From assembly GCA_965207375.1 (NCBI GenBank), contig OZ242274.1, positions 736,001-800,000 on the forward strand: DNA of 64,000 nt, written 5' to 3'. A program made the position numbers and the translations under genes. This document shows, piece by piece, positions 1 to 64,000 of the stretch (its first letter is position 1; each line of letters opens with the position of its first letter). This stretch comes from Nitrosopumilaceae archaeon (GTDB lineage: Archaea; Thermoproteota; Nitrososphaeria; Nitrososphaerales; Nitrosopumilaceae). Under the pieces are notes generated by a model. That model searched no databases and was not told where the DNA came from. It was given only the letters and a program-made list of their open reading frames with translations.

Positions 1-409
1 ACTCCATCATAAAGATTGCAGCAGCAACCAAACTCCAACCTCTACTGTTGACAAGTTTAAGAGTCACCAGATATACTATTGGTATTGTCAAAGATGAAAT
101 TATGATCGAGTTGATTCGAATCAGGTTGACATATCCCAAATTATCCTCAAAGCTTACAGGCAAGAATGCTATCGAGTTGATAAACGGCCACAGCATTCTG
201 TTCTGAATCGCAGCATCTCCATGCGAGTATGAGAGGGCCTCTGAAAGATACACTAGCGTGTCTGGTGTTATGGGAAAATGATTCCAATCAGTAAAAACAA
301 TTCGAAGAATGATTCCTGTTGCAATCAGTGATAAAAGAATTGATTTTTTATGATTGATGACTGTTCCTGCACGTTTTTCTATTTCATCTAGTGATAATAT
401 CTTGTTCAT
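1..409 (-). CDS. GT-C fold membrane glycosyltransferase (ArnT/PMT, GT39-like), partial; runs off the window start
   Basis: Not in the ORF track. Read manually from ATG at 409 (ATGA overlap with the flippase stop): MNKILSLDEIEKR...GIILRIVF...PDTLVY...IRINSIIISSLTIPIVYLV...WSLVAAAIFMME. This is a multi-TM pattern typical of GT-C enzymes. Confidence 0.7.
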   Translation of the reverse strand, partial: MNKILSLDEIEKRAGTVINHKKSILLSLIATGIILRIVFTDWNHFPITPDTLVYLSEALSYSHGDAAIQNRMLWPFINSIAFLPVSFEDNLGYVNLIRINSIIISSLTIPIVYLVTLKLVNSRGWSLVAAAIFMME

Positions 410-1557
410 TTTTTATACCGTTTGTTTACAATCACATAAAAAATTGCTTGACTTATATCAGCTATCAACAGGGCAAATACAACACCCATTATACTAAACA
501 GCTCACCTAACAAGTAAATCATTGGAATTTGAATGCCAAGAAACATCGCCGAGCCTATAATGACTAGTTTGCTTTTCTCCATTCCTAAAAATCTCGACAT
601 GTACATAATTGAGATGGTTCTTGGGATGATTACAATACTCATGATTTGCACAACAATTACGGCTTCTGTAAATTCTGGAAAAATTAGTGGTATGATAATT
701 GGTGCACTAGTTACACCTGCAAATGCGAGTCCCACTGAGATTAACACGGCCATTTTTTTTAATCTTGGCCGCTCCTGGCCTGATGCATCCTGTGGAAGCG
801 TATATTGCATTATGATGCTTGGTAAAATGGTCAACAATGAGAGCACTTGAATTCCCAAATGATAGTTGCCAAGCAATGTAAAGCCCAACAATGGGGCAAT
901 GATTATCTTATCTATTTGACCGCTAAATGTTCTAGCCAAACTTTCAATGTACGTATTTATTGTAAATCCGATCCTATTTTTAAAATCGCTAAAATCTATT
1001 TTTGATTTTCTTAATGACGAGATTATCTGAAAAATAAATATCATCATCGATAAGCCAAATCCAAAAATTACTCCAGAAGGACCCATGACATGATATAATG
1101 CAATAGTGAAGATAACCAAGCACACTTTTTGAGCTAGAAAAATCATCGAATATCTTTTGTACATTTTTCTTCCCAGCAAATCTGCAATTGCCAGGTTGAA
1201 AATCACATATCCTATTGCATATATTCCAAGGGATGGTTCCTCAAATAGCAGGTATAGTGTTATTGATACAACGATACTTGAACCAATTGAGATCAATGAT
1301 GCAGGCCATAGTAGATTTTGGTTTTTTGCAGTGTAAACTATTAGAGTATACCCGGATCCAAAAAGACAAAATACCGATGCTATTCCTGCAATGGCTATAA
1401 GATAGTTTATCTCTCCGTATTTTTCTGGACCCATTATTGATGCCAGATAAAACCAAAAGACTGCTGAAATTGCACTGCCTCCGGCATTTGCAATGCCAAG
1501 AGATGACAAATCCATTAATCCTTTAATATTCTTGATTCGACTCCATCCCAAATCCAT
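406..1557 (-). CDS. Wzx-like oligosaccharide flippase
   Basis: 383 aa, many TM segments, MOP-family-like patterns (GPEKYG, IDKIIIAPLLG..LG.Y), glycan-cluster context. Confidence 0.8.
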   Translation of the reverse strand: MDLGWSRIKNIKGLMDLSSLGIANAGGSAISAVFWFYLASIMGPEKYGEINYLIAIAGIASVFCLFGSGYTLIVYTAKNQNLLWPASLISIGSSIVVSITLYLLFEEPSLGIYAIGYVIFNLAIADLLGRKMYKRYSMIFLAQKVCLVIFTIALYHVMGPSGVIFGFGLSMMIFIFQIISSLRKSKIDFSDFKNRIGFTINTYIESLARTFSGQIDKIIIAPLLGFTLLGNYHLGIQVLSLLTILPSIIMQYTLPQDASGQERPRLKKMAVLISVGLAFAGVTSAPIIIPLIFPEFTEAVIVVQIMSIVIIPRTISIMYMSRFLGMEKSKLVIIGSAMFLGIQIPMIYLLGELFSIMGVVFALLIADISQAIFYVIVNKRYKK

Positions 1558-1574
1558 TATTCATATTTTTATAA

Positions 1575-2768
1575 TCATGCTCTATAATTACGAGTCGCAA
1601 TAATTTCCTCATAAAGTTTGGTGATTTCTTTGCCCATTTTGTCTTTGGTGTTTTCAGAAACAACTTTGTAATATCCATTCATGCCAAATTCCTTGCATTT
1701 TTCCTGATTTTCAAGTAAAAAAGCTATTTTTTCTGCCAAGTCCAGATGGTTTTCCTCCTCAAAAAGCAATCCGTTCTCATTGTTTTTTATAACATGAGGT
1801 ATTCCATGGGCATTTGTACTAATTGCAGGTTTTTTGCATGCAAATCCTTCCAATGGTGTTAATGGGGACATTTCCCATCTAGAAGGCAACACCAAAAACT
1901 GACATCCATGATAGGCAGAAATAACAATATCTCTTGGCGGATTTTCTATTACCAACACGTCTTGTTTTATATCCAATTCATTTATCATATCAAAAAATCT
2001 TTTTTTATATCCAAAATCTGATCCCATCATGACAACTGTGTAGCCTGCAAGCCTGTTTGTCTTTTTTAGCTCCCTTATTGCCTGCAATAAAATGTCTGGT
2101 CCCTTAACATGTGCAAATCTTCCCAGAAACAGCAGATATTTTGAAAGATTGTATTTATTTTTAAAATCGATCTGATTCTCTTGAATCTTTGCAACATCTA
2201 TTCCATTTTCAATCATTACTAACTTTGATGTACCACAGTACTTGGAAAAAATTTCCCGCTCATACTCGTTTGCAACAATTATCTTTGTAGCTTGTTTTAT
2301 GATCATTTTGATAAGTGGTTTTTGAAGTCGGTATAGAATTTTCTTCAAACCCGTATTGCGGGCATCAGGATGTGTATGTAATCCTCCTTGATCACTTACA
2401 ACTAATGGAATATTGCATCTTTTTGAAATTAATGCAGCTATGAAACTTTGAAATCCCCTGATTCCTATGGCATGCAGAATTTCTGGTCTGTCATTTTTTA
2501 TGATTCCGTAGAGCCCAGGATTGATAAAAAATAATTTTATCTTTGCATATACATGTGATCTTTTGATTATAATTCCTTTGTATTCTTCTACTCTGGACAG
2601 ATTTTTGTTAAAAGAATTTTTTGAATCTGCAAAATCCAAATCTGTAGTATAAAGTGTAACTTTGTGACCGATTTTTTTTAGCTCACTTGCAACATCTAAT
2701 GCCAAAAACATAATTCCTCCAAATTGTGTGGCCGGAATAGAGGCAGGACATGTGATTCCAATATTCAT
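1575..2768 (-). CDS. Glycosyltransferase family 4
   Basis: FLGRF..KG.D and VLPSRWE..PL..LEG GT4 motifs. Confidence 0.9.
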   Translation of the reverse strand: MNIGITCPASIPATQFGGIMFLALDVASELKKIGHKVTLYTTDLDFADSKNSFNKNLSRVEEYKGIIIKRSHVYAKIKLFFINPGLYGIIKNDRPEILHAIGIRGFQSFIAALISKRCNIPLVVSDQGGLHTHPDARNTGLKKILYRLQKPLIKMIIKQATKIIVANEYEREIFSKYCGTSKLVMIENGIDVAKIQENQIDFKNKYNLSKYLLFLGRFAHVKGPDILLQAIRELKKTNRLAGYTVVMMGSDFGYKKRFFDMINELDIKQDVLVIENPPRDIVISAYHGCQFLVLPSRWEMSPLTPLEGFACKKPAISTNAHGIPHVIKNNENGLLFEEENHLDLAEKIAFLLENQEKCKEFGMNGYYKVVSENTKDKMGKEITKLYEEIIATRNYRA

Positions 2769-2809
2769 GTTAATTTGTGACAGTTGTTTCTGATATTAAT
2801 AATACCGGT

Positions 2810-3724
2810 TTATTTTATGTGTGTACCAGACCATTTGGCAATCATCTTTTCTAAAATACTTTCAATATCTTCTTTGGGATAAAATCCCAGATTCTTTTTT
2901 GCCTTTTGAATATGTAGTCTGCAATAGGTTGATTCAAATTTTCTTGCAGGTTTTTTTGAAATTTCCATCTTTTTGCCAACTTTACTTTCAATTCTTTTAA
3001 TGAGATCTGTCATTTTGATTGATTTTCCACTAGCTATATTAAAAATGCCTGAATTGCCATAGTTTACTGCACTAATTATTGAATTTATTGCATCATTATA
3101 ATGCAGCAGATCAATTTCCTGATTGCCTCCAAATAATGTAATTTGATTTTTCTGTATTGCATTTTTTATCATTACTGAAACTCCCCGTCTATCATTTTGT
3201 TCTCCAACAAAATTACTAAATCTTAAAATTATGTATTGAAGGCCAAAATGCTTGCCAAAATTTTGTATTATATTTTCTGAAAATAATTTAGTCATTCCAT
3301 TGATATTTTTTGGGTTCTGAACTGAGGACTCGGTGAATCTTTTGTTTGACTCCTCATAAACCTCCCTAGTTGAGGCAAAGATAATTTTGGGTTTTTTTCC
3401 AATACTTGCATTTAAGATATTTTGAGTTCCCAACACATTTGTCATCAGTGCATTTTTCACATTACTTTCACATTCTGCATTTCCGGTAATACCAGCTAGA
3501 TGAATAATAATATCTGGATTATGTTTTGAAACAATTCTTGAAATTTTTTGGCCATCTCGAATATCGCATTTGGTTGATTTTTTGAGTGCTTTATTGTTTG
3601 TTAAAATTATCAGGTCGTGTCCAATCTCCTTCAACTTTGGAGCAAGAATCATTCCCAATATTCCTCCACCACCAGTTATCAGTATCTTCCTTTTTTTCAA
3701 ACTCAAATCAAAAATATCATCCAA
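2810..3724 (-). CDS. NAD-dependent epimerase/dehydratase (extended SDR) with a non-canonical active site
   Basis: ILITGGGGILG, IIHLAG, TNVLGT motifs; the YxxxK position reads NGMTK. Confidence 0.8.
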   Translation of the reverse strand: MDDIFDLSLKKRKILITGGGGILGMILAPKLKEIGHDLIILTNNKALKKSTKCDIRDGQKISRIVSKHNPDIIIHLAGITGNAECESNVKNALMTNVLGTQNILNASIGKKPKIIFASTREVYEESNKRFTESSVQNPKNINGMTKLFSENIIQNFGKHFGLQYIILRFSNFVGEQNDRRGVSVMIKNAIQKNQITLFGGNQEIDLLHYNDAINSIISAVNYGNSGIFNIASGKSIKMTDLIKRIESKVGKKMEISKKPARKFESTYCRLHIQKAKKNLGFYPKEDIESILEKMIAKWSGTHIK

Positions 3725-3744
3725 CTATTAAAATTGTAATTGTT

Positions 3745-4557
3745 TCATTTTTTAGCAAAGATCATGCCTAATTTTTCATCAGTTGGCAGAATTTCCAATT
3801 GAAACTTGTGTTCTATCAATTTGTTTTTTAACGATTCAAATCTTGCATCCTTACTATTCTTTAAATGATACTCCAGACACATGTTTTCAATTTTTTTTAG
3901 GATTTCATCAGAAAGGCTCTCTATTATATCATATTCGGAGCCTTCGCAATCTAATTTTAGAATCGAAATTCTCTCAATGTGGTTTTCATCAATTATGTTT
4001 TCTAAGGTAGTCGTGTCAATTTTTTCCTTTCTGCCTGATTTTTGCACAAGACTGTGTGCTGATTGATCTTCGGATAGGAAAATTTCTCCCTTTTCAACCC
4101 TATTGCTTACTGCAGAATTGCAAATTCGTACGTTTTCTAATAAATTATTTGAGATGTTTTCTTTTAACAAATTAAAGTTGTCTTTGACAGGTTCAAAACA
4201 AAAAATTTTTGTTTTCGGGCTTTTTTGAGAAATGTACATGGCATACAATCCTATGTGTGAACCAATATCTAGAACCGGTCCCTTGTCTTGTGGAATAAAC
4301 CCCCTTTGATTATATTCTTCCAACAGCCACACATTTGCAAATGCCTGGATATCCGTAGAGTTGTTTCGTATTTTTATTTTTATTCCTCTTCTAGTTTCCA
4401 AAACTGAATACATGTCATTTTTTTGGTTGCAATAAATAGAGATTAATTCTCGCCAGTTCTTGAGAATCTTTATTGATTTTAGCATTAATGAAAATTTTGA
4501 AATTTTTCTTTTTTTCACAATATTGCTTCCTGTGTTCATTATATATTGATAAATCAC
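3745..4557 (-). CDS. FkbM-family methyltransferase
   Basis: VLDIGSHIG, FEP and LKLDCEGSE motifs; exact start uncertain. Confidence 0.85.
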   Translation of the reverse strand: MIYQYIMNTGSNIVKKRKISKFSLMLKSIKILKNWRELISIYCNQKNDMYSVLETRRGIKIKIRNNSTDIQAFANVWLLEEYNQRGFIPQDKGPVLDIGSHIGLYAMYISQKSPKTKIFCFEPVKDNFNLLKENISNNLLENVRICNSAVSNRVEKGEIFLSEDQSAHSLVQKSGRKEKIDTTTLENIIDENHIERISILKLDCEGSEYDIIESLSDEILKKIENMCLEYHLKNSKDARFESLKNKLIEHKFQLEILPTDEKLGMIFAKK

Positions 4558-4597
4558 AAAGCTAAACTAAATTATTGGTTACCATTCTAAATAATTT

Positions 4598-5533
4598 GTG
4601 AAAATTCTCATTACCGGTGGCTCTGGCTTTGTAGGCAGTCATTTGTCAGAATTTTTATGTACCAGTAATCAAATAATTGTTGTTTCACGTTCAAAAAATG
4701 TCAAAAATATCGGCAATTTTGAGACAAACATTACATTTGAAGAATGCAACATTGTTAATCATGATGCATTAGGAAAAATAATTGAAAAATACATGCCTGA
4801 TGTAATAGTTCATTTGGCAGGTGAAACATCTCATTCCAAGTCATTTGAGAATCCATTATATGATCTAGATGTAAACACAAAATCTACATTATTTATTCTA
4901 GAGAAAATTAAGACATTGAATTTAAAATGCAGATTTGTACTGGGAAGTACGTTTATTGTAATTGGCAGACCTGAATATCTCCCCGTAGATGAAAAATCCC
5001 CCTGTCATCCTACTACAATTTATGGTTCCCATAGATTGACAAGCGAGCATTACTGTCAAATTTATAGCAACGTGTATGGATTAGACACAGTTATTTTCAG
5101 AATAACAAATTCTTTTGGACCAAGGGAAAAAACTGATCCTAAAAAAAATGCAGTCAATTATCTGATTCATGAATCTTTTCTGGGAAACGAAATCTCAATT
5201 TTTAATCACGGAGAATATTTTCGTGATCTTATTTTTATTGAAGATGTAATTTCTGCAATACAGACATTGATTCAAAAAGGTAAATCTGGAGAGATCTATT
5301 GGATCTCATCTTTTGAAAAGACTTGGTTTAAAGATTTTGGAAAAATACTTGAATCTCTTTCTGGAACACATGTAAAATATGTAGAATCTCCTACATATAC
5401 AAAAAAAGTTGATGTTGGAAATTTTGTTGTAGACAACTCCAAATTACAATCACTTGGGTGGAAAAGAAGATTCTCCTTGGAGGAGGGAATTAAAAAGACT
5501 CTAGATTATTTTCGATTAAATGATGCGCCTTGA
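4598..5533 (+). CDS. NAD-dependent epimerase/dehydratase (extended SDR)
   Basis: ILITGGSGFVG, VHLAG, RDLIFIED motifs; YGSHR in place of YxxxK. Confidence 0.85.
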   Translation: MKILITGGSGFVGSHLSEFLCTSNQIIVVSRSKNVKNIGNFETNITFEECNIVNHDALGKIIEKYMPDVIVHLAGETSHSKSFENPLYDLDVNTKSTLFILEKIKTLNLKCRFVLGSTFIVIGRPEYLPVDEKSPCHPTTIYGSHRLTSEHYCQIYSNVYGLDTVIFRITNSFGPREKTDPKKNAVNYLIHESFLGNEISIFNHGEYFRDLIFIEDVISAIQTLIQKGKSGEIYWISSFEKTWFKDFGKILESLSGTHVKYVESPTYTKKVDVGNFVVDNSKLQSLGWKRRFSLEEGIKKTLDYFRLNDAP

Positions 5534-6562
5534 TGCCCTACTTAATACAGATAGTATCTTGTTAAAAGCTCCACTGATATCATCTGATGAGACCTGTCTT
5601 GGAACTTCTATTATATTCACAAACTTTTTCAAAACATCCTTGTCTGATAGTTTTCTAGTCATTTGAATTTGTTCATATCTTTGATTGATTCTTTTTCTAT
5701 TTTTTATGATTGATGTATAGCAGCTAGCCTTTTCTCTAGCCATTCCCTTGGACAAGTAAAACAAAAAGATCAAAATTTCAATTAAGATTAATGATGGCAT
5801 CATCTTGTAGAGTGTTTTTCGTGAAAAATGAATCAATAAACAATACCATCTATTTCTTTCAAGAAGAAAGAATTTTCTTTTGCCCCATCCAAAACTCAAG
5901 CTTTCTGCGTGATAAACGATTGACGAGGGAACATAAAATGATTTTATTCCCATGTTTAATGCCCTCCATCCCAGTTCTAGATCATCATGATAGGCAAACA
6001 AAAATTCATCAAAATGTCCAATTTTCTCTAACACCTTCCTACTAGTAAACAGACAGGCTCCTGATGCATATCCTATCTCTTGTTCCAAATTGAATTTGGT
6101 AGCATCCAAATGTCCTTTGCCTGATGAGAATCCAAATCCAAAAGTTTGAATCCAATTCCCACCGCTGTTGATCTTGTTTTTATCTTTGTAAGAAAGGAGC
6201 TTGGGCTGATATAGGCCTTCTCCGTGTCTTTTGTAAGATTCCATCATATTTTCTATCCATTCTTGTGTGACTACCGTATCCGGATTCAAAATTATTATGA
6301 TCTCTCCCCTGCATTGCTTTATTCCAACATTATTGCCTCCGCAATATCCCAAATTTTCTTTATTCTCTACTAGTTTGATTTGGGGGAACTTTTCTTTTAC
6401 AATTTTATGGCTGTTGTCTTTTGATACATTATCTACTAGTATTATCTCCACGTTCTCATAACTTGATTTAGTTATTGATTCGATACAGTCAGATAAAATT
6501 TGTCCTGCATTATAGTTTAGGATTATTATGCTAACTAGTGGATCGGACGAATTTTCAACCAA
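5516..6562 (-). CDS. Glycosyltransferase family 2
   Basis: VSIIILNYN, VDNVSKD, NLGY.GGNN, LNPD, FDE.LF.Y.DD motifs. Confidence 0.9.
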   Translation of the reverse strand: MVENSSDPLVSIIILNYNAGQILSDCIESITKSSYENVEIILVDNVSKDNSHKIVKEKFPQIKLVENKENLGYCGGNNVGIKQCRGEIIIILNPDTVVTQEWIENMMESYKRHGEGLYQPKLLSYKDKNKINSGGNWIQTFGFGFSSGKGHLDATKFNLEQEIGYASGACLFTSRKVLEKIGHFDEFLFAYHDDLELGWRALNMGIKSFYVPSSIVYHAESLSFGWGKRKFFLLERNRWYCLLIHFSRKTLYKMMPSLILIEILIFLFYLSKGMAREKASCYTSIIKNRKRINQRYEQIQMTRKLSDKDVLKKFVNIIEVPRQVSSDDISGAFNKILSVLSRASRRII

Positions 6563-6581
6563 TAGAATTCATAAAGTGCAT

Positions 6582-7649
6582 CTATACAAAAAGTTTAGAA
6601 CCTTCTCCCAAAAGAAATATCTTTTCTTGTAGGGTTTTGTCCTGAATTATCTTGGAATTGTATGCTATTATGCTGTCTTTGATACTAATGTCTGAATTTA
6701 TTTCACAGTCAGACATGATTATAGAGTTTTCAATCTTGCTTTTTTTGATGTGCACATTATCCCCTATGCTTAAACTAGGTCCAATCACTGCATTGTCTTC
6801 TATGATGCAATTGTCACCTATTATTACAGGGCCGATAAGTTTTGCATTGGCTTTTATCTGAGAGTTTTTGCCTACCATTACTTTTCCCTCAACAGTTACT
6901 CCTGACTCTTTTGTACCAAGGAAATATTCCTCTAAATCTTTTAAAATTATACGGTTTGCATGAAGGATGTCATTTGGAGTTCCCGTATCTTTCCAGTAAT
7001 TTTTTACAGAGTGATATCTGATTAAATTTCCTTCCTGGAGCAGATTCTGTAACGTATCTGTAATCTCTAATTCATTTCTCCATGATGGCTTTGTTTTATC
7101 AATGATTTCAAAAATTTTTGGTGTCAAAAAGTATATTCCGGTAACTGCTAGATTAGTTGGAGGATTTTTTGGTTTTTCCATGATTTTTTTGATACTACCG
7201 TCTGTATTCAAATCTGCAATTCCGAATTGGGTTGGGTTATCGACCTCGCATAATAACAAAACCGCATCAGCTGTAGATTCTTTGAAATCTTTTACATAGT
7301 CTCCGATGTCTTTTTTTAAAATATTGTCTCCTAAAAACACGACAAATTTTTCATTGCCAACAAAGTTTTTGCATAATCTTACTGCATGTGCAATTCCCTT
7401 TGGTTCTGTTTGTAGAATATATGTGATCTTGACTCCAAAATCGACACCATTCTTGTAATAGTCTTTTACTTTTTGGAATCCATTTCCTCCAATTATGATT
7501 GCAATTTCAGTAATTCCTCCATCACGTAATGCCTCCACACAATACTGCGACATTGGCTTGTTTGCAATTGGAAGCAGTTGTTTTGGTCCGGTATGTGTCA
7601 ATGGTCGTAATCGCGTACCATGGCCACCGTGCAGGATAATTCCTTTCAT
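6582..7649 (-). CDS. rfbA: Glucose-1-phosphate thymidylyltransferase (long form with hexapeptide repeats)
   Basis: GGHGTRLRPLT..PKQL, EKP, RNELEITD, WKDTG motifs; adjacent to rfbB. Confidence 0.9.
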   Translation of the reverse strand: MKGIILHGGHGTRLRPLTHTGPKQLLPIANKPMSQYCVEALRDGGITEIAIIIGGNGFQKVKDYYKNGVDFGVKITYILQTEPKGIAHAVRLCKNFVGNEKFVVFLGDNILKKDIGDYVKDFKESTADAVLLLCEVDNPTQFGIADLNTDGSIKKIMEKPKNPPTNLAVTGIYFLTPKIFEIIDKTKPSWRNELEITDTLQNLLQEGNLIRYHSVKNYWKDTGTPNDILHANRIILKDLEEYFLGTKESGVTVEGKVMVGKNSQIKANAKLIGPVIIGDNCIIEDNAVIGPSLSIGDNVHIKKSKIENSIIMSDCEINSDISIKDSIIAYNSKIIQDKTLQEKIFLLGEGSKLFV

Positions 7650-7679
7650 GACAGTCCTGTTTCCACAAAATTGTTGATA

Positions 7680-8651
7680 TTAATGCTCCCATGGATTTTT
7701 TTGAATATGGACACTTTCATACCATTCTTTGTTTTCCTGATACCATTTTATGGTATTTTGTAGTCCTGACTCAAAATCTATTTTAGTTCTCCAACCGAGC
7801 CTTTTAATTTTTGATGAATCCAAACTGTATCTGAAATCATGTCCTGGCCTGTCCTCTACAAACTCCATCAGATCTTTGGATTTTCCTAGATATTCTAAAA
7901 TTTTCTCTATAATAACAAGATTATCAATTTCATTATCTGCTGAAATGTTGTAAGACTCTCCATCTTTGCCATCAGATATTACTTTTTGAATTCCCAAACA
8001 ATGATCATCAACATGTATCCAATCACGAATGTTTTTGCCTGTACCATAAACTGGTATCTTTTCATCATTGATTGCCCTAATTATGACCTTGGGAATCAAT
8101 TTTTCGGGAAACTGTCTGGGTCCATAATTGTTTGTACATCTTGTAATTTTTGCATTGATTTCATAGGTAGTCACATATGAATTGATCAATAATTCTGCAG
8201 ATGCTTTTGATGATGAATAAGGGCTGGAAGGGTTTAATTTGAAATTTTCATCTGCAGATTCAGTTTTCAAACTTCCAAATACTTCATCTGTAGAAATATG
8301 CACCAGTTTTTTACTGTGTTTTCGTATTGCCTCTAGTATAGTAAATACACCAATTATGTTTGAATCTACAAAGGGTCTTGCATTTGAAATACTTCTGTCC
8401 ACATGTGACTCGGCTGCAAAATTTACCACCATATCTGATTTTGAAATTAGCGATGACACTAAATTCGAATCTGTAATGTCGCCTTTCACATACAAATAGT
8501 TTTTTAAATTCTCTACTGTTTTTAGATTTTCAATGTTTGATCCTTCTTTTTGTGCATCTAGATTTGTTATTTGTAATTCTGGATTATTTATCATCTTTAA
8601 AATGAAATTACTTCCAATAAACCCTAAACCTCCGGTAACAAGAATTCTCAT
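7680..8651 (-). CDS. rfbB: dTDP-glucose 4,6-dehydratase
   Basis: AAESHVDRSI, STDEVFG, YSSSK, NNYGPRQFPEKLIP, DRPGHDFRY motifs. Confidence 0.95.
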   Translation of the reverse strand: MRILVTGGLGFIGSNFILKMINNPELQITNLDAQKEGSNIENLKTVENLKNYLYVKGDITDSNLVSSLISKSDMVVNFAAESHVDRSISNARPFVDSNIIGVFTILEAIRKHSKKLVHISTDEVFGSLKTESADENFKLNPSSPYSSSKASAELLINSYVTTYEINAKITRCTNNYGPRQFPEKLIPKVIIRAINDEKIPVYGTGKNIRDWIHVDDHCLGIQKVISDGKDGESYNISADNEIDNLVIIEKILEYLGKSKDLMEFVEDRPGHDFRYSLDSSKIKRLGWRTKIDFESGLQNTIKWYQENKEWYESVHIQKNPWEH

Positions 8652-8733
8652 GTCTTATCTCATAGAAAAATTCTTTGCCTAGTAATATTACTTCTCTTTA
8701 CACTTATTTGTAACCTAGAAAAAAAATAGCCTG

Positions 8734-9198
8734 ATGGGAGATTTTCCGAAAAAAATTCAACTAGAAACACATGATACCTGCGATATTAAAGATGGTCATG
8801 CCAATGGTTCCCTTTCTGTAGTTTATCGTGATTGGGATAACATTATTGATTTTACTCCAAAAATGCTCTATGTGACATCAATCAACAAAGGAGAAATCAA
8901 GGGCCCACACATTCATTTAAGGCGTAACAGCTATTTTGTATGTATTAAGGGAGAGGTTGTTTTTATAATCAAAGACAATTACAGGTATTTGGAATTTAGA
9001 TCCAAAGAAACAAGCCCTGCAATGATATATGTTCCAAAAAATTTTGCTTCAGCACACATTAATCTAGACAATCATACCTCATCGGTATTGGCTATTGGAG
9101 ATATTGCATGGAGGCCAAATGATAACGAAATGGAGAATGTGTCTTTTGATGATTATGATTGGAATAAATGGGATACTGATGTTCAAAGAATAAAATGA
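8734..9198 (+). CDS. Cupin-fold dTDP-keto-sugar epimerase/isomerase (RmlC/WxcM-like)
   Basis: KGPHIH...YFVCIKG...IYVP..FA.AH cupin motifs; divergent from rfbB. Confidence 0.75.
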   Translation: MGDFPKKIQLETHDTCDIKDGHANGSLSVVYRDWDNIIDFTPKMLYVTSINKGEIKGPHIHLRRNSYFVCIKGEVVFIIKDNYRYLEFRSKETSPAMIYVPKNFASAHINLDNHTSSVLAIGDIAWRPNDNEMENVSFDDYDWNKWDTDVQRIK

Positions 9199-11054
9199 AT
9201 AGTACACTGTTTCTAATTGAACACAACACAAATCTAGATCTTTTAAAGAACCGTGATTCATCAAAGGATAAGATAATCTCCCTAGATTTTATCGCACATA
9301 AGAAATTACTAGAATTGGGAATAAAACACGAGTTATTTGAGAATTATTTTCAATATGATGATAAAGAAGCTATTGATGCTTTAATTGTAGAAAAATATAC
9401 AAATTGGTACAAAAGCGGCGAGGTCTCCAAATATCTTACTTTTGAGAATGTCAATCTGGGCTGGCTCTTGGAAATAGAAATTTCTACTTATCTTGCCCAA
9501 GTTATTAGAAAGTTTGTTGGATTGATAAGACTATTTGAAACCAATTATTATTCCAATGTATATTGCTCTAACTTGCTTTCACTTATGCTCAAAAACATAT
9601 GTGATCATGTGAATATATCAGAACTAGAGACGAACTCTGAGACAAGCCTACATTTTGAAAATGTTGAGATTCCACTACATATTGGAAATAAAACAATGCC
9701 AATTAGATTATCTCGAAATACTGCCTTGAAGATAAAAAAATTGGTTGAATTTTCTACAGCAAAATTATTGAATATCAAAGTCGATTTTAATCAAAATAAA
9801 ACAAAGCCTAGACTCTTGCTATTGGATTTTAACATTATTCTTTACAAAAATTTAATTTCAGAACTATCAAATCATTTTGAAGTTGTTCTTTTAAATGAAC
9901 GCAGGCCTGCAATATGGAATCTGGAAAGTTTAAAACTTTTTAGAAAATTAAATGTAAAGATTGTTCAACTAAAGGATTTGGCAGATTCAACAACGAATTC
10001 TGAGATAAATACTCTGTATGAAGATATTGAGAAAAAGCTAAATGAATTATTTTATTCTACTGACTATCTCAGAAAATATTTTTCAATTGAACAAAAGTCA
10101 TTTTGGCCAGCAATTGAGAAAAATTTCATCATCGTTTGTAAAACTAGATTTAGAGAGGCAGTTAGACGATATTTTCTAGCTCAAAAATTATTTGAGCTTT
10201 TAGAAATTGACAGGATCCTAGCTATTTACAGTACGGGAGTTGAAGAAAAAATGATATTACGTGCATCCCAAAAATACTCTATTCCGGGATTAATCCTGCA
10301 ACATGGTCGTCTGCCCAAGATGACATATCTCAAAAAATATTTTTCAATTATCCCAATTGAGGCAGGTCCGAAATTCAAAAATGCTTTATGGGGAACATAT
10401 ACTGCTGAATTATTTTCAAAATTGGACATACCTAATGATGATCCTGTAATTGTTGGTAGTCCAAAACATGATCAATATTTTCAACTTGCAAAATCTCCAA
10501 GAGATTCTATAGTTTTCTTTGATTCCTTTGCAACAGAAATCACCTTCAACGCATTTGACACAAATCGTTTAATAAAAAATGAGAATGTAATACAAAAAAT
10601 TTGTGAAAAATTAAACGGACTAGATTCCCATAAATTCTTGGTCAAATTACATCCAGGGCAGCATACGCTTCCCTATTCTCTAAGATCTCTTATTAGCAAA
10701 ATCGATCCTAAAATCCCCCTTTATCAATCCGAAGACATATTTCGATTTTTACCTACGTGTGATATTGCTGTTTTATCTGAATTATCTACTGTTGTTTTAG
10801 AAGCAATGATTCTTGAGATTCCTACAATTGTATACCTAGTTGATGATTACTTTGATAATGAAGAAATTTTTACATCTAAATCGAGTCTTCTTGTACATTC
10901 GTATGAAGAATTTGAGATTCAATTTGACAAACTAATTACTGATTCGCAGTTTAGAAATGATCTAATTTCTCGCGGAAATGAGTTTATAAAAAAATATTTT
11001 TCAAATCAGGGCAATTCATCAGAAAATTTTCACAAATTTTTACTTGACAATTGA
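9195..11054 (+). CDS. Surface carbohydrate biosynthesis protein with a GT-B-like C-terminus
   Basis: LQHG, VGSPK, VKLHP, STVVLEAM motifs of GT-B/capsule-type transferases. Confidence 0.6.
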   Translation: MNSTLFLIEHNTNLDLLKNRDSSKDKIISLDFIAHKKLLELGIKHELFENYFQYDDKEAIDALIVEKYTNWYKSGEVSKYLTFENVNLGWLLEIEISTYLAQVIRKFVGLIRLFETNYYSNVYCSNLLSLMLKNICDHVNISELETNSETSLHFENVEIPLHIGNKTMPIRLSRNTALKIKKLVEFSTAKLLNIKVDFNQNKTKPRLLLLDFNIILYKNLISELSNHFEVVLLNERRPAIWNLESLKLFRKLNVKIVQLKDLADSTTNSEINTLYEDIEKKLNELFYSTDYLRKYFSIEQKSFWPAIEKNFIIVCKTRFREAVRRYFLAQKLFELLEIDRILAIYSTGVEEKMILRASQKYSIPGLILQHGRLPKMTYLKKYFSIIPIEAGPKFKNALWGTYTAELFSKLDIPNDDPVIVGSPKHDQYFQLAKSPRDSIVFFDSFATEITFNAFDTNRLIKNENVIQKICEKLNGLDSHKFLVKLHPGQHTLPYSLRSLISKIDPKIPLYQSEDIFRFLPTCDIAVLSELSTVVLEAMILEIPTIVYLVDDYFDNEEIFTSKSSLLVHSYEEFEIQFDKLITDSQFRNDLISRGNEFIKKYFSNQGNSSENFHKFLLDN

Positions 11055-11133
11055 ATCGTATCTTCCAGTAACTATGCCTGTAAATTAAAATAACTATATG
11101 GATTTATTTTGAAAAATTTTAAACATTTATTTT

Positions 11134-12414
11134 TTAAAATGTCATCACTGTTTTGATTTCGTTTCCTTCCAATATTTTGTTTAAATTCTGATCTTGTAAT
11201 CCGGATTTTATTTTTTCAAATGCATTTTGGCATACCTTTAATGTCATTTCAATATCTTGTTTAGAGTGAGAATAACACAATAAAGTCTCTCCGGGCCCAA
11301 ACATTACTCTGTTTCTGATACATTCTTGAAGAAAAATACTATGTAGTAATTTTGGCGTGTACTGGTCAATTTGGGAAAAAGTAATTGCTCCTCGTACAGG
11401 CAATCCCCTCCATTCTATAGGCAGCCCCATTTCATGTGCAAGATTGTTAATGCCATCCTTGAGTGATTTACCAAGATCCCAGCAATGTTTGGTTACATTT
11501 TTAGTGAGGAATTCATTTAAAACGGCGTTTCCCGCTGCTAAAGAAAGAGTTTCTCCACCATATGTAGTTGAGTAAAATATCTCATTGAATTTTTTCATAT
11601 ATTCTGCCTTTCCTGTAATTGCTCCTAGGGGCATTCCGTTACCAATAGCTTTCCCAAATGCAACAAGATCTGCATTAACTTTTAGCAGTTCTTGTCCTCC
11701 TCCATTTGCTAATCTGAATCCGGTCAATACTTCATCAAATATCAAAAGTGCGTTATTTTTATGAGTCAATTCCTGAACCTCCTCAAGAAAACCATCCAAG
11801 GGATACTCTAACCACATAGGTTCCATAACTACTGCAGCTACATTTCCATCAAGCCTATTAAAAGCCGATTTCAAACTTTCAATATCATTATATTTGAATA
11901 ATGAAATTAAATCGTTATTAAAATTAGGAACACCATCATTTCTATTTGTGATTGCTGTAAACCAATCATGCCAAACTCCTCCATGTCCGGTATACAAAAT
12001 GTGATCTTTTTTTGTAAAAGCTCTGGCTGCTCTAATACAGGCAGTAACTGCATCCGAACCTGTCTTTGAAAATCTTGTCATTTCTGCATCTGGGACAATC
12101 TTTTGTAATTTTTCAGAGACCTCGATTTCTAGTGTATGTGGTAATGAAAAGGAGATGCCATTTTCTAATTGACTTTTAATTGCATTATCTATTGTTTCAT
12201 AACAATATCCTAAAGAAACAGGTCCTAATCCAAGTACATAATCAATAAATTCATTATTGTCCACATCAATTAAATGTGAGCCTTTTCCCCGCAGGGCGTA
12301 AATAGGATAAACTCCTTCTACAAAGCTATAGTGTGCCTTGCTAAATGTCTGTGATAATGCAGGAATTAATTTTTCACCCTTTTTCAAAAATTCTTTTGAT
12401 TTTTCAATTTTCAT
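11134..12414 (-). CDS. Class III PLP aminotransferase (glutamate-1-semialdehyde aminomutase-like)
   Basis: LIFDEVLTGFR and FGKAIGNGMP (PLP Lys) motifs; glycan-cluster context argues against a HemL role. Confidence 0.85.
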   Translation of the reverse strand: MKIEKSKEFLKKGEKLIPALSQTFSKAHYSFVEGVYPIYALRGKGSHLIDVDNNEFIDYVLGLGPVSLGYCYETIDNAIKSQLENGISFSLPHTLEIEVSEKLQKIVPDAEMTRFSKTGSDAVTACIRAARAFTKKDHILYTGHGGVWHDWFTAITNRNDGVPNFNNDLISLFKYNDIESLKSAFNRLDGNVAAVVMEPMWLEYPLDGFLEEVQELTHKNNALLIFDEVLTGFRLANGGGQELLKVNADLVAFGKAIGNGMPLGAITGKAEYMKKFNEIFYSTTYGGETLSLAAGNAVLNEFLTKNVTKHCWDLGKSLKDGINNLAHEMGLPIEWRGLPVRGAITFSQIDQYTPKLLHSIFLQECIRNRVMFGPGETLLCYSHSKQDIEMTLKVCQNAFEKIKSGLQDQNLNKILEGNEIKTVMTF

Positions 12415-12448
12415 AATTTCTATTTCTAGACCATATTGTATAATAAAT

Positions 12449-13456
12449 TTATTTTTTCATAAATAAAAGGATCTTCTCTACGATTTTTTTGTTCTCATTT
12501 GGCATTTTTTTGAAATCTGAATTCAAAATCAGTTCTTCATCCAACCTCAAATTAGACAGATTTATTGGAATTTTGTTTTTTAATCCCATCTTTAATAGTT
12601 CCTTGTGGATATATGATGCCTCTTTATGACTGGAATCAAGGATATATCTGAATCGAGTACCCGTTGACATTATTTCAGAGATGAAACCATAACCGCATTT
12701 ACAGATAACTAAATCCGCTGCATTGATAAGATCCTGACCCTCAACTAGGTTAACTTTATTCTTTATTTGGGAAATTTTGGCATAATCAGAAATATCTAAA
12801 ACATGGACATTTGGTGCTATTTTGGATTGTTTTATGCCTGGAATAGCTAGTAACACAAATTTATTTTTTAAAGAAATGCCTAATTTTTCTCTTATGTGTT
12901 TCTTAGAATGAATAATTTTTCTAGAAACCAAGCCCATCTTTATTGAATTGGCTAATTTCATTGGCGAACCAAAGGGTAGTTTGATCTTCAAATCTGCATC
13001 CTCAAAGATCTGTTTGAAAGACTTTCTTGTTTTTGCATCCAAGGATAATGTCTCATTCCAAATAAAACTGGAAATTACAACAGATCTTATTTTTGATTTT
13101 TTAGCAGCAAGTAGCGGCATTATTGCAACATCGCTTATAATAAAAGTCGGTTTTTCCTTTTCAAGAAATTTCTGTTCCTTATCTAATAAATCAAAAAGTC
13201 GCTTTTGCCACTTGAAAATTTGCGATCTTGTCTTTTGATCATTTATCCTCATCCCGGTAGTAGCATCCATTACCGGAACAAAGTCAATTTCGCCCGGTAC
13301 AATTTTCATTTTAGGTAGAGATTTTTTTAAAAAACCGTATTTGTCATTGTTTCTCACAACCACCACTATATTTTGTTCAAGTAGTTCCCTAATGATGGCT
13401 ACAGATCTACTAGAGTGGCCTAACCCATGCTCTGTTATATAATAAATGACTTTCAA
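12449..13456 (-). CDS. GT-B fold protein resembling the N-terminal domain of L-arabinokinase/GT28
   Basis: YITEHGLGHSSR, IISD and ICKCGYGFISE motifs. Confidence 0.65.
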   Translation of the reverse strand: MKVIYYITEHGLGHSSRSVAIIRELLEQNIVVVVRNNDKYGFLKKSLPKMKIVPGEIDFVPVMDATTGMRINDQKTRSQIFKWQKRLFDLLDKEQKFLEKEKPTFIISDVAIMPLLAAKKSKIRSVVISSFIWNETLSLDAKTRKSFKQIFEDADLKIKLPFGSPMKLANSIKMGLVSRKIIHSKKHIREKLGISLKNKFVLLAIPGIKQSKIAPNVHVLDISDYAKISQIKNKVNLVEGQDLINAADLVICKCGYGFISEIMSTGTRFRYILDSSHKEASYIHKELLKMGLKNKIPINLSNLRLDEELILNSDFKKMPNENKKIVEKILLFMKK

Positions 13457-14430
13457 ATCTTTTTGGGCCTATTCTTCCGTCCAGATTCTTTTGCTGCTAA
13501 AGATGCCTTGAGTGTATTAATTGCATCTGAAAGTTTTAGTAGGTGATTATCTTGTCCATTTATGCATCCTGTTACATACTTTATTTCCTCTAAATACATG
13601 CAGTTGGTATTTTTTTCATATTTAATTTTTGAAATTCTTTTGCTTTTGTATTTTCTAACCTCTATTGTTTTTTTAGCAAAATCCCACTTGATGGAACCTT
13701 TTTCGCCTATGATTTCACAATGTCGGTTGTATTCAGGATTGATAAAATCTAAATGTATCCTTCCAATGGCATTTGATTTGAATTTAAGCAATATTTCTGC
13801 CAAGCCCTCTGATTTAACATCAAGATGTGGAACACTACGGTAATAAGAAAAAACTTCTTTGATATCTCCACCAAGCCATTGAAGATAGTTAATTTCGTGT
13901 GAACCGTCAAGGATTATTCCTCCAGATTTTTTTGAACCAGTATAACTTTTTGTATGATCTTGCCAGGGTCTCCAATTTGGCAAATACCATCCTTCGTACG
14001 CATCAAACGATACTATTTTTCCGATAAAATCTTTATCTAACATTTTTTTAATTCTGTGCAGACCCTTATCCATCCTAAAAACATAACCTACAAAAATTTG
14101 TAAGGCATATTTTTTTGCAAGTTTCTCAATCTCAGATATATCCTTAAGAGAATTGCTTAGTGGTTTTTCAATAAATACGTGTGATCCTGCTCTTAAAGCT
14201 TTTTTTGCCAAAGAGATATGGGAATTTGGCGGAGTGCAAATTAAGGTGCATTGGATTTCTTTGAAACTTAGAGAAGTTTGAATGCAAACTTTTAGATCTT
14301 TTCTTGTTTTTTCTAGTAATGATTTATTTGAATCAAAAACGCAAACATCTGTAAATCCTAGTTTTAATAGATTCGAAATGTGTCTCTTACCAATTGAACC
14401 GCAACCAATAACTAGGAACTTCATCTCCAA
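13453..14430 (-). CDS. Gfo/Idh/MocA oxidoreductase
   Basis: GCGSIG, HVFIEKP, GGIILDGSHEI motifs. Confidence 0.9.
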   Translation of the reverse strand: MEMKFLVIGCGSIGKRHISNLLKLGFTDVCVFDSNKSLLEKTRKDLKVCIQTSLSFKEIQCTLICTPPNSHISLAKKALRAGSHVFIEKPLSNSLKDISEIEKLAKKYALQIFVGYVFRMDKGLHRIKKMLDKDFIGKIVSFDAYEGWYLPNWRPWQDHTKSYTGSKKSGGIILDGSHEINYLQWLGGDIKEVFSYYRSVPHLDVKSEGLAEILLKFKSNAIGRIHLDFINPEYNRHCEIIGEKGSIKWDFAKKTIEVRKYKSKRISKIKYEKNTNCMYLEEIKYVTGCINGQDNHLLKLSDAINTLKASLAAKESGRKNRPKKI

Positions 14431-14763
14431 CAGTTATCTGTGAGTAGTTATTATTCTAGCTAACTAATGGAGGCAGGTCCGTCCAAAATTCATGTATTCT
14501 GAGCCATCAGATCTAGATTCTACCGATTTCTCTCATATTCTAGAATTACAAACTGATGATGATTGGAAATTATACAAGTAATAAAATCATACCTGAATAG
14601 TCAGCAACATCTTTCTAATGATCACAATAACGACACAAAGTAGCTAAAAGTTGTAATTGTCAATATCATATCTAGACTTTTTTTATTCTTTGATTATATC
14701 TCGAATTTGTGCTCAAAATCAATATAATTTCAAAACAACATCCATTATAAAAAATTGACAAGT

Positions 14764-15813
14764 TTAAGATTTAGTTTTTGGTTTTCCCAAATAGAAATAA
14801 TTTTTACGTGTCTCATTAAACAAGTAGGCATCTCTTAGTTTCTGAAATTCTACATCTAAAAAATATTCTGGTATCGAGTCTGGATGAAATGTCGTATTTA
14901 GATCAAATTTAGCGTATGAAATAAAATTATAGACAGATTTGTCGGTTCTTATTCTTGCAAAATTTTTTGCATAGTTTGATACAATATGTGGTGGCATTTC
15001 AACAAATGAATTAGCGTTCCAAAAACAGTCAATCAAAGACGATATTTTCTCTATTTCCCATGTGGGAATTACAAATATTTCAAGACTTTCATCTTCTTTG
15101 AATTTGATTTCTGTCATGTCTTTAGTTGTAAGATAATCCTTAACACAATCACCATAAAGATTTCTTAGGTAGTTAGTTACTACCCAAACATTTGGTACTA
15201 TATCAACTGCGATAAATTTTCGAATTTTAGGATAATTTTGTTCTATTAGATGAATATTCGCTCCAAATCCAGGGCCAATTTCAAGAAAAGAACTGCAATC
15301 TTTAAGCGTGGAATTTTTTTCTATAAAATCTAATTGATTAAGAAGTGTCAAATAATGTATAGAATAGTTTTTCCCTTTAAAAAATAGCGTTCTATCACAA
15401 CCAAAGTTTATAGAATCTTTAATTTTATATTTTTGTGTAAGTTCTGTTAATTTGTCTGCCTTGGAAAATACTAAACACGTTTTTTCTAAATTAAATAATT
15501 CGTTCAAATATCCTCTTGTAGTATTTACTTGCAAATCAAATAATTTCTTTAATGGAGTATAATTTAAAATCGTCAAACCTAACTTGATTTGTAATGATGA
15601 TTGGTCTAGCATCCGGCGAACATCTACTATTGTATTATCCCCAAATGAAGTTGCAGATGTGTTTTTGTCAGTTGAAGATCTAAAATCTCTTAATCCATTT
15701 TTTTCTAACTCTTTTGTTGCTACGATACTTTTTTTTAACCAATATGAACCAGGCTTGTAAATTTTAGATGTGTTTTTTTGGTCTGAAATAAGCATTTTCA
15801 GTAATTCGTCCAT
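14764..15813 (-). CDS. Putative sugar O-methyltransferase
   Basis: LEIGPGFG SAM motif; FWNANSFVEM. Confidence 0.75.
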   Translation of the reverse strand: MDELLKMLISDQKNTSKIYKPGSYWLKKSIVATKELEKNGLRDFRSSTDKNTSATSFGDNTIVDVRRMLDQSSLQIKLGLTILNYTPLKKLFDLQVNTTRGYLNELFNLEKTCLVFSKADKLTELTQKYKIKDSINFGCDRTLFFKGKNYSIHYLTLLNQLDFIEKNSTLKDCSSFLEIGPGFGANIHLIEQNYPKIRKFIAVDIVPNVWVVTNYLRNLYGDCVKDYLTTKDMTEIKFKEDESLEIFVIPTWEIEKISSLIDCFWNANSFVEMPPHIVSNYAKNFARIRTDKSVYNFISYAKFDLNTTFHPDSIPEYFLDVEFQKLRDAYLFNETRKNYFYLGKPKTKS

Positions 15814-15906
15814 TATCTAGTCCCACAAGTAATTTGCCCCTATATAGAGCAACCATTAGCATATCTGTAAGAATTGTATCCAGAATTATATCTCTAGGCC
15901 TATGAT

Positions 15907-17153
15907 CAGCTAAGCGAAATGTGGGCAAAATAGGCCAAAATCCACCAAAAATGCAAACAGATCAATAGGGGCGGCTCCAGATGATTTTCAGTGTCCAAAC
16001 AAAAAACCAAACAGAGCCGTGAACTATTAAACAATCCACGATTATATCAAGATGCCGCATCTGGTGCCAAAAACATGCTTGCATGTACTACTTTGTCAGT
16101 CAAGGGCAATACGATATATGGAGTTGATGATCTTAGCACCGGAATGTTGAGGGCTGCCATTATGGATTCCTCCGTAGGAGGATGTGCAAATGCGGTAAAA
16201 CAAAAAAACAGCAACACGCCATCAGACAGATGGTATGCATCTGCAATCAAGGGGATATCAGAGGAAACAGTACAGGACGTTTTCCAATTACAGATAGCAA
16301 GACAGGTTAAGATTCTCAAAAAAATGGGAAAGATTCCAAAGAAGGGGCTTACAGTTGCAATGGACCTACACCTCATATGCCGTTATGACAGGACATATGG
16401 GGAGGAGTTGACCCGTTCTAAATACAAAAACGGCACGACATACTTTGAGCGTTACATGACGGTTCACTGTGTGGATGATACAATGAGAGTCGTTCTAGCT
16501 GCAATACATCTCAAAATGCTTGATTCCGTGCCTAAATCGGTGAATTTTCTGCTCAAAACACTGTCGGATTTGGGGGTAAAAGTTCGTCTGGCATTATGTG
16601 ATCGTGAGTTTTTCTCAGTGGATACAATGCAAATGCTGATTCAAAACGACGTATCCTTTTTGATACCTTGCAGAAATACACCAAATGTAAAATCTGCACT
16701 AGACGAGTATAGTAGTAAAAAACGTGATGTAACATCAGAGTGCACCCTACAAAACGACTATCATTCTGTACCGTATACAATGATGATAGAAAGAAGAAAG
16801 GGATCAAAGGATACTGATGTTGCCGAGGAAAAATACATCGGCTTTGCAACCAACTGTAATACTGTAGACGTTACAGAATATGCAAGTAGGTGGGGGATAG
16901 AATCAGGATACGGCAAGATAGAGGAATGCAGGGCCAAGACACGAATCAAAGATAATGTATCAAGAATGCTGTGTTTTTATTATTCGCTGATACTGTACAA
17001 CGAGTGGATAATTATCAGGGCTATTCTTTGTGATGATACAGCAAGTCAGAGTATTATGACAATGTTAGTTTTCAAAGTACAAATGGATTTTGAAGCGATA
17101 CGTCAGTCCAAGCCGCCGCCATGGTAGGATTGGGGCCACATTTCGCTTAGCTG
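15907..17153 (+). mobile_element. ISH3-family insertion sequence (1247 bp)
   Basis: Perfect 18-bp terminal inverted repeat (TIR) CAGCTAAGCGAAATGTGG at 15907-15924 and 17136-17153; 5-bp TSD ATGAT at 15902-15906 and 17154-17158. Confidence 0.9.
15991..17127 (+). CDS. ISH3-family DDE transposase
   Basis: AMD, CDREFFS and Y.SRWGIE..Y DDE motifs; lies inside the TIRs. Confidence 0.9.
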   Translation: MSKQKTKQSRELLNNPRLYQDAASGAKNMLACTTLSVKGNTIYGVDDLSTGMLRAAIMDSSVGGCANAVKQKNSNTPSDRWYASAIKGISEETVQDVFQLQIARQVKILKKMGKIPKKGLTVAMDLHLICRYDRTYGEELTRSKYKNGTTYFERYMTVHCVDDTMRVVLAAIHLKMLDSVPKSVNFLLKTLSDLGVKVRLALCDREFFSVDTMQMLIQNDVSFLIPCRNTPNVKSALDEYSSKKRDVTSECTLQNDYHSVPYTMMIERRKGSKDTDVAEEKYIGFATNCNTVDVTEYASRWGIESGYGKIEECRAKTRIKDNVSRMLCFYYSLILYNEWIIIRAILCDDTASQSIMTMLVFKVQMDFEAIRQSKPPPW

Positions 17154-17258
17154 ATGATGAACCTAGTCATTTGCGCCAAATTTTCATAAATGATTAATAC
17201 TTGTGTCATACAAAACATTGTATGCAGTCACATTTGAAATTATATTTATTTTCTGGCA

Positions 17259-18731
17259 ATGATATTAAACATGGTAATTGATACCGTGCCAAAAAAGTTA
17301 GTAGGAAAATATACGGTGCTAATACTTGCCTCGATACTTTTGATATCATCAATCCAATATGTTGCAGCCGAAACAAAACTATACACGGAGCTTACTGAGA
17401 CTTTTGATGCGACAAGTGACAAGTATGATTTATTCTTTAAAGTGCTATATGAAGAAACCAATGTCAAGAAATCAGGCAAGATAGTAACTGAGGACGACAA
17501 TTCCTATTATAAAATAGAAATGTCTGGAGTGCGCGAATTGCGTACTAAAAACGCAAATTTGTTTGGAGGAATCATGTTTTATGACCTGCATCCGTCTGCA
17601 CAAAACTTTTCAGTTGATATTTTGGGCAAAAATCTAAGAGGTGATGGGGGAGAAGCTGGTGCAGGAGCTGCAATATACTATGCAATTGTATACGATACTG
17701 GTGATGCACAAAAGCAAATCATGGTTCGCACTCACGCACTTGCAAACAAAAATGTCGCTCTAATAAATACGGCATTACTAAAGCCTGGTGAGACGTATCC
17801 AGAGACTATTGTGATCAAAAACCAGTTTACACCTATTGATACTTGGGCTACCTTTACCGGTAATGTAAAACAGATGTATGAGGACAATGATCTTGGCAAC
17901 TATGATGAGGATGTCACAGAATGGATTTTCATGCTAGGCGGCTCTACGTACACATCACAGGTAAACGGCAGGCCAAATTCCTTTGAGGCACGCTTTGACA
18001 ATGTAACTATAGGTGGCACGATATCTGATACAAAGACACCTGCTCAAATAATTGAGGAACTAAAAGCAAAAATTACGTCCCTTGAAGGCAAAATCGCAAA
18101 GCTTACAATGGCAATTACAGGTCTTAACAACACCATATCTGAAAAGGACAAAACAATTGAAAAGCTCAACATGCAGATAAAAACACTAAACTCCACATCT
18201 GGACCAACAGTTATCTCATTTGATAACTTTGAGACAGGATTAGGAGGATGGACGTTTTACTCTTACCAGTATGCATCAGATACGCCCGGACACCCAGGCT
18301 TTGATAACTATTCGGCCCAGCTTATACCTGATGATTCTAAGGTGGTAAAAATTTCAGGTGATGGTTTTCCTGTGTATGCGGGAATCAAAAAAGAGTTAAC
18401 AATACCTGTTGATGCAAAACAGGTTATACTATCTTTTGACGGCAAAGCATCAGGTACGGCCCTGCATAACTATATTCCTAGTATGTTGTTTATGTCCCTT
18501 GATGATCCGGGGTCAGGTACCTATCCTGTTTATGACAAGTATTATTTTGTAGGAGAAATTAATCCGCCATCATCTAAACTTGTAGACTGGAAAAAATACG
18601 AGTTAGACATTACACAGTATACCAAGGGCAAGACCAAGAGTAATATATTTTTAGGATTGATTGATTCATGGGCTGCAAACTGGAATCATCAAGTATGGTT
18701 TGATAACATCAAAGTCACTGTAAAAAACTAG
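17259..18731 (+). CDS. Secreted hypothetical protein: two predicted beta-sandwich domains joined by a coiled coil
   Basis: Hydrophobic signal ending YVAA; heptad segment IEELKAKITSLEGKIAKL...; both domains end in FDNV/FDNI as in carbohydrate-binding jelly rolls. Confidence 0.55.
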   Translation: MILNMVIDTVPKKLVGKYTVLILASILLISSIQYVAAETKLYTELTETFDATSDKYDLFFKVLYEETNVKKSGKIVTEDDNSYYKIEMSGVRELRTKNANLFGGIMFYDLHPSAQNFSVDILGKNLRGDGGEAGAGAAIYYAIVYDTGDAQKQIMVRTHALANKNVALINTALLKPGETYPETIVIKNQFTPIDTWATFTGNVKQMYEDNDLGNYDEDVTEWIFMLGGSTYTSQVNGRPNSFEARFDNVTIGGTISDTKTPAQIIEELKAKITSLEGKIAKLTMAITGLNNTISEKDKTIEKLNMQIKTLNSTSGPTVISFDNFETGLGGWTFYSYQYASDTPGHPGFDNYSAQLIPDDSKVVKISGDGFPVYAGIKKELTIPVDAKQVILSFDGKASGTALHNYIPSMLFMSLDDPGSGTYPVYDKYYFVGEINPPSSKLVDWKKYELDITQYTKGKTKSNIFLGLIDSWAANWNHQVWFDNIKVTVKN

Positions 18732-19321
18732 ATGTGGAGTATATGTCTCAAAATTGAGACTGGACAAATACAGACAAATTTTCTATGGGTGGTTCCATAC
18801 ATCTAAAGCCAAAAGATTACAGGTAAAAAACAGATTCTCATCGTGAGTTTCTATCTGAGATCAAGATGCTGTAATCTAGGCAGAGGGCAATTCGGAGAAA
18901 ATCTGCATATTGACTTTTACCAACAGATAAAGCAGAAGAATCGTATCGGTACTGTTATTGTATTTTTAACGTAAGAGGCCTGCCCGCCTCAATGCCTGGA
19001 TTTTGTACGATTTTAGGCAAAATTTTTAACAGAGATAATCTAATATTGTGTATTGAACCTCAATAATGCCCAAACCTATACCTATTACGGTATTAAAAAT
19101 CCATTATACAATGGTAAGACAGTACAATTTCATACAGAGAGAATACTATCTAATCATAAAACTGTACAATTTACCATCAAAGGATCATAGAACCCTTTAA
19201 TCTTTTTTATCAAAATCTAGTGAAGGCTTTACACATTACCCTTTACTTTCAGGCACCTTATTGTCTAGTGATACAGTCTATACAGACCCTGAAATTATCG
19301 CTCAATTAGAGCCAATACGGT

Positions 19322-19801
19322 TCAAGTAGGGATGACACATATAGAATCAAATCCCTCATCTAATTCTGACATTTCCAATTCATTCCACCTATTTTGAATG
19401 ACAAAATCTGGAATAGTGCCGCCTCGGCGTCTGTTCTGCTGCAATGCACGGTCCAAATTACGAAATAATACCGCCTGTATCTCATAGTCATATTGTTTAC
19501 CGTGTTCTATGTGATGAGCCCGTATGTCTCGTGTAAGGTTGGTGTCATCTATTAAGATGTTCCTGCCTGCCTTCAAGGATGCAGAGATTTTCACATGTTC
19601 TGCCTTGCGTTCCTGACTTGTGGGTTCTGCAAGGCCGTCTGGGGACCACGTGGCCGAGAGCCTGTTTAGTTCTGCTCTGTCTTGTCTTATATCATCAAGG
19701 GATATTCTGTCAAATGAAGAATATTTTGTTTTTGCAAGGGTGGTTTTTCCTGCACCTGCGATTCCTACCATGATGATCATTTTTGATTTAGAGACAGCCA
19801 A
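19322..19801 (-). CDS. Polynucleotide-kinase-like P-loop protein (AAA_33)
   Basis: MVGIAGAGKTT, IS.D, ILIDDTN, RNxxR-like motif, E.DEGF. Confidence 0.8.
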   Translation of the reverse strand: MAVSKSKMIIMVGIAGAGKTTLAKTKYSSFDRISLDDIRQDRAELNRLSATWSPDGLAEPTSQERKAEHVKISASLKAGRNILIDDTNLTRDIRAHHIEHGKQYDYEIQAVLFRNLDRALQQNRRRGGTIPDFVIQNRWNELEMSELDEGFDSICVIPT

Positions 19802-19947
19802 ATTCTAATCTTACGTAACCCGATCTTTTATTAGTGCTTACTCTCCTCGTACCTAATTTTTCAATCATTGTATTATCTGGACACAATCAACTCCATTACG
19901 TCAACAAGTACGTCTACACCATTTCTTAGCACATAAACATGCATATG

Positions 19948-20931
19948 CTATTTCATATACATAAAACCCAATTGATCATTTGTTCTTACTATATCCTCAT
20001 TTGTTGTTTCTAAAAGTTGCTTCTTTACCTGTATCGTATGTTTGATTTGTGCATCACAATCATCAATCTTGTGTAGTGCAACAGCTTCTGGAAAATGTGG
20101 GATTACAGGAGATCCTAACTCTTGTGATCCATGATGACTCAATATCAGATGTAGTATTTTGTTCTTCAAATCCAGAGGAAATCTTTCTAATTTGTCAATT
20201 TTGCCTTCAACCATTTTTGTGCCAATTGAGATGTGTCCCAAAAGACTTCCTTCAACAGTATAATCAATGACAGTCTTTGTTTCATATTCAAAAATTTTTC
20301 CTACATCATGAAGCATGCAACCAGCAATCATCAAATCCAAATTCAGATCAGGCTCGTATTGTTTTGCAATCGTTTTGGACATTGCTATCATACTTAGAAC
20401 GTGTTCTAACAGTCCTCCTACATAGTTATGATGATATATTTTTGCAGCAGGAGATTCTGAGTATTTTTTCATAAAATCGTCATCATCAAAAATTGATTTT
20501 AAAAGTTGTTTCATGTTATCATCTGTAATGGATTCTACGTCCTCTTTGAATTTGGAAATCATTTCAGGGATGTTTTTAGTAGTACTGATAACAAATTCTG
20601 CATAATCAAAATTTTCTTCTTTTTTTATCTCACAAGAATTTTCATTTAGGTATATTGTCAGTTTTCTGGAATAGCCATCTATTGTTGCATTGCCGCCTTT
20701 AATTGAAACAACGTCATTTACCTTAAATGATGAAAATAATTTCTTGACCGTTTCTTCATTGGGTCCTCCCCAAAATTTCACAGAAATTGTTCCCGTTTTG
20801 TCAGCAATATCGAAAGAAAACCAGAATCCGTCCTTGTTTCTATACTTGGCAGGGGCCTTTTTTGAACTAACAGCGAAATAATCATCAATAGTTTGATCTT
20901 CTTGAAGATCTTTGATATATTGAGTTTTCAT
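19948..20931 (-). CDS. YhaM-like 3'-5' exoribonuclease (OB-fold + HD domain)
   Basis: DKTGTI..KFW OB-fold; PAA..HH.Y.GGLLEH, LHDVGK, GHI, ILSHHG, PEA..LH..D motifs. Confidence 0.85.
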   Translation of the reverse strand: MKTQYIKDLQEDQTIDDYFAVSSKKAPAKYRNKDGFWFSFDIADKTGTISVKFWGGPNEETVKKLFSSFKVNDVVSIKGGNATIDGYSRKLTIYLNENSCEIKKEENFDYAEFVISTTKNIPEMISKFKEDVESITDDNMKQLLKSIFDDDDFMKKYSESPAAKIYHHNYVGGLLEHVLSMIAMSKTIAKQYEPDLNLDLMIAGCMLHDVGKIFEYETKTVIDYTVEGSLLGHISIGTKMVEGKIDKLERFPLDLKNKILHLILSHHGSQELGSPVIPHFPEAVALHKIDDCDAQIKHTIQVKKQLLETTNEDIVRTNDQLGFMYMK

Positions 20932-21074
20932 ACAAGTACTAATTATTCATAGTATTTATTTTGAATTTATCTTCTTTTCAAAAAAGAATCTTATCATGTG
21001 TCGTTAATACATTAACAATCAAGGGTATTACATTATTACCAACACCTTAAGATTCACGATCCTAATCATTTAGC

Positions 21075-21299
21075 ATGAGATTAGAAACATTGATACAAAA
21101 AGAGGCAAAACAAACAACAAAAACCAAACTTGATGAGGAACAATTTAAAATTCTAGATGAGCAATACCATCAAAATCTAGCCAATAAAGAATTAAGAGAT
21201 CAAGAGCATGAAGAATTAATTTTAGAGTATCAAACAAAACACCATCTAAGTAGAAATGATGTATTTACCAGGATTGCTAGAGATCGTTTAGAATACTAG
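21075..21299 (+). CDS. Small charged helical hypothetical protein
   Basis: 74-aa ATG ORF filling the intergenic gap; no recognised motif. Confidence 0.45.
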   Translation: MRLETLIQKEAKQTTKTKLDEEQFKILDEQYHQNLANKELRDQEHEELILEYQTKHHLSRNDVFTRIARDRLEY

Positions 21300-21425
21300 G
21301 TAAGTGTTAACGTCATCTCTAAATTTTTATTCTATCTTTTGACAGCAAAGTAATTTCATGCCTACAATTACCACAAATTCAAAACAACGTTAACAGATAC
21401 AGGAAATTTAAAGTGTGATCTTTTA

Positions 21426-21527
21426 TCATTTTTCCATCCCCTCATTGAATGATTTTAGGATTTTTGTTGCGATCATAATGCCAATTCCTATGGCACTAAT
21501 GATCAAAAGAATTTTGTTCTTACTCAT
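21426..21527 (-). CDS. Putative 33-aa single-TM peptide (MSKNKILLIISAIGIGIMIATKILKSFNEGMEK)
   Basis: Its ATG overlaps the end of ORF 21520..21873; clean hydrophobic helix flanked by Lys. Confidence 0.35.
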   Translation of the reverse strand: MSKNKILLIISAIGIGIMIATKILKSFNEGMEK

Positions 21528-21873
21528 TATTGTATTGCCTCCTGGTTTCTTTTGTAACTTGGGTGTAGCCAACATGCACGTTTGTATCCTTGTGAATTGT
21601 CTTATAATTTCTGATTTCATTACGAGGTTTAGTTGTCCCTGCAGGTTGCATATAATCAAATAGTTTATTCTGTAAAGTATATCGATGCCTTGAGAAAACA
21701 TAACCGATGCCACTTTGGAAAGAAAACGATTGATAATATGACACACATCTTTGTATTCCGTGTATCTCATGTATCACATTATTTTGTATTTTTATATTCC
21801 ATTTCAATCTGACCAGATTTTCACATGCTGTCTTTACCCCAATTGTATGTGAATTGAATCCTCTCATTTTCAA
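21520..21873 (-). CDS. Hypothetical protein coupled to the PIN gene
   Basis: Start overlaps the PIN stop codon; no recognised motif. Confidence 0.35.
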   Translation of the reverse strand: MKMRGFNSHTIGVKTACENLVRLKWNIKIQNNVIHEIHGIQRCVSYYQSFSFQSGIGYVFSRHRYTLQNKLFDYMQPAGTTKPRNEIRNYKTIHKDTNVHVGYTQVTKETRRQYNNE

Positions 21874-22286
21874 ATCCCTGCTGCCAATTTTGGATGAAAT
21901 GCTGCAACTCCAATAAATGAACTAGTCCTTAGAAGCATTTTATCAAATGTTACTAGAACAAAGTTTCTTGCCTGACACAAACTCAGAATTTTATTATCCC
22001 CGTTATGACAACTTTGAAACTGTTCTGTCAGATTGTGTGCATTTAAAACATCTTGATTATTGCTTTTAGAAAATTCCACCTTTCTTCCCAAACACAAGGT
22101 TATCTTTGAAATTATTTTTTCAGCAGAATATCCCCTTACTCTGTTTACCTCACCTAATACTATATCAGATAGGACTATTTTGATTGATTTTCCACGGAGT
22201 TTTGATTTGAGACTTTTTGCAACTTTTGGTTTTTCCATGATATCGATAACGACACAGGAATCAAGTGCGACCTTTTGTTGATTCAT
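21870..22286 (-). CDS. PIN-domain ribonuclease (VapC-like)
   Basis: ALDSCVVID, VLGEV, GD..IL, LVTFDK conserved acidic residues. Confidence 0.85.
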   Translation of the reverse strand: MNQQKVALDSCVVIDIMEKPKVAKSLKSKLRGKSIKIVLSDIVLGEVNRVRGYSAEKIISKITLCLGRKVEFSKSNNQDVLNAHNLTEQFQSCHNGDNKILSLCQARNFVLVTFDKMLLRTSSFIGVAAFHPKLAAGI

Positions 22287-22316
22287 GATACGAATTAGAC
22301 TAGGAGGTTATTATAT

Positions 22317-22339
22317 TATATAACAATACTATGCATACT
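22317..22339. promoter_or_regulatory. 23-bp motif TATATAACAATACTATGCATACT, copy 1, upstream of the PIN gene
   Basis: Identical to 23052-23074; contains a TATA-like box and an ATGCAT palindromic core. Confidence 0.65.
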
Positions 22340-22709
22340 TTACATACTAATTAACATGCTAGACAAGTATAACAGTATAGTTTCACTGCTGTTTGCATAT
22401 GAAATTGTATAACCTGTCACAGATTCGAGTCCAAAAATTCATGGGTAGATGCCATACCCTTATCAAGCAAAGGATTTGAAAACAATATAAAAAATGCAAC
22501 ATCAGTTTGGTAGAGCCAGTCCCTACACAGGACGATATCAATGTACAGTTACCAAACTGTACCAGACCACAATCTATTCTGTACAGATACAGTCTTGTTA
22601 GATGTAAATTATACAAGTATCTCTTTTGTACATTCAACCCAGATACACAGGCATATGCCCAATTAGTTAATCTATATTCTAACAATCTACATCGCCAGAA
22701 TCCTGCTGT

Positions 22710-22964
22710 TCATCTACGCCTGTATCTAAAACCCCATTTGTGACGCCTCAGATATCTCTCCACATCTCTTTCGGATTTTTTCTTGTTTCTGTAGAATTTT
22801 TTCGGATCACCTTTGCCATATTTTACATATTTTGGATCACAGTCCTCATGAATCTTTTTGTGACATTTGTCGCATACGGGAATTATTTTTTGTGGAAAGT
22901 AGGTGATGTGATGAAATATCGTGGCCACATCTTTGCACAGTTTGCATTTTCCCTTGTTTTCCAT
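22710..22964 (-). CDS. Small zinc-binding HNH-like protein
   Basis: CKLC...HHITY...VCDKCH..IH signature and a basic tail. Confidence 0.65.
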   Translation of the reverse strand: MENKGKCKLCKDVATIFHHITYFPQKIIPVCDKCHKKIHEDCDPKYVKYGKGDPKKFYRNKKKSERDVERYLRRHKWGFRYRRR

Positions 22965-23051
22965 TTGATACTTACCAAGTTTTTTGTATCTGTGAAATGA
23001 GTTTTGGTTCTATTTGTTGTTTATTCTATTCAGTTGTCTGAAAAATTATTA

Positions 23052-23074
23052 TATATAACAATACTATGCATACT
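23052..23074. promoter_or_regulatory. 23-bp motif copy 2, covering the TATA box and start region of the CARF-like regulator
   Basis: Identical to 22317-22339; preceded by an A-rich BRE-like run; a GTG alternative start follows at 23075. Confidence 0.65.
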
Positions 23075-23809
23075 GTGTCTGGTGAAAATCTGCGTATACA
23101 CATTGCCCCTGTAGGTTATGAAGTTGACAGGATTGTACTTTCTGCAAAAGAGAAAAAGGCAGACAGAGTCTATCTGTTGGTTCATGAGAATCCTAGTGCA
23201 GACAAGGCAGTCTCATTTTATGATCAAATTTCAAAAGAACTAGAAAAGCTAAACATCGAGGTAATAAGGCAATACCATGACAGATTGGACCTGTTTAAGA
23301 TAATAAAATCAATCAAAGAAATCATCGATAAAGAAAAGGGAAACATCATCTATGTGAACCTAGCAGCAGGAAGCAAGATTCAGGCAATAGCAGGCATGAT
23401 GGCATGCATGATGTTCAATGACAATCAAAATGTTCATCCATTTTATGTAGAGGCGCAAAATTATACAAGATTTTCAGGAAAGCCGATATCTACTGGAATC
23501 AAAGAAATACAGACTATGCCAACCTATGAAATCAAAAAGCCTCAACCAAAACACATTGCCGCATTGAAAATAATCAAAGAAAATGGGGGCAGAATTTCCA
23601 AAAAAGAGATGGCAGAGCTTGCAAAAAAAGAAAAGCTGATTATAGTAAACGCTGAAAATCCAAACCAGGCCACCTTTGCAAGCCTGGACAAAAACATCAT
23701 TGATGTACTAGAAAATCAATGGCATTTTGTAAGGGTAGAAAAAATCGGCAGAACCAGATGGATAAACATTACAAAAGATGGCAAAAATGCCACAGAATTT
23801 TTAATCTGA
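23066..23809 (+). CDS. CARF-like Rossmann + winged-HTH transcriptional regulator (DUF6293/HFX_2341, Csa3-like architecture)
   Basis: RIHIAPVGYEVDRI, DRVYLL, IYVNLAAGSKIQAI motifs; C-terminal wHTH (ISKKEMAE...EKIGRTRWINITKDG). True start may be GTG 23075. Confidence 0.75.
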   Translation: MHTVSGENLRIHIAPVGYEVDRIVLSAKEKKADRVYLLVHENPSADKAVSFYDQISKELEKLNIEVIRQYHDRLDLFKIIKSIKEIIDKEKGNIIYVNLAAGSKIQAIAGMMACMMFNDNQNVHPFYVEAQNYTRFSGKPISTGIKEIQTMPTYEIKKPQPKHIAALKIIKENGGRISKKEMAELAKKEKLIIVNAENPNQATFASLDKNIIDVLENQWHFVRVEKIGRTRWINITKDGKNATEFLI

Positions 23810-24247
23810 TTTTTTAGGTGTCATGGGTTACATCTATTGAAAATATTTCATATCCTCCTAACTTGTTATAGTAGACCTCATGCACAATTGATCAATTCAA
23901 AATAAAATTTTCAAATAAAGGCTAAAAATTAAGCATTTTTAATTCAAGATTTGATTATGCATAAGATCTAGTAATCAAATTTTATACGTGATAGACTCTT
24001 GTTAAACTCGACCATTGCGTTCAAAACAATATCTTCCACGCGTAATCCTTTTTTCTTACTATAATTCTCTGCTAGATTTTATTCCTGTGCCTAATCATGC
24101 CGATTTTATGTTGTGTGAGAATTTTTGTGCGTCGCTACATGCACGTATATCAAATCAACTTAGAGCCTCCACCAGATATTGCAGCGGATTCTGTGTTGCC
24201 TGTGGGTTAATTGACATTTTTATACACGATTAACATTACTAGTAGAA

Positions 24248-25108
24248 ATGGCTGAAAATATGATTTTTAGAAAAAAGGGGATTAAGATAGATGCCAGAAA
24301 AGAATACGCAATTCCAACAGATAGTGAAAAGGGATTTCCACTATTAGAGTTAACTGAAGAATATTTTAGTTTTAATGATTTAGTAATTTCTACAGATATT
24401 AAAGAAAGATTAGAATATGTAATTGCAGAAAACCAAAATCTAAAAAGATTAAGAGCGTTTGGATTAAATCCGAAACAAAAAATTCTCTTTTGTGGTCTTC
24501 CGGGAACCGGAAAAACACTTGGAGCAAGAATTATGAGTAGTGTAATCGGATATCCCTTTGTTTATGTGTTATTTGACTCAATTTTATCCTCTTTTTTAGG
24601 ACAAACAGCAACTAACCTTAGAAAGATCTTTGATTTTATTGAACAGGGGAAATTCGTAGTATTATTTGATGAATTCGATATTGTTGGGAAAAAACGTGAT
24701 GACCCACAAGAACATGGTGAAGTAAAACGAATAGTAAATAATTTTATGCAGATGATAGACAGATATGATGGAAACAGCATACTGATTGCTGCCACAAACC
24801 ACCCGCAATTATTAGACACTGCAATATGGAGGCGCTTTGACGAAGTGATAGAATTCAAACATCCTACAAAGCAACAACGAATAGAATTATTTGAAAAATA
24901 CTTGGGAGTGTTAAAGAAGAAAGAAGATCTAGATATAGGATTATTAGCAAAATTAACAGTAAAATATTCGGCTGCCGATATTGCCACTATATGTGAAGAC
25001 GCACTACGACGTAATGTCATTTGTGGCAAATCTGCGATAAAAAATGAAGATGTCATTTGGGCTATAAAAGAACAGAGACGTAGAAAAGGCATTATGTTAA
25101 GAGTGTGA
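24248..25108 (+). CDS. AAA+ ATPase, IetA-like partner of the S8 protease
   Basis: Walker A GLPGTGKT, Walker B VLFDEFD, AATNHPQLLDTAIWRRFD; 4 bp from the S8 gene. Confidence 0.9.
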   Translation: MAENMIFRKKGIKIDARKEYAIPTDSEKGFPLLELTEEYFSFNDLVISTDIKERLEYVIAENQNLKRLRAFGLNPKQKILFCGLPGTGKTLGARIMSSVIGYPFVYVLFDSILSSFLGQTATNLRKIFDFIEQGKFVVLFDEFDIVGKKRDDPQEHGEVKRIVNNFMQMIDRYDGNSILIAATNHPQLLDTAIWRRFDEVIEFKHPTKQQRIELFEKYLGVLKKKEDLDIGLLAKLTVKYSAADIATICEDALRRNVICGKSAIKNEDVIWAIKEQRRRKGIMLRV

Positions 25109-26808
25109 ACCCTTGTCTGACACCCATGAGCATTTAGATCTTCCAACCAACGATAAATCATTCAAAAGAGAAATTCACGGTTTCGGCAGATATGACCCAC
25201 AAAAAAATATTAAAGATTTTGCTAAAAAACAAATTAAAAATTTAGATAATATAGGAAAAGAATTCACAAAGATCGATCAATTTCCAGATTATAATCAAGA
25301 ATTGGTGTTTAAAGTAAAGACATCACAAAAGGTAAACGAAAATGAGTTTAGAAAGAGATTGAATGGAGTAGATTGTGAAACCATAACCTCATCTGTAGGA
25401 AAAAATGCTGAATGGATAGTATCTACATCTGATTCTGAATTTGCTGCATTAAAAGATAAAATCAATGTACGTGTAAAAAATGATAAAGTAAATTTCATAG
25501 ATGGAATTTCAGATTTTAAAAAAATAACCTTTCAAGATAAACTCGGTGAAAGGCTCTTAGAAGAACCGTTAGGTTCTATAGAAAAGGCAAGGATTGTAAT
25601 TAGTTTAAGTAAAAAAGAATCTGATCATAATGATGAAAAATTAAAAAGTTCTGTAAGGCTGATCGAAAATTTGGCAAAAGAAAATGATTTGGGAATCTAT
25701 GACAAACTAATTACCAAAAATATCTGTCTTATTTTATTGGACTGCACATTGCATTTTGCAAAAATAATTTCAAGAATAGATATAGTTGAAAAAATAGATC
25801 GTCCGCCTACGTTTACTCTTGAGAAAATGGTAAATGAACCCATCGAGATTCCAGGTAACATGGTGCCTCCAAATCAAAATGATCATGGAATTTTAGTTAT
25901 GGATTCGGGGATAATCCTTCATCCATTACTAGAAAGTGCAGTTGATCAAAATGATGGAATTGTTGGATTACCTGATAGAAATAGAGAGGATGAACGAAGA
26001 CATGGGACCATGGTGGGTGGAATTGCACTATATGGGGACATCGAAGAAAGATTATCCAACAAAGATTTTAGTGCAGATGTGTGGATTTATTCGTCCAAGG
26101 TATTCTATGAATCAAATAACAAAATAATTCCAGATGAGAGATTAATTGAAGCAAAAATAAAGGATGGGTTGAGGGATATTAAAGAGAAATTTCCAAGATG
26201 CAGAGTGGTCAACATATCTTTTGGCAGTGATAATAAAATCATGCAGGAAGGAAAAAAGCAGTTTGAATTAGCAGTATTGATTGATGATTTGGCAAAAGAA
26301 TACGAAGATACGGTATTTGTAATATCTGCAGGAAACATCAAACTAGAACATCATAAACAATATCCCAATTACCTACTAGCAGATAATCCAGAATACAAAA
26401 TAGGTGATCCTGCCACGTCGATTCATGCAATTTCAGTAGGAGCTGTTCAAAAATTTGGAGATTGGACAAATCAACCGTCAAATCTGACAAAAACCGGCCC
26501 TGGGCTTAACGGAATGATCAAGCCTGATTTTGTAGAAAATGGTGGAGGGTTTAACGAAAACATTATCGTATTGAATCCGAATTATGGGCAGCGCTTGTTT
26601 ACATTGAATAGTGGTACAAGTTTTAGTGCCCCAAAAATAGCCAATTATTTTGCAAGGTTATTTAATAAATTTCCAAAATATGATAGAAATCTTGTCACGG
26701 CACTGTTGATCTCATCTGCTAAAATTCCAGAACAGAGACCGGCTTTATTTCCAAAAATTAAATCAAATACAACAGCTGATGAATGGTCAAAAATTACAAG
26801 TGTTTATG

Positions 26809-27890
26809 AGATGTGATTCGTAATTAGCAAATTTCCCTAAATTTCACGCCTAGCAATACCAAAAAGATCCAAATATCACCCGAATCTACCACAACTCATG
26901 ATGTCCTATGAAAAACTGGTAAAAAATACCAGAAGATTTCGTGCCATAACAGGCATGTCTACCAAAGAATTTGATTTGTTGGTATCTAAGGTGGAAAAAA
27001 AGTATCCAAGAGCAGAAAAAAAGAGACTCTCTAGAGAAAACAGAGTGCGCGCAATAGGTGCAGGCCGCAGATTCGCATTAAATGTACGAGACCAGGTGAT
27101 GCTACTTTTGTTTTACTATCGTACATACTGCACACAAGATGTAGCAGCAGTCATGTTTGAAATAGGACAAGCATCAGTATCGCGCTCTATTACCCATATA
27201 GAGCCCATCCTCAAACTATGCATTCCTATACCTTCCAAAATACATGACAAGATGCAAAGAATTTCCTCCATAGAGGAATTAGAAGAGATTCTTCCAGGTC
27301 TTAGATGTCTTGTTGATGCCTCAGAACAGAAAATACAAAGACCAGGACGCAAGGACATGGAAAAGTCTCACTATTCGGGCAAAGCAGGAGCGCACACCTC
27401 TAAGATACAATATACGACTAACACGCATGGACTAATCGTGCACAAGACACGTCATTCACCCGGAAAAGTACATGACGTTACAGTATACAAGAAAAAACCT
27501 CCAACATTTCCAGAGAAAATACCTGATGAAGCACAGGTCACCATATATGCAGACAGAGGATACCAAGGGGCACCTGAGGTTCCCGGAGGGACACTGTGCA
27601 CCCCAATCAAAAAGAAAAAGGGTGCAAAGCTCACAGAAGGGCAAAAAGAATACAACAAAATCCACTCAAAGATTCGTGTATATGTAGAACATGCAATACG
27701 CAGGGTCAAAACATGGCGTATTATGGGAAACGTATACAGGAATCCACTCATAAAATACGACCGGATCAATGATATTGTGTGCGGTTTGGTAAACCGCAGC
27801 ATATTGTGGCGGTTAGATCAGATGGCCTGACTGAAACAGGGCATCTGGATGGCAGTAGGCACGCATAAAAAATAATTACGGATCACCTCT
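26809..27890 (+). mobile_element. IS5-family (ISL2/DDE_Tnp_4-like) insertion sequence, copy 1, 1082 bp
   Basis: Ends AGATGTGATTCGTAATTA and TAATTACGGATCACCTCT; 3-bp TSD ATG at 26806-26808 and 27891-27893. Confidence 0.9.
26898..27830 (+). CDS. IS5-family transposase (HTH_Tnp_4 + DDE_Tnp_4-like)
   Basis: LVDASE, YSGK, HD, YADRGYQG, RVYVEHAI motifs. Confidence 0.9.
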   Translation: MMSYEKLVKNTRRFRAITGMSTKEFDLLVSKVEKKYPRAEKKRLSRENRVRAIGAGRRFALNVRDQVMLLLFYYRTYCTQDVAAVMFEIGQASVSRSITHIEPILKLCIPIPSKIHDKMQRISSIEELEEILPGLRCLVDASEQKIQRPGRKDMEKSHYSGKAGAHTSKIQYTTNTHGLIVHKTRHSPGKVHDVTVYKKKPPTFPEKIPDEAQVTIYADRGYQGAPEVPGGTLCTPIKKKKGAKLTEGQKEYNKIHSKIRVYVEHAIRRVKTWRIMGNVYRNPLIKYDRINDIVCGLVNRSILWRLDQMA

Positions 27891-28717
27891 ATGGTTTTGG
27901 AGTACCAAACTTGGAAAATTCGCTATATTCTGATGATGACAGAGTAGTAATGAAATATACGGGAAGAATCAAGATGAAACAAGTAAAATATTTTACAATT
28001 AACCTTCCTGATGAATTTGTTCAGAAACTAGGTAAACGGGAAATCTCGGTTTCATTGGTATATGATCCGCCTGTACGAAAAACTAGAGCGGATTATTTTG
28101 GTGTACAAATGGAATTCCATTTGTTTAAAAATCATACATTAAAAAATGTGATGAAAAAATACAATTTACTTGATTTGGACAGTACTGAAGAAGAGAAGGT
28201 ACCAAAAGAATTAGATACATCTGAAATTATTTTAAAACCAAAAATAAAATTGCGAAAAAAGAGTAATCATCAAAAAGGAACACGGGTTTTATCTATTCGT
28301 TCAAAGATAGACAATCAATATCCACTAGTGTTAGCAGTGATATCTCAACAAAGATGGGAATTAGGAGATGATTTCGAACAGAATTTTGCAGTTGTTGTAA
28401 CATTGAAACATGAAGCATCTATTGATCTATATAATAAGATAATGTTACATAATCAAACGCGAGTTAGAGTATAGCAATTATCATAATTGTTAATCTGATT
28501 TTTATTCAAGTATTTGTAATGGTTTTTTTGCATTAATTGTTGGCAAGAGATGATTCTGCTATAGCAAATTGTGCATAGATATACTGAGAATTTGTGCCCA
28601 AATTTTTACAAATCATCTCTTAGGTATACTGAATCTGGTCAATTCGGAAAAGTCTGTATATTGACTCTATCAACAATTACTCCAAAACAATACAAATCAG
28701 TATCATCATCAAAAACC

Positions 28718-30330
28718 ATGGATTACAGCATGGTGCAATCTGCGCACATATACAACGGCACCATCGAGGACACCTTCACCAGAACCTCCAGATACACGGT
28801 GACAGTTACCGATAATTCTGACAACATGTAGTGCAGATGTGTTAGCCAGTACAGCCATGGCAGATACTGCAAGCATAGTTTCTGTGCTCTTGTATGTTTG
28901 TAACACCGCACACAAAATGTACGGATAGAGTTAAACAACATTGCAGCAAACACACTTTATGTTTGCAACATCGCACACAGAATGTACAGAGGCAAGATCA
29001 AATGCGTGACAGTATCAGAAACGCCTTAAACGCTGTCACAGAGGATCAAATAAGAGAATTTCTTGCCGAAGAGATGGAAAACAACAAAGAGCTACTAGAA
29101 AGGTTTACAGTCGTATTTGGTGCAAGGCGGGGCCCTAGAACTGATTATCGCACCATGGCAGAATCCATATACGGCGAATATACAACAGGACGCTATGACC
29201 TAATTCCATATGGGACAGATATTGATTTTGACAGGATAACAAGGCTTGCAAGCGCACACGAGAAAAAAAAAGACTATGAAGAGGCGATAAGAGCTTACAG
29301 GGAGCTTTCAGAAGTGATTGCAAAAAATATGGACATGGTAGATGACTCTGACGGATACTATGGTATGTATTTTTCTGATTCTATAGACGGCATGGTAAAG
29401 TGCATAAACAAACCGGGTGTCATAAAGCAACGACACATAAAATACATGTTTGAAAAGTTCATGCTAAAGGAACCAGACTATTTTGCAGACGATTACGAAG
29501 ATGCACTAGGCAAAATATGCACCACTGCAAACGATCTTGCCTACTGGGAGAAATTACTAGATCTCCACATTCCAGACACACTACCAGATAATGATGATAC
29601 GTACTGGAGTGGCAAGTATGATGCAGCAAGGCTAATCATGATGAAGATCACCATACTTGAGAGGACAGGGAGCCCGGCGCTGACAGACATACTTGCAAAG
29701 CATTACCGCAATGACCATAATATATGCACTGCATACATTGCACACCTAAAGAAGAAAGACAAGCAGGCAGCAATGCGCATTGCCGAAGAGGGCGCAAAAC
29801 TGTTTCCACAGATAAAGGAAATCAGGGACATTTTGCACGGCATGTACAAAAAGACAGATCCTAGATACGCAAAGTCTCTGCGTCGTATCTTTTTACAAGA
29901 CGGCAGTTGGAATCATTACGACAAGCTTAAGAAGATATCTGGTGACTGGGACGGTGAACTAAAGTCAATAATAAAAGAACTTAGACGTGAGGGCAACCAC
30001 TATATGCTGATCGAAATATTTCTACGGGAGCACATGATAGATATGGCAAAAAAGCTGATCCTGCAATGTGATGACCTGTATATCTTAGAAGAGTATCACG
30101 ACAACGTATGTAAACTGTACCCTGAGAAATACCACGCAGCATACAGGAAACACATAGACAGTATTGCCAAAGGTGTACACGGCAGGAGTAGCTACAGGGA
30201 TGTGAAAGAACACCTCAAGATGATGAAAACAGTACCTGGTCACAAAAAGGAGTTTAAGGAGTTTGTAGAGTACCTCAGAGAGCGGCATGCAAGACAGCCT
30301 GCATTTTTGGATGAGCTGAAACGACTCTGA
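28718..30330 (+). pseudogene. SWIM zinc-finger family protein with a disrupted N-terminus; helical C-terminal part open (28894..30330)
   Basis: Frame from ATG 28718 reads ..RYTVTVTDNSDNM*CRCVSQYSHGRYCKH.., a CxC..CxH SWIM motif broken by a TAG. A further stop and a frame change precede the large ORF with VDDSDG and RQPAF.DEL motifs. Confidence 0.65.
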
Positions 30331-30652
30331 TCTGTGAGTAAAGATGTGGTGCAAAACTCCGCTAGAAGGGGAGCCTGCACTGTCGTGATACATTTGGATC
30401 ATTTAGACAAACGATTCTTTAAAAAACGGTTAAATTTTTTTCATCCATGACTTATACCAATTCAGAGAAAATCCGTATTATGGCTTTTTACCAAACTAAT
30501 GCAAAAGAATCTTGTGCAGCATATCTTGAAAAGATCATCAATATCTCGAGAGGAATTTGCAGATAATCCCAAGGCGAACTTTTGTGATACCGCAGTATCT
30601 AATAGGTTTTCAAAAGTTTTAAAAAGATTTGATCTTGTAAGAAATTACCGAA

Positions 30653-31345
30653 ATGGTTGAGAAAATACATTATGATTCCGTTGATTTGAAAAGTCTACTT
30701 GGTAGACCACTTAATGATGTTGAAAAAAAACATGAACCAGATATGGTATACTATACAGGTTCAATACCAATACCATTACCATGCCCTAGAGTTTCAGTTA
30801 TAGGTACAAGGCAACCAACAAAACAAGGTATTATTGATGCAAAACAGCTCACATCGATTTTAGTAGAAAATAATGTTGTTATTGTGAGTGGTTTGGCAAA
30901 AGGCATTGACACTGTAGGTCACAAAACAGCAATAAAATACGGAGGAAAAACCATCGCCGTCATCGGAACTCCGCTAAACATTACATATCCTAAAGAAAAT
31001 GTACAATTGCAAAAAGAAATGATGGAACAACAATTAGTTGTGTCTCAATATCCTGTGGGATGGAATACTACAAAGAAAGATTTTGTACAACGAAACCGTA
31101 CAATGGCCTTAATCTCTGATGCCTCCGTCATTGTAGAAGCAGGTGATGGTAGTGGAACATTGTATCAAGGATGGGAAACAATACGATTGGGAAGACCATT
31201 GTTTGTTTGCAAATCCGTATTGTATAATTCAAAATACAAATGGCCAAAAGAAATGATAAAGTATGGTGCAATCGAACTAGATGATCCAGTTGATATTTTG
31301 GAGGTTCTACCCTCAAATATTAAAATGCCACAACTGTTTCAATAA
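30653..31345 (+). CDS. dprA: DprA/Smf-like (SLOG fold) protein
   Basis: VSVIGTR, IVSGLAKGID, FVQRNR, VEAG..SGTL motifs; short, core domain only. Confidence 0.9.
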   Translation: MVEKIHYDSVDLKSLLGRPLNDVEKKHEPDMVYYTGSIPIPLPCPRVSVIGTRQPTKQGIIDAKQLTSILVENNVVIVSGLAKGIDTVGHKTAIKYGGKTIAVIGTPLNITYPKENVQLQKEMMEQQLVVSQYPVGWNTTKKDFVQRNRTMALISDASVIVEAGDGSGTLYQGWETIRLGRPLFVCKSVLYNSKYKWPKEMIKYGAIELDDPVDILEVLPSNIKMPQLFQ

Positions 31346-31353
31346 TACCCATC

Positions 31354-31998
31354 ATGAGTGCTACAGAGGTTGAATTTGGCTCTCTATTGACATATACACC
31401 ACGTGGAACATCTGAAAAGGCACGTGAGGCAATAACTACTATGACATACTTGAAGGGAGATAAAGTGACAGATTCAAACATTTTGATGTCAGAATATCTA
31501 GCAAGAATGATCAAAAAAGATATACACAAATTCCCCTTTGCTGATTATTTTAACTCAAAAACAATTCTGATTCCTGCCCCGAAGGGCTCACTATGTAAAT
31601 CGGGAACTCTGTGGGTGCCAAAACAACTTACCACAGCTCTAGTAAAAAATGGATTGGGGAGATCATCAGAACCCTGTTTAGAGAGAATAAAACCAGTATC
31701 AAAATCATCTGGTCAACAGGATGGTTCAAAACGACCAACAGCATTACAACACTACAAATCAATGAATATACAAAAATTATTATTTGAACCAGAGGATATT
31801 ATTTTGCTTGATGATGTTATTACAAGAGGTGCCACGATTATGGGAGGAGTAAATAGATTAAGAGAAGCATTTCCAAATTCTAAGATCAGAGCATTTACCA
31901 TGAGAGTAATAAGCAATGTTAAAGATTTTGTAGATGTTAAAGAACCGTGTATTGGCAAAATTACCATGGATGGCAAGTATACAAGAAGAATTCCCTGA
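31354..31998 (+). CDS. ComF-like phosphoribosyltransferase
   Basis: LIPAP and PRPP-binding loop IILLDDVITRGAT; 8 bp after dprA. Confidence 0.85.
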   Translation: MSATEVEFGSLLTYTPRGTSEKAREAITTMTYLKGDKVTDSNILMSEYLARMIKKDIHKFPFADYFNSKTILIPAPKGSLCKSGTLWVPKQLTTALVKNGLGRSSEPCLERIKPVSKSSGQQDGSKRPTALQHYKSMNIQKLLFEPEDIILLDDVITRGATIMGGVNRLREAFPNSKIRAFTMRVISNVKDFVDVKEPCIGKITMDGKYTRRIP

Positions 31999-32141
31999 AT
32001 ATACAAAATAATACGATAAAATCATGTTTCAAGTGTAACATTACACCTAGATTTTGCTCTATTTTTTGTCGATTACGAAAATACGCCTGATATCATAATG
32101 TCAAAACAACATTAACAGATACGCAGGCGGCATAGATTAAA

Positions 32142-33500
32142 TTGTTCAAAATTACAAGCAACCATGTGAGCCTCAAATCCCTAATCCAGGACGGAAAAAA
32201 AATCATTACGATATACGGACTAGGAAACGTAGGGGGTCCAATTGCAGCTGCATGGCTCAGAGCAGGTGCCACAGTCATCGGCGTAGATATTTCAAAAGAC
32301 CTTTTGTCACAAATAAAAGACGGCACCTCGCACGCAAAGGAGCCATTTATTTCAGAAACCTTTACAAAATCACTAAAACAGCAAAAATTCACAGTTACAA
32401 ATGATGGTATTGCAGCATCTACAAAATCACACATAAAGTTTATTGCAGTGCCAGTAGACATGCAAAAAGACAAGATAAATCTAGATTTCCTGCTTGCAGC
32501 TACTGCATCTGTGTCGCACGGCCTAAAAAAAAATGACACAGTAATAGTCTGTCCGTCACTGCCTCCAGGTGTTACCTCAAATGCAGTAAGGACTATACTA
32601 GAAAAAAACAGCAAGCTAGAGGCAGAAAAGGACTTTATGCTGATATACAACCCTGAACGAATCTTTGAGGGACAGGCCTTACAGGATATAGAACAAAACT
32701 ATCCTGCCATTATATCCGGATACGGAAAAAAGAGTCTCCAGTTTGCAGATGAGCTACTAAAAATTATTTCTAAAAAGGGCACAGTCAAAATGTCCTGTAT
32801 CGAAAACGCAGAGGCAGAAAAGCTGTTCGAAGGCGTTTACCGCGACGTAAATATCGCACTTGCAAATGAGCTTGCAGATTACTGCGAGTCTGCAGGTGTC
32901 GATTTTTGGGATGCACGAAAGGGGGCAAACTCACAGCCTTCCTGCCACCTTCACTATCCTGGTACAGGAGTAGGCGGACTATGCATTCCGGTATATCCAA
33001 AATTCATCCTAGAATCCTCATCAAAAATCGGCAAGTCCATGAAAATAATACAACACTCTAGACAAACAAACGACCTTATGCCCAAAAAATGCGTCAAAGA
33101 CGCAATAGATCTTTTGATACAAAACAAAATCACACCCCAAAATTCAAAGATAGCAGTCTTAGGACTAGGCTTTCGCGGCGAGGTCACAGATTCGCGCCTT
33201 TCTCCTACATATGAGGTGGTCAGGCAATTTCTAAAGGCACGATGTATAGTAACGGTACATGATCCGTTCATACGATACGACTCGCAGCTTCCATCTACAG
33301 TACAGCTATACGATAATCTTAAAACCGTTACCGAGGCAGCAGATCTAATTTTTGTTTCATCGGATCATCTCATGTATTCAAAGCTTGCACAAGGAGATTT
33401 TGAAAATGCAAAAAAACCTCTCTTGATCTTTGATGGCAGAAACATACTTGATAAAAGTAAATTCAAAAAATCCTCAATTCTGACCATAGGTGTCAGATGA
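32142..33500 (+). CDS. Nucleotide-sugar dehydrogenase (UDP-ManNAc/GlcNAc 6-dehydrogenase family)
   Basis: GLGNVG, PER, RDVNIALANE, GVGGLCIP motifs; exact start uncertain. Confidence 0.9.
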   Translation: MFKITSNHVSLKSLIQDGKKIITIYGLGNVGGPIAAAWLRAGATVIGVDISKDLLSQIKDGTSHAKEPFISETFTKSLKQQKFTVTNDGIAASTKSHIKFIAVPVDMQKDKINLDFLLAATASVSHGLKKNDTVIVCPSLPPGVTSNAVRTILEKNSKLEAEKDFMLIYNPERIFEGQALQDIEQNYPAIISGYGKKSLQFADELLKIISKKGTVKMSCIENAEAEKLFEGVYRDVNIALANELADYCESAGVDFWDARKGANSQPSCHLHYPGTGVGGLCIPVYPKFILESSSKIGKSMKIIQHSRQTNDLMPKKCVKDAIDLLIQNKITPQNSKIAVLGLGFRGEVTDSRLSPTYEVVRQFLKARCIVTVHDPFIRYDSQLPSTVQLYDNLKTVTEAADLIFVSSDHLMYSKLAQGDFENAKKPLLIFDGRNILDKSKFKKSSILTIGVR

Positions 33501-33688
33501 TCTTTTTGTAAAATATCGTAACAGATGGAGTTTCTAAAATGTTACGCCTGAATCTGATGTAAAAATTACTAGTTTTGCATTTTTTATACGCGCAATTGCA
33601 AAAAGTCTGTATATTACAAAATATCTGACTTGATCAAATCGTATTTTGCAATAGATTTATCTAAAATTATGAATGTAAGAAATTACTT

Positions 33689-35038
33689 TTGACCAAACAT
33701 TCTTACAAATTAAATAAAGTTCCAGAGAGAAAACAGGGAGATAAAATAACCCATGTAATGGATCCTATTCACAATTTTATAGACATTTCAGAATATCCCG
33801 TAATTCAACAGCTAATAGACACACCATATTTTCAAAGACTGAAGCGATTGAGTCAATTAGGACTCACCTCATCAGTATACCCAAACGCAACTCATTCTAG
33901 ATTCGCACATAGCATAGGCGTAATGCATGTGTTTCTTGTCCTATTTGATTCGATAGTGCAAAGATCTACCCTTACAAAACACGCCATTGATCATCTCAGA
34001 CCTATAGGTGCTGTTGCTGCCCTATTGCATGACATTGGGCATGGTCCATTTTCACATATTTCAGAAAAATTCCTAGATAATGGAAGTTTTGATCACGAAT
34101 CTATGACCCAAAAAATCATACTAGATACAGAAATACACGACATCCTAAAGGAAAACAAAATCGAATCAAGAATCATATGTGATGTGCTAAAACATCAAGT
34201 ATCTGGAGATTTACGCTTTGTGTCACAGCTGATCAGCAGTCAACTAGATGCAGATAGAATTGACTATCTCATGCGTGATGCACTGTTCACAGGAGTACCA
34301 TATGGAAAAATAGATATCTATAGAATTGCAAACACAATGTTCTTGTGGGACAAAACCACCTCAACAAAATCGCTACAGGGTACGGTGGTGATCTCTCAAA
34401 AAGGAATAGAAGCAGTAGAAAACTATCTCATAGGAAGATATCACATGTACAAGGGTGTCTACTATCACAAGACTGTTCGTTGCATGGAAAGCATACTAGT
34501 TAAAACATTCAAGCGCGCATCGGAGCTCAAAAAAGAATGCACCCATATAATGGATCTCGGCAAGAAGGTCACTCCAAAGACTATGCTCCAACTTGACGAC
34601 TATGTGTTTTATTCTGCAATCCACAAGTGGTGCAACTCATCTGATAAAATTCTAAAAGATCTATCATCACGCATCATAAACCGGAATCTGTTTAAGGCGC
34701 ATCGACTCACAAAGGATAACGTAATAAAGTCAGGTCTAGGTAAAATAGCTGACATTAAAAAACATCTCAAGACAAAACACTTTGATCCAAAATATTATTT
34801 TATTGTCGACTCTGAAACAAAACATGGATACGAACCGTATGTGGCCACAGAGCAGGACAACGAAACCTCCTCAATCAGTCACATAATGGTGAAAACAAGA
34901 TCCGGAGAATTAAGTGAGATATCACAGGTTTCCCCACTAGTCAGGGCCATAAGTTATGATGATGAAAATTCTATCAGCATATTTGTTCCAAAAATCAGCT
35001 TACCAACAGTTCAAGAATTGCTCAAGAATACTAATTAA
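33689..35038 (+). CDS. HD-domain phosphohydrolase (SAMHD1/YwfO-like putative dNTPase)
   Basis: FQRLK.L.QLG, HSRFAHS.G, LLHDIGHGPFSH, DADRIDYLMRD, VYYHK motifs. Confidence 0.9.
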   Translation: MTKHSYKLNKVPERKQGDKITHVMDPIHNFIDISEYPVIQQLIDTPYFQRLKRLSQLGLTSSVYPNATHSRFAHSIGVMHVFLVLFDSIVQRSTLTKHAIDHLRPIGAVAALLHDIGHGPFSHISEKFLDNGSFDHESMTQKIILDTEIHDILKENKIESRIICDVLKHQVSGDLRFVSQLISSQLDADRIDYLMRDALFTGVPYGKIDIYRIANTMFLWDKTTSTKSLQGTVVISQKGIEAVENYLIGRYHMYKGVYYHKTVRCMESILVKTFKRASELKKECTHIMDLGKKVTPKTMLQLDDYVFYSAIHKWCNSSDKILKDLSSRIINRNLFKAHRLTKDNVIKSGLGKIADIKKHLKTKHFDPKYYFIVDSETKHGYEPYVATEQDNETSSISHIMVKTRSGELSEISQVSPLVRAISYDDENSISIFVPKISLPTVQELLKNTN

Positions 35039-35040
35039 TA

Positions 35041-35577
35041 ATGGCGACTAGGGATAATTTTGTGGAACTTGTTGACAGAGTCGGGCTTTTATGTGTTATA
35101 ATAGACGGCGGCAATGATCACAAGATAGTCGGAAGAACAATGTTGCAAAAGATAACCTATTTTTGCAGGTACTTGGGATGGGATGTTGGCCATTATCGTC
35201 TTCATTACTATGGTCCTTTCTCCTTTGAGCTTACAGATACCATAAAGACTGCACAACATGCAGGATTGATAACAGAGGGTGATGATACACCGCATACCTT
35301 TGAGCTCACCAAAACGGGACGCGATACCATGAAGCAATTTACAAAAAACATCTGCGATTCTGACAAGTTAAAAAACACATGCAATTTGATAGCAAAGCTG
35401 TCAACTTGGGAAAAGACAGAAATTGAGCTTGCCGCAACAATAGATTTTGTGTCTGGAAACACGCCTGACTTGAAAAAAGATGACCTGCTTGACAAGGTGG
35501 GCAAAATAAAAGAGAATTTTTCTGCCCGTGATATCCAAAATGCATATCGCATGTGGAAAAAACTCAATATTTCATAA
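35041..35577 (+). CDS. YwgA-like winged-helix protein
   Basis: GRT.LQK..YF, Y.LHYYGPFS.EL, LT..G, IELAATI motifs; 2 bp after the HD gene. Confidence 0.75.
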   Translation: MATRDNFVELVDRVGLLCVIIDGGNDHKIVGRTMLQKITYFCRYLGWDVGHYRLHYYGPFSFELTDTIKTAQHAGLITEGDDTPHTFELTKTGRDTMKQFTKNICDSDKLKNTCNLIAKLSTWEKTEIELAATIDFVSGNTPDLKKDDLLDKVGKIKENFSARDIQNAYRMWKKLNIS

Positions 35578-35631
35578 TTTAATACAACCAAATGAATCTA
35601 AGGGATGGGACAAGACACTGAGGAATTAAAG

Positions 35632-35919
35632 CTAATGTCTATTCACATATAATCGGGCTCTAGATACCTTGAAACTGTTAGGTTTCTTAAAATCACGTAA
35701 CTGCTTTTTGAATTTGTTGATTTGACCATCCTCCACTATTGCCGTTGCTGATACGCAGTAAACCGTGTCTAGAACTGTTCTTGTTGTATATGCCTTTGTA
35801 ACATTTTTGAAATTTTCCAAAAGGGAATCTCTTAGAGCTGCACAGTTTTCGTGTTCTTTTTTGGAACAACGCAACAAAATGTCTGCAATATGTATTTTAG
35901 ATTTAGCTGTTTTTGTCAT
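35632..35919 (-). CDS. Hypothetical small alpha/beta protein (possibly AsnC/RAM-like)
   Basis: 95-aa ATG ORF with an alternating beta-alpha pattern; family call is weak. Confidence 0.45.
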   Translation of the reverse strand: MTKTAKSKIHIADILLRCSKKEHENCAALRDSLLENFKNVTKAYTTRTVLDTVYCVSATAIVEDGQINKFKKQLRDFKKPNSFKVSRARLYVNRH

Positions 35920-35970
35920 AATCTCTTACCAACAATTAATGTAAAAGAACTCACTCCAAGATTACCTCTA

Positions 35971-36315
35971 TTAGATCCGACCTTGTTTATCAACTAGTTT
36001 GCAGGAATAATCCATCAACAAAATTTTTTCCCTGTCGATGATTTTTTTAAAATTAACACCTACGGATTTTAAATCTATCACATCTACAGTATATGGAAGA
36101 TCAGAGTCATCAAATGCAATACTAAGATCGGTCAGGATTCCACGATCTAGGGGCTGTGTTCCCTCGCAGGCAAGATCCAAGTCCGATGCGTGGGTCGTAG
36201 TACGTTTGGCCCTGCTCCCAAATACCCAGACCCTAACATCGGGTGGCAGATATTTAGACAGAATTTCACATACAATATCCAAATTAGCACTACTTGTGTC
36301 AACAGTGCTAGTCAA
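35971..36315 (-). CDS. Minimal nucleotidyltransferase (MNT, HI0073-like)
   Basis: VFGSRA...SDLDL and LPY.VDVID motifs. Confidence 0.9.
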   Translation of the reverse strand: MTSTVDTSSANLDIVCEILSKYLPPDVRVWVFGSRAKRTTTHASDLDLACEGTQPLDRGILTDLSIAFDDSDLPYTVDVIDLKSVGVNFKKIIDREKILLMDYSCKLVDKQGRI

Positions 36316-36739
36316 GTGACCTGTTCAGCTCCTGTAAACTTGACAATACATGTTCTGCCTCTACTAGGAATTCTGGTGCTATCCCAAACACATCTTGTGC
36401 CTTGTCTTCATCATATGTGTGACTTGTAATACAGCGTTTTTGACGATATTTTTTCCATACAACAAGATCAGATCCTATTATAGTTTTTTTGTATGCTTTA
36501 CGAATTATATTGTTAAAAGACATGATATTGACATTCAGGGTGCCCTGAGAGGAGGCATTTAGATAACGTACAATCATTTTGAATGTGGATTCATATGTGA
36601 ACTCAAAAGCCTGAATGACTGCACTGCGCATCTGCTTTTTGTAAATGGGATTGTTATGGATCACGTCATCATTATACGAATTCAGTGCCTGTCTGAGCTG
36701 GGCAATTGCACTTTCTAACGATGTAAGATCAAGTGTCAT
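36308..36739 (-). CDS. HEPN-fold HI0074-family protein
   Basis: VIQAFEFTYE and RCITSHTYDE (Rx4H) motifs; overlaps the MNT start. Confidence 0.9.
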   Translation of the reverse strand: MTLDLTSLESAIAQLRQALNSYNDDVIHNNPIYKKQMRSAVIQAFEFTYESTFKMIVRYLNASSQGTLNVNIMSFNNIIRKAYKKTIIGSDLVVWKKYRQKRCITSHTYDEDKAQDVFGIAPEFLVEAEHVLSSLQELNRSLD

Positions 36740-37121
36740 ATTTCAAACTCCGTCATGTCATATTTTTTATCGTATTTACAGTCGGTCTTGGATTTAAGAG
36801 AAAATATACTATATCTGTGCATACGGTGGATCATCTCATATGATTCTGTATGTTGCTTTTTCACATCGTAATTAACTCCATGAATTAGGAACATTTTTTG
36901 CATGATTTTCTATATGCAATCAGACATTTATTTTTCACTCTTTACAGTACCGCAGACCTGCATGGTACAAAACATTCTTTGATGACTGGATTCTTTTTGT
37001 GACAGTTAACAAAGGCAAGATCTGTATATCTTCTAGACTGTAGACGAATTCACACATCCAAATTACAGGTAAACATGGATCATTTTGATGCTGTAGGTTC
37101 TGGCAAAGGTTATTGTACCAT

Positions 37122-37169
37122 GATCGACTTTCTAAAGTTACTCTAGTTTTTAGATGATCCATGAAACTG
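37122..37169 (-). repeat. 48-bp IS-end-like repeat, inverted copy of 47797-47844
   Basis: Reverse complement CAGTTTCATGGATCATCTAAAAACTAGAGTAACTTTAGAAAGTCGATC matches 47797-47844 at 44/48. Confidence 0.75.
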
Positions 37170-37389
37170 CATGCAAAACCTCTTGTGCAGTTTACAACAA
37201 TTGATGCATACTTGCGAATCATGACAAGACTGTAAATGTATCATAATCAATGGGTCGTAATTAATGCAGAATGTGAATTTGGATTGGATGACTCGTGTGG
37301 AATTTTATTTGTCACACTTTAGTTTAAAATTGCAATTATATCCGAATCTCAGATCAATCCAAAGCCTCGGCCGGATATTGCAGCAGATT

Positions 37390-37504
37390 CTGCATTGCTG
37401 GTGGGTTAACTGGTATTGGTATGTTGTGTAAGTTGTGTCGGATTTTATCCATGTACATAATCTACTGGTTTTGTGATGTTCAAGAACTTTTACGTGCCAC
37501 TATA
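37390..37504 (+). mobile_element. Degenerate IS630-family right end
   Basis: TTGTGTAAGTTGTGT..GATTTTAT...TCTACTG.TTTTGTG...AAGAACTTTT.CG..C.CTATA resembles 49470-49586; left boundary approximate. Confidence 0.6.
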
Positions 37505-37690
37505 CCACGAGTGCAGGCTGCACTTTTTACCCGACATTGAGCACTGTGAGGTTCCCACTCTAGGCGTTTAGAAACAAAAAAGTACCCGATGTGATCAGAA
37601 AAAGTGATCCAAAATGGATGGAGAAATGTATTGATGACTAGTGAATTTGGTTTCGATATAAAGTACTTTTATTAGTAGATATTTGTAAAT

Positions 37691-37927
37691 ATGATCATGT
37701 CAGTACAGGAAAAACCGAAATACTTCCCTCCATTGATAATCACTAATTCTAAAAAATTGATTGAATTGACCCATAAAAGCCAAACATCTTACATTGATAT
37801 TTTTATAGCAAAACAATTTCAAACATCAGAACTAAAGTTGGATCTGAACAAAACACAACAAAAAATAATGAATCGAGTATGGAGTAACGAGGCAGATAAT
37901 GTCTGGGATACATATCAGTCCACGTAA
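37691..37927 (+). CDS. Putative antitoxin upstream of the MazF-like gene
   Basis: Small ORF with acidic/Trp C-terminus VWSNEADNVWD, overlapping the toxin start. Confidence 0.5.
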   Translation: MIMSVQEKPKYFPPLIITNSKKLIELTHKSQTSYIDIFIAKQFQTSELKLDLNKTQQKIMNRVWSNEADNVWDTYQST

Positions 37928-38189
37928 TGTTGTTTTCATTCCCTTTACATTTACAAATGGTGACACAAAAAATAGACCCGCGTTAATAATATCTAGTGTG
38001 TTTACAATCTCAAATTCAAATATTTGTACCATAGTACCAATCACCACCTCTAGCGCTCAAACAAATCCTTACAAATTACCAATACATCAAAGAGATTTCG
38101 AGAGTCATCGTGTATGTCTGTGCATTAGTAAATTGCATTGTGTCTCATCAGGACATGGAATAAGTCATACCCATCAAAGAACTGACTAA
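37899..38189 (+). pseudogene. PemK/MazF-like endoribonuclease, probably degenerate at the C-terminus
   Basis: VVFIPFTFTNG..KNRPALIIS and IVPITT motifs; the C-terminal part loses family character and stops early. Confidence 0.65.
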
Positions 38190-38603
38190 TTCTGGGTACA
38201 AATTCTGAGTACAGGTGTATAATTTTACAGCTAAACGAAAGTTGGCCCAAATTCTTATCCCAACTCTGTTGCTCTGTTTACATTTCGTGGTAGATTTTGG
38301 TGGAATACTCTAGTTTTATGAATCATCTGTACCGAAAGTCTTCAAATTTGTTCTCTAGGTACTACAAAATAATGAATAATTGTTTCATGTAAATTATATA
38401 CTAAAATTGAGAAATAAACTAAATGGTAACACTTTGACTTTTTGAAATTGCATGCGTAAAAAATATCGAATCTATCATTTTTACATTTGATTCATGCATG
38501 GCACTTTGTAAAATTGATCAGTTACACTGTGATATCTTGATGGGATAATGAATAATTGATCCATTTAGATTATATACTTACTTTATAACCATAAACTAAT
38601 AAC

Positions 38604-41600
38604 ATGTACAACGAAATATATAAAAAATTAACTAGTCTAACACTAATGGCAATCATGGTTGCTGGTGGTATGACCTTTGCAGTACCAGGAATGGTACCAG
38701 AGGCATATGCTGCCAATGCAAACCTGTTTGTCTCCGCAGAAAACTCACTATTTGACAATTACATGTCCGGACCTCAAGTAATTGAGGTTGCAATTATCGA
38801 CTCTTCTATTTCTGACACTGATGAAGGCAAAGGAGAACCTGACGTTACTGTTAATGGCAACAACCTGAGAATGGTGCAAGCCACTGACGGTAACTGGTAT
38901 GGTTACTTTGCTGATTATGAGATGGCAACAGAAGCCGCAAAACCAGGTAATGGATTGTACTTTGGTACATCCGGTTCTGCTAGTGATATTGGTCTTACTG
39001 AATTTGAAGCTGATGGATTATTTTACAACAACAAGACTAACGATAATGTTAAACTTAACGTTGTAAGAGAATCAAAGAACGTAAACGACTTTAAGGGTGG
39101 TCAAATCGGCATTGCCGAAAATAATTGGCCATTTATTCAACTATACACTCTAAATCCAACAGGCAATGTTGTGATACAGTACAATAAGGGAGGCGGTGCA
39201 CAAACCACCACATTAACCTTTGACACTGTTGATGACTTTGCAGGTATAGAATTGGACAGAACTTCTTATCCACAAGGAGCACAAGTTCATGCAACTGTTA
39301 CTGATGTATGGTTAAACATTGACCCAACAGATGAGGATTCTTGGACGTTTGCCACAAATGATGGTACTGCTTTCTATCATATCTTCAATGACAATGGTGG
39401 AAACGGTACCAACAATGCTGACGTACCTGTAGATCCTACTGAACTGATGTGTTCTGACTGTGCCTTGCTACTAAATCCTAATGTTCAAGGTGCTGATAAA
39501 CACGTCATTACAATTCAGGGCAATGCAGATTCTATGGTTGCTAATGATGGTCCTACCGTTGCCACAGCAGATGCTTGGAGAGGTAGTGCCGTAATTGAAA
39601 ACTTAGATGAAGGTACTCAGCCAGTTACTATTACAGAACAAGGACCAAACAGTGGAATCTTTGGTACTTATGACGAAGCCGACAAATCTGTACTCAAAAT
39701 TATCGATGATGCAGCTAGAGGCACGTCAGCTACTTTAGATTACAATGATAGCCCAGTATCTGTCCTAGTAACTCACGCATTTGCTGAAATCGACATTCAA
39801 CCAACATCTGATACCTGGAACAGCGGTGAACTAATACCAGTTGTTCTTGTCGATGCTGATATTAACAAAAATACCAGAGCAGACGAGAACATTTCATTAA
39901 GTGATCCTAGCTACCAAATAATTCCAAGTCTTAGGACTGGAAACCCAATTACATTGGGTAGTGGCGATATTATGGTATCATATGATGGCAGTGCCATGCA
40001 AGGTACTGATGTAGATGCCTTTAGCGACAGAGCAATTCTTGACGATGCTATGGGTGGTGACACAGTAAGTTCCGTACTAATTGACCTTGGTATTACTGGA
40101 GGAGACTTGAAAGGGTCTTTGATTAACAGCAATGCCGACAATACATATGGATACAACCTGTTCAACTATAACATCGACTCATTGACTGACGAAAACGTAA
40201 ACATATCCCTAGTTCATGGTGACGATCTTGCAGCTCCTGATGGCACAATCAAAATTGTTTGTGACGCATCAAACAGCGGCCTAGAGTTGTTACCTCATGA
40301 AAATTGTAAACAAGACATAAGACCAAGTGAACCAACTGCTCTTTCTGCAAGTCCAAGATCAGCTACTAGCGTAGCACTATCATGGACTGCATCAGAAAAC
40401 GCAGGAAGTTCATCAATCACAGATTACAAGGTAGAATATAGAATCGCAAATACCAACAACTGGATGACATTTGATGATGGCGTATCAACTAGTACCATGG
40501 CAACCGTGACTGGACTTACTGACGGCACAGAATATGCCTTTAGAGTAAGTGCAGTAAACAGCGTAGGTACAGGATATTCATCCGATGAGGACAAGGCAAC
40601 TGCAACTAACGTACAAAACAAACCAGATGCACCATCAGACTTGATGGTAACATCACAAGGTGATACTCAAATCATGCTATCATGGGCTGCACCATCAGAC
40701 GGTGGTTCACCTATTACTAGCTACACGATTCAACAAAGTAACGATTTAGGTTCTACCTTTAAGAACGCTAATACTACGTCTCCAGTAACTGGAATTACCG
40801 CAACTGTAACTGGACTTGATCCAGAAACAACATACATCTTCCAAGTAAGTGCAGTAAACAGCATAGGACCATCAGATTATTCTGATAGAGTCAGTGCAAA
40901 AACTACGCCTGCAAGTAACGGCGGTCAACAACCAAATCCTAACACACCAAACGTAGCTCCAGTAATCACAGCAATTACACCTAAAGCAGCAACAGTAGGT
41001 CAAGCATTGACATTCACTGTTGTAGCAACTGACGCTAATCCAGCAGACACTACTTTCACATACTCATTCAGTCAACCACAAGGACAGACATTAACATCTA
41101 CTCCTGATTGGACACCTACTACTGGTGTCTTTACATGGACTCCTGATGCAGCCGATATAGGTGACAAAATCTTTACCTTTATTGCAATGGACGATGGCGC
41201 TGCAAGATCAGCACCAGTATCTGTTACAATAACAGTAAGTGCAGCAAGCAACGGTGGTTCTAACAACGATCCAGTAGTAACACCAGGACAAGCTCCATCA
41301 GGTATAGCAGGTACAGCACTAGAACATCAAATCCTTGCAACTGATGATGATGCAGGTGACAGTCTTACTTACACTCTAATCAATGGTCCAGGAACACTAA
41401 CAATAAGTAGAACTGGTCTAATCGAGTGGGATGCACCAAGTGCAGGCTCACACGAAGTATCGTTTAGAGTAAGTGACGGCACATCTACTGTAAGAGGAAC
41501 TATCACAATAACGATAACTGCACCTACACCAACTTCAATAGTAATTCCATTACTATACAACTCTGGCAGTGCTTACGAATCACAACACTTTGGAGCAGCA

Positions 41601-44600
41601 TTTGATGAAGCAGTTTCAGATTATGACACCGATTCTCCCAAGACATTTAGCTCACAAAAGCTAAACTTGGGAACAACTCCTATACAGGCTGTACTAGATA
41701 CAGGCGCTAAAGGAGCAGTCGGTACTTATACTTCTGAACAGTTGAGGATTCTTAACGACACCGATAAAATCGGTACAGGCGTTGGCGACATCGTCTTGTT
41801 AAGTTACTCTTCAGCAGCAACATCATTTGCAGAACCAGGTGACGGTATCTTTAGATTGACTACAGATACATCTCGTCAGGTGGAGCATATAGTAACAGAA
41901 CTGATTCCATCTAACTTTGACAATATCATATCCATACACCTTGATGATGCATGGAGTAATGATTATGTTGATGCATTAGAGACTACATACGGTAACAATC
42001 ATAGAACTATCGCATACGATACTGCATACGACACTACACCAGCTAACATGACAGCACAGTTTGCAAGCGTACTAAGCGACACTACTACCGGATTATCAGG
42101 TCTTGATGCACAAACTGCAATCGTGATCCTTGAATTTGATCATGATAGACTTGATGCACTGGTAACAGAACTTGCTAGGACGAACGGTTATGCCAACATT
42201 GAGACCACAAAGTTCATCATTCCTGATGTTCCAAGTGGTGCTTTTGGTTCTACTTTACACGCTGATGCTCTTACATTGCTAAAATCCACAGACATGAAGA
42301 CGATAAAGTTTGCACTAAGTGACAATGAACAAGGTCAAACAGCATTAAAGGCAGCTCTGCAAGCTCAGAGTCCTAACAATGAAGTAGACCTTGACAGTTT
42401 CGGTAACATCTTTGACAGACATGCATATGCCGCATATGACGCAGGTCAAATCCTAACACGGGCAATAGATGCTCTTGGAACAGAATATACATCTGCTCAA
42501 CTAGATGCAGCTATACCAACTGCAGCAGCAGCTTATAGCTCTGATGCTTTGATATACAATACAGTGCTAAACGCCAATGGCGATTTGCAATGTATGATAT
42601 ATGACATATTTGAAATTGATGACACCCAAACAGGATTTGCACTTTCAGAGCCAACGCAAGCAACTACTGACGCTACTAACTGTGCTATAACCTACCCACC
42701 AACTATCAATGCAATCTCACCAGATGCACAGATAGTATACGTAGGTGATGAAAAACGCATTACACTAACCTCAAACGCTGACGGTGCTACATACAGTCAC
42801 GACTATGACAATCCAGCAATTTTGTTTAATGAAAGAACTGGAGTCTTTTCATGGGACGTAACTACTAGTGACTTGGATGATAAACCAATAAACATCGAAA
42901 CTATAGAGTTTACAGTCACTAACGGTACAGGTTCATCTTCTACATCTGTAGAGTTTGTAATAGTACCAACACGTGGAGTTGATGACCAAGACAGACCTCT
43001 TCCAGAGCGTGTCTCCGTACTATACGATAATACCTCAGAACTTGAACAAAAATTCGCTGAGGTAGTTCGTGTGGCAGTCTTTGATTACAATGCAGATAGC
43101 AATCCAGACAAGGTAAGTGACGCAGATGTTGAATTTGATGGACAGTCAGTTCCTCCAAGTACTCCAATAACTGATACATTTGAAGGAGTTGCACAACTGA
43201 TGAACGGTACAACATTCGAATACACCGGTGACACTATCAAGCGTGAAGGTACAACTATTACCAAAGGCGCAATTTACAACTACGCCGGTCCAGACACCTT
43301 CACCTTCAACGGTACAACATTCAACCACGACAGTGCAACACATACATTTGGACCTCAATTCTACAACGCTACAGTAGGAACATACACTTCTGCACAACTA
43401 GAAACGTTCAACACTGAACAATGGGCAGATGACATGGTGTTCCTAAGTTATGCATCAACTGCATCAACTCTATCACTTGACGACCACATATTCAGACTCA
43501 CGGCCGATAACGCATATCAGGTCGAAAACGTCCTAAAACCAGAACTAGACAAATATGACGGCAAAATCATAACCATACATCGTAATGATACATGGAGTGC
43601 CGATTATGTCGATATTCTAAAGGGCGAATATTCTGATCTCGTCGAGATACAGTATAACGCATCATTGTATCACAGAATCAACAATGCTGACTATTACAAC
43701 GATACGATAGGTGAGGTATATGAGGCAGAATTTGGAACAGACGGAATACCTGCTGACTCTGCAATTGTTATCTTTGCATTTGACGAATCAAGAGAAATAG
43801 TTCAAGCACTTGCAAGAGCAGGTAGCAATGACGGTTGGCAATTTAAGGACGTCAATGATACAAGGATTATCATTCCTGACTTGTCAGGTGACTTTAATGA
43901 CTTGACCGATGACGCACAATCAGACCCGGTACAACTACTCAAAGACACAAATGCAACAACAATCAGATTTGACGTAAAGAATAGCACTCTGCTAGCTGGA
44001 CAATTCCATAATAACCCAGATAGTTCTGATGAAGCAAACTTTAGCAAGTATAAAGAAATAACTGACGTCGCATATCCGGGTAGCGTTAACCGCAACTTTA
44101 CAGACGTTGCAGATAACAGGCACATATTTTCTGCATACGATGCAGGATATATCATGGCCAAAGCACTTGACATAATCGGACCAGGTCCAGACCAGGTAGA
44201 GCAACTCAAGGAGTTAATACCATGGGTAGCAAACCAGTACAGCGACCATGCACTGATTCACAACACCAAGATAGGTGCAAACGGCGACCTTGAAGAGATG
44301 AAATATGTCTTTGTAGAGATTAACGATAACTCAACCACAGGTGATCTAGAATGGATGGTCACAGTAGCACATGATCCTGACGCAGGCACTACAGCATCTG
44401 TACAGATGTTTAACAGTCCGCAGCTAGTATCATGTATTGACTGTGCAATTAATTCATTTGGTGAAATCTTTGGACAAACAGTTCAGATACAGCAAACACA
44501 GTCAGTTGATGCAGATACAGTCACAGAGCTATTCAACATTCCAAACAACGCCAAAGTAGGACTCCTCATAGAATATGACCGTTCTGATACTGATGCAGTA

Positions 44601-47474
44601 AATGACCCAATTGTATTGGACTTTTTCTCATTTGGATTCACAAATGATGGAACAGCTGCCTCAGATAGAGTATCAAACCAAATAGTCAGACTTGAATTGG
44701 AAGAAACTGGCGATAACACTGACACCTTCATAGGTGGCCTTGAATATGTCATGCTAAACCAACTCAACATTCTGGACAAAGAAACCTATACCGGACTAAG
44801 TCCAATATCTGACGAGCCAACATTTATCGTAATGGAGGACTTGACAGACGAGGACTCTCCAAGAGTCAATTATCTTGATCTAGGAGCAGACGGTGTATCA
44901 ACACAGATTGCTGACCAACAAGAGGCACCATCACACTCTGGTGTGGTAGCACTTGATTCAGACAACTACAAGGTTGCTGATACAGTGATTATCACATTGA
45001 CTGATGCTGACCTCAACGTGGACAGCGACTTGATTGATATTTTCACTACAGTCGCACCTGGAAATGGCGACATGTCTGATACAGTAGGTAAGGATGTAAA
45101 GTTCAATGACGCATCAGTCAGTATTGGTGATGCTCCATTAGGACGATTACTTGATGTTACCATTGACGACAAGACATGGACTGTAAACAACTGTGATTTG
45201 AGCAACATTGACGACGGCCTGCATGATACAGGTTTCACACTAATTGAAACCAGTACTGCAAGTGGTGTCTTTACGGGCTCATTCCAGATACCATCTGAAT
45301 ATTGTCCAGAAGGTGAAACAGAACGAAAATCTGTTACCGGTAACGATTTAGAGGTAAACTATGTCGACTTTAGAGATGCATCTGGTGAAATCATCGAAGT
45401 TGGTGATTCAGCAGGTGTACGAGCCAGCACTGGTTCAATATCTCTTGACAGAACGGTTTATCCAGTTCCATTTGGTGAAAACACATTCAATTTGCATGCT
45501 TCAGCAGGCGATGACGAATATCTACCAGAAGGTACTGTATCACTTCACGTTAGGGTCTCAGATCCTGACTATGATATATCAGCCTCTGGTGAGGATGTAA
45601 TCGCAGAAGGAACAACAGGACCTGTAACGGTAACAGTATCTAGAGGATCTGATAGTAAAGTAGTAGCAACAGCAGGTGCAGCATCTGCAAATGCTAATCA
45701 AGTACTTGAGATAGACGGTGAGAATGTAACCGTACCTGAATATGGACCAATCACAGAAATTGCACCTGACGCTGGAATCTTTGAAGCAGACATTACAATC
45801 AGTTCTACTGACGGACCTTATACAAGGGAATGTCCAGATAGTAACGGTTGTGTCTTGCAAGGAGACATTATTACTGTACAGTATGAGGATCCAACAGATG
45901 CATCTGGTGACGCAAACACAATTACCGATTCAGCTACATTTGATTTGAGAAACGCCGTATTGCAATCTGATAAATCAGTCTACATCATTGGAAGCGACAT
46001 GATTTTGACTCTAATAGAGCCAGACTTTGACCTTGACAGTGATGGAGCAGAAACATACTCACTTGATCTAATCGAGTGGGATTCAGATGCAGCAACTACG
46101 AGTATGGGCCCACTTGGTGGAGATAATGCAGCAGCATTTGATCCAGAACCAAACGCATTTAGAGAAACAGGCGACAGCACTGGAATCTTCCAGGTTGTAG
46201 TCGAAATTCCTGAAGCACTTAGTGGCGACAAACTCGAAAGAGGCGAAGAAATCGAACTAGAGTATACCGATTGGGGCCCATCCGGTTCTAACTATGTTGG
46301 TGAAGAAGACGAAGACATTAATCTTACAGTCTTCACATCAAACTTTGGTAGTACGGTGGAGCTAGACCAAAAGGTCTACACTTGGACTGATAAGGTCTAC
46401 ATTACTATTGTAGCACCTGACCACAACTTCGATTCTGACTTGATAGATGAAATAGGTAACAGTGATGACGATCCAATAAGGGTTGCAACTAGAAGTGCAG
46501 ATCTTGACAACTACAAGTTGGTAGAGACAGGCACCGATACTGGAATCTTTACTGGTGAGGTAATCCTTACAGGATTTGCACACGATGCTAATGGTGACGG
46601 AGAAACTGACGACTCAAACCCACGTACCGGTGACGGTACTGGCAACATTAAGGGCTTGGGCCCAACCAACGGATTCCTAGAAACTGAGGATGATGACGGA
46701 CTATCAGTATCCTTTGAATTTTCAGAGGATGAAACTGTGATAGGTTCATCATTAATCAGATGGAATATCGGTGAGGTTCAATGGCTTGAAGCAAGCTATG
46801 CAGCTAGCGGTACAGGTTTGGTAAGAGTAGTAGACCCCGACATGAATTTGAACCCAGAATCAGTTGACAACTTTGAGATTGATATTTGGTCAGATACACA
46901 TGCCGGAGGTATTGACTTGACTGTAACTGAGACAAACCAGGCTACTGGAATCTTTGAGGGCACAGTATTCTTTACTGTGACTGACGAGTCTTCCGGACAC
47001 AGACTGCGAGTCTCAGAAGGTGACACTGTAACTGCAGAATATGCAGACCGTACACTACCTGACCCACACGATACAACAGATAAGATTGATATTTCTGCCA
47101 CAACCCAGATTGGCTCACTCATACCTCCACTCGAGAGAGCACCAGCTACCAACTTGAGAGTAGTTGATGCATTTAGCAACACGCTAGATACTATTTCAGT
47201 GGACTCACAGGTACAGATTACAGCCGACTTGGCAAACGGTCAGGATAAAGATCAGCCATTTGCATACATCGTACAGATTCAGGATAGTAGCAGTGTAACT
47301 GTAGCCCTTGCATGGGTTTCAGGAACATTGACACCTTCACAGTCGTTTAGTCCAGCATTATCATGGACCCCCTCAGAAGCAGGAACATACACTGCAACTG
47401 CATTTGTTTGGGAATCTGTAGATAATCCAACTGCACTATCACCACCAAACGAACTCACAATAACTGTCAACTAG
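38604..47474 (+). CDS. Thaumarchaeal S-layer protein (SlaA-like) with a large multi-domain insertion
   Basis: Signal MYNEIYKKLTSLTLMAIMVAGGMTFAVPG..AYA; NANLFVSAENS.F.N; repeated ETG..TGIF.G Ig-like units; C-terminal WESVDNPTALSP. Confidence 0.9.
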   Translation: MYNEIYKKLTSLTLMAIMVAGGMTFAVPGMVPEAYAANANLFVSAENSLFDNYMSGPQVIEVAIIDSSISDTDEGKGEPDVTVNGNNLRMVQATDGNWYGYFADYEMATEAAKPGNGLYFGTSGSASDIGLTEFEADGLFYNNKTNDNVKLNVVRESKNVNDFKGGQIGIAENNWPFIQLYTLNPTGNVVIQYNKGGGAQTTTLTFDTVDDFAGIELDRTSYPQGAQVHATVTDVWLNIDPTDEDSWTFATNDGTAFYHIFNDNGGNGTNNADVPVDPTELMCSDCALLLNPNVQGADKHVITIQGNADSMVANDGPTVATADAWRGSAVIENLDEGTQPVTITEQGPNSGIFGTYDEADKSVLKIIDDAARGTSATLDYNDSPVSVLVTHAFAEIDIQPTSDTWNSGELIPVVLVDADINKNTRADENISLSDPSYQIIPSLRTGNPITLGSGDIMVSYDGSAMQGTDVDAFSDRAILDDAMGGDTVSSVLIDLGITGGDLKGSLINSNADNTYGYNLFNYNIDSLTDENVNISLVHGDDLAAPDGTIKIVCDASNSGLELLPHENCKQDIRPSEPTALSASPRSATSVALSWTASENAGSSSITDYKVEYRIANTNNWMTFDDGVSTSTMATVTGLTDGTEYAFRVSAVNSVGTGYSSDEDKATATNVQNKPDAPSDLMVTSQGDTQIMLSWAAPSDGGSPITSYTIQQSNDLGSTFKNANTTSPVTGITATVTGLDPETTYIFQVSAVNSIGPSDYSDRVSAKTTPASNGGQQPNPNTPNVAPVITAITPKAATVGQALTFTVVATDANPADTTFTYSFSQPQGQTLTSTPDWTPTTGVFTWTPDAADIGDKIFTFIAMDDGAARSAPVSVTITVSAASNGGSNNDPVVTPGQAPSGIAGTALEHQILATDDDAGDSLTYTLINGPGTLTISRTGLIEWDAPSAGSHEVSFRVSDGTSTVRGTITITITAPTPTSIVIPLLYNSGSAYESQHFGAAFDEAVSDYDTDSPKTFSSQKLNLGTTPIQAVLDTGAKGAVGTYTSEQLRILNDTDKIGTGVGDIVLLSYSSAATSFAEPGDGIFRLTTDTSRQVEHIVTELIPSNFDNIISIHLDDAWSNDYVDALETTYGNNHRTIAYDTAYDTTPANMTAQFASVLSDTTTGLSGLDAQTAIVILEFDHDRLDALVTELARTNGYANIETTKFIIPDVPSGAFGSTLHADALTLLKSTDMKTIKFALSDNEQGQTALKAALQAQSPNNEVDLDSFGNIFDRHAYAAYDAGQILTRAIDALGTEYTSAQLDAAIPTAAAAYSSDALIYNTVLNANGDLQCMIYDIFEIDDTQTGFALSEPTQATTDATNCAITYPPTINAISPDAQIVYVGDEKRITLTSNADGATYSHDYDNPAILFNERTGVFSWDVTTSDLDDKPINIETIEFTVTNGTGSSSTSVEFVIVPTRGVDDQDRPLPERVSVLYDNTSELEQKFAEVVRVAVFDYNADSNPDKVSDADVEFDGQSVPPSTPITDTFEGVAQLMNGTTFEYTGDTIKREGTTITKGAIYNYAGPDTFTFNGTTFNHDSATHTFGPQFYNATVGTYTSAQLETFNTEQWADDMVFLSYASTASTLSLDDHIFRLTADNAYQVENVLKPELDKYDGKIITIHRNDTWSADYVDILKGEYSDLVEIQYNASLYHRINNADYYNDTIGEVYEAEFGTDGIPADSAIVIFAFDESREIVQALARAGSNDGWQFKDVNDTRIIIPDLSGDFNDLTDDAQSDPVQLLKDTNATTIRFDVKNSTLLAGQFHNNPDSSDEANFSKYKEITDVAYPGSVNRNFTDVADNRHIFSAYDAGYIMAKALDIIGPGPDQVEQLKELIPWVANQYSDHALIHNTKIGANGDLEEMKYVFVEINDNSTTGDLEWMVTVAHDPDAGTTASVQMFNSPQLVSCIDCAINSFGEIFGQTVQIQQTQSVDADTVTELFNIPNNAKVGLLIEYDRSDTDAVNDPIVLDFFSFGFTNDGTAASDRVSNQIVRLELEETGDNTDTFIGGLEYVMLNQLNILDKETYTGLSPISDEPTFIVMEDLTDEDSPRVNYLDLGADGVSTQIADQQEAPSHSGVVALDSDNYKVADTVIITLTDADLNVDSDLIDIFTTVAPGNGDMSDTVGKDVKFNDASVSIGDAPLGRLLDVTIDDKTWTVNNCDLSNIDDGLHDTGFTLIETSTASGVFTGSFQIPSEYCPEGETERKSVTGNDLEVNYVDFRDASGEIIEVGDSAGVRASTGSISLDRTVYPVPFGENTFNLHASAGDDEYLPEGTVSLHVRVSDPDYDISASGEDVIAEGTTGPVTVTVSRGSDSKVVATAGAASANANQVLEIDGENVTVPEYGPITEIAPDAGIFEADITISSTDGPYTRECPDSNGCVLQGDIITVQYEDPTDASGDANTITDSATFDLRNAVLQSDKSVYIIGSDMILTLIEPDFDLDSDGAETYSLDLIEWDSDAATTSMGPLGGDNAAAFDPEPNAFRETGDSTGIFQVVVEIPEALSGDKLERGEEIELEYTDWGPSGSNYVGEEDEDINLTVFTSNFGSTVELDQKVYTWTDKVYITIVAPDHNFDSDLIDEIGNSDDDPIRVATRSADLDNYKLVETGTDTGIFTGEVILTGFAHDANGDGETDDSNPRTGDGTGNIKGLGPTNGFLETEDDDGLSVSFEFSEDETVIGSSLIRWNIGEVQWLEASYAASGTGLVRVVDPDMNLNPESVDNFEIDIWSDTHAGGIDLTVTETNQATGIFEGTVFFTVTDESSGHRLRVSEGDTVTAEYADRTLPDPHDTTDKIDISATTQIGSLIPPLERAPATNLRVVDAFSNTLDTISVDSQVQITADLANGQDKDQPFAYIVQIQDSSSVTVALAWVSGTLTPSQSFSPALSWTPSEAGTYTATAFVWESVDNPTALSPPNELTITVN

Positions 47475-47490
47475 ACTAGAAAACAACACA

Positions 47491-47510
47491 TTTCCCCTTT
47501 TCTTTTTATT
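47491..47510 (+). terminator. Pyrimidine/T-tract archaeal terminator after the S-layer gene
   Basis: TTTCCCCTTTTCTTTTTATT, 16 bp after the stop codon. Confidence 0.5.
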
Positions 47511-47532
47511 CTGAAACATCAACAATTCATGT

Positions 47533-47796
47533 CTACATACACAAAAGATCATCACGGTGTTTGAATTCATCTGCAACAGAATCACAGATAGAGTGTGCTT
47601 TGGATTCTGCTTGAATCGCATCTGCGCGGGTGGGATTCGGCCAGTCGCCTAGATATCTTGCCACATCCACTCATTGGATGAGATCATTCCGGTAGCCGTG
47701 CTTGTCCAAGATACTCCATTCGTTTGGCAGTAGGCTTCTTAAGATGTTCAGATTGTGTAATAGTGAAAACTCAATTTTTTCTAGTATGAAATCTAA
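47533..47796 (-). pseudogene. HEPN-domain gene fragment, 5'-truncated with an internal stop
   Basis: Manual translation LDFILEKIEFSLLHNLNILRSLLP...LIQ*VDVARYLGDWPNPTRADAIQA... matches the HEPN H.L..L / RYPG pattern; cut exactly at the repeat starting 47797. Confidence 0.6.
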
Positions 47797-47844
47797 CAGT
47801 TTCATGGATCATCTAAAAACCAGAATAACTTCCGAAAGTCGATC
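47797..47844 (+). repeat. 48-bp IS-end-like repeat, inverted copy of 37122-37169
   Basis: 44/48 identity; CAG terminus like ISH3/IS4 ends. Confidence 0.75.
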
Positions 47845-48128
47845 TGTTACAAATCCGGCTTGTTTCATTCTTGAATTGACTTGTCGTCTTTTATGGCAAG
47901 TATAGCGGTGCGCAAAAGTTCTTACCCGGCGATTCTACACATGACTCCCCCCTCACGTGAAAATAATGAGAAATCACGCCTGATTTTTTTGAAACTGTAC
48001 AAAAAAACACACAAGGTAAAAAAATATCTGCAAGAACAGTAAAAGATCGGATCGATTTAATCCAAACATGAAAGAGGCTAAGCTCTTATCGAATATACGC
48101 AGAACCGAAAAGGAAGGTGGGAATGATG

Positions 48129-49210
48129 AGAGGTGATCCGTAATTATTTGTCATGCGTGTCTGCTGCCATCCAGATGCCCTGCCTCAATCAGGCCATCTG
48201 ATCTAACCGCCACAATATGCTGCGGTTTACCAAACCGCACACAATATCGTTGATCCGGTCGTATTTTATGAGTGGATTCCTGTATACATTTCCCATAATA
48301 CGCCATGTTTTGACCCTGCGTATTGCATGTTCTACATATACACGAATCTTTGAGTGGATTTTGTTGTATTCTTTTTGCTCTTCTGTGAGCTTTGCACCCT
48401 TTTTCTTTTTGATTGGAGTGCACAGTATCCCTCCAGGAACCTCAGGTGCCCCTTGGTATCCTCTGTCTGCATATATGGTGACCTGTGCCTCATCAGGTAT
48501 TTTCTCTGGAAATGTTGGAGGTTTTTTCTTGTATACTGTAACGTCATGTATTTTTCCTGGCGAATGACGTGTCTTGTGCACGATTAGTCCATGCGTGTTA
48601 GTCGTATATTGTATCTTAGAGGTGTGCGCTCCTGCTTTGCCCGAATAGTGAGACTTTTCCATGTCCTTGCGTCCTGGTCTTTGTATTTTCTGTTCTGAGG
48701 CATCAACAAGACATCTAAGACCTGGAAGAATCTCTTCTAATTCCTCTATGGAGGAAATTCTTTGCATCTTGTCATGTATTTTGGAAGGTATAGGAATGCA
48801 TAGTTTGAGGATGGGCTCTATATGGGTAATAGAGCGCGATACTGATGCTTGTCCTATTTCAAACATGACTGCTGCTACATCTTGTGTGCAGTATGTACGA
48901 TAGTAAAACAAAAGTAGCATCACCTGGTCTCGTACATTTAATGCGAATCTGCGGCCTGCACCTATTGCGCGCACTCTGTTTTCTCTAGAGAGTCTCTTTT
49001 TTTCTGCTCTTGGATACTTTTTTTCCACCTTAGATACTAACAAATCAAATTCTTTGGCAGACATGCCTGTTATGGCACGAAATCTTCTGGTATTTTTTAC
49101 CAGTTTTTCATAGGACATCATGAGTTGTGGTAGATTCGGGTGATATTTGGATCTTTTTGGTATTGCTAGGCGTGAAATTTAGGGAAATTTGCTAATTACG
49201 AATCACCTCT
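48129..49210 (-). mobile_element. IS5-family insertion sequence, copy 2, 1082 bp
   Basis: Ends AGAGGTGATCCGTAATTA and TAATTACGAATCACCTCT; TSD ATG at 48126-48128 and 49211-49213. Confidence 0.9.
48189..49121 (-). CDS. IS5-family transposase, copy 2
   Basis: 310 aa; four substitutions seen versus 26898..27830. Confidence 0.9.
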   Translation of the reverse strand: MMSYEKLVKNTRRFRAITGMSAKEFDLLVSKVEKKYPRAEKKRLSRENRVRAIGAGRRFALNVRDQVMLLLFYYRTYCTQDVAAVMFEIGQASVSRSITHIEPILKLCIPIPSKIHDKMQRISSIEELEEILPGLRCLVDASEQKIQRPGRKDMEKSHYSGKAGAHTSKIQYTTNTHGLIVHKTRHSPGKIHDVTVYKKKPPTFPEKIPDEAQVTIYADRGYQGAPEVPGGILCTPIKKKKGAKLTEEQKEYNKIHSKIRVYVEHAIRRVKTWRIMGNVYRNPLIKYDRINDIVCGLVNRSILWRLDQMA

Positions 49211-49829
49211 ATGGTGTTGTTTTTGGGTGAGGTACCTTGGCATGTATCTCTTGATGCACAAGACTTTTTCAATGCACGAGATATCGTATTGATATGGTAT
49301 CCTGTGGGGCATCCATATCTTAATCCCGTAGAAGAGGTCTGGAGTATACTCAAGCGTTCAATTGATTACTCTACGGTATGCCGACATCAAGACACATCTA
49401 GCAGTATACAGATTTGTCAAAAAACACGAGTTTGATTATAATTTTAAAAAGCATTGTAAGAGAAAGCCTTCTGCTGGTATGCTGTCTTTGCTTAATCTTG
49501 GCGTATTGTGTAAGTTGTGTAAGATTTTATTCCTGCACCTAGTCTACTGATTTTGTGCCGAGTAAGAACTTTTGCGCACCGCTATATCCATATTATGCTG
49601 CCTGCATAGTTTTCTATCATTTCATAGGAAATATTGTCAAGCCGTAGCCTGTCAAGCATGTTACCTGAAATATCTGCGTTTGCTACATTAATTATATCGC
49701 CTGATTCTCATCTTGGACTATTGAAATTTCAAATTATGATTATCTAACTGTGTTTTTCCTCATGCGACCATCATTCTAGTCCACCTAAACCGTGTATTTT
49801 TCCTCATTTACCACACATAACAATACAAG

Positions 49830-49913
49830 CGCAGAGAGAGGGATTCGAACCCCCGTGTGATTGCTCACACAGGCTCTCAAGGCCCGCGCCCTACCAGGCT
49901 AGGCGACCTCTGC
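49830..49913 (-). tRNA. tRNA-Ser(UGA)
   Basis: GCAGAGG acceptor stem, anticodon loop CTTGAGA, long variable arm, GGTTCGAATCC T-arm, discriminator G. Confidence 0.95.
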
Positions 49914-49991
49914 AAAATTTGAAACAACTAGGTGATTAAAATTTGTTAGTGTATGAGACCTTTTGAAAAATAAGAAAAAAGAAAAATTTCT

Positions 49992-50528
49992 TTAATCGTG
50001 TGCGTGTGGGTTTGCAGAACCGCTTTCCATTTTTACAAATGAACCATCGGCTTTTTCATGATGTTCTAGGTATGAGGGCTCGATTAGAATTGCCTTTTCA
50101 GGACAAGCCTCTTGACAAGCCATACATTGAGTACAATCATGCTCCCTTATTGGTTGTGATTTGTCAGAATAATCTAGACGCTCATCTTGTTCAGTTAAAC
50201 CTGTTCCTTCAAAAGTCTCATCCAGGCAGTCTGCTGCCGGTATGTCTTTTTCGGTTCTGTACCATTGAAATGTCTGGACAGGACATACGCTCATACATGA
50301 GCCTTGTGCCGTACATTCGTCCCAGTCAACTGCAACAGTTGTTCCATGAATACCTAGGGGAACCTGTTCTTCGCCATGTGCTTCATAAGCTGCCTTTACC
50401 TCATCGTTAGAAAATGCATTGCCATCGGTTTTGCCTTTTCCCCAAATGAAGTGTTTGTTCTCACCATCAGAATGGTTTGTTTTTCCAACAACTTCTAGAT
50501 TTTCAACAAATTTCTCATCTATTGGCAT
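49992..50528 (-). CDS. Zn-ferredoxin-like dicluster ferredoxin, paralog 1
   Basis: LGIHGTTVAVDWDECTAQGSCMSVCP and CTQCMACQEACP, similar to Sulfolobus Zfx. Confidence 0.9.
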   Translation of the reverse strand: MPIDEKFVENLEVVGKTNHSDGENKHFIWGKGKTDGNAFSNDEVKAAYEAHGEEQVPLGIHGTTVAVDWDECTAQGSCMSVCPVQTFQWYRTEKDIPAADCLDETFEGTGLTEQDERLDYSDKSQPIREHDCTQCMACQEACPEKAILIEPSYLEHHEKADGSFVKMESGSANPHAHD

Positions 50529-50550
50529 GTCCTAATTATTTTGAGGATTA

Positions 50551-50558
50551 TATTTAAA
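50551..50558 (-). promoter_or_regulatory. TATA box (TTTAAATA) of ferredoxin paralog 1
   Basis: About 23 bp upstream of the ATG; same box and spacing at 51173-51180. Confidence 0.6.
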
Positions 50559-50620
50559 GCTAAACAAAATTAGTCGAGACTAAATACATTTGAGTGATTT
50601 TCATGTACAAAAAAGAAAAA

Positions 50621-51151
50621 TTAGTCATGAGCATGTGGATTTTCGCCACCCTCAATTTTTGTGAATGTACCGGCTGCTTTCTCGTGTGCTTCCAAATTTG
50701 ACTGGTCAACTTTGATAGCTTGGGGAGGACATACAGATACGCATGCCATGCACCAAATACAATCATGTTCTCTAATCGGGTCTGCCTTGTCTGTGAAATC
50801 AGTGCGTTCCTCTTTTTCAGAGCTTCCGGTACCGTCAAAGGTCTGCCCCACAACATCTTTTGCAGGAATGTCCTTTTCGGTTCTGTACCATTGAAAGACC
50901 TGCACAGGACATGCTTCAATACATGCACCATCTGCAACGCAAGAGTCCCAGTCAACTGCAACCATAGTTCCACTAACTCCTAATGGTTCGTATGTCTCAC
51001 CACGAGCTTTGTATGCTGCTTGCACATCTTCACTTGTTGAAGTTTCAGCATCAGCTCTTCCAGGGCCCCACATAAAGTGGAATGAACCATCAGAATTGTG
51101 AATCTTCCCCTTTGGCTCTAAACCGGATGGAAAATTTTCTGGAATCGGCAT
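50621..51151 (-). CDS. Zn-ferredoxin-like dicluster ferredoxin, paralog 2
   Basis: [26 protein letters not shown] and KADP...[12 protein letters not shown] motifs. Confidence 0.9.
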
Positions 51152-51172
51152 GGTACAAATTTTTTCAGATCT

Positions 51173-51180
51173 TATTTAAA
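51173..51180 (-). promoter_or_regulatory. TATA box (TTTAAATA) of ferredoxin paralog 2
   Basis: About 22 bp upstream of the ATG. Confidence 0.6.
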
Positions 51181-51264
51181 CCTAGACAGCCAAAATTACT
51201 CATAACCTCTGCATAAATGTCAAATTTCCTTACGTTCATATCGTTTAATGTATCTATACAACAA

Positions 51265-51930
51265 GTGAACATAATCAAATATGACATTTACAGGGGGCCA
51301 AATATAGGAATTTACACTAGTGTAAACGACGAATTTGTCTTCATGCCTGCAGGCTTTGTAAAAACAAAGGCCGAGGTTCTAGCAAAACATCTTGAGGTAG
51401 ACTATCTTACTATTTCTGTGGGAAACACACGGGTCCTAGGAGCCCTTATGGTAGTAAACAATCACGGCCTGTTGCTGCCACAAACATCATATCCAAACGA
51501 AATTGAATTTTTGAAAAAATCCACCGGTCTAAATGTAGATGTTTTAGAAACAAAACACAATGCACTAGGAAACATGATGTCAGTAAATGACAGAGGTGCA
51601 ATAGTCTCACCCCTAATAGAGAAGGAAAACCTCAAAAAAATACAACAAGTACTTGATGTGGAGGTAATTCAAAGGAGGATTGCCGGATACAATCAGGTGG
51701 GAGCCATGACCTGCTCAAATTCATACGGCGGAATCATTCATCCTGAAACCGATGAGGAGGATCTTAAGACATTTTCCAATATAATGGGAGTAAATTTGGA
51801 GCCTGCCACTATAAACGGCGGAGTCCAATTTCTCTCATCAGGTGCACTAGTCAACAACAAATGTATAGTTGTAGGCTCATTTACAACAGGTCCAGAAATT
51901 ATGATGTTGACACGTGCTTTTGTTAATTAA
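51265..51930 (+). CDS. eif6: Translation initiation factor 6 (aIF6)
   Basis: PNIGIY, ALGN...NDRGA, GSFTTGPE pentein repeats; GTG 51265 preferred over 51217. Confidence 0.9.
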   Translation: MNIIKYDIYRGPNIGIYTSVNDEFVFMPAGFVKTKAEVLAKHLEVDYLTISVGNTRVLGALMVVNNHGLLLPQTSYPNEIEFLKKSTGLNVDVLETKHNALGNMMSVNDRGAIVSPLIEKENLKKIQQVLDVEVIQRRIAGYNQVGAMTCSNSYGGIIHPETDEEDLKTFSNIMGVNLEPATINGGVQFLSSGALVNNKCIVVGSFTTGPEIMMLTRAFVN

Positions 51931-53203
51931 ATATGCAATGCGGATAGTCTGTAATTTTTTCAAGCTCCATCTGATTCTCTGTACCGTCTGCCATGTTGCG
52001 CAATATGACATTGCCTGACTCTAATTCCTTGGGTGCCACAATTATTGCAAATTTGGACTCTGTTGCTGCCTCCATCTGTTTTTTCAACGGCTTTCCTGTC
52101 AAATCAACATCGGTTATAATATCGTAAAGGCGCAAAGTAGAAGCAAGGCGCATTGCAACTTTTTGCATGTTGCTATCTGTATATACCACTGAAACTCGAC
52201 GCTTTTCTGTTTTGGGCCAAACCTGCTGTTCATCCATGGTTAAAATGATTCTTTCCACGCCTCCTGCCACACCTGTTGCACCAATATCGTCTCTGCCAAA
52301 TGCACTAGTCAGCGAATCATATCTACCACCTCCTGCTAATGCACCTAGCGTTGAGCTTTTATCAAAAACCTCAAAAACCATTCCAGAATAATAGTCTAGT
52401 CCCCTGACAATTCCAAAATTAATTCGCACATTAAAAACACCGCGATTTTGAAGTGATAAAATCAGCTGTTTTAGCTCCGTCCAAGATTCAAGCTGTGCTG
52501 TATCAAATGTTGACTCTATCTCATCTATTGTGCCAGTTATCTGGGCAAACTCTAGAATTTTCTCCAATTTGAAGGTGTCATATCCCTTTATTTCAAATTC
52601 CTTTATGATCTGCTCTTTTGGTTTTTTTTGTATCTTGTCTACTGCACGTAAGATGTCTCCGACTAGATGTTTCTCTGTTGATTCAAAAATTTTGTTAATG
52701 TAGGATTCTACAAGATTCCTATGGTTTACATCGATTGTAATATTTTTAAGATTAAGAGAATCAAACAGTCTTGATGCAAACTCTATAATTTCTGCCTCTG
52801 ATTCTAATCCTGATTTTCCATATATTTCAATGTCCCACTGGTGAAAGTATCGGTATCTGCCTTTTTGAGGCTCGTCATATCTGAAAACACCTCCAAAGCT
52901 GGAGATTTTTGCAGGAAGTCTCACTGATTTTTGGGTAGCCATATAACGCGTCAGTCCTATTGTGAAATCAAAACGCAATGCGATCTCCCTGTCCCCCTTG
53001 TCTTTGAAAAAGTAAATTTCATCACGTATTGCCGAACCTGATTTTGTCTCTAAAACAGAAAGAGACTCTATGGGCGAGGGGTCCATCAGGGAAAAGCCAT
53101 ACAGGTCAGAGATCCATGTAAATTCATCTCTAATAAATTCAATTTTAGAAAACTCTTCTTTTTCAAAATCCTTCATGCCTCGAGGAAGTTCCAACGATAT
53201 CAC
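51923..53203 (-). CDS. hisS: Histidyl-tRNA synthetase
   Basis: PRGMKDF, FRYDEPQKGRYR, VRGLDYY, GGGRYD motifs. Confidence 0.97.
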   Translation of the reverse strand: MISLELPRGMKDFEKEEFSKIEFIRDEFTWISDLYGFSLMDPSPIESLSVLETKSGSAIRDEIYFFKDKGDREIALRFDFTIGLTRYMATQKSVRLPAKISSFGGVFRYDEPQKGRYRYFHQWDIEIYGKSGLESEAEIIEFASRLFDSLNLKNITIDVNHRNLVESYINKIFESTEKHLVGDILRAVDKIQKKPKEQIIKEFEIKGYDTFKLEKILEFAQITGTIDEIESTFDTAQLESWTELKQLILSLQNRGVFNVRINFGIVRGLDYYSGMVFEVFDKSSTLGALAGGGRYDSLTSAFGRDDIGATGVAGGVERIILTMDEQQVWPKTEKRRVSVVYTDSNMQKVAMRLASTLRLYDIITDVDLTGKPLKKQMEAATESKFAIIVAPKELESGNVILRNMADGTENQMELEKITDYPHCIFN

Positions 53204-53280
53204 AAATCCAAACTAATGATTTAGACTTTGCGTTATGGTACGCCAATTGAAATCATTATTTACAGGTACGGCAGGCATGA

Positions 53281-53703
53281 ATGCAATTGAGCTATAGACT
53301 TCTTGAACATGCCACAGATGCCATAGTGGAATTGGAGGCAGATACACTACAAAATGCTTTTCAAATTGCGGCTCATGCAGTAATGGATATTACTCTAAAT
53401 ACAGACTCTGTAGAAGAAAAGCAACAGCGAGAATTTGTTGCAACAGGAAAGGATTTGAGATATCTGTTGTATAGTTGGCTAGAGGAGGTCATCTATGTGC
53501 TAATAACTGAGGGATTTGCAATAAAAAAACTAACTCCAGTTATTTCAAAGGATAATGGTTACAAAATTACATGCCACTGCACAGGGGAGCCTATAGATAT
53601 ATTCAAACACGGATTTAAGGTGGAGATCAAAGCGCCTACATTTTACGACATGCAAATCAAAGAAAAATCTACGGTATACATGAGATTCTTGCTGGATCTG
53701 TAA
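53281..53703 (+). CDS. Archease
   Basis: LEHATD, EIKAPT, C-terminal LLDL. Confidence 0.9.
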   Translation: MQLSYRLLEHATDAIVELEADTLQNAFQIAAHAVMDITLNTDSVEEKQQREFVATGKDLRYLLYSWLEEVIYVLITEGFAIKKLTPVISKDNGYKITCHCTGEPIDIFKHGFKVEIKAPTFYDMQIKEKSTVYMRFLLDL

Positions 53704-53736
53704 ATGAATTAATAACTGGATAAAAAATCATCCTCT

Positions 53737-54132
53737 GTGGAAGACGAGGAACTCCAGAGACTAAAAGATAAAAAACTGCAAGAGATGATAAACGCTAGTC
53801 AAAAGCCACAAAATAGAGTCATAGAACTAGATGATTCAAATTTTGATAAAACAATTTCTGGCAATAATTTAACACTGGTAGATTTTTGGGCGCAATGGTG
53901 TGGTCCATGCAAGCTAATGCATCCCGTATTTGAAAGAATGGCAAAAAAACACAGCCAAATAAAATTTGGCAGGGTAAACGTTGATCAGAACCAACCAATT
54001 GCGGCAAGATTTGGAGTGCAGGCAATTCCGACCTTTATAATGTTTAAAAATGGTCAAGAGATTGACAAAATGATGGGCGCAGTAGGTGAGCCTGGAATCA
54101 ATATGATAATTAAAAAACACTCTGAAAACTAA
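53737..54132 (+). CDS. trxA: Thioredoxin
   Basis: DFWAQWCGPCK. Confidence 0.95.
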   Translation: MEDEELQRLKDKKLQEMINASQKPQNRVIELDDSNFDKTISGNNLTLVDFWAQWCGPCKLMHPVFERMAKKHSQIKFGRVNVDQNQPIAARFGVQAIPTFIMFKNGQEIDKMMGAVGEPGINMIIKKHSEN

Positions 54133-54263
54133 AGATTCACTGTACGTGTCTAATTCTACGCCTGACTCTGTCTCCAAAACTTGGTTTTTTGTTAATTATT
54201 ATTACCTATTTATCAGAAGAATTTATGTTTGTTTTTTAATAAAAAATATCTAAAGATAACACC

Positions 54264-55397
54264 GTGATATACAAAGCCCTAGTTGCATTTTTTATGATAT
54301 CAATACTAGTTGTACCGCCTTTAGCGCATGCAGATGTGCTGACCTTAAAAACAGACAAGCAGGTTTATGATAGAACCGATAAAATACGATTTTTGGGCAC
54401 AAGTGATGGTGGCGTACAACAAGTCACGTTAATTATTAGGGATTCCTCAGGCGACAAGGTTGAGATGTATACTGCTTATTCTGATGCAGATAGTGATTTT
54501 GAAATAAAGATGCCAAAGTCAATTAGGCATGTTTTTGACGATCCTGGAGTGTACGAAATAAGTGCGTTTACAAGCAAACAAGCAGTTGCTAGTGCAATCA
54601 GTATCAACTTACAATTTGACAAAAGTCAGGTCAAGGTGGTAAAAGTTTATGATTTAGAGCTAGAACCGATAAAAAACAAGGTAATTGACGAGGGCAAAAA
54701 ATACTCGTTTACGGCAAGAATTTCAGATAATACCATTACCGACGAAAAGTACAGGCTAGGTGTAAATACACCAGAGGGAGCAAAAATTGATTCAAAAACA
54801 GGCAAATTTACATGGACGCCCACCGAAGCACAAGGTCCAGGATCATACCTTATAGAAATTATAGTTACTGCAGGAATCTCACAAGTAAAAGAGACAATCA
54901 CCATAACCGTAAATGAAACACAAGATCCAATTATAACAAAGACACCACCAAAAACTGTACAAAATACACTAGCCTCATTTGTTGACCCAAACCAGGATCC
55001 ACAACACTATGTAGACAGATACAACAATGAAAAAGCCTACAAGCAATGGTTTGATGCAAACTTTGCACAATACTCTACAATTTATCAGGCAGTCGGACTA
55101 CCAGAGCCCTTCAAACTAGCCTCATTTGTTGACCCAAACCAGGATCCACAGCACTATGTAGACAGATACAACAATGAAAAAGCCTACAAGCAATGGTTTG
55201 ATGCAAACTTTGCACAATACTCTACAATTTATCAGGCAGTCGGACTACCAGAGCCTGATATTGGCATATGTGGAGACGGCACGAATCTTATAGACGGAGT
55301 ATGTACTGTAGTCAAGACCTCCTTTGAAAAACCGACACCGCCACAGCCAACTGTACAAGAAGAGCCACAAACATGCTTTTTGCTTTGGTGCTGGTAA
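54264..55397 (+). CDS. Secreted protein with Ig-like domains, two tandem 49-aa repeats and a CFLLWCW tail
   Basis: Signal peptide ending AHA; GAKIDSKTGKFTWTP Ig-like motif; duplicated LASFVDPNQDPQHYVDRYNNE...AVGLPEP. Confidence 0.75.
   Translation: MIYKALVAFFMISILVVPPLAHADVLTLKTDKQVYDRTDKIRFLGTSDGGVQQVTLIIRDSSGDKVEMYTAYSDADSDFEIKMPKSIRHVFDDPGVYEISAFTSKQAVASAISINLQFDKSQVKVVKVYDLELEPIKNKVIDEGKKYSFTARISDNTITDEKYRLGVNTPEGAKIDSKTGKFTWTPTEAQGPGSYLIEIIVTAGISQVKETITITVNETQDPIITKTPPKTVQNTLASFVDPNQDPQHYVDRYNNEKAYKQWFDANFAQYSTIYQAVGLPEPFKLASFVDPNQDPQHYVDRYNNEKAYKQWFDANFAQYSTIYQAVGLPEPDIGICGDGTNLIDGVCTVVKTSFEKPTPPQPTVQEEPQTCFLLWCW
54968..55255 (+). repeat. Intragenic tandem duplication: 141-bp unit x2, period 147
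   Basis: 54968-55108 versus 55115-55255; one synonymous mismatch seen. Confidence 0.9.
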
Positions 55398-55417
55398 TTT
55401 AGTATATAATTAAACGG

Positions 55418-57199
55418 TCAATAGCCATAAGCTGCATCGTTTTTCCGCTGGATTTGTACAATTTCATTTAATGTCTCTACCTGTTGTGGAGTTAATTTAT
55501 GGGTAAATTTTGTAAGCAGATCTTTTGCTTCTCTTGGATGTGGAAGCGTGTAAAATTGATCCTCTTCATTTATCTGTCTTCCAACGGTAATGCCTTGAAC
55601 AGAGCAGGCAACCTCTTCTCCTACCCTTACCTCCTTTAGAGGCTTTTTATCATCTTGCAGCTGGTGAATGAATCCTATTCTTTTTCCATTTTTGTTCATA
55701 AACTGTATTTTTTGTTTTAAAATTCCTGACTCTACCCGAATTCCAAAAACTGCCGGATCTTTGTTTCTAAACACGTATCCCTTTAGAAATGTAAACTTTG
55801 CAATCGGAGTTATTTCTGCAAATATGGCATCCTCTTGGTGGGCAGTATCATCTGTTACCCATGTGCGATAGTTGTCAATTAGGCTGTAAATCACCCTGTC
55901 CTCAAAAAATCTAATGTGGTTTTTTTCTGCCTCTTCTTTGGCATCAGGCAGTACTTTAACGTTAAATGCCAAAACTACGCCAAGATGCCTGTCATTTTCC
56001 TTTATGGCCCTAGCCTCTATGACATCTCTGCGTGTAACAGGGCCGACATCTGCTTTAGCAACAGGTACCTGTTCACGCTTTAACATTTCAGTAATTGCTT
56101 CTAGGGAGCCAATAGTATCACATTTTAAAACTATACCATTTGATTCAGTATCAATAAAGACGGATTTCATTTCATCTTGGAGCTGTTGCTTAAAGTTTGC
56201 AATTTCGTCAGATTTTGATGAAACATATAGTGTACTGCCTGGAAGAACTCCTTCTAACTCTGGAGATGCTATTTTGATACCTGATGCGGCAATAACTTTG
56301 TCAACGGGCTTGAATTTGTCTCTGGGATCACGCATCTCATCTAGCGGCTTTGGCAACAATATTGCCTTGGGTTTTGTTGTAATTACAGAATCACGTTTTG
56401 CAACTATAACTGTGTCATTTTTACTCATTGTACCGTCAATTAAAATTACATTGGCAGTCTGTCCTAGACCTATCTCGTCATTTACCTCTAAAACTATGCC
56501 TCTGCTAATTTTTTCCTGTTGATCCAATTTTTTATTGAGAAATTGCTGGGTAAGTCCTACCAAGACAGTTAGCAATTCTGGAATACCGACTCCACTTTTA
56601 GCAGATATCGGAACGATGGAAATCTCTTTTTTAAAATCCCGAACCCTGTAAAAGGCCTCTGAACTATATCCCAAAATGGAAAGTGAACCTACCACGTCGT
56701 AGATTTTCTGATCCAAATCTGCCTGAATCGAGGCATCCTGTTTTTTGATGGCCTCAGATATGAAATTACCATCTGTATTGCGCCATCCTGAAATCTGATC
56801 ACATTTGTTTAGTGCAACAACAAAGGGAACCTTTCGGCTTTCAAGAATTTTCAAACTCTCATTTGTTTGGGGTTGAAAACCACGATTTACATCAATGACT
56901 AGTATTGCAATATCTGCAGCAGAGCCCCCCCTTGCCCTCAAATTGGTAAAAACCTCGTGCCCCGGCGTATCGATAACTAAAATTCCTGGAATTTTTGTTT
57001 CTGAGGATTCTAATTTTGAATACAGCATACCGCAGGTTTCTTTGATGGTCTCTGTTGGAAGAAAGCTTGCACCTATGTGCTGTGTAATTCCGCCTGCCTC
57101 TCTGCCCTGAACGCCTGTTCCGCGAATTCTATCTAAAAGTGAGGTTTTGCCAGAATCGACATGACCTAATACGGCCACAATTGGTTGACGGATTTTCAA
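55418..57199 (-). CDS. infB: Translation initiation factor IF-2 (aIF5B)
   Basis: GHVDSGKT, EAGGITQHIGA, DTPGHE, NKCD motifs. Confidence 0.97.
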   Translation of the reverse strand: MKIRQPIVAVLGHVDSGKTSLLDRIRGTGVQGREAGGITQHIGASFLPTETIKETCGMLYSKLESSETKIPGILVIDTPGHEVFTNLRARGGSAADIAILVIDVNRGFQPQTNESLKILESRKVPFVVALNKCDQISGWRNTDGNFISEAIKKQDASIQADLDQKIYDVVGSLSILGYSSEAFYRVRDFKKEISIVPISAKSGVGIPELLTVLVGLTQQFLNKKLDQQEKISRGIVLEVNDEIGLGQTANVILIDGTMSKNDTVIVAKRDSVITTKPKAILLPKPLDEMRDPRDKFKPVDKVIAASGIKIASPELEGVLPGSTLYVSSKSDEIANFKQQLQDEMKSVFIDTESNGIVLKCDTIGSLEAITEMLKREQVPVAKADVGPVTRRDVIEARAIKENDRHLGVVLAFNVKVLPDAKEEAEKNHIRFFEDRVIYSLIDNYRTWVTDDTAHQEDAIFAEITPIAKFTFLKGYVFRNKDPAVFGIRVESGILKQKIQFMNKNGKRIGFIHQLQDDKKPLKEVRVGEEVACSVQGITVGRQINEEDQFYTLPHPREAKDLLTKFTHKLTPQQVETLNEIVQIQRKNDAAYGY

Positions 57200-57205
57200 T
57201 ACAGA

Positions 57206-57607
57206 TCACGAAAATGCTACCCTCGATTCATGTTTAAAGCTTTGTTGAGAGTCTGATGCGTGAATGATATTTTCACTAAAACCTAAGCCAAAATCACCAC
57301 GTATGGAGCCAGGTGCTGCCTCAAAGGATTTTGTTGCCCCGATCATAATGCGAGTGGTAGCAACTGCATTGTTTCCCTCTATGATGCATACCACTACAGG
57401 CCCTGATGTAATAAAGGAGGCAAGTTCTCCAAAGAATGGTTTGTCTTTGTGAACATTATAGAACTGTTCTGCCTGATCCTGTGTAAATTGAAACATTTTT
57501 AATTTTTGAATTGTAAATCCCTTTTGCTCAAATCTAGATACAATGGATCCAACTAGTTTTCTTTTAACTGCATCGGGTTTGATGATAAATAGTGTCTGTT
57601 CGGTCAT
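57206..57607 (-). CDS. ndk: Nucleoside diphosphate kinase
   Basis: IIKPD, PGSIRGDFG, NIIHASD motifs; start reassigned to ATG 57607. Confidence 0.95.
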   Translation of the reverse strand: MTEQTLFIIKPDAVKRKLVGSIVSRFEQKGFTIQKLKMFQFTQDQAEQFYNVHKDKPFFGELASFITSGPVVVCIIEGNNAVATTRIMIGATKSFEAAPGSIRGDFGLGFSENIIHASDSQQSFKHESRVAFS

Positions 57608-57807
57608 TTCTTGTGTTTGATTCCGCCCTTGACGTATTTTTTTGTCCATTTTAACTTTCTTGGATCACGCTTGAGTTCTAGCATGTTCTTTTTGCATTTT
57701 GCAGAACAAAACCACAGCACGGTTCCGTCATTTTTTATCATCATAGTGCCTGAACCTTTTGCTACGGGTCTATCACAAAAATTACACGGTTTTACTAAAA
57801 GACTCAT
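57604..57807 (-). CDS. rpl24e: 50S ribosomal protein L24e
   Basis: CNFC...G.G.M..KNDG...FCSAKC...PRKLKWT. Confidence 0.95.
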   Translation of the reverse strand: MSLLVKPCNFCDRPVAKGSGTMMIKNDGTVLWFCSAKCKKNMLELKRDPRKLKWTKKYVKGGIKHKK

Positions 57808-57816
57808 CTACAACAC

Positions 57817-58029
57817 CTACTTTATCTTCTTTGCCTCTCTTTCTGTTTCGCGTAACATCAGAGTGTCTCCCATCCTAACGGAGCCTTTGACATTTCTTGT
57901 AAGAATTCTACCCTTGTCCTTGCCTGTAATTATTTTTACTCTGACTTGGATGACCTCGCCTGCAATACCTGTTCTTCCAACAATCTGGATGACCTCAGCT
58001 TGTGTCACTGTTTCATTTTCTGTACTCAT
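57817..58029 (-). CDS. rps28e: 30S ribosomal protein S28e
   Basis: GRTG..GEV.QVRV...RNVKG.VR.GD.L.LRETERE. Confidence 0.95.
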
Positions 58030-58412
58030 TGATCAGTCTTGCCACCTTTGATTTTAGCAATTGATGAAATAACTTGGTCAATAATGTGCTGTGCATCGCC
58101 AGAGTCTAAAATGGCAGCTGCAGCCGATGTGATATCGATTCCAAGGGCCTTTCCAAGGTCTTGCTTGCTTGGAACAAACGCATATGCTGCATTTTGTTCT
58201 TCACATAAAATTGGTAAATGTGCAACTACCTCTGGAGGTTCTACGTCCTCTGCAATCACAATTAACTTGCTAGATCCTCTCTCTATTGCCTTTGTTGCCT
58301 CGTTTGTGCCCTTTTTGACCTTGCCACTTTGTGCAGCAACACGAAGTGCCTCATAAATTGGATTTACCAGATCTTCAGGCGTCTCAAATTTTACATAGTA
58401 AGCTTTACCCAT
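58026..58412 (-). CDS. rpl7ae: 50S ribosomal protein L7Ae
   Basis: [14 protein letters not shown] and [15 protein letters not shown] motifs. Confidence 0.97.
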
Positions 58413-58442
58413 AATACATCACCCTAAGGGATCATCTCCATT

Positions 58443-59822
58443 TCAACTCTGCACGCGATTGGTTTTAAAAGTGTTATTCGCAACGAGTGTTTTGATTTTT
58501 TGAACATATTGGGCAATTAGTTGTTCCAATTCTGCTTGTGAGGGTGCCTCTGCATATACTCGAACTATAGGCTCTGTACCGCTTGGTCGAATCATGACCC
58601 ATTGCCTGGTTCCGAGTGTGATTTTTATCCCATCTGTAACGTCTGCACCTGCAAATTCCTCACTTAATTGCACAATTAGGGACTTTGCCTGCTCGGCGGT
58701 GCAACAAATTCGGTCTTTTGTAGTAAAAGAATCAGGTAAGGATGCTACCAAATCTGTAATGGACTGATTTGAAGATGCAAGCAGGTCAAACATCAATCCC
58801 AAAGTCATTACACCGTCACGCACATGGTTGTGTTTTCCAAACATAAATCCACCGTTTTCTTCAAATCCAAGTATTGCATTTTCTTCAACCATGCGTCTTG
58901 ATACTTCTACGCTGCCCACCTTGGTTCTGATTACAGTTGAATCAAATTTCTGGGCTATGCCTTCAATTGCAGCTCCTGAATTCAAACACGTTACAATTTT
59001 TGAATTTGCATTTGTTAAAAGTATGTGACGTGCAAGTAAAAGTGCAGACCTCTCACCTGACAAAATATTTCCCTCATTGTCACAGAAAATACTTCTATCG
59101 CCATCACCATCAAATGCAATTCCTAGATCAGCATTGTTTTTAATTACTGCATCTGATAAATCACAAAGATTTTGTGGTGTAGGTTCTGAACCTCTGCCGG
59201 GAAAGTTCCCATCAATGTCCTCATTGATGGTAATGACATTGCAGTGCAAATCTTTACAAAAATCAGGTGCTGTAACTGATTGTGCGCCGTTGCCTAAATC
59301 TAAAACTATGGTAAATTTTCTAGATTTAATTTGCTCAGAATTTATCAGGGCAGTGATATTTTCAAGATACGTCCTTACCGCATCAGTCTCATCAGACGTA
59401 TCTCCAAGGGACGTTTGATATTTTGACCATGATTCATCAAAGTAAATATCTTCAATTATTTTTTCATCTTCTCTGGAAATTTCTACACCGTCGACTGCAC
59501 ATATCTTTATTCCGTTGTATTGCGGAGGATTGTGAGAGGCAGTAACCATGATCCCACCTGCATATTTGAGTTTTTTTGTCGCATACTCTAAACAGGGAGT
59601 GGGAACAAGACCTGCATTTTTGCAATCTATTCCACAAGCATTCAAGGTGGCACAAACGGTTCTAGCTATTATGGGACTTGATATACGCCCGTCATAACCT
59701 ACCAAGACAGGCCCTTTTTGTAGATATGTAGCAAATGAGGCTGCAAGATCGTGAACCATCTCCAAATCCAAATCCGTAGGAAAAATCCCTCGTACCCCAT
59801 TGGTTCCAAACAATTTTTTCAT
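58443..59822 (-). CDS. glmM: Phosphoglucosamine mutase / phosphomannomutase
   Basis: LFGTNGVRG, TASHNP, FDGDGDR, RPSGTEP motifs; start set at ATG 59822 because the longer ORF overlaps tRNA-Leu. Confidence 0.88.
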   Translation of the reverse strand: MKKLFGTNGVRGIFPTDLDLEMVHDLAASFATYLQKGPVLVGYDGRISSPIIARTVCATLNACGIDCKNAGLVPTPCLEYATKKLKYAGGIMVTASHNPPQYNGIKICAVDGVEISREDEKIIEDIYFDESWSKYQTSLGDTSDETDAVRTYLENITALINSEQIKSRKFTIVLDLGNGAQSVTAPDFCKDLHCNVITINEDIDGNFPGRGSEPTPQNLCDLSDAVIKNNADLGIAFDGDGDRSIFCDNEGNILSGERSALLLARHILLTNANSKIVTCLNSGAAIEGIAQKFDSTVIRTKVGSVEVSRRMVEENAILGFEENGGFMFGKHNHVRDGVMTLGLMFDLLASSNQSITDLVASLPDSFTTKDRICCTAEQAKSLIVQLSEEFAGADVTDGIKITLGTRQWVMIRPSGTEPIVRVYAEAPSQAELEQLIAQYVQKIKTLVANNTFKTNRVQS

Positions 59823-59869
59823 AATGTATATCAACAATAGATAAATTTGTGTGTAAAGGCGTCTTCCAT

Positions 59870-59957
59870 GCGGAAGTTGCCAAGCCTGGTCAAAGGCGCA
59901 GGGCTTAGGACCCTGTCTTTTAGAAGTTCGTGGGTTCAAATCCCACCTTCCGCACCA
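59870..59957 (+). tRNA. tRNA-Leu(UAG) with encoded CCA
   Basis: GCGGAAG/CTTCCGC acceptor stem, anticodon loop CTTAGGA, GGTTCAAATCC, ACCA end. Confidence 0.95.
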
Positions 59958-60449
59958 TACGTTTACTATCCAATATGTCAATTCATAAAATACTCACGCA
60001 TGGCTTGACAATGCTAGTCTTAAGATGTGTGCACGAAAATCTACGAGAGTCAATAAAACAGATTGTGCAGTTGCAGTATCGGGTCAGTTCAAATAAATTC
60101 AAATTGATAAAGATTGTAAATGAGTCATGTTGTTTATCTTGCAGCTGTTTTTTTGCATAACTGCCTTGTAATTCTAAATTATGCAGATTTTAAACAAACT
60201 GTAACGATGTAATGTTTTAAGAGAATTAACCATGTACTAATATCATACTGACTAGTTGCATTCACAGTATATAGTCAAACTCCTGACATTACTATACATG
60301 CCAAAAAATCTTTTGTATTTTATAATGTGATTTTCAAACCGTACAAGTGACGCTTTAGATGAATCGGCATTTTATTTTTTTTGTGCTGTTTGCAAATCAA
60401 CACTGTTCAACATAGAAAGACTATTAAGAATAATAAAAATTAACTAAAC

Positions 60450-60758
60450 ATGAGTAAAATTATAGTAGGCAAGTCTACAGATATCCCTCCGGGTCAAATG
60501 AAAAAGGTACCAGTCAACGGACAAGACGTTTTAGTATGTAACATTGATGGAAATTATTTTGCAATAGATGACACATGTACTCATGCAGGTGCAAGTTTGT
60601 CTGAGGGTAATCTAGATGGGTGCAAGCTAGTTTGCGGATGGCATGCAGCCGAATTTGACTGCAAAACAGGAAGATTAGAGAAATTTCCTGCCAAAATCCG
60701 GGATTTACAGGCATACAATGTGGTTGTCGAGTCAGATGACGTTTTCATAGAGATATAA
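60450..60758 (+). CDS. Rieske [2Fe-2S] ferredoxin
   Basis: CTH...CGWH Rieske motifs. Confidence 0.9.
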   Translation: MSKIIVGKSTDIPPGQMKKVPVNGQDVLVCNIDGNYFAIDDTCTHAGASLSEGNLDGCKLVCGWHAAEFDCKTGRLEKFPAKIRDLQAYNVVVESDDVFIEI

Positions 60759-60792
60759 ACAGAAATACCACTCAAAATAATGGTAATAAGAA

Positions 60793-61062
60793 ATGGCTGA
60801 TAATACACAAAACAAGGAATCAATGAAGGACGCAGTTGATACCCTAAATCAGATAAACTCAAATCCGTCTACTCCAAAAACAATCAAAAAAACAATAACG
60901 GATTTGATTGCCGAGCTAAATCGTGAAGAATATGCATTATCTGTAAGGGCAGCCAATGCAATTAGCATGCTAGACGACATTACACAAGATCCAAACATGC
61001 CATCATATGTTAGGACACAATTGTGGCAAGCAGTTTCAAAGTTAGAAGGCATAAGAGAATAA
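60793..61062 (+). CDS. UPF0147 family protein
   Basis: VRAANAIS.LDDI.QDPNMP..VRT.LW. Confidence 0.85.
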   Translation: MADNTQNKESMKDAVDTLNQINSNPSTPKTIKKTITDLIAELNREEYALSVRAANAISMLDDITQDPNMPSYVRTQLWQAVSKLEGIRE

Positions 61063-61087
61063 ATTCACCAAAAACTTTTAGTTATTT

Positions 61088-61840
61088 GTGAAAATTGAAG
61101 ACTATCTAGATTCGCTTCCACACAATATCATATCGGGAGAAGATGTGCAGTTGCCTGATGACTCATTTAGGGAGATTTTTGATTTTGTCAATTTGGGAAA
61201 AGACGACGTTTTTTATCATCTAGGGTGCGGTGATACAAAGGGAATCGAAATTGCGATAAATGAATATGGCATCAAAAAGGCAATAGGCATAGACATCAGC
61301 CAAGAAAAAATTTCAAGATGTAAAATAAAATCGATAAAAAATTCGGAATTCATATGTGGTGATGCTGTACATCAAGAATACAAAGATGCTACCGTTATTT
61401 TATTTTGGTTTGCAGACCAAAGGATAATTGATTCCATGACAGAAAAATTCCAAAGACTGTCTCCCAATTGTAAAATTATCACGATATTAGATCCGTTGCC
61501 TAATTTCAAACCTGACAATGTAAGGTTTCCGTATCTTGTTTATATCACGCCTTTTACAAAATCCGAAACTATACAAGATCAATTGTTGTCAATTTTTGGC
61601 GTCAACTGCATTGACTTTGTTACTGCATGGGAATTTGCAGAAAGGTACACAAAAGCCATAGGTAGTCCCAAGGCACAAAACGACAGATTTCTTACCATCA
61701 TGCAATCAGTAATCATGTGGATTAACGCCAAAAATCTCGGCGTTGCCTGCGATGAGAAAATGCCTGAATCAATTAAAACATACATTTCAATTTTGAGAGA
61801 ATTTTTTAATATAGAGGTAGAACACCTTTTAAAAAAATAA
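61088..61840 (+). CDS. Class I SAM-dependent methyltransferase-like protein
   Basis: FYHLGCG, GIDI, ATVI motifs. Confidence 0.75.
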   Translation: MKIEDYLDSLPHNIISGEDVQLPDDSFREIFDFVNLGKDDVFYHLGCGDTKGIEIAINEYGIKKAIGIDISQEKISRCKIKSIKNSEFICGDAVHQEYKDATVILFWFADQRIIDSMTEKFQRLSPNCKIITILDPLPNFKPDNVRFPYLVYITPFTKSETIQDQLLSIFGVNCIDFVTAWEFAERYTKAIGSPKAQNDRFLTIMQSVIMWINAKNLGVACDEKMPESIKTYISILREFFNIEVEHLLKK

Positions 61841-61879
61841 ATGTGCAATCTTTTTATTTTGTGAATTTAAGACAAAGGT

Positions 61880-62227
61880 GTGAATGCAAGATTACACATC
61901 AATGTATCTACAGTGGATTATGACAAAACCAGCAAGGCCATAGGCAAAACACTGTCATTGCTAGAGCAAAGGACTCGTGGAGAAGACGAGTTTGTCATGA
62001 CGGACTCGGAGTTTGCATTCGGATGGCATTTTTTCGTGGTAAGTGTGAATCTAGAGATGATTGAAAAGCTATCAGAACAGATGGGTTCTGACTTTGAAAA
62101 ACTAAGGGGCAAGGGAACCGACAAGAAATTCCTTACTTGGCTTACAAGCCAAATTGGATCAGAAATTCCAAGATTTAAGCTAGCAATCAAAGAGGAGATG
62201 GAATCTAGTAAATTTGGAATATTTTAG
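61880..62227 (+). CDS. Hypothetical protein
   Basis: 115-aa GTG ORF co-oriented with its neighbours; no recognised motif. Confidence 0.6.
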   Translation: MNARLHINVSTVDYDKTSKAIGKTLSLLEQRTRGEDEFVMTDSEFAFGWHFFVVSVNLEMIEKLSEQMGSDFEKLRGKGTDKKFLTWLTSQIGSEIPRFKLAIKEEMESSKFGIF

Positions 62228-62420
62228 ACAAAATGACGCAAATTCTGTAATGTGCCTTTGTATAGTTGGGTGCCTAACTTCTTGACCGGCAATTATCATC
62301 TGATTTGGCTTTTGCACCTGATAAATTTGATTTAGTTGCCAAATCTTAAAAATTACTCTTAAAATTATGGCTGATTTCATAGATAAGAGTTAAAATGCCT
62401 ACCTTTACTAATTCAATAGA

Positions 62421-64000
62421 GTGCGCTTGAAGAAAATACGATTACTTGTCTTTACTATTCTGATATTATCTATAGTATCAGTTACGATGCCGGGAACTCT
62501 TGCTGCACCACTGACAGACAACGATGACGACGGGATTCCAAACAATATGGACAAATGTCCGCATTTGAAAGAAGACTATGATCCACAATACGGCAACATT
62601 TTAGACGGCTGTCCTGCAGACTTTGTACCTTGGTATGATACTGATTATGATGGAATACAGGACCACCTTGATTTGTGTCCTACAGTTAGGGAAAATTACA
62701 ACCAGTATCAGGATGAGGACGGATGTATAGACATTGCACCTAATACGGGAAAAGAACTGCCAGATTCTGATAATGACGGCTTTATTGACAATTTGGACTC
62801 GTGTCCTAACCAGCCTGAAACATTTAACGGCATAGATGATAAAGACGGATGTCCTGATGAGGCAAGCGCAGTAGATTCTGATCAGGATGGTCTTTCAGAC
62901 GCAAATGATGCATGCCCTCTTCAATCTGAAACCTATAACAAATTCCAGGATGATGATGGCTGTCCAGACTTTGTAGTTGAGTCTTCTAGTCAGTACCAGT
63001 TCCCAGATACTGACGGTGACGGAATACCAGACAGATGGGACAGCTGCATCAACGAGGCTGAAAACTTTAACGGAGTATTAGACACAGATGGTTGTCCTGA
63101 AAAACCAGGATTTGCATCAGAGGGACTAGTCGATTCTGATTATGATACAATACCTGACAATCTAGATAAATGCCCAACAGTTCGGGAAAATTTCAATAAA
63201 TTCCAAGATGAGGACGGATGTCCTGACACCATAGACAGTGTGTCCACAGGTGACACTGACTTGGATGGAATTTTAGATTCTTTAGATTTGTGTCCGTATC
63301 TCACAGAAACTTATAACAAGTACAAAGACGGCGATGGATGTCCTGACAGTATAAGTGAAAAACCAGGTGTTATAGATGCAGACGGCGATGGAATAATTGA
63401 CAATTTGGATTTGTGTCCTGGTCAGCCTGAAACATACAATGGATTTCAAGACACTGATGGATGTCCTGACAAGTCTGTATTGCTCGCAGATGCAGATGCA
63501 GACGGGATTATAGACCTGCTAGATGAATGCAAAACAGTACCTGAAACCTATAACAAATTCCAAGATGAGGACGGCTGTCCAGACTCTGTAGATACGTCTT
63601 CTAGTCAGTACCAGTTCCCAGATACTGACGGTGACGGAATACCAGACAGATGGGACAGCTGCATCAACGAGGCTGAAAACTTTAACGGAGTATTAGACAC
63701 AGATGGTTGTCCTGAAAAACCAGGATTTGCATCAGAGGGACTAGTCGATTCTGATTATGATACAATACCTGACAATCTAGATAAATGCCCAACAGTTCGG
63801 GAAAATTTCAATAAATTCCAAGATGAGGACGGATGTCCTGATTTAATAATATTGGAATCAACTGGAGATGCAGACTATGATGGAGTACCTGACAATATTG
63901 ATCAGTGTCAATATGCAAGAGAAACTTACAATTTGTTCCAAGACGATGATGGATGTCCTGACAATAGGGGCATAGCACCTACAATTCCAGATTCAGATGG
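62421..64000 (+). CDS. Thrombospondin type-3 repeat (Ca-binding) surface protein, partial; runs off the window end
   Basis: Not in the ORF track. Signal MRLKKIRLLVFTILILSIVS..., then repeated D.D.DGI.D..D.CP...E.YN.FQD.DGCPD units. Confidence 0.9.
   Translation, partial: MRLKKIRLLVFTILILSIVSVTMPGTLAAPLTDNDDDGIPNNMDKCPHLKEDYDPQYGNILDGCPADFVPWYDTDYDGIQDHLDLCPTVRENYNQYQDEDGCIDIAPNTGKELPDSDNDGFIDNLDSCPNQPETFNGIDDKDGCPDEASAVDSDQDGLSDANDACPLQSETYNKFQDDDGCPDFVVESSSQYQFPDTDGDGIPDRWDSCINEAENFNGVLDTDGCPEKPGFASEGLVDSDYDTIPDNLDKCPTVRENFNKFQDEDGCPDTIDSVSTGDTDLDGILDSLDLCPYLTETYNKYKDGDGCPDSISEKPGVIDADGDGIIDNLDLCPGQPETYNGFQDTDGCPDKSVLLADADADGIIDLLDECKTVPETYNKFQDEDGCPDSVDTSSSQYQFPDTDGDGIPDRWDSCINEAENFNGVLDTDGCPEKPGFASEGLVDSDYDTIPDNLDKCPTVRENFNKFQDEDGCPDLIILESTGDADYDGVPDNIDQCQYARETYNLFQDDDGCPDNRGIAPTIPDSD
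62981..63841 (+). repeat. 246-bp identical intragenic direct repeat (62981-63226 and 63596-63841)
   Basis: No mismatch seen on manual alignment; offset 615 bp, in frame. Confidence 0.9.

Follow-up and report, generated by a model that had tools for sequence, protein, structure and literature searches.

A CARF-winged-helix regulator and a divergent PIN gene of Nitrosopumilaceae with a probably shared ATACTAT promoter, split in one lineage by a mini-HNH insert

Introduction

In a 64,000-nucleotide stretch of a Nitrosopumilaceae genome (contig OZ242274.1, positions 736,001 to 800,000; here called the window, whose numbering is used throughout) the same 23-mer lies upstream of a gene for a CARF-like, winged-helix regulator and upstream of a gene for a PIN-domain nuclease, with a small HNH-like gene between the two copies. 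Does the repeat mark a control sequence by which one regulator governs its neighbours, or is it only the duplication left behind by an insertion? The sequence-only reading of this locus proposed the former, an undescribed module in which an autoregulated, ligand-sensing switch controls the PIN and HNH-like genes without adjacent CRISPR genes, and set against it a duplication scar from insertion of the segment 22340-23051.

Results

The 23-mer TATATAACAATACTATGCATACT occurs on the plus strand at 22317-22339 and 23052-23074. Allowing up to three mismatches adds no third match in the window, and the whole genome (G000; 4,299,554 bases) likewise has these two alone, against none for the reversed control; none of 100 dinucleotide shuffles of the window contained any 23-mer match. 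The repeat can be extended to 30 nt at 93% identity, and the copies are spaced 735 nt apart. Their placement was confirmed as well: copy 1 begins 30 nt from the PIN start codon (22286, minus strand), and copy 2 overlaps the first ATG (23066) of the regulator ORF and sits 87 nt from the start (22964, minus strand) of an 84-aa Cys/His ORF, the HNH-like gene. From left to right, the features of the locus are:

21300..21401, no strand: MITE-like multi-copy repeat at the left module boundary (depth about 15x that of the flanks; 43 blastn copies; TIR I25)
21426..21873, minus strand: two overlapping ORFs after the PIN gene, of 117 aa (21520-21873) and 114 aa (21426-21770), from ORF calls
21426-21527, minus strand: 33-aa hydrophobic ORF, from an ORF call
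21870..22286, minus strand: PIN-domain nuclease gene, 138 aa (PF01850 and acidic residues)
22310..22358, plus strand: candidate promoter/operator copy 1, with a TATA stretch, half-sites at 22326-22332, 22335-22339 and 22344-22349, and the canonical ATG position at 22356-22358
22340..23044, no strand: lineage-specific insert between the operator copies, comprising the mini-HNH gene and 370 nt in which no gene or RNA family is supported
22710..22964, minus strand: gene for an 84-aa Cys/His protein of a small free-standing HNH-like family (remote relatives, alignment A4)
23045..23074, plus strand: candidate promoter/operator copy 2, with an A/T-rich TATA stretch followed by ATACTAT at 23061-23067 and ATACT at 23070-23074
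23066 or 23075..23809, plus strand: regulator gene, CARF-like domain and winged helix (HFX_2341_N and DUF6293_C; Pfam, PADLOC, fold)
23872..23970, no strand: second MITE-like multi-copy repeat, at the right module boundary (depth about 12x that of the flanks; 21 blastn copies)

The regulator has a CARF and winged-helix fold and belongs to the Csa3 clade, within Pfam HFX_2341_N and DUF6293_C; the fold proposed at first is borne out by Pfam (2e-37 and 3.6e-21), PADLOC, an AF2 model and fold matches in the PDB. HFX_2341_N (PF19810), of which this is the sole copy in the genome, covers residues 10-133 with its entire profile (1-120 of 120) at 128.7 bits against a cut-off of 30, and the winged helix DUF6293_C (PF22665) covers residues 151-245 at 75.9 bits against a cut-off of 27. 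The PADLOC CARF3 model PDLC01847 matches at 2.9e-75, and the NCBIfam Csa3 model TIGR01884 scores 34.1 bits, below its cut-off of 60.2. A sequence-profile search of the PDB gave weak CARF matches (best E 0.0038), and a fold search was needed. With the AF2 model (pLDDT 93), the C-terminal domain of which consists of helix-helix-helix and a beta-hairpin, the best matches (Foldseek, VIA-align) were CARF proteins at Z 13-17.7, the Csa3 entries 6w11, 2wte and 6wxq reaching Z 13.2-13.7. In alignment A1, G17, E19, D21 and R22 as well as N98, G102, S103 and K104 are invariant or at least 90% conserved. The stretches P-V-G-[FY]-E-x-D-R and L-x2-G-S-K of this alignment resemble, their equivalence being judged by eye, both pocket motifs of Csa3, quoted in PMC8699464 as T-h-G-F-[ND]-E-x4-R and L-x2-G-h-R.

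The word "undescribed" does not apply to the regulator, whose family was known earlier as DUF6293/HFX_2341 in Pfam, as CARF3 in PADLOC and from one experimental paper (PMC11434293); its control sequence and partner genes were previously undescribed. The first ATG (23066) falls within the operator, and the alternative GTG start at 23075 is an ATG in a contig of a related strain (23075 G>A, run X5). Judged by the position of the TATA stretch, transcription would start near or after 23075, which would leave the start codon of the regulator unclear.

Orthologous regulator loci were compared in a sample of 72, all from Nitrosopumilaceae according to the record titles, and in a second sample of 78, which overlaps the first. 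The 72 loci have one conserved promoter 5' of the regulator, an A/T-rich TATA stretch followed by two or three ATACTAT/ATAGTAT half-sites. At least two half-site words are found in 54 of the 72 promoters against 92 of 7536 control windows (62 of 78 in the overlapping second sample); the conservation in homologue promoters that had been proposed as a check was thus found. In these 54 of 72 loci, which come from 19 genera, motif and regulator gene occur together, and on distant regulator branches the motif takes an altered form, three direct ATACTAT repeats. The regulator is present in 91 of 200 Nitrosopumilaceae genomes sampled, and on a quick regulator tree the gene does not follow genus assignments. 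In the genome of the window a loose two-half-site pattern had eight matches against about six expected by our own estimate, and no further site stands out; nurA of this genome has no half-site within 400 nt.

Aligned with 55 orthologous promoters (A2), copy 1 shows the full canonical layout, with the third half-site and the ATG position kept; no regulator ORF lies 3' of it, and its TATA stretch starts 24 nt from the opposite-strand PIN start (manual count on the sequence). Copy 2 is without the third half-site and without the canonical ATG present in most orthologues, and this shortened operator is also seen in a locus of the same genus (L025).

PF01850 matches the PIN ORF at 6.9e-08 (33.6 bits, cut-off 23.6), and all four acidic residues D10, E47, D98 and D116 are invariant in 15 homologues (A5). 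A PIN homologue diverges from the shared promoter at 17 of the 72 regulator loci and at 20 of the 78 in the overlapping second sample, so PIN and regulator do form a recurrent pair. The distance between PIN and regulator matches is 45-100 nt in 16 of the 17 PIN-bearing loci; a PIN-like gene at locus L026, 28% identical, is 207 nt from the regulator match, and the window has 780 nt between the two. It is also correct that the PIN gene has no obvious upstream antitoxin: there is no ORF upstream of it, the promoter alone being there.

The two overlapping ORFs and the 33-aa TM peptide that had been pointed out after the PIN gene exist as ORFs, but the two long ones are unsupported as genes. Because neither the 72 orthologous loci nor the rest of the genome contain relatives of them, and because a 7-nt insertion at 21580 in the contig of a related strain (run X5) breaks both frames, the two are probably not genes, the 33-aa ORF being a possible exception. 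No ORF after PIN matched Pfam, NCBIfam or PADLOC.

A conserved gene for an acidic micro-protein of 25-45 aa with the pattern [FY]P[RK]IIREF[DE]D..[DE]P[ML].Y lies at this shared promoter in 28 of the 72 regulator loci. In relatives this tiny protein is translated right after PIN, and it is also present without PIN. Its gene carries the motif, and 35 of 36 micro-protein-positive genomes are regulator-positive, the 36th being a marginal match. At the window locus the gene is absent, a distant copy lying about 690 kb away, and the PIN operon of the window has neither the micro-protein gene nor the membrane-protein genes found after PIN in the closest loci. An ORF starting with MKSEIIRQF (21426-21620) was considered as a decayed micro-protein and rejected, since the resemblance is too weak and there is no profile-search match. 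A view of the micro-protein as degenerate kin of the HNH ORF, based on a common 'FP..II', was rejected as well, the stretch being the HH.[ST]YFPEK core and the likeness amounting to 3-4 residues (A4). In genome G127 a remnant promoter with a micro-protein operon lies 3.3 kb from regulator and PIN, and in G080 the motif and the micro-protein gene are on a separate contig; the two are independent parallels, split modules whose parts keep the motif.

Among 73 loci the window has the only split promoter; the 735-bp unit was unseen in the 72 orthologous loci, and the insert has no further copy in the genome. Neither a structured RNA nor an att site made from a tRNA fragment was retained as a candidate for the insert, as 21000-24300 has no Rfam match at E up to 1, there is no tRNA in the region, and the fold z-scores of the insert are -1.84 and -1.32. 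With the 84-aa ORF as query a word-indexed search found the ORF itself alone, whereas a full HMMER scan found 103 remote relatives, the best 61% identical. The family core is C..C..HH.[ST]YFP..(I/V)..VC..CH.KIH; in A4, with 35 relatives, H17, H18 and H38 are invariant and C33 and H34 at least 90% conserved. The ORF has the signature CxxC … HH … CxxCHxxxH, which we take to mark HNH proteins. PHROG 119 'HNH endonuclease' matches it at E 0.0042, phrog_2340 'endonuclease' is matched by 8 of 35 family members, the best match in a PDB profile search is the IscB HNH region (E 0.034), and an Atlas HNH cluster comes at rank 19 with a score of 0.90. Pfam HNH does not match the ORF at E up to 1 or any of its 40 top relatives at 1e-3, and a single-sequence AF2 model has pLDDT 47.

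The HNH-like family is sporadic; it occurs twice in genome G217, there beside a transposase fragment, and one relative sits inside an intein. The gene had been read as part of the module, but it is absent from all 72 and 80 homologue loci and belongs to the 735-bp unit of one lineage. It follows that the duplication by insertion, which had been set against a functional motif, is essentially borne out, even though each copy has the look of an intact promoter. As a single unit with the mini-HNH gene splits the shared promoter in the window only, the repeat is an insertion scar and, at once, two complete promoter/operator copies.

The split arrangement persists in related strains. Two further runs gave contigs (about 93-96% alike) that join PIN, copy 1 and the insert, and likewise the HNH-like gene, copy 2 and the regulator; 11 of the 16 regulator differences listed for these runs are at third codon positions. 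All blastn copies of both MITE-like repeats (43 and 21) are on one contig (C1), and a joint from 21401 to 23875 (run X1) was rejected as evidence for a module-less form: partial copies of both repeats abut elsewhere on C1.

The absence of adjacent CRISPR genes is supported, as a scan of the ORFs from 5516 to 47474 gave no match to a cas family. That no cyclase is visible in the window also holds, and extends to the whole genome (99.95% complete), in which DAC, SMODS and Cas10-palm domains were not found. With no known cyclic-oligonucleotide synthase found, ligand control would be without a visible source.

Discussion

On balance we favour, with some reservation, the view that the window contains a module of the Nitrosopumilaceae, a regulator gene on a bidirectional ATACTAT promoter with a divergent PIN gene, here split by a mini-HNH insert. 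From the first overall reading the fold, the conserved motif, PIN as a partner and the lack of cas and cyclase genes are retained, but not the novelty of the family, the membership of the HNH-like gene or the ORFs after PIN as genes.

The repeat, the fold and family, the conserved promoter and operator, the recurrence of PIN and the unique insert with its persistence in related strains are observed; the identity of the binding protein, the sense of the regulation and a dependence on ligand we infer. The regulator would be transcribed from a compact bidirectional promoter in which one A/T-rich TATA stretch may serve both directions, with two or three ATACTAT-type half-sites directly downstream of it on the regulator side. 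A dimeric regulator may bind these half-sites and repress its own gene by covering the transcription start, a mode of action hinted at by an operator that overlies the presumed start site, and may also modulate the divergent operon, here PIN; a ligand in the conserved CARF pocket would alter DNA binding. A 735-bp unit with a selfish mini-HNH gene would have entered the shared promoter, duplicating about 30 bp, so that PIN would keep copy 1 at the ancestral distance and the regulator copy 2, the same operator governing both in trans.

It is conceivable, though in our opinion unlikely, that the repeat is a mere scar of a selfish HNH cassette (about 30 bp duplicated), one copy being functionless and PIN decaying together with its former operon. 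That the window alone is split among the 73 loci, that the sporadic HNH-like family turns up twice in G217 beside a transposase fragment and once in an intein, that the window lacks the genes which come after PIN in the closest loci, its own ORFs there being unsupported, and that multi-copy repeats bound the module would all agree with such decay. However, the PIN frame is intact with its four catalytic acidic residues, copy 1 stands at the ancestral distance from PIN with all three half-sites, the arrangement is kept in the contigs of two other runs (about 93-96% alike), and split modules elsewhere keep the motif too.

A regular expression also places the motif upstream of nurA, at a distance of about 90-210 nt, in 6 of 30 NurA loci, and inspection by eye adds three more; Mre11/Rad50/NurA neighbours are seen in some genomes. 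The HFX_2341_N domain was not found in four of five tested genomes with the nurA-upstream motif (completeness: G020 99%, G102 98%, G139 99%, G067 86%), thus the motif can persist without the regulator, or another factor reads it. In the latter case it would be a promoter or leader element for another factor (a TFB paralogue or other repressor) or a small-RNA start, and the regulator gene merely a member of the regulon. At the nurA sites the motif has its own TATA stretch and is followed by a further stretch (…GTTGAGCCT…) conserved across genera, and in many orthologues part of the motif is readable in frame as MHTV…M. We nevertheless hold this explanation to be improbable, considering that 54 of 72 regulator loci, in 19 genera, have the motif, that its form covaries with the distant regulator branches, that the motif-carrying micro-protein gene is almost confined to regulator-positive genomes (35 of 36, the 36th marginal), and that the half-site spacing of about 9-10 bp would fit a dimeric or tetrameric wHTH protein. 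Because of the four genomes in which the domain was not found we infer, rather than assert, that the regulator binds the motif.

It is very improbable that the regulator is the antitoxin of PIN in the VapB/VapC manner: VapB-type antitoxins are autoregulating DNA binders and the PIN gene of the window is without a small upstream partner, but there is no PIN at 55 of 72 regulator loci, the PIN label needs nine changes on the quick regulator tree, at least six of them forced by supported branches, and the two genes are divergent, not co-transcribed. In three-part toxin-antitoxin systems, of the omega-epsilon-zeta type, the regulator is separate. Our locus is similar to VapC and three-part systems in having a PIN with intact acidic residues, a separate DNA binder that would regulate itself and, among relatives, a tiny acidic protein; unlike in VapBC, no antitoxin gene adjoins the PIN of the window, and the micro-protein of relatives also occurs without PIN.

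It is useful to compare the regulator with characterized CARF proteins. The two Pfam domains of the regulator also span the whole length of HFX_2341 (Crr) of Haloferax mediterranei. As excerpts of PMC11434293 describe it, Crr is encoded away from CRISPR-cas and is a transcriptional repressor with no ligand known, a vertically inherited global regulator for which these excerpts give no known binding site. Unlike Crr, the regulator family of the window is patchy (91 of 200 genomes) and lies in a variable island with a candidate operator and local cargo genes. Csa3a of Sulfolobus/Saccharolobus, a CARF-wHTH protein that binds cA4 and activates cas and DNA-repair genes, shares the architecture, and possible counterparts of both its pocket motifs were picked out by eye. 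According to an excerpt of PMC5587795, Csa3a binds imperfect palindromes at target promoters, nurA-herA among them, and palindrome-like sites at its targets, including nurA, are described in parts of PMC5587795 and PMC7515695; the nurA-upstream motif recalls Csa3a. In contrast to Csa3, the regulator is below the Csa3 model cut-off, with no cas genes in 5516-47474 and no Cas10 palm in the genome, and it differs from Csa3a in relative domain orientation (rmsd 13-14 Å over full length). The best full-length structural matches are the Crn1-type ring nucleases SSO1393 and Sis0811 (Z 13.8-15.3, 187-195 residues, rmsd 4.3-5.7 Å); Crn1-type proteins are cA4-degrading enzymes, whereas PADLOC groups our regulator with the CARF3 (Csa3-like) models. 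MM_0565 of Methanosarcina mazei, which PMC7465815 describes as a CARF-wHTH dimer that binds DNA and affects more than cas genes, is by description encoded at a type I-B CRISPR locus, unlike the regulator of the window.

A broader scheme is speculative, and we think it doubtful as a whole: regulator, ATACTAT operator, acidic micro-protein, PIN and small membrane proteins might together serve ammonia-oxidising archaea as a circuit for stress or abortive infection, controlled by CARF and independent of CRISPR, with the nurA motif and, in some genomes, the Mre11/Rad50/NurA neighbours linking it to double-strand-break repair. The micro-protein might then be the missing PIN inhibitor or a modulator of the regulator, and the CARF pocket might sense a signal from no known cyclic-oligonucleotide synthase.

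CARF-wHTH regulators have been understood almost solely as CRISPR-Cas accessories that listen to cyclic oligoadenylates. The DUF6293/HFX_2341 branch is common in ammonia-oxidising archaea (91 of 200 genomes of the family), and the known signal synthases were not found in the genome studied here. The comparative data provide a testable candidate operator for orphan CARF regulators, together with a list of candidate targets: the regulator's own gene, PIN, the conserved micro-protein, DUF7220 membrane proteins and nurA. The window itself may be regarded as an experiment of nature: the two halves of a bidirectional promoter would have been uncoupled by a selfish insert.

Identification of the regulator

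The locus is a regulator module of a known family that was rearranged here by insertion, and its well-conserved candidate operator and cargo set appear to be previously undescribed. The features of the window are as follows (strand where assigned).

Features of the module and its surroundings
19322-19801, AAA_33 kinase-like gene, adjoining the following gene
19948-20931, OB-fold + HD-domain protein of 327 aa resembling the 3'-5' exoribonuclease YhaM (1.6e-44, under cut-off)
21300-21401, MITE-like repeat with terminal inverted repeats (43 blastn copies), left bound of the module
21870-22286 (-), PIN nuclease gene
22317-22339 (+), 23-mer, copy 1
22710-22964 (-), 84-aa HNH-like ORF
23052-23074 (+), 23-mer, copy 2
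23066/23075-23809 (+), regulator gene
23872-23970, MITE-like repeat of a second family with terminal inverted repeats (21 blastn copies), right bound of the module
24248-25108 and 25113-26816, AAA ATPase and S8 peptidase, an IetA/IetS-like pair directly downstream of the regulator, followed by a DDE transposase
35971-36739, nucleotidyltransferase and NTase-substrate-binding (HEPN-like) pair in a typical MNT/HEPN toxin-antitoxin layout
38604-47474, ORF of 2956 aa carrying fibronectin type III repeats, presumably coding for a giant surface protein

The regulator ORF (23066-23809) matched the Pfam families HFX_2341_N (2e-37) and DUF6293_C (3.6e-21), more weakly Csa3_N and Card1-CARF, and over its full length the PADLOC model CARF3--CARF (2.9e-75). 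CARF3 is the name given by that model. The NCBIfam Csa3 model scored 34.1 bits, under its cut-off of 60.2. The AlphaFold2 model, computed from an alignment of 39 orthologues (pLDDT 93, pTM 0.86), shows an N-terminal Rossmann-like domain and a C-terminal winged helix. With this model Foldseek returned 125 PDB matches at E <=0.001, the top ones all being CARF proteins (Csm6, Csa3 with cA4, Sis0811, SSO1393, Can2, Card1, Cam1). VIA-align gave a Z of 17.7 against the Csm6 CARF domain, and Z 13.8-15.3 against Sis0811 and SSO1393, two CARF-wHTH proteins that match over the full length; for Csa3 Z was 13.2-13.7 but the rmsd 13-14 Å, therefore the domain orientation of the regulator differs from that of Csa3. 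The CARF + wHTH fold proposed in the sequence-only reading is therefore confirmed. The regulator family is not a new one, however: it is known as DUF6293/HFX_2341, and PMC11434293 describes a member, HFX_2341 ('Crr') of Haloferax mediterranei, as a repressor with global effects. Crr has no CRISPR linkage, and neither a binding site nor a ligand is established for it. Beyond PMC11434293 the literature search gave no paper on DUF6293/HFX_2341/PF19810, nor was one listed that links these archaea (Nitrosopumilus, Thaumarchaeota/Nitrososphaerota) with Csa3.

A conserved candidate operator

For the promoter comparison 72 orthologous loci were fetched. The 88 nt preceding the conserved N-terminus were aligned for 56 distinct sequences at >=48% protein identity together with window copy 1; the resulting consensus is (divergent start codon) … AAAATTATTATATA-n-CATCAC-n-ATAGTATGCATACT-n-TACATACTAT-n-ATG. 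The core of the motif, AGTATGCATACT, is a perfect palindrome; the first half-site is reversed (ATACTAT) in the window and in locus L030, and more distant regulator branches carry three direct ATACTAT repeats ~9 nt apart. At least two half-site hexamers were present within 65 nt upstream in 54 of the 72 loci, whereas of 7536 control windows taken from these loci 92 had them, so the motif is indeed a feature of homologue promoters; in a second, overlapping sample the figure was 62 of 78 usable loci. The conservation argues that this upstream motif is a promoter/operator element.

Probable duplication of the promoter by an insert

The identical 23-mer TATATAACAATACTATGCATACT reported at 22317-22339 and 23052-23074 is confirmed. 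These are its only copies in the window and in the 4.3-Mb genome; a third match at <=3 mismatches was not found in the window, and 100 shuffles gave none. The repeat can be followed over 30 nt (93% identity), and its two copies start 735 nt apart. Copy 1 retains the whole canonical layout, i.e. the TATA stretch (its A/T-rich run starts 24 nt from the PIN start, as counted on the sequence), all three half-sites and, at 22356, the canonically placed ATG; no regulator ORF follows it. Copy 2 has neither the third half-site nor the canonical ATG, and the same holds for the same-genus locus L025.

Between the copies lie the 84-aa ORF and 370 nt without a supported feature. A full HMMER scan found 103 small relatives of the ORF, the best 61% identical, with the family core C..C…HH.[ST]YFP…VC..CH.KIH. 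Its best match in the PDB profile search was an IscB HNH region (E 0.034); it matched a PHROG HNH at 0.0042, 8 of 35 family members match an 'endonuclease' PHROG, an Atlas lead also points to HNH, and one relative sits inside an intein. These signals, weak but consistent, suggest an HNH nuclease. Genome G217 has two family copies, one beside a transposase fragment. We read the insert as a selfish mini-HNH cassette that entered the shared promoter and duplicated ~30 bp of it.

Contigs of two other runs, ~93-96% alike, bridge both PIN-copy 1-insert and HNH-copy 2-regulator, so the split arrangement is real and predates the separation of these strains. Since these contigs have A at 23075, changing GTG to ATG, they favour 23075 over 23066 as the probable regulator start. 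In these contigs 11 of 16 listed regulator differences fall at third codon positions, and 7 extra nt at 21580 disrupt the two long ORFs that follow PIN. The ORFs named in the sequence-only reading exist as ORFs, and its interpretation is partly supported. The HNH-like ORF, proposed there to share the motif with the regulator and PIN, has no relative in any of 72 + 80 loci, and a word search found none.

Partner genes

In 16 of 72 loci a PIN homologue starts on the divergent strand, 45-100 nt away from the regulator match (780 nt in the window); the L020 copy is split across two frames. Locus L026, whose PIN-like gene (28% identity) lies at 207 nt, brings the total to 17/72, and the second sample gave 20/78. 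The four acidic PIN residues are invariant. PIN is a recurrent divergent neighbour and is absent from the remaining loci; mapping the PIN label onto the quick regulator tree takes 9 changes, of which at least 6 are forced.

Commoner than PIN is a micro-ORF, 25-45 codons long and built around [FY]P[RK]IIREF[DE]D..[DE]P[ML].Y as its core, found on the divergent strand in 28/72 loci, either at the promoter or directly after PIN. Over nine core codons in 21 copies, codon positions 1, 2 and 3 hold 13, 4 and 86 non-consensus letters, and both CGN and AGR codons are used for Arg; because of this third-position excess and mixed Arg codon usage, the pattern indicates a translated gene. A profile search found the micro-protein in 36 of 200 other family genomes (unpublished genomes included), 35 of which are regulator-positive, the 36th being a marginal match inside a 425-aa frame. 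In the closest loci further genes of the operon encode small proteins of Zn-ribbon and membrane type, and DUF7220. None of these genes follows PIN in the window. A diverged micro-protein copy, the 29-aa ORF MKKEKQEKTPYFPRIKREFEDDPEDREIW, lies outside the window at C1:1451873-1451962. It has no link to the module, and no pair of half-sites was found up to 1.5 kb away.

Proposed binding of the motif by the regulator

We infer that the regulator binds the ATACTAT-type motif. In favour of this we count the co-location of motif and regulator gene across genera, a half-site arrangement that would suit a dimer, and two independent split modules with the motif kept on the detached part. In genome G127 a remnant promoter (ATG, three codons, stop) faces a micro-protein operon 3.3 kb from regulator-PIN, and in G080 motif and micro-protein gene are on a different contig. 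G173 and G163 have second sites 1.2-1.3 kb from the regulator, adjoining an 89-114-aa gene and DUF7220.

This assignment is complicated by the nurA promoters. In 6 of 30 NurA loci by regex, and in 3 more by eye, the motif and a TATA stretch of its own stand ~90-210 nt before nurA (PF09376), and at these sites a further conserved stretch comes after the motif. An HFX_2341_N domain was not found in 4 of 5 nurA-motif genomes. The nurA data also allow a different binder of the motif. The placement recalls Csa3a, whose reported binding sites are imperfect palindromes in the promoters of nurA-herA and further repair genes (PMC5587795, PMC7515695). In G001 and G005 (loci L026 and L017) Mre11-like/Rad50-like genes directly adjoin the micro-protein/regulator module, and the contig also carries nurA, ~6-7 kb away from the regulator. 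The genome holding the window has no half-site within 400 nt of nurA, and its 8 matches to a loose two-half-site pattern are no excess over the ~6 estimated by chance.

Many Nitrosopumilaceae loci (L096-L125), this genome included, have a second conserved element of ~50 nt directly before the nurA start; it contains …TGATAACTA..AGTCAGATTATTAC.CTAG… and is distinct from the ATAGTATGCATACT motif.

Distribution, surroundings and ligand

This genome has one regulator copy. Relatives occur in 12 of 24 other same-family genomes and in 0 of 16 genomes from other families of the order. In a larger sample the regulator was found in 91/200 family genomes (E <=1e-10) and 19/27 genera, this genome's counted in; these tallies include G094 and G108, two unpublished genomes. 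Nitrosopumilus, Nitrosarchaeum, Nitrosotenuis, Nitrosotalea and Cenarchaeum appear in the titles of 80 further loci. On a quick tree the window protein has L029 as its sister and L030 nearby, two loci of other genera, and the three same-genus orthologues are placed elsewhere; the gene thus looks horizontally mobile inside the family. A distant DUF6293 homologue (L028 in G006, 31-33% identity) lies beside a Multiubiquitin - prokaryotic E2 - ThiF(E1) - TIR operon, a defence-type ubiquitin-like conjugation system.

The regulator region is a variable island. PADLOC defence-system models matched the downstream pair (IetA 5.3e-84, IetS 3.5e-62), with the NCBIfam equivalogs under their cut-offs. Contig C1 (2.16 Mb, 38.2% GC) holds every copy of both MITE-like families, and C2-C4 hold none. 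Although contamination is estimated at 0.06%, C2-C4 (together 2.14 Mb, 36.7-36.9% GC) may represent another replicon or organism.

The absence of a visible cyclase, noted earlier for the window, extends to the whole genome (99.95% complete): DAC, SMODS and Cas10-palm domains were not found, and control genomes were positive in each search. Despite the missing synthase domains the CARF pocket-like motifs are conserved; PVG[FY]ExDR and LxxGSK vary little or not at all among the 39 aligned orthologues, and resemble the two Csa3 pocket motifs given in PMC8699464. The locus is useful chiefly as a handle on orphan CARF regulators.

Follow-up and report, generated by a model that had tools for sequence, protein, structure and literature searches.

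The 64,000-nucleotide stretch of Nitrosopumilaceae DNA analysed here (the window) contains a whole S-layer protein gene (38604..47474, forward strand), a single ORF that is stop-free over 8,868 nt and encodes 2,956 amino acids (aa) plus stop. A TATA-box-like motif, TTATATA (38570..38576, forward strand), lies 28–34 nt upstream of the ATG and, measured against the archaeal TATA consensus, is a predicted promoter element; it stands in a common context at two paralogs of the gene (S2 and S4short) and is absent from two others (S3 and S5). The gene sits inside a 20-kb accessory segment with toxin-antitoxin genes, bracketed by two IS copies: the left arm (26809..27890, forward strand) carries a DDE_Tnp_4 transposase, and the right arm (48129..49210, reverse strand), inverted and 98% identical, lies 655 nt downstream of the stop codon. 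Another He_PIG protein is encoded nearby (54264-55397), and no ABC-transporter genes were found adjoining the S-layer gene.

A Nitrosopumilus-type scaffold

In a phmmer search against PDB sequences, the scaffold matched 8c8k ('Cell surface protein', 1,734 aa; E = 0, 1,820 bits), the S-layer protein of N. maritimus (NmSLP; Nmar_1547; von Kugelgen et al. 2024, PMC11153153). On the N side, query residues 1-139 and 111-495 align with 8c8k 1-147 and 156-555, followed by a weak block (469-538 with 571-643, 5.2 bits); on the C side, residues 1970-2413 and 2414-2955 align with 685-1169 and 1197-1733, scoring 405 and 932 bits. From this block layout, the NmSLP scaffold is broken at about aa 546-1969. 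A first-pass annotation had described an S-layer homologue with an in-frame cargo of ~1,400 aa, placed at aa 573-1965, and the flanking 8c8k blocks bear this out. The N-terminal scaffold (aa 1-545; 38604..40238, forward strand) comprises a signal peptide and a region homologous to NmSLP 1-~643, covering domains 1-2 and reaching into the beginning of the D3/D4 region; it is 47.5% identical to residues 1-643 of the G131 SLP. In its first 60 residues and at 685-720, the G131 SLP agrees with the 8c8k sequence, numbering included. The C-terminal scaffold (aa 1970-2956; 44511..47471, forward strand) is homologous to NmSLP 685-1733, with 63% identity over ~1,040 residues. Homology on both sides of the cargo shows that the window gene encodes a complete S-layer protein of the Nitrosopumilus type.

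The scaffold had initially been called SlaA. We rejected the Sulfolobales SlaA family, as the match is to the NmSLP family and Pfam and NCBIfam scans returned zero SlaA families.

Domains of the cargo

The cargo, encoded throughout on the forward strand, consists of two FN3 domains, two Ig domains of the Big_9/He_PIG type, a type I periplasmic-binding-protein (PBP) or Venus-flytrap domain (PBP-A), a weakly supported third Ig-like domain and another such PBP (PBP-B), in this order; the list agrees with the earlier one, and the limits differ from the earlier figures by no more than about 10-20 nt. The FN3 pair (aa 574-670 and 671-775; 40323..40928) matches Pfam fn3 (PF00041) above cut-off in two stretches (E 8.7e-30) and, in phmmer searches of PDB sequences, the FN3 chains of titin and RPTP. 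Ig1 and Ig2 (aa 776-880 and 881-975; 40929..41528) score 30.9 and 40.6 bits for Pfam Big_9 (cut-off 23.6) and 25.4 and 28.7 bits for He_PIG (cut-off 24), and Cadherin_5 matches in the cargo are weak. The beta-rich linker domain between the two PBPs (aa 1366-1466; 42699..43001) is probably a divergent He_PIG-like Ig domain, a kinship, weak overall, drawn solely from pairwise BLASTP against Ig1 and Ig2 (E 2e-4 and 3e-3); it has zero Pfam matches and a low AlphaFold2 pLDDT (35-66). The cargo is acidic throughout, and the protein is poor in lysine and arginine, both as in NmSLP.

How good is the case for two PBPs? PBP-A (aa 976-1365; 41529..42698) and PBP-B (aa 1467-1925; 43002..44378) are 34% identical (E 6e-41), in an alignment that begins only downstream of an extra ~70-aa segment inside PBP-B (aa ~1515-1585; 43146..43358), which is without a PBP-A counterpart, matches zero Pfam families and has a pLDDT <50. 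PBP-A falls below Pfam's own threshold (ANF_receptor, 21.4 bits vs a cut-off of 25.4), PBP-B has no Pfam match, and NCBIfam gave zero matches for either domain. Searching 1.84 billion representatives with PBP-A by phmmer returned 157 proteins at E <= 1e-3; nine of the ten matches scanned carry Peripla_BP_6 and ANF_receptor above cut-offs, and the tenth (P0022) Ig-type domains only. Against PDB sequences, profile A1 reached LivJ (1z15) at E 4e-28. The AlphaFold2 model of PBP-A has a mean pLDDT of 93.8, that of PBP-B mostly 82-97 in its core blocks with three blocks at 54-76, and for both models Foldseek against the PDB gave mGluR, ANP-receptor and LivJ-type chains at probability 1.00. At the level of predicted structure, this confirms the type I PBP (Venus-flytrap) fold proposed earlier for both clamshells.

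LivJ residues S79, Y150, Y202 and E226 align with S69, W142, F/Y203 and D233 of the PBPs. In all 32 S-layer-embedded PBP domains examined, S69, W142 and D233 never vary and F or Y occupies position 203; G65, S92, S95, R109, D140, D304, G351 and D352 are likewise invariant. The domains fall into two subtypes, 'A' (Ala96/Leu138) and 'B' (Thr96/Arg138), consistent at position 96 in 15/16 domains each and at position 138 in 16/16 (A) and 15/16 (B), and both retain every residue aligned with LivJ ligand contacts. Across 12 relatives, PBP-A is 71-79% identical, equal to the lattice-forming ends (60-77% and 71-85%), and the FN3/Ig modules 33-73%.

Connectors and insertion site

The cargo takes the place of NmSLP residues ~674-693, between connectors that are kept in all five S-layer paralogs of the genome. 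The entry connector (aa 546-573; 40239..40322, forward strand) holds C553 and C568 in a Cys...Cys loop of 14-20 residues that is present in 5/5 paralogs and absent from NmSLP and the same-genus G014; we infer from the sequence that this pair forms a disulfide. The exit connector (aa 1926-1969; 44379..44510, forward strand) carries the motif NSPQxVSCIDCAxNSFGEIFGQTVQ, again in 5/5 paralogs. Since the ends of the cargo meet these conserved connectors a few residues apart on the scaffold, the cargo must form a closed loop.

Which way does this loop face? The available text of PMC11153153 describes NmSLP domain 4 as nested in domain 3 and projecting outside, and places the glycans chiefly on domains 1, 2 and 4, the outermost ones; ten of the 26 NmSLP sequons fall within residues 526-670. 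From this clustering and that text we infer that the insertion site corresponds to the connector by which the chain returns from domain 4, glycan-rich and outermost, and that the cargo is directed outward from the cell. Mapping onto the N. maritimus protein, which the first-pass annotation had advised, gives this site and a probable outward face. PBP-B holds 13 of the window protein's 24 N-x-S/T sequons.

Paralogs, relatives and junctions

The window gene does not stand alone in its genome, which encodes five S-layer paralogs in all. Four of these contain two PBPs each, with stalk modules in differing order, and the fifth (S4short; 1,663 aa) retains a 114-aa PBP stump only, with the exit connector motif directly after it; this stump paralog might be the main lattice builder. 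The fusion is found with intact frames in four paralogs, 12 metagenomic relatives and G014, where it takes a minimal N-PBP-C form. Three of the four long paralogs and 11 of the 12 metagenomic relatives have a PBP-first cargo, with a second PBP just before the exit connector and an FN3/Ig run between; the opening PBP follows the entry connector directly, or is set off from it by one or two Ig-like modules or by 50-130 aa of unassigned sequence. Among these 16 proteins, stalk-first order occurs in the window gene and P0007 only. The earlier image of 'clamshells on stalks' is right as to the two clamshell domains and too simple as to their setting, given the nested closed-loop insertion. On a tree, paralogs interleave with relatives (S3 with P0012, 100/99; S5 with P0015, 95/94; S2 with P0013, 96/94). 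The variable cargo for which a survey of homologues had been suggested was indeed seen, with other Nitrosopumilaceae S-layer proteins carrying ice-binding-like or cupredoxin domains, and 20 of 150 other family genomes have PBP-A-like domains, many in 2,000-4,000-aa frames.

The junctions, flagged earlier for checking, were compared with public-run contigs. Zero-difference contigs bridge the N-scaffold/FN3 junction (X1 39889-41035; X3 39889-40965) and the PBP-A/Ig3/PBP-B junctions (42654-43551, in X1 and X3), whereas the exit junction is tiled only by two pieces (X3 43606-44483; X1 44454-44705). Because the runs may be the source sample, these contigs are not independent support.

Comparison with known systems

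NmSLP, of the same family, already has one nested, outward-projecting domain (D4), but at 1,734 aa consists of Ig-like domains only, to which the window protein adds ~1,400 aa of FN3/Ig/PBP; it has two paralogs at 91% identity, as opposed to five here. Cargo of this kind is not mentioned in the available text of the NmSLP paper (PMC11153153), and we found no description of an S-layer/PBP fusion in the literature searched.

The PBPs share their fold with LivJ/LivK-type (HAAT) solute-binding proteins (SBPs) and with ANF-receptor/class C GPCR Venus-flytraps (PF13458, PF01094), and keep the cleft Ser, aromatic and acidic positions. They differ in being internal domains of a lattice protein rather than free periplasmic or lipid-anchored, in scoring below the Pfam gathering threshold, in lacking adjoining transporter genes and in having (F/I)IPD in place of the WYGxD motif. 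In the Sulfolobus 'bindosome', archaeal SBPs are likewise organised at the envelope, sugar-binding proteins being assembled near the S-layer; these, however, are proteins in their own right that bear pilin-like signal peptides, lie under the S-layer, serve ABC transporters and are not known to be fused to the lattice protein. Outside the S-layer clade, the nearest relatives of the PBPs are tandem-PBP giant surface proteins of Nitrosopumilaceae (P0026, P0019, P0020), such as P0026 (1,722 aa, four ANF_receptor/Peripla_BP_6 stretches, E 1.9e-24 to PBP-A), which, unlike the window protein, are without the NmSLP-type N- and C-terminal scaffold. A functional cargo built into an archaeal coat is also known from the giant multihaem cytochromes with S-layer domains of ANME-2/-3 (Chadwick et al. 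2022, PMC9012536), a paper that also predicts SBPs docked to S-layer proteins via dockerin-cohesin pairs. As far as its available text goes, those cytochromes belong to a DUF1608-type S-layer family, bear haem for electron transfer and are thought to be minor and membrane-anchored, whereas the window protein is a homologue of the main lattice protein with the cargo nested covalently inside it.

Possible functions of the coat

What could such a coat do? We give a probability of about 0.5 to the outer coat being a dense capture or sensing surface by virtue of two displayed PBPs per subunit. The protein would assemble into a hexagonal lattice in which every subunit shows two functional small-ligand clamshells on the outer face; ligands would be small nitrogen-containing solutes, probably amino-acid-like, and the cation enrichment proposed for the N. 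maritimus S-layer would be extended to organic substrates. The FN3/Ig modules would act as spacers, and having five paralogs that differ in spacer order would allow changes of geometry or exposed surface without loss of the binding modules. In favour we counted the scaffold homology, PBP fold, cleft conservation, outward site, acidic composition, TATA-like motif, recurring fusion and a Liv-type ABC operon elsewhere in the genome (an SBP and two PF02653 permeases, C1:1998172-2001312). Searching this genome (G000) with PBP-A gave nine matches at E <= 1e-8, none of them this SBP, and there is therefore no evident hand-over partner. On the other side we counted the sub-threshold Pfam scores, the lack of NCBIfam matches and of an adjoining transporter, the IS-bracketed accessory segment, the chance that the stump paralog is the main lattice builder, and the inability of a PBP anchored outside the lattice to dock by itself on a permease in the membrane. 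A further point on that side is that adhesins just as typically contain FN3 and Ig/cadherin-like modules.

Alternatively, though less probably, the coat could serve adhesion or recognition, with the FN3/Ig/cadherin-like modules as adhesin parts by which the cargo fastens the cell to a host, to particles or to neighbouring cells. The PBPs would then not capture free solutes but bind a ligand that is macromolecular or surface-bound, much as ANP receptors bind peptides. The FN3, Big_9, He_PIG and weak Cadherin_5 matches, the peptide-hormone receptors 1jdp and 1yk0 among the best Foldseek matches and the nearby He_PIG protein are consistent with this, as is the Liv-type transporter, reported in the available text of Haber et al. 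2021 (PMC7848895) to be typical of sponge-symbiotic and absent from free-living Thaumarchaeota analysed there. A small-ligand cleft, however, fits better with the LivJ alpha-amino-acid contact positions, invariant in 32/32 domains.

We regard as unlikely a variable outer shield, in which shuffled, glycosylated paralogs vary or mask the surface against viruses or grazers and the PBP fold is a sturdy glycan scaffold. Five paralogs with differing module orders, their interleaving with relatives, 13 sequons in PBP-B and a 20-kb segment with toxin-antitoxin genes between inverted IS copies would suit it, and the NmSLP paper suggests, in its available text, that the glycan shell protects cells from phages (PMC11153153). 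Yet the PBPs, as the most exposed candidates, are the best-conserved part of the cargo (PBP-A 71-79%, cleft invariant), and this is the opposite of diversifying selection.

That the gene is silent, a paralog carried unexpressed on a mobile segment, or artefactual, an S-layer gene wrongly joined in assembly to unrelated surface-protein genes, is very improbable: the IS copies and an exit junction with no single listed piece across it speak for it, but the frame is open for 8,868 nt, nested layout and connectors recur in four other loci and 12 separately assembled ENA contigs, P0007 has the identical stalk-first order, zero-mismatch contigs cross three internal junctions in two runs, the PBP residues are conserved and the TATA-like motif is common to two paralogs.

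If the reading of the coat as a capture or sensing surface is true, the coat of an ammonia-oxidizing archaeon may, on sequence grounds, itself serve capture or recognition.

S-layer scaffold and nested cargo

What kind of protein carries the cargo? S1, the S-layer gene of the window, is one uninterrupted frame of 2,956 codons (38604–47474, + strand), preceded at 28–34 nt upstream of its ATG by a TTATATA motif that is common to its paralogs S2 and S4short. Among all PDB sequences, S1 matches 8c8k, the 'Cell surface protein' of Nitrosopumilus maritimus (NmSLP; 1,734 aa), at E = 0 and in two parts: aa 1 to ~540 correspond to NmSLP 1 to ~643, and aa 1970–2955 to NmSLP 685–1733. The N-terminal homology includes the signal peptide, runs over blocks 1–147 and 156–555 and amounts to 47.5% identity over NmSLP 1–643, while the C-terminal Ig array (NmSLP 685–1733) is 63% identical (405 and 932 bits). 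NmSLP numbering follows the 1,734-aa protein of another genome of the family (G131), used as reference because its N-terminal 60 residues and the 685–720 stretch match 8c8k with equal numbering. The grouping with G131 and the 47–63% identity to NmSLP indicate that the host organism belongs to the Nitrosopumilaceae. The S1 scaffold is also acidic and poor in Lys and Arg (Asp 10–12%, Lys 1.6–2.6%; NmSLP, 10.7% and 1.7%). By the N-terminal, C-terminal and compositional criteria, all read from the sequence, S1 is an NmSLP-family S-layer protein. The first-pass annotation had labelled it SlaA; no SlaA family is among its Pfam or NCBIfam matches, and the best solved relative is NmSLP. The NCBIfam scan gave no family for the whole protein, PBP-A or PBP-B, and hence allows no subfamily or ligand call for any of them.

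The two scaffold parts are separated by an insert of ~1,400 residues, whose coordinates and domain list in the first-pass annotation proved accurate to within a few codons. It opens with two FN3 domains (aa 574–775; Pfam fn3, PF00041, in two stretches, E 8.7e-30, 103.2 bits against a cut-off of 25), followed by the Ig-like domains Ig1 and Ig2 (aa 776–975; Big_9 and He_PIG both above their cut-offs), PBP-A (aa 976–1365), a third Ig-like domain (aa 1366–1466) and PBP-B (aa 1467–1925). The third Ig-like domain, a probable one, has no Pfam match and is suggested by its pairwise similarity to Ig1 and Ig2 (E 2e-4 and 3e-3; pLDDT 35–66).

Where does this cargo sit on the scaffold? According to flank alignment, it follows a Cys...Cys loop (in S1, C553 and C568) and ends at the motif NSPQxVSCIDCAxNSFGEIFGQTVQ; both connectors are kept in all five paralogs of the host genome, G000, neither occurs in NmSLP, and jointly they replace NmSLP ~674–693. 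In PMC11153153, NmSLP domain 4 is described as nested within domain 3 via short connectors and as projecting extracellularly, and most glycans are placed on domains 1, 2 and 4, the outermost ones. Of the 26 N-x-S/T sequons of NmSLP, 10 fall within residues 526–670. This clustering, together with those published statements, led us to read NmSLP 520–690 as domain 4, such that the cargo would exit from the domain-4 return connector, on the outer face. Alignment to the N. maritimus protein, suggested at first pass as a way to find both loop and lattice face, settled the site on sequence; the outer face is probable. Being nested in the scaffold, the cargo has to run as a closed loop, and the first-pass picture of clamshells on stalks was oversimplified.

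Fold and predicted binding clefts of the PBP domains

PBP-A and PBP-B, the first and second type I periplasmic-binding-protein domains of the cargo, share 34% identity (E 6e-41). Neither reached a Pfam gathering threshold: PBP-A scored 21.4 bits on ANF_receptor (PF01094; cut-off 25.4) and PBP-B gave no match. Peripla_BP_6 (PF13458) scored 25.0 and 23.3 bits on two PBP domains of the paralogs, under its cut-off of 31.7. An exhaustive phmmer search with PBP-A returned 157 proteins at E <= 1e-3, including P0028 (E 3.5e-19) and P0026 (E 1.9e-24), both of which are PBP family members according to Pfam; nine of the ten matches scanned belong to Peripla_BP_6 and ANF_receptor, and the tenth, P0022, has Ig-type domains only. 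Run against the PDB, phmmer with PBP-A alone gave a single match at E 0.81, nothing usable, and a profile of 72 sequences (A1) matched the LivJ/LivK structures 4n0q (E 2e-32) and 1z15 (LivJ; E 4e-28).

Structure prediction agrees with the profile matches. The AlphaFold2 model of PBP-A has a mean pLDDT of 93.8; in that of PBP-B, core blocks lie mostly at 82–97 and three blocks at 54–76, and a ~70-aa extra segment found only in PBP-B (aa ~1515–1585) is of low confidence. With either model, Foldseek retrieved metabotropic glutamate receptor, natriuretic-peptide receptor and LivJ-type binding-protein chains at probability 1.00 (TM 0.60–0.65 for PBP-A), that is, Venus-flytrap-type chains for both domains, as the PBP fold proposed at first pass would have it. 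On models and sequence profiles, we consider the predicted two-lobed α/β Venus-flytrap fold of PBP-A and PBP-B settled.

Aligned to 1z15, the LivJ residues S79, T102, Y150, Y202 and E226, which we take to be ligand contacts, correspond to PBP-A positions 69, 96, 142, 203 and 233. We compared these positions across 32 S-layer-embedded PBP domains, namely both PBPs of each of the four long G000 paralogs and of each of 12 relatives from public assemblies. S69, W142 and D233 are invariant (32/32), as are G65, S92, S95, R109, D140, D304, G351 and D352, and position 203 is Phe or Tyr throughout (32/32). The first ('A') domains carry Ala96 (15/16) and Leu138 (16/16), and the second ('B') domains Thr96/Arg138 (15/16), the general family consensus; the equivalent of LivJ T102 is hence Thr in B-type and Ala in A-type domains. 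The A and B types are two conserved variants of the cleft and suggest two maintained specificities.

Paralogs, relatives and genomic context

G000 (4.30 Mb in four contigs) encodes five S-layer paralogs, all on contig C1, of which the window is 736001–800000. Besides S1 (2,956 aa; N-FN3-FN3-Ig-Ig-PBP-Ig-PBP-C, where N and C denote the scaffold ends), these are S2 (2,885 aa; N-PBP-FN3 x3-Ig-PBP-C), S3 (2,939 aa; N-PBP-FN3 x2-Ig x3-PBP-C), S5 (2,763 aa; N-PBP-Ig x3-PBP-C) and S4short (1,663 aa; C1:1401257–1406245), in which the N-terminal scaffold is followed by the first 114 residues of a PBP, the exit connector and the C-terminal part. This 114-aa stump is PBP-A-like (73–74% identical by BLASTP) and joined straight to the exit connector, ruling out S4short as the ancestral cargo-free form; the last ~90 scaffold residues are missing as well. 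Its sequence identifies S4short as an in-frame deletion derivative, so that G000 holds no cargo-free S-layer copy, and S4short may serve as the leanest lattice subunit. C1 (2.16 Mb, GC 0.382) also holds 47 tRNA genes and all copies of the insertion sequence (IS) described below; contigs C2–C4 (2.14 Mb together, GC 0.367–0.369) hold only 2, 5 and 10 tRNA genes, and contamination of G000 is given as 0.06%.

When 5.8 billion proteins were queried by word index with the PBP region, 17 matched at E <= 1e-3: the 12 relatives (ENA-derived, 2,227–3,066 aa), three G000 paralogs and two unrelated tandem-PBP proteins. All 12 relatives show scaffold, two PBPs and scaffold; in 11 the FN3/Ig run lies between the PBPs, and P0007 is stalk-first like S1, providing independent support for the S1 arrangement. 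Identity to the relatives is 71–79% for PBP-A, on a par with the scaffold ends, and 33–73% for the FN3/Ig modules. In a tree of the C-terminal scaffold, computed without P0007 (truncated) and without the homologue from G014 (contig end), paralogs interleave with relatives (S3 with P0012, 100/99; S5 with P0015, 95/94; S2 with P0013, 96/94), which argues that the paralogs predate the split from those relatives.

We further surveyed 151 genomes of the family including G000; three flagged as unpublished (G092, G077 and G093) enter these tallies only. S-layer N-terminal matches at E <= 1e-20 were present in 135 of them, and among the 150 matches listed all S-layer frames outside G000 measure at most 2,153 aa. 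A PBP-A-like match at E <= 1e-8 occurred in 21 of the 151, within an S-layer frame only in G000 and the same-genus genome G014, that is, in two of the five same-genus genomes searched. The G014 fusion (G014:C2 4800–9591) is minimal, N-one PBP-C, without FN3/Ig modules or Cys-bearing connectors, and its frame reaches the contig end. A pattern search of genome contigs with PBP-A gave 108 matches, none of them confirmed. Most closely related to the cargo PBPs are giant non-S-layer proteins with type I PBP domains in tandem (frames of 750–4,055 aa). They are frequent in certain Nitrosopumilaceae genera and were seen in G000 (C1:1728862–1735468 and 1757066–1758106) as well as in G041, G052, G061, G071 and G089.

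Do other genera load their S-layer proteins, too? Among the longer S-layer frames we examined four, each of which carries cargo. G017 carries one Ice_binding domain (PF11999, E 5.8e-32; G017:C39 1962–2783) at NmSLP 518–565, and G111 two (E 5e-35 and 3e-37; G111:C13 358–1065 and 1942–2739) at NmSLP ~220 and 518–571; both homologues belong to another genus. In G099, a 478-aa extension at the C-terminus (G099:C1 4826–6259) holds a plastocyanin/azurin-type copper domain (PF00127, E 5.4e-6, 27.2 bits against a cut-off of 21.2), and in G022, a 280-aa stretch that matches no Pfam family (G022:C20 3706–4545) interrupts the protein at NmSLP 1132/1133. The variable cargo for which the first-pass annotation proposed to survey homologues exists, here at sites other than that of S1, and the differing positions indicate that the scaffold takes whole domains at several sites.

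The S1 gene itself lies within a 20,238-nt segment enclosed by inverted 1,082-nt IS copies (26809–27890 and 48129–49210; 98% identical, DDE_Tnp_4) and resembling a composite transposon; tblastn with the transposase finds 21 matches in the genome, every one of them on C1. The segment also contains DprA-like, TPR, UDP-glucose dehydrogenase, HD and toxin-antitoxin genes. Directly outside the left IS copy, an AAA ATPase gene is followed by one for a 567-aa subtilase (Peptidase_S8; 24248–26816), and ~7 kb downstream of S1, 54264–55397 encodes a protein of 377 aa that includes Ig-like domains of the He_PIG and RibLong types.

Discussion

What might the cargo do? Our preferred reading, which we hold at a probability of about one half, is that two functional clamshells for small ligands face outward on each cargo-bearing subunit, with the FN3/Ig modules as spacers, and that the coat would thereby capture or sense small nitrogenous solutes. 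S1 is no solute-binding protein of an ABC transporter by the criterion of cognate permease and ATPase genes: its annotated neighbours (UDP-glucose dehydrogenase, an HD protein, a DprA-like protein, a HEPN/MNT pair and a MazF-like protein) include no transporter genes, and the only PF02653 permeases of G000 lie 1.2 Mb away with a solute-binding protein of their own. We also considered this single Liv-type ABC operon (C1:1998172–2001312) as a source of the cargo and rejected it, as its binding protein is not among the nine G000 matches to PBP-A (E <= 1e-8).

The same domains could instead mediate adhesion or recognition, which we regard as possible, though clearly less probable than solute capture or sensing. 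That the cargo forms a variable, glycan-bearing shield appears less likely still. In favour of it, PBP-B carries 13 of the 24 sequons of S1; against it stands the conservation of the PBP domains and of their cleft residues. Capture or sensing, adhesion or recognition, and shielding are mutually compatible.

An artefactual or silent gene is the least probable explanation by far, given the continuous frame and the recovery of its junctions from the public sequencing runs X1 and X3. There, with zero differences, assembled pieces bridge the scaffold-FN3 junction (39889–41035 in X1, 39889–40965 in X3), the Ig2-PBP-A junction (41006–41564 in X3) and the PBP-A-Ig3-PBP-B junctions (42654–43551 in both); at the exit connector, one piece from X1 and one from X3 overlap, and among the pieces listed none covers the whole of S1 or of this connector. 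No RNA data set was among the public runs listed. Because X1 and X3 may be the source sample of the assembly, recurrence of the architecture at four loci and in 12 separate assemblies is the stronger argument against a chimera. The S1 architecture is real, and chimeric junctions, the concern raised at first pass, are very improbable.

S-layer proteins with fused functional domains are already known, and S1 is a further variant. Its closest published analogues are multihaem-cytochrome/S-layer fusions of ANME archaea and predicted dockerin-borne binding proteins (PMC9012536). The first-pass annotation knew of no description of the present fusion; likewise, our literature search, covering its sources in part, found no PBP, FN3 or ice-binding domain described as nested in a thaumarchaeal S-layer protein, and Extended Data Fig. 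5a of PMC11153153 (Nitrososphaerota architectures) may bear on this novelty. S1 is one case of a wider, apparently undescribed tendency of Nitrosopumilaceae S-layer proteins to take up inserted cargo.

Taken further, and quite tentatively, the Nitrosopumilaceae S-layer might be a modular display system, wherein defined loop sites (NmSLP ~220, 518–571, 674–693, ~1132 and the C-terminus) take folded domains and the coat would gain functions. Here, each subunit would bear two functional Venus-flytrap receptors that differ in specificity, and the resulting two-dimensional ligand-trap array could concentrate organic nitrogen compounds above ammonium-sieving pores. As the entry and exit points of the chain lie in different lobes of each clamshell, ligand-induced closure might even couple to the lattice, possibly rendering the S-layer ligand-responsive. 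In other genera, outward ice-binding-like cargo and a cell-facing C-terminal cupredoxin would be sister solutions: the NmSLP C-terminus faces the cell membrane, so that the G099 copper protein would lie in the pseudoperiplasm.

[quoted passage not shown] The data presented here indicate that an NmSLP-type scaffold can bear large folded cargo, in this case two conserved predicted ligand-binding clamshells per subunit. If the cargo-bearing proteins are part of the lattice, they would offer natural permissive insertion sites for display engineering on a structurally solved archaeal S-layer and a pointer to the organic nitrogen sources used by these cells, and the coat would be more than a sieve, working as an organ that captures or recognizes substrates.
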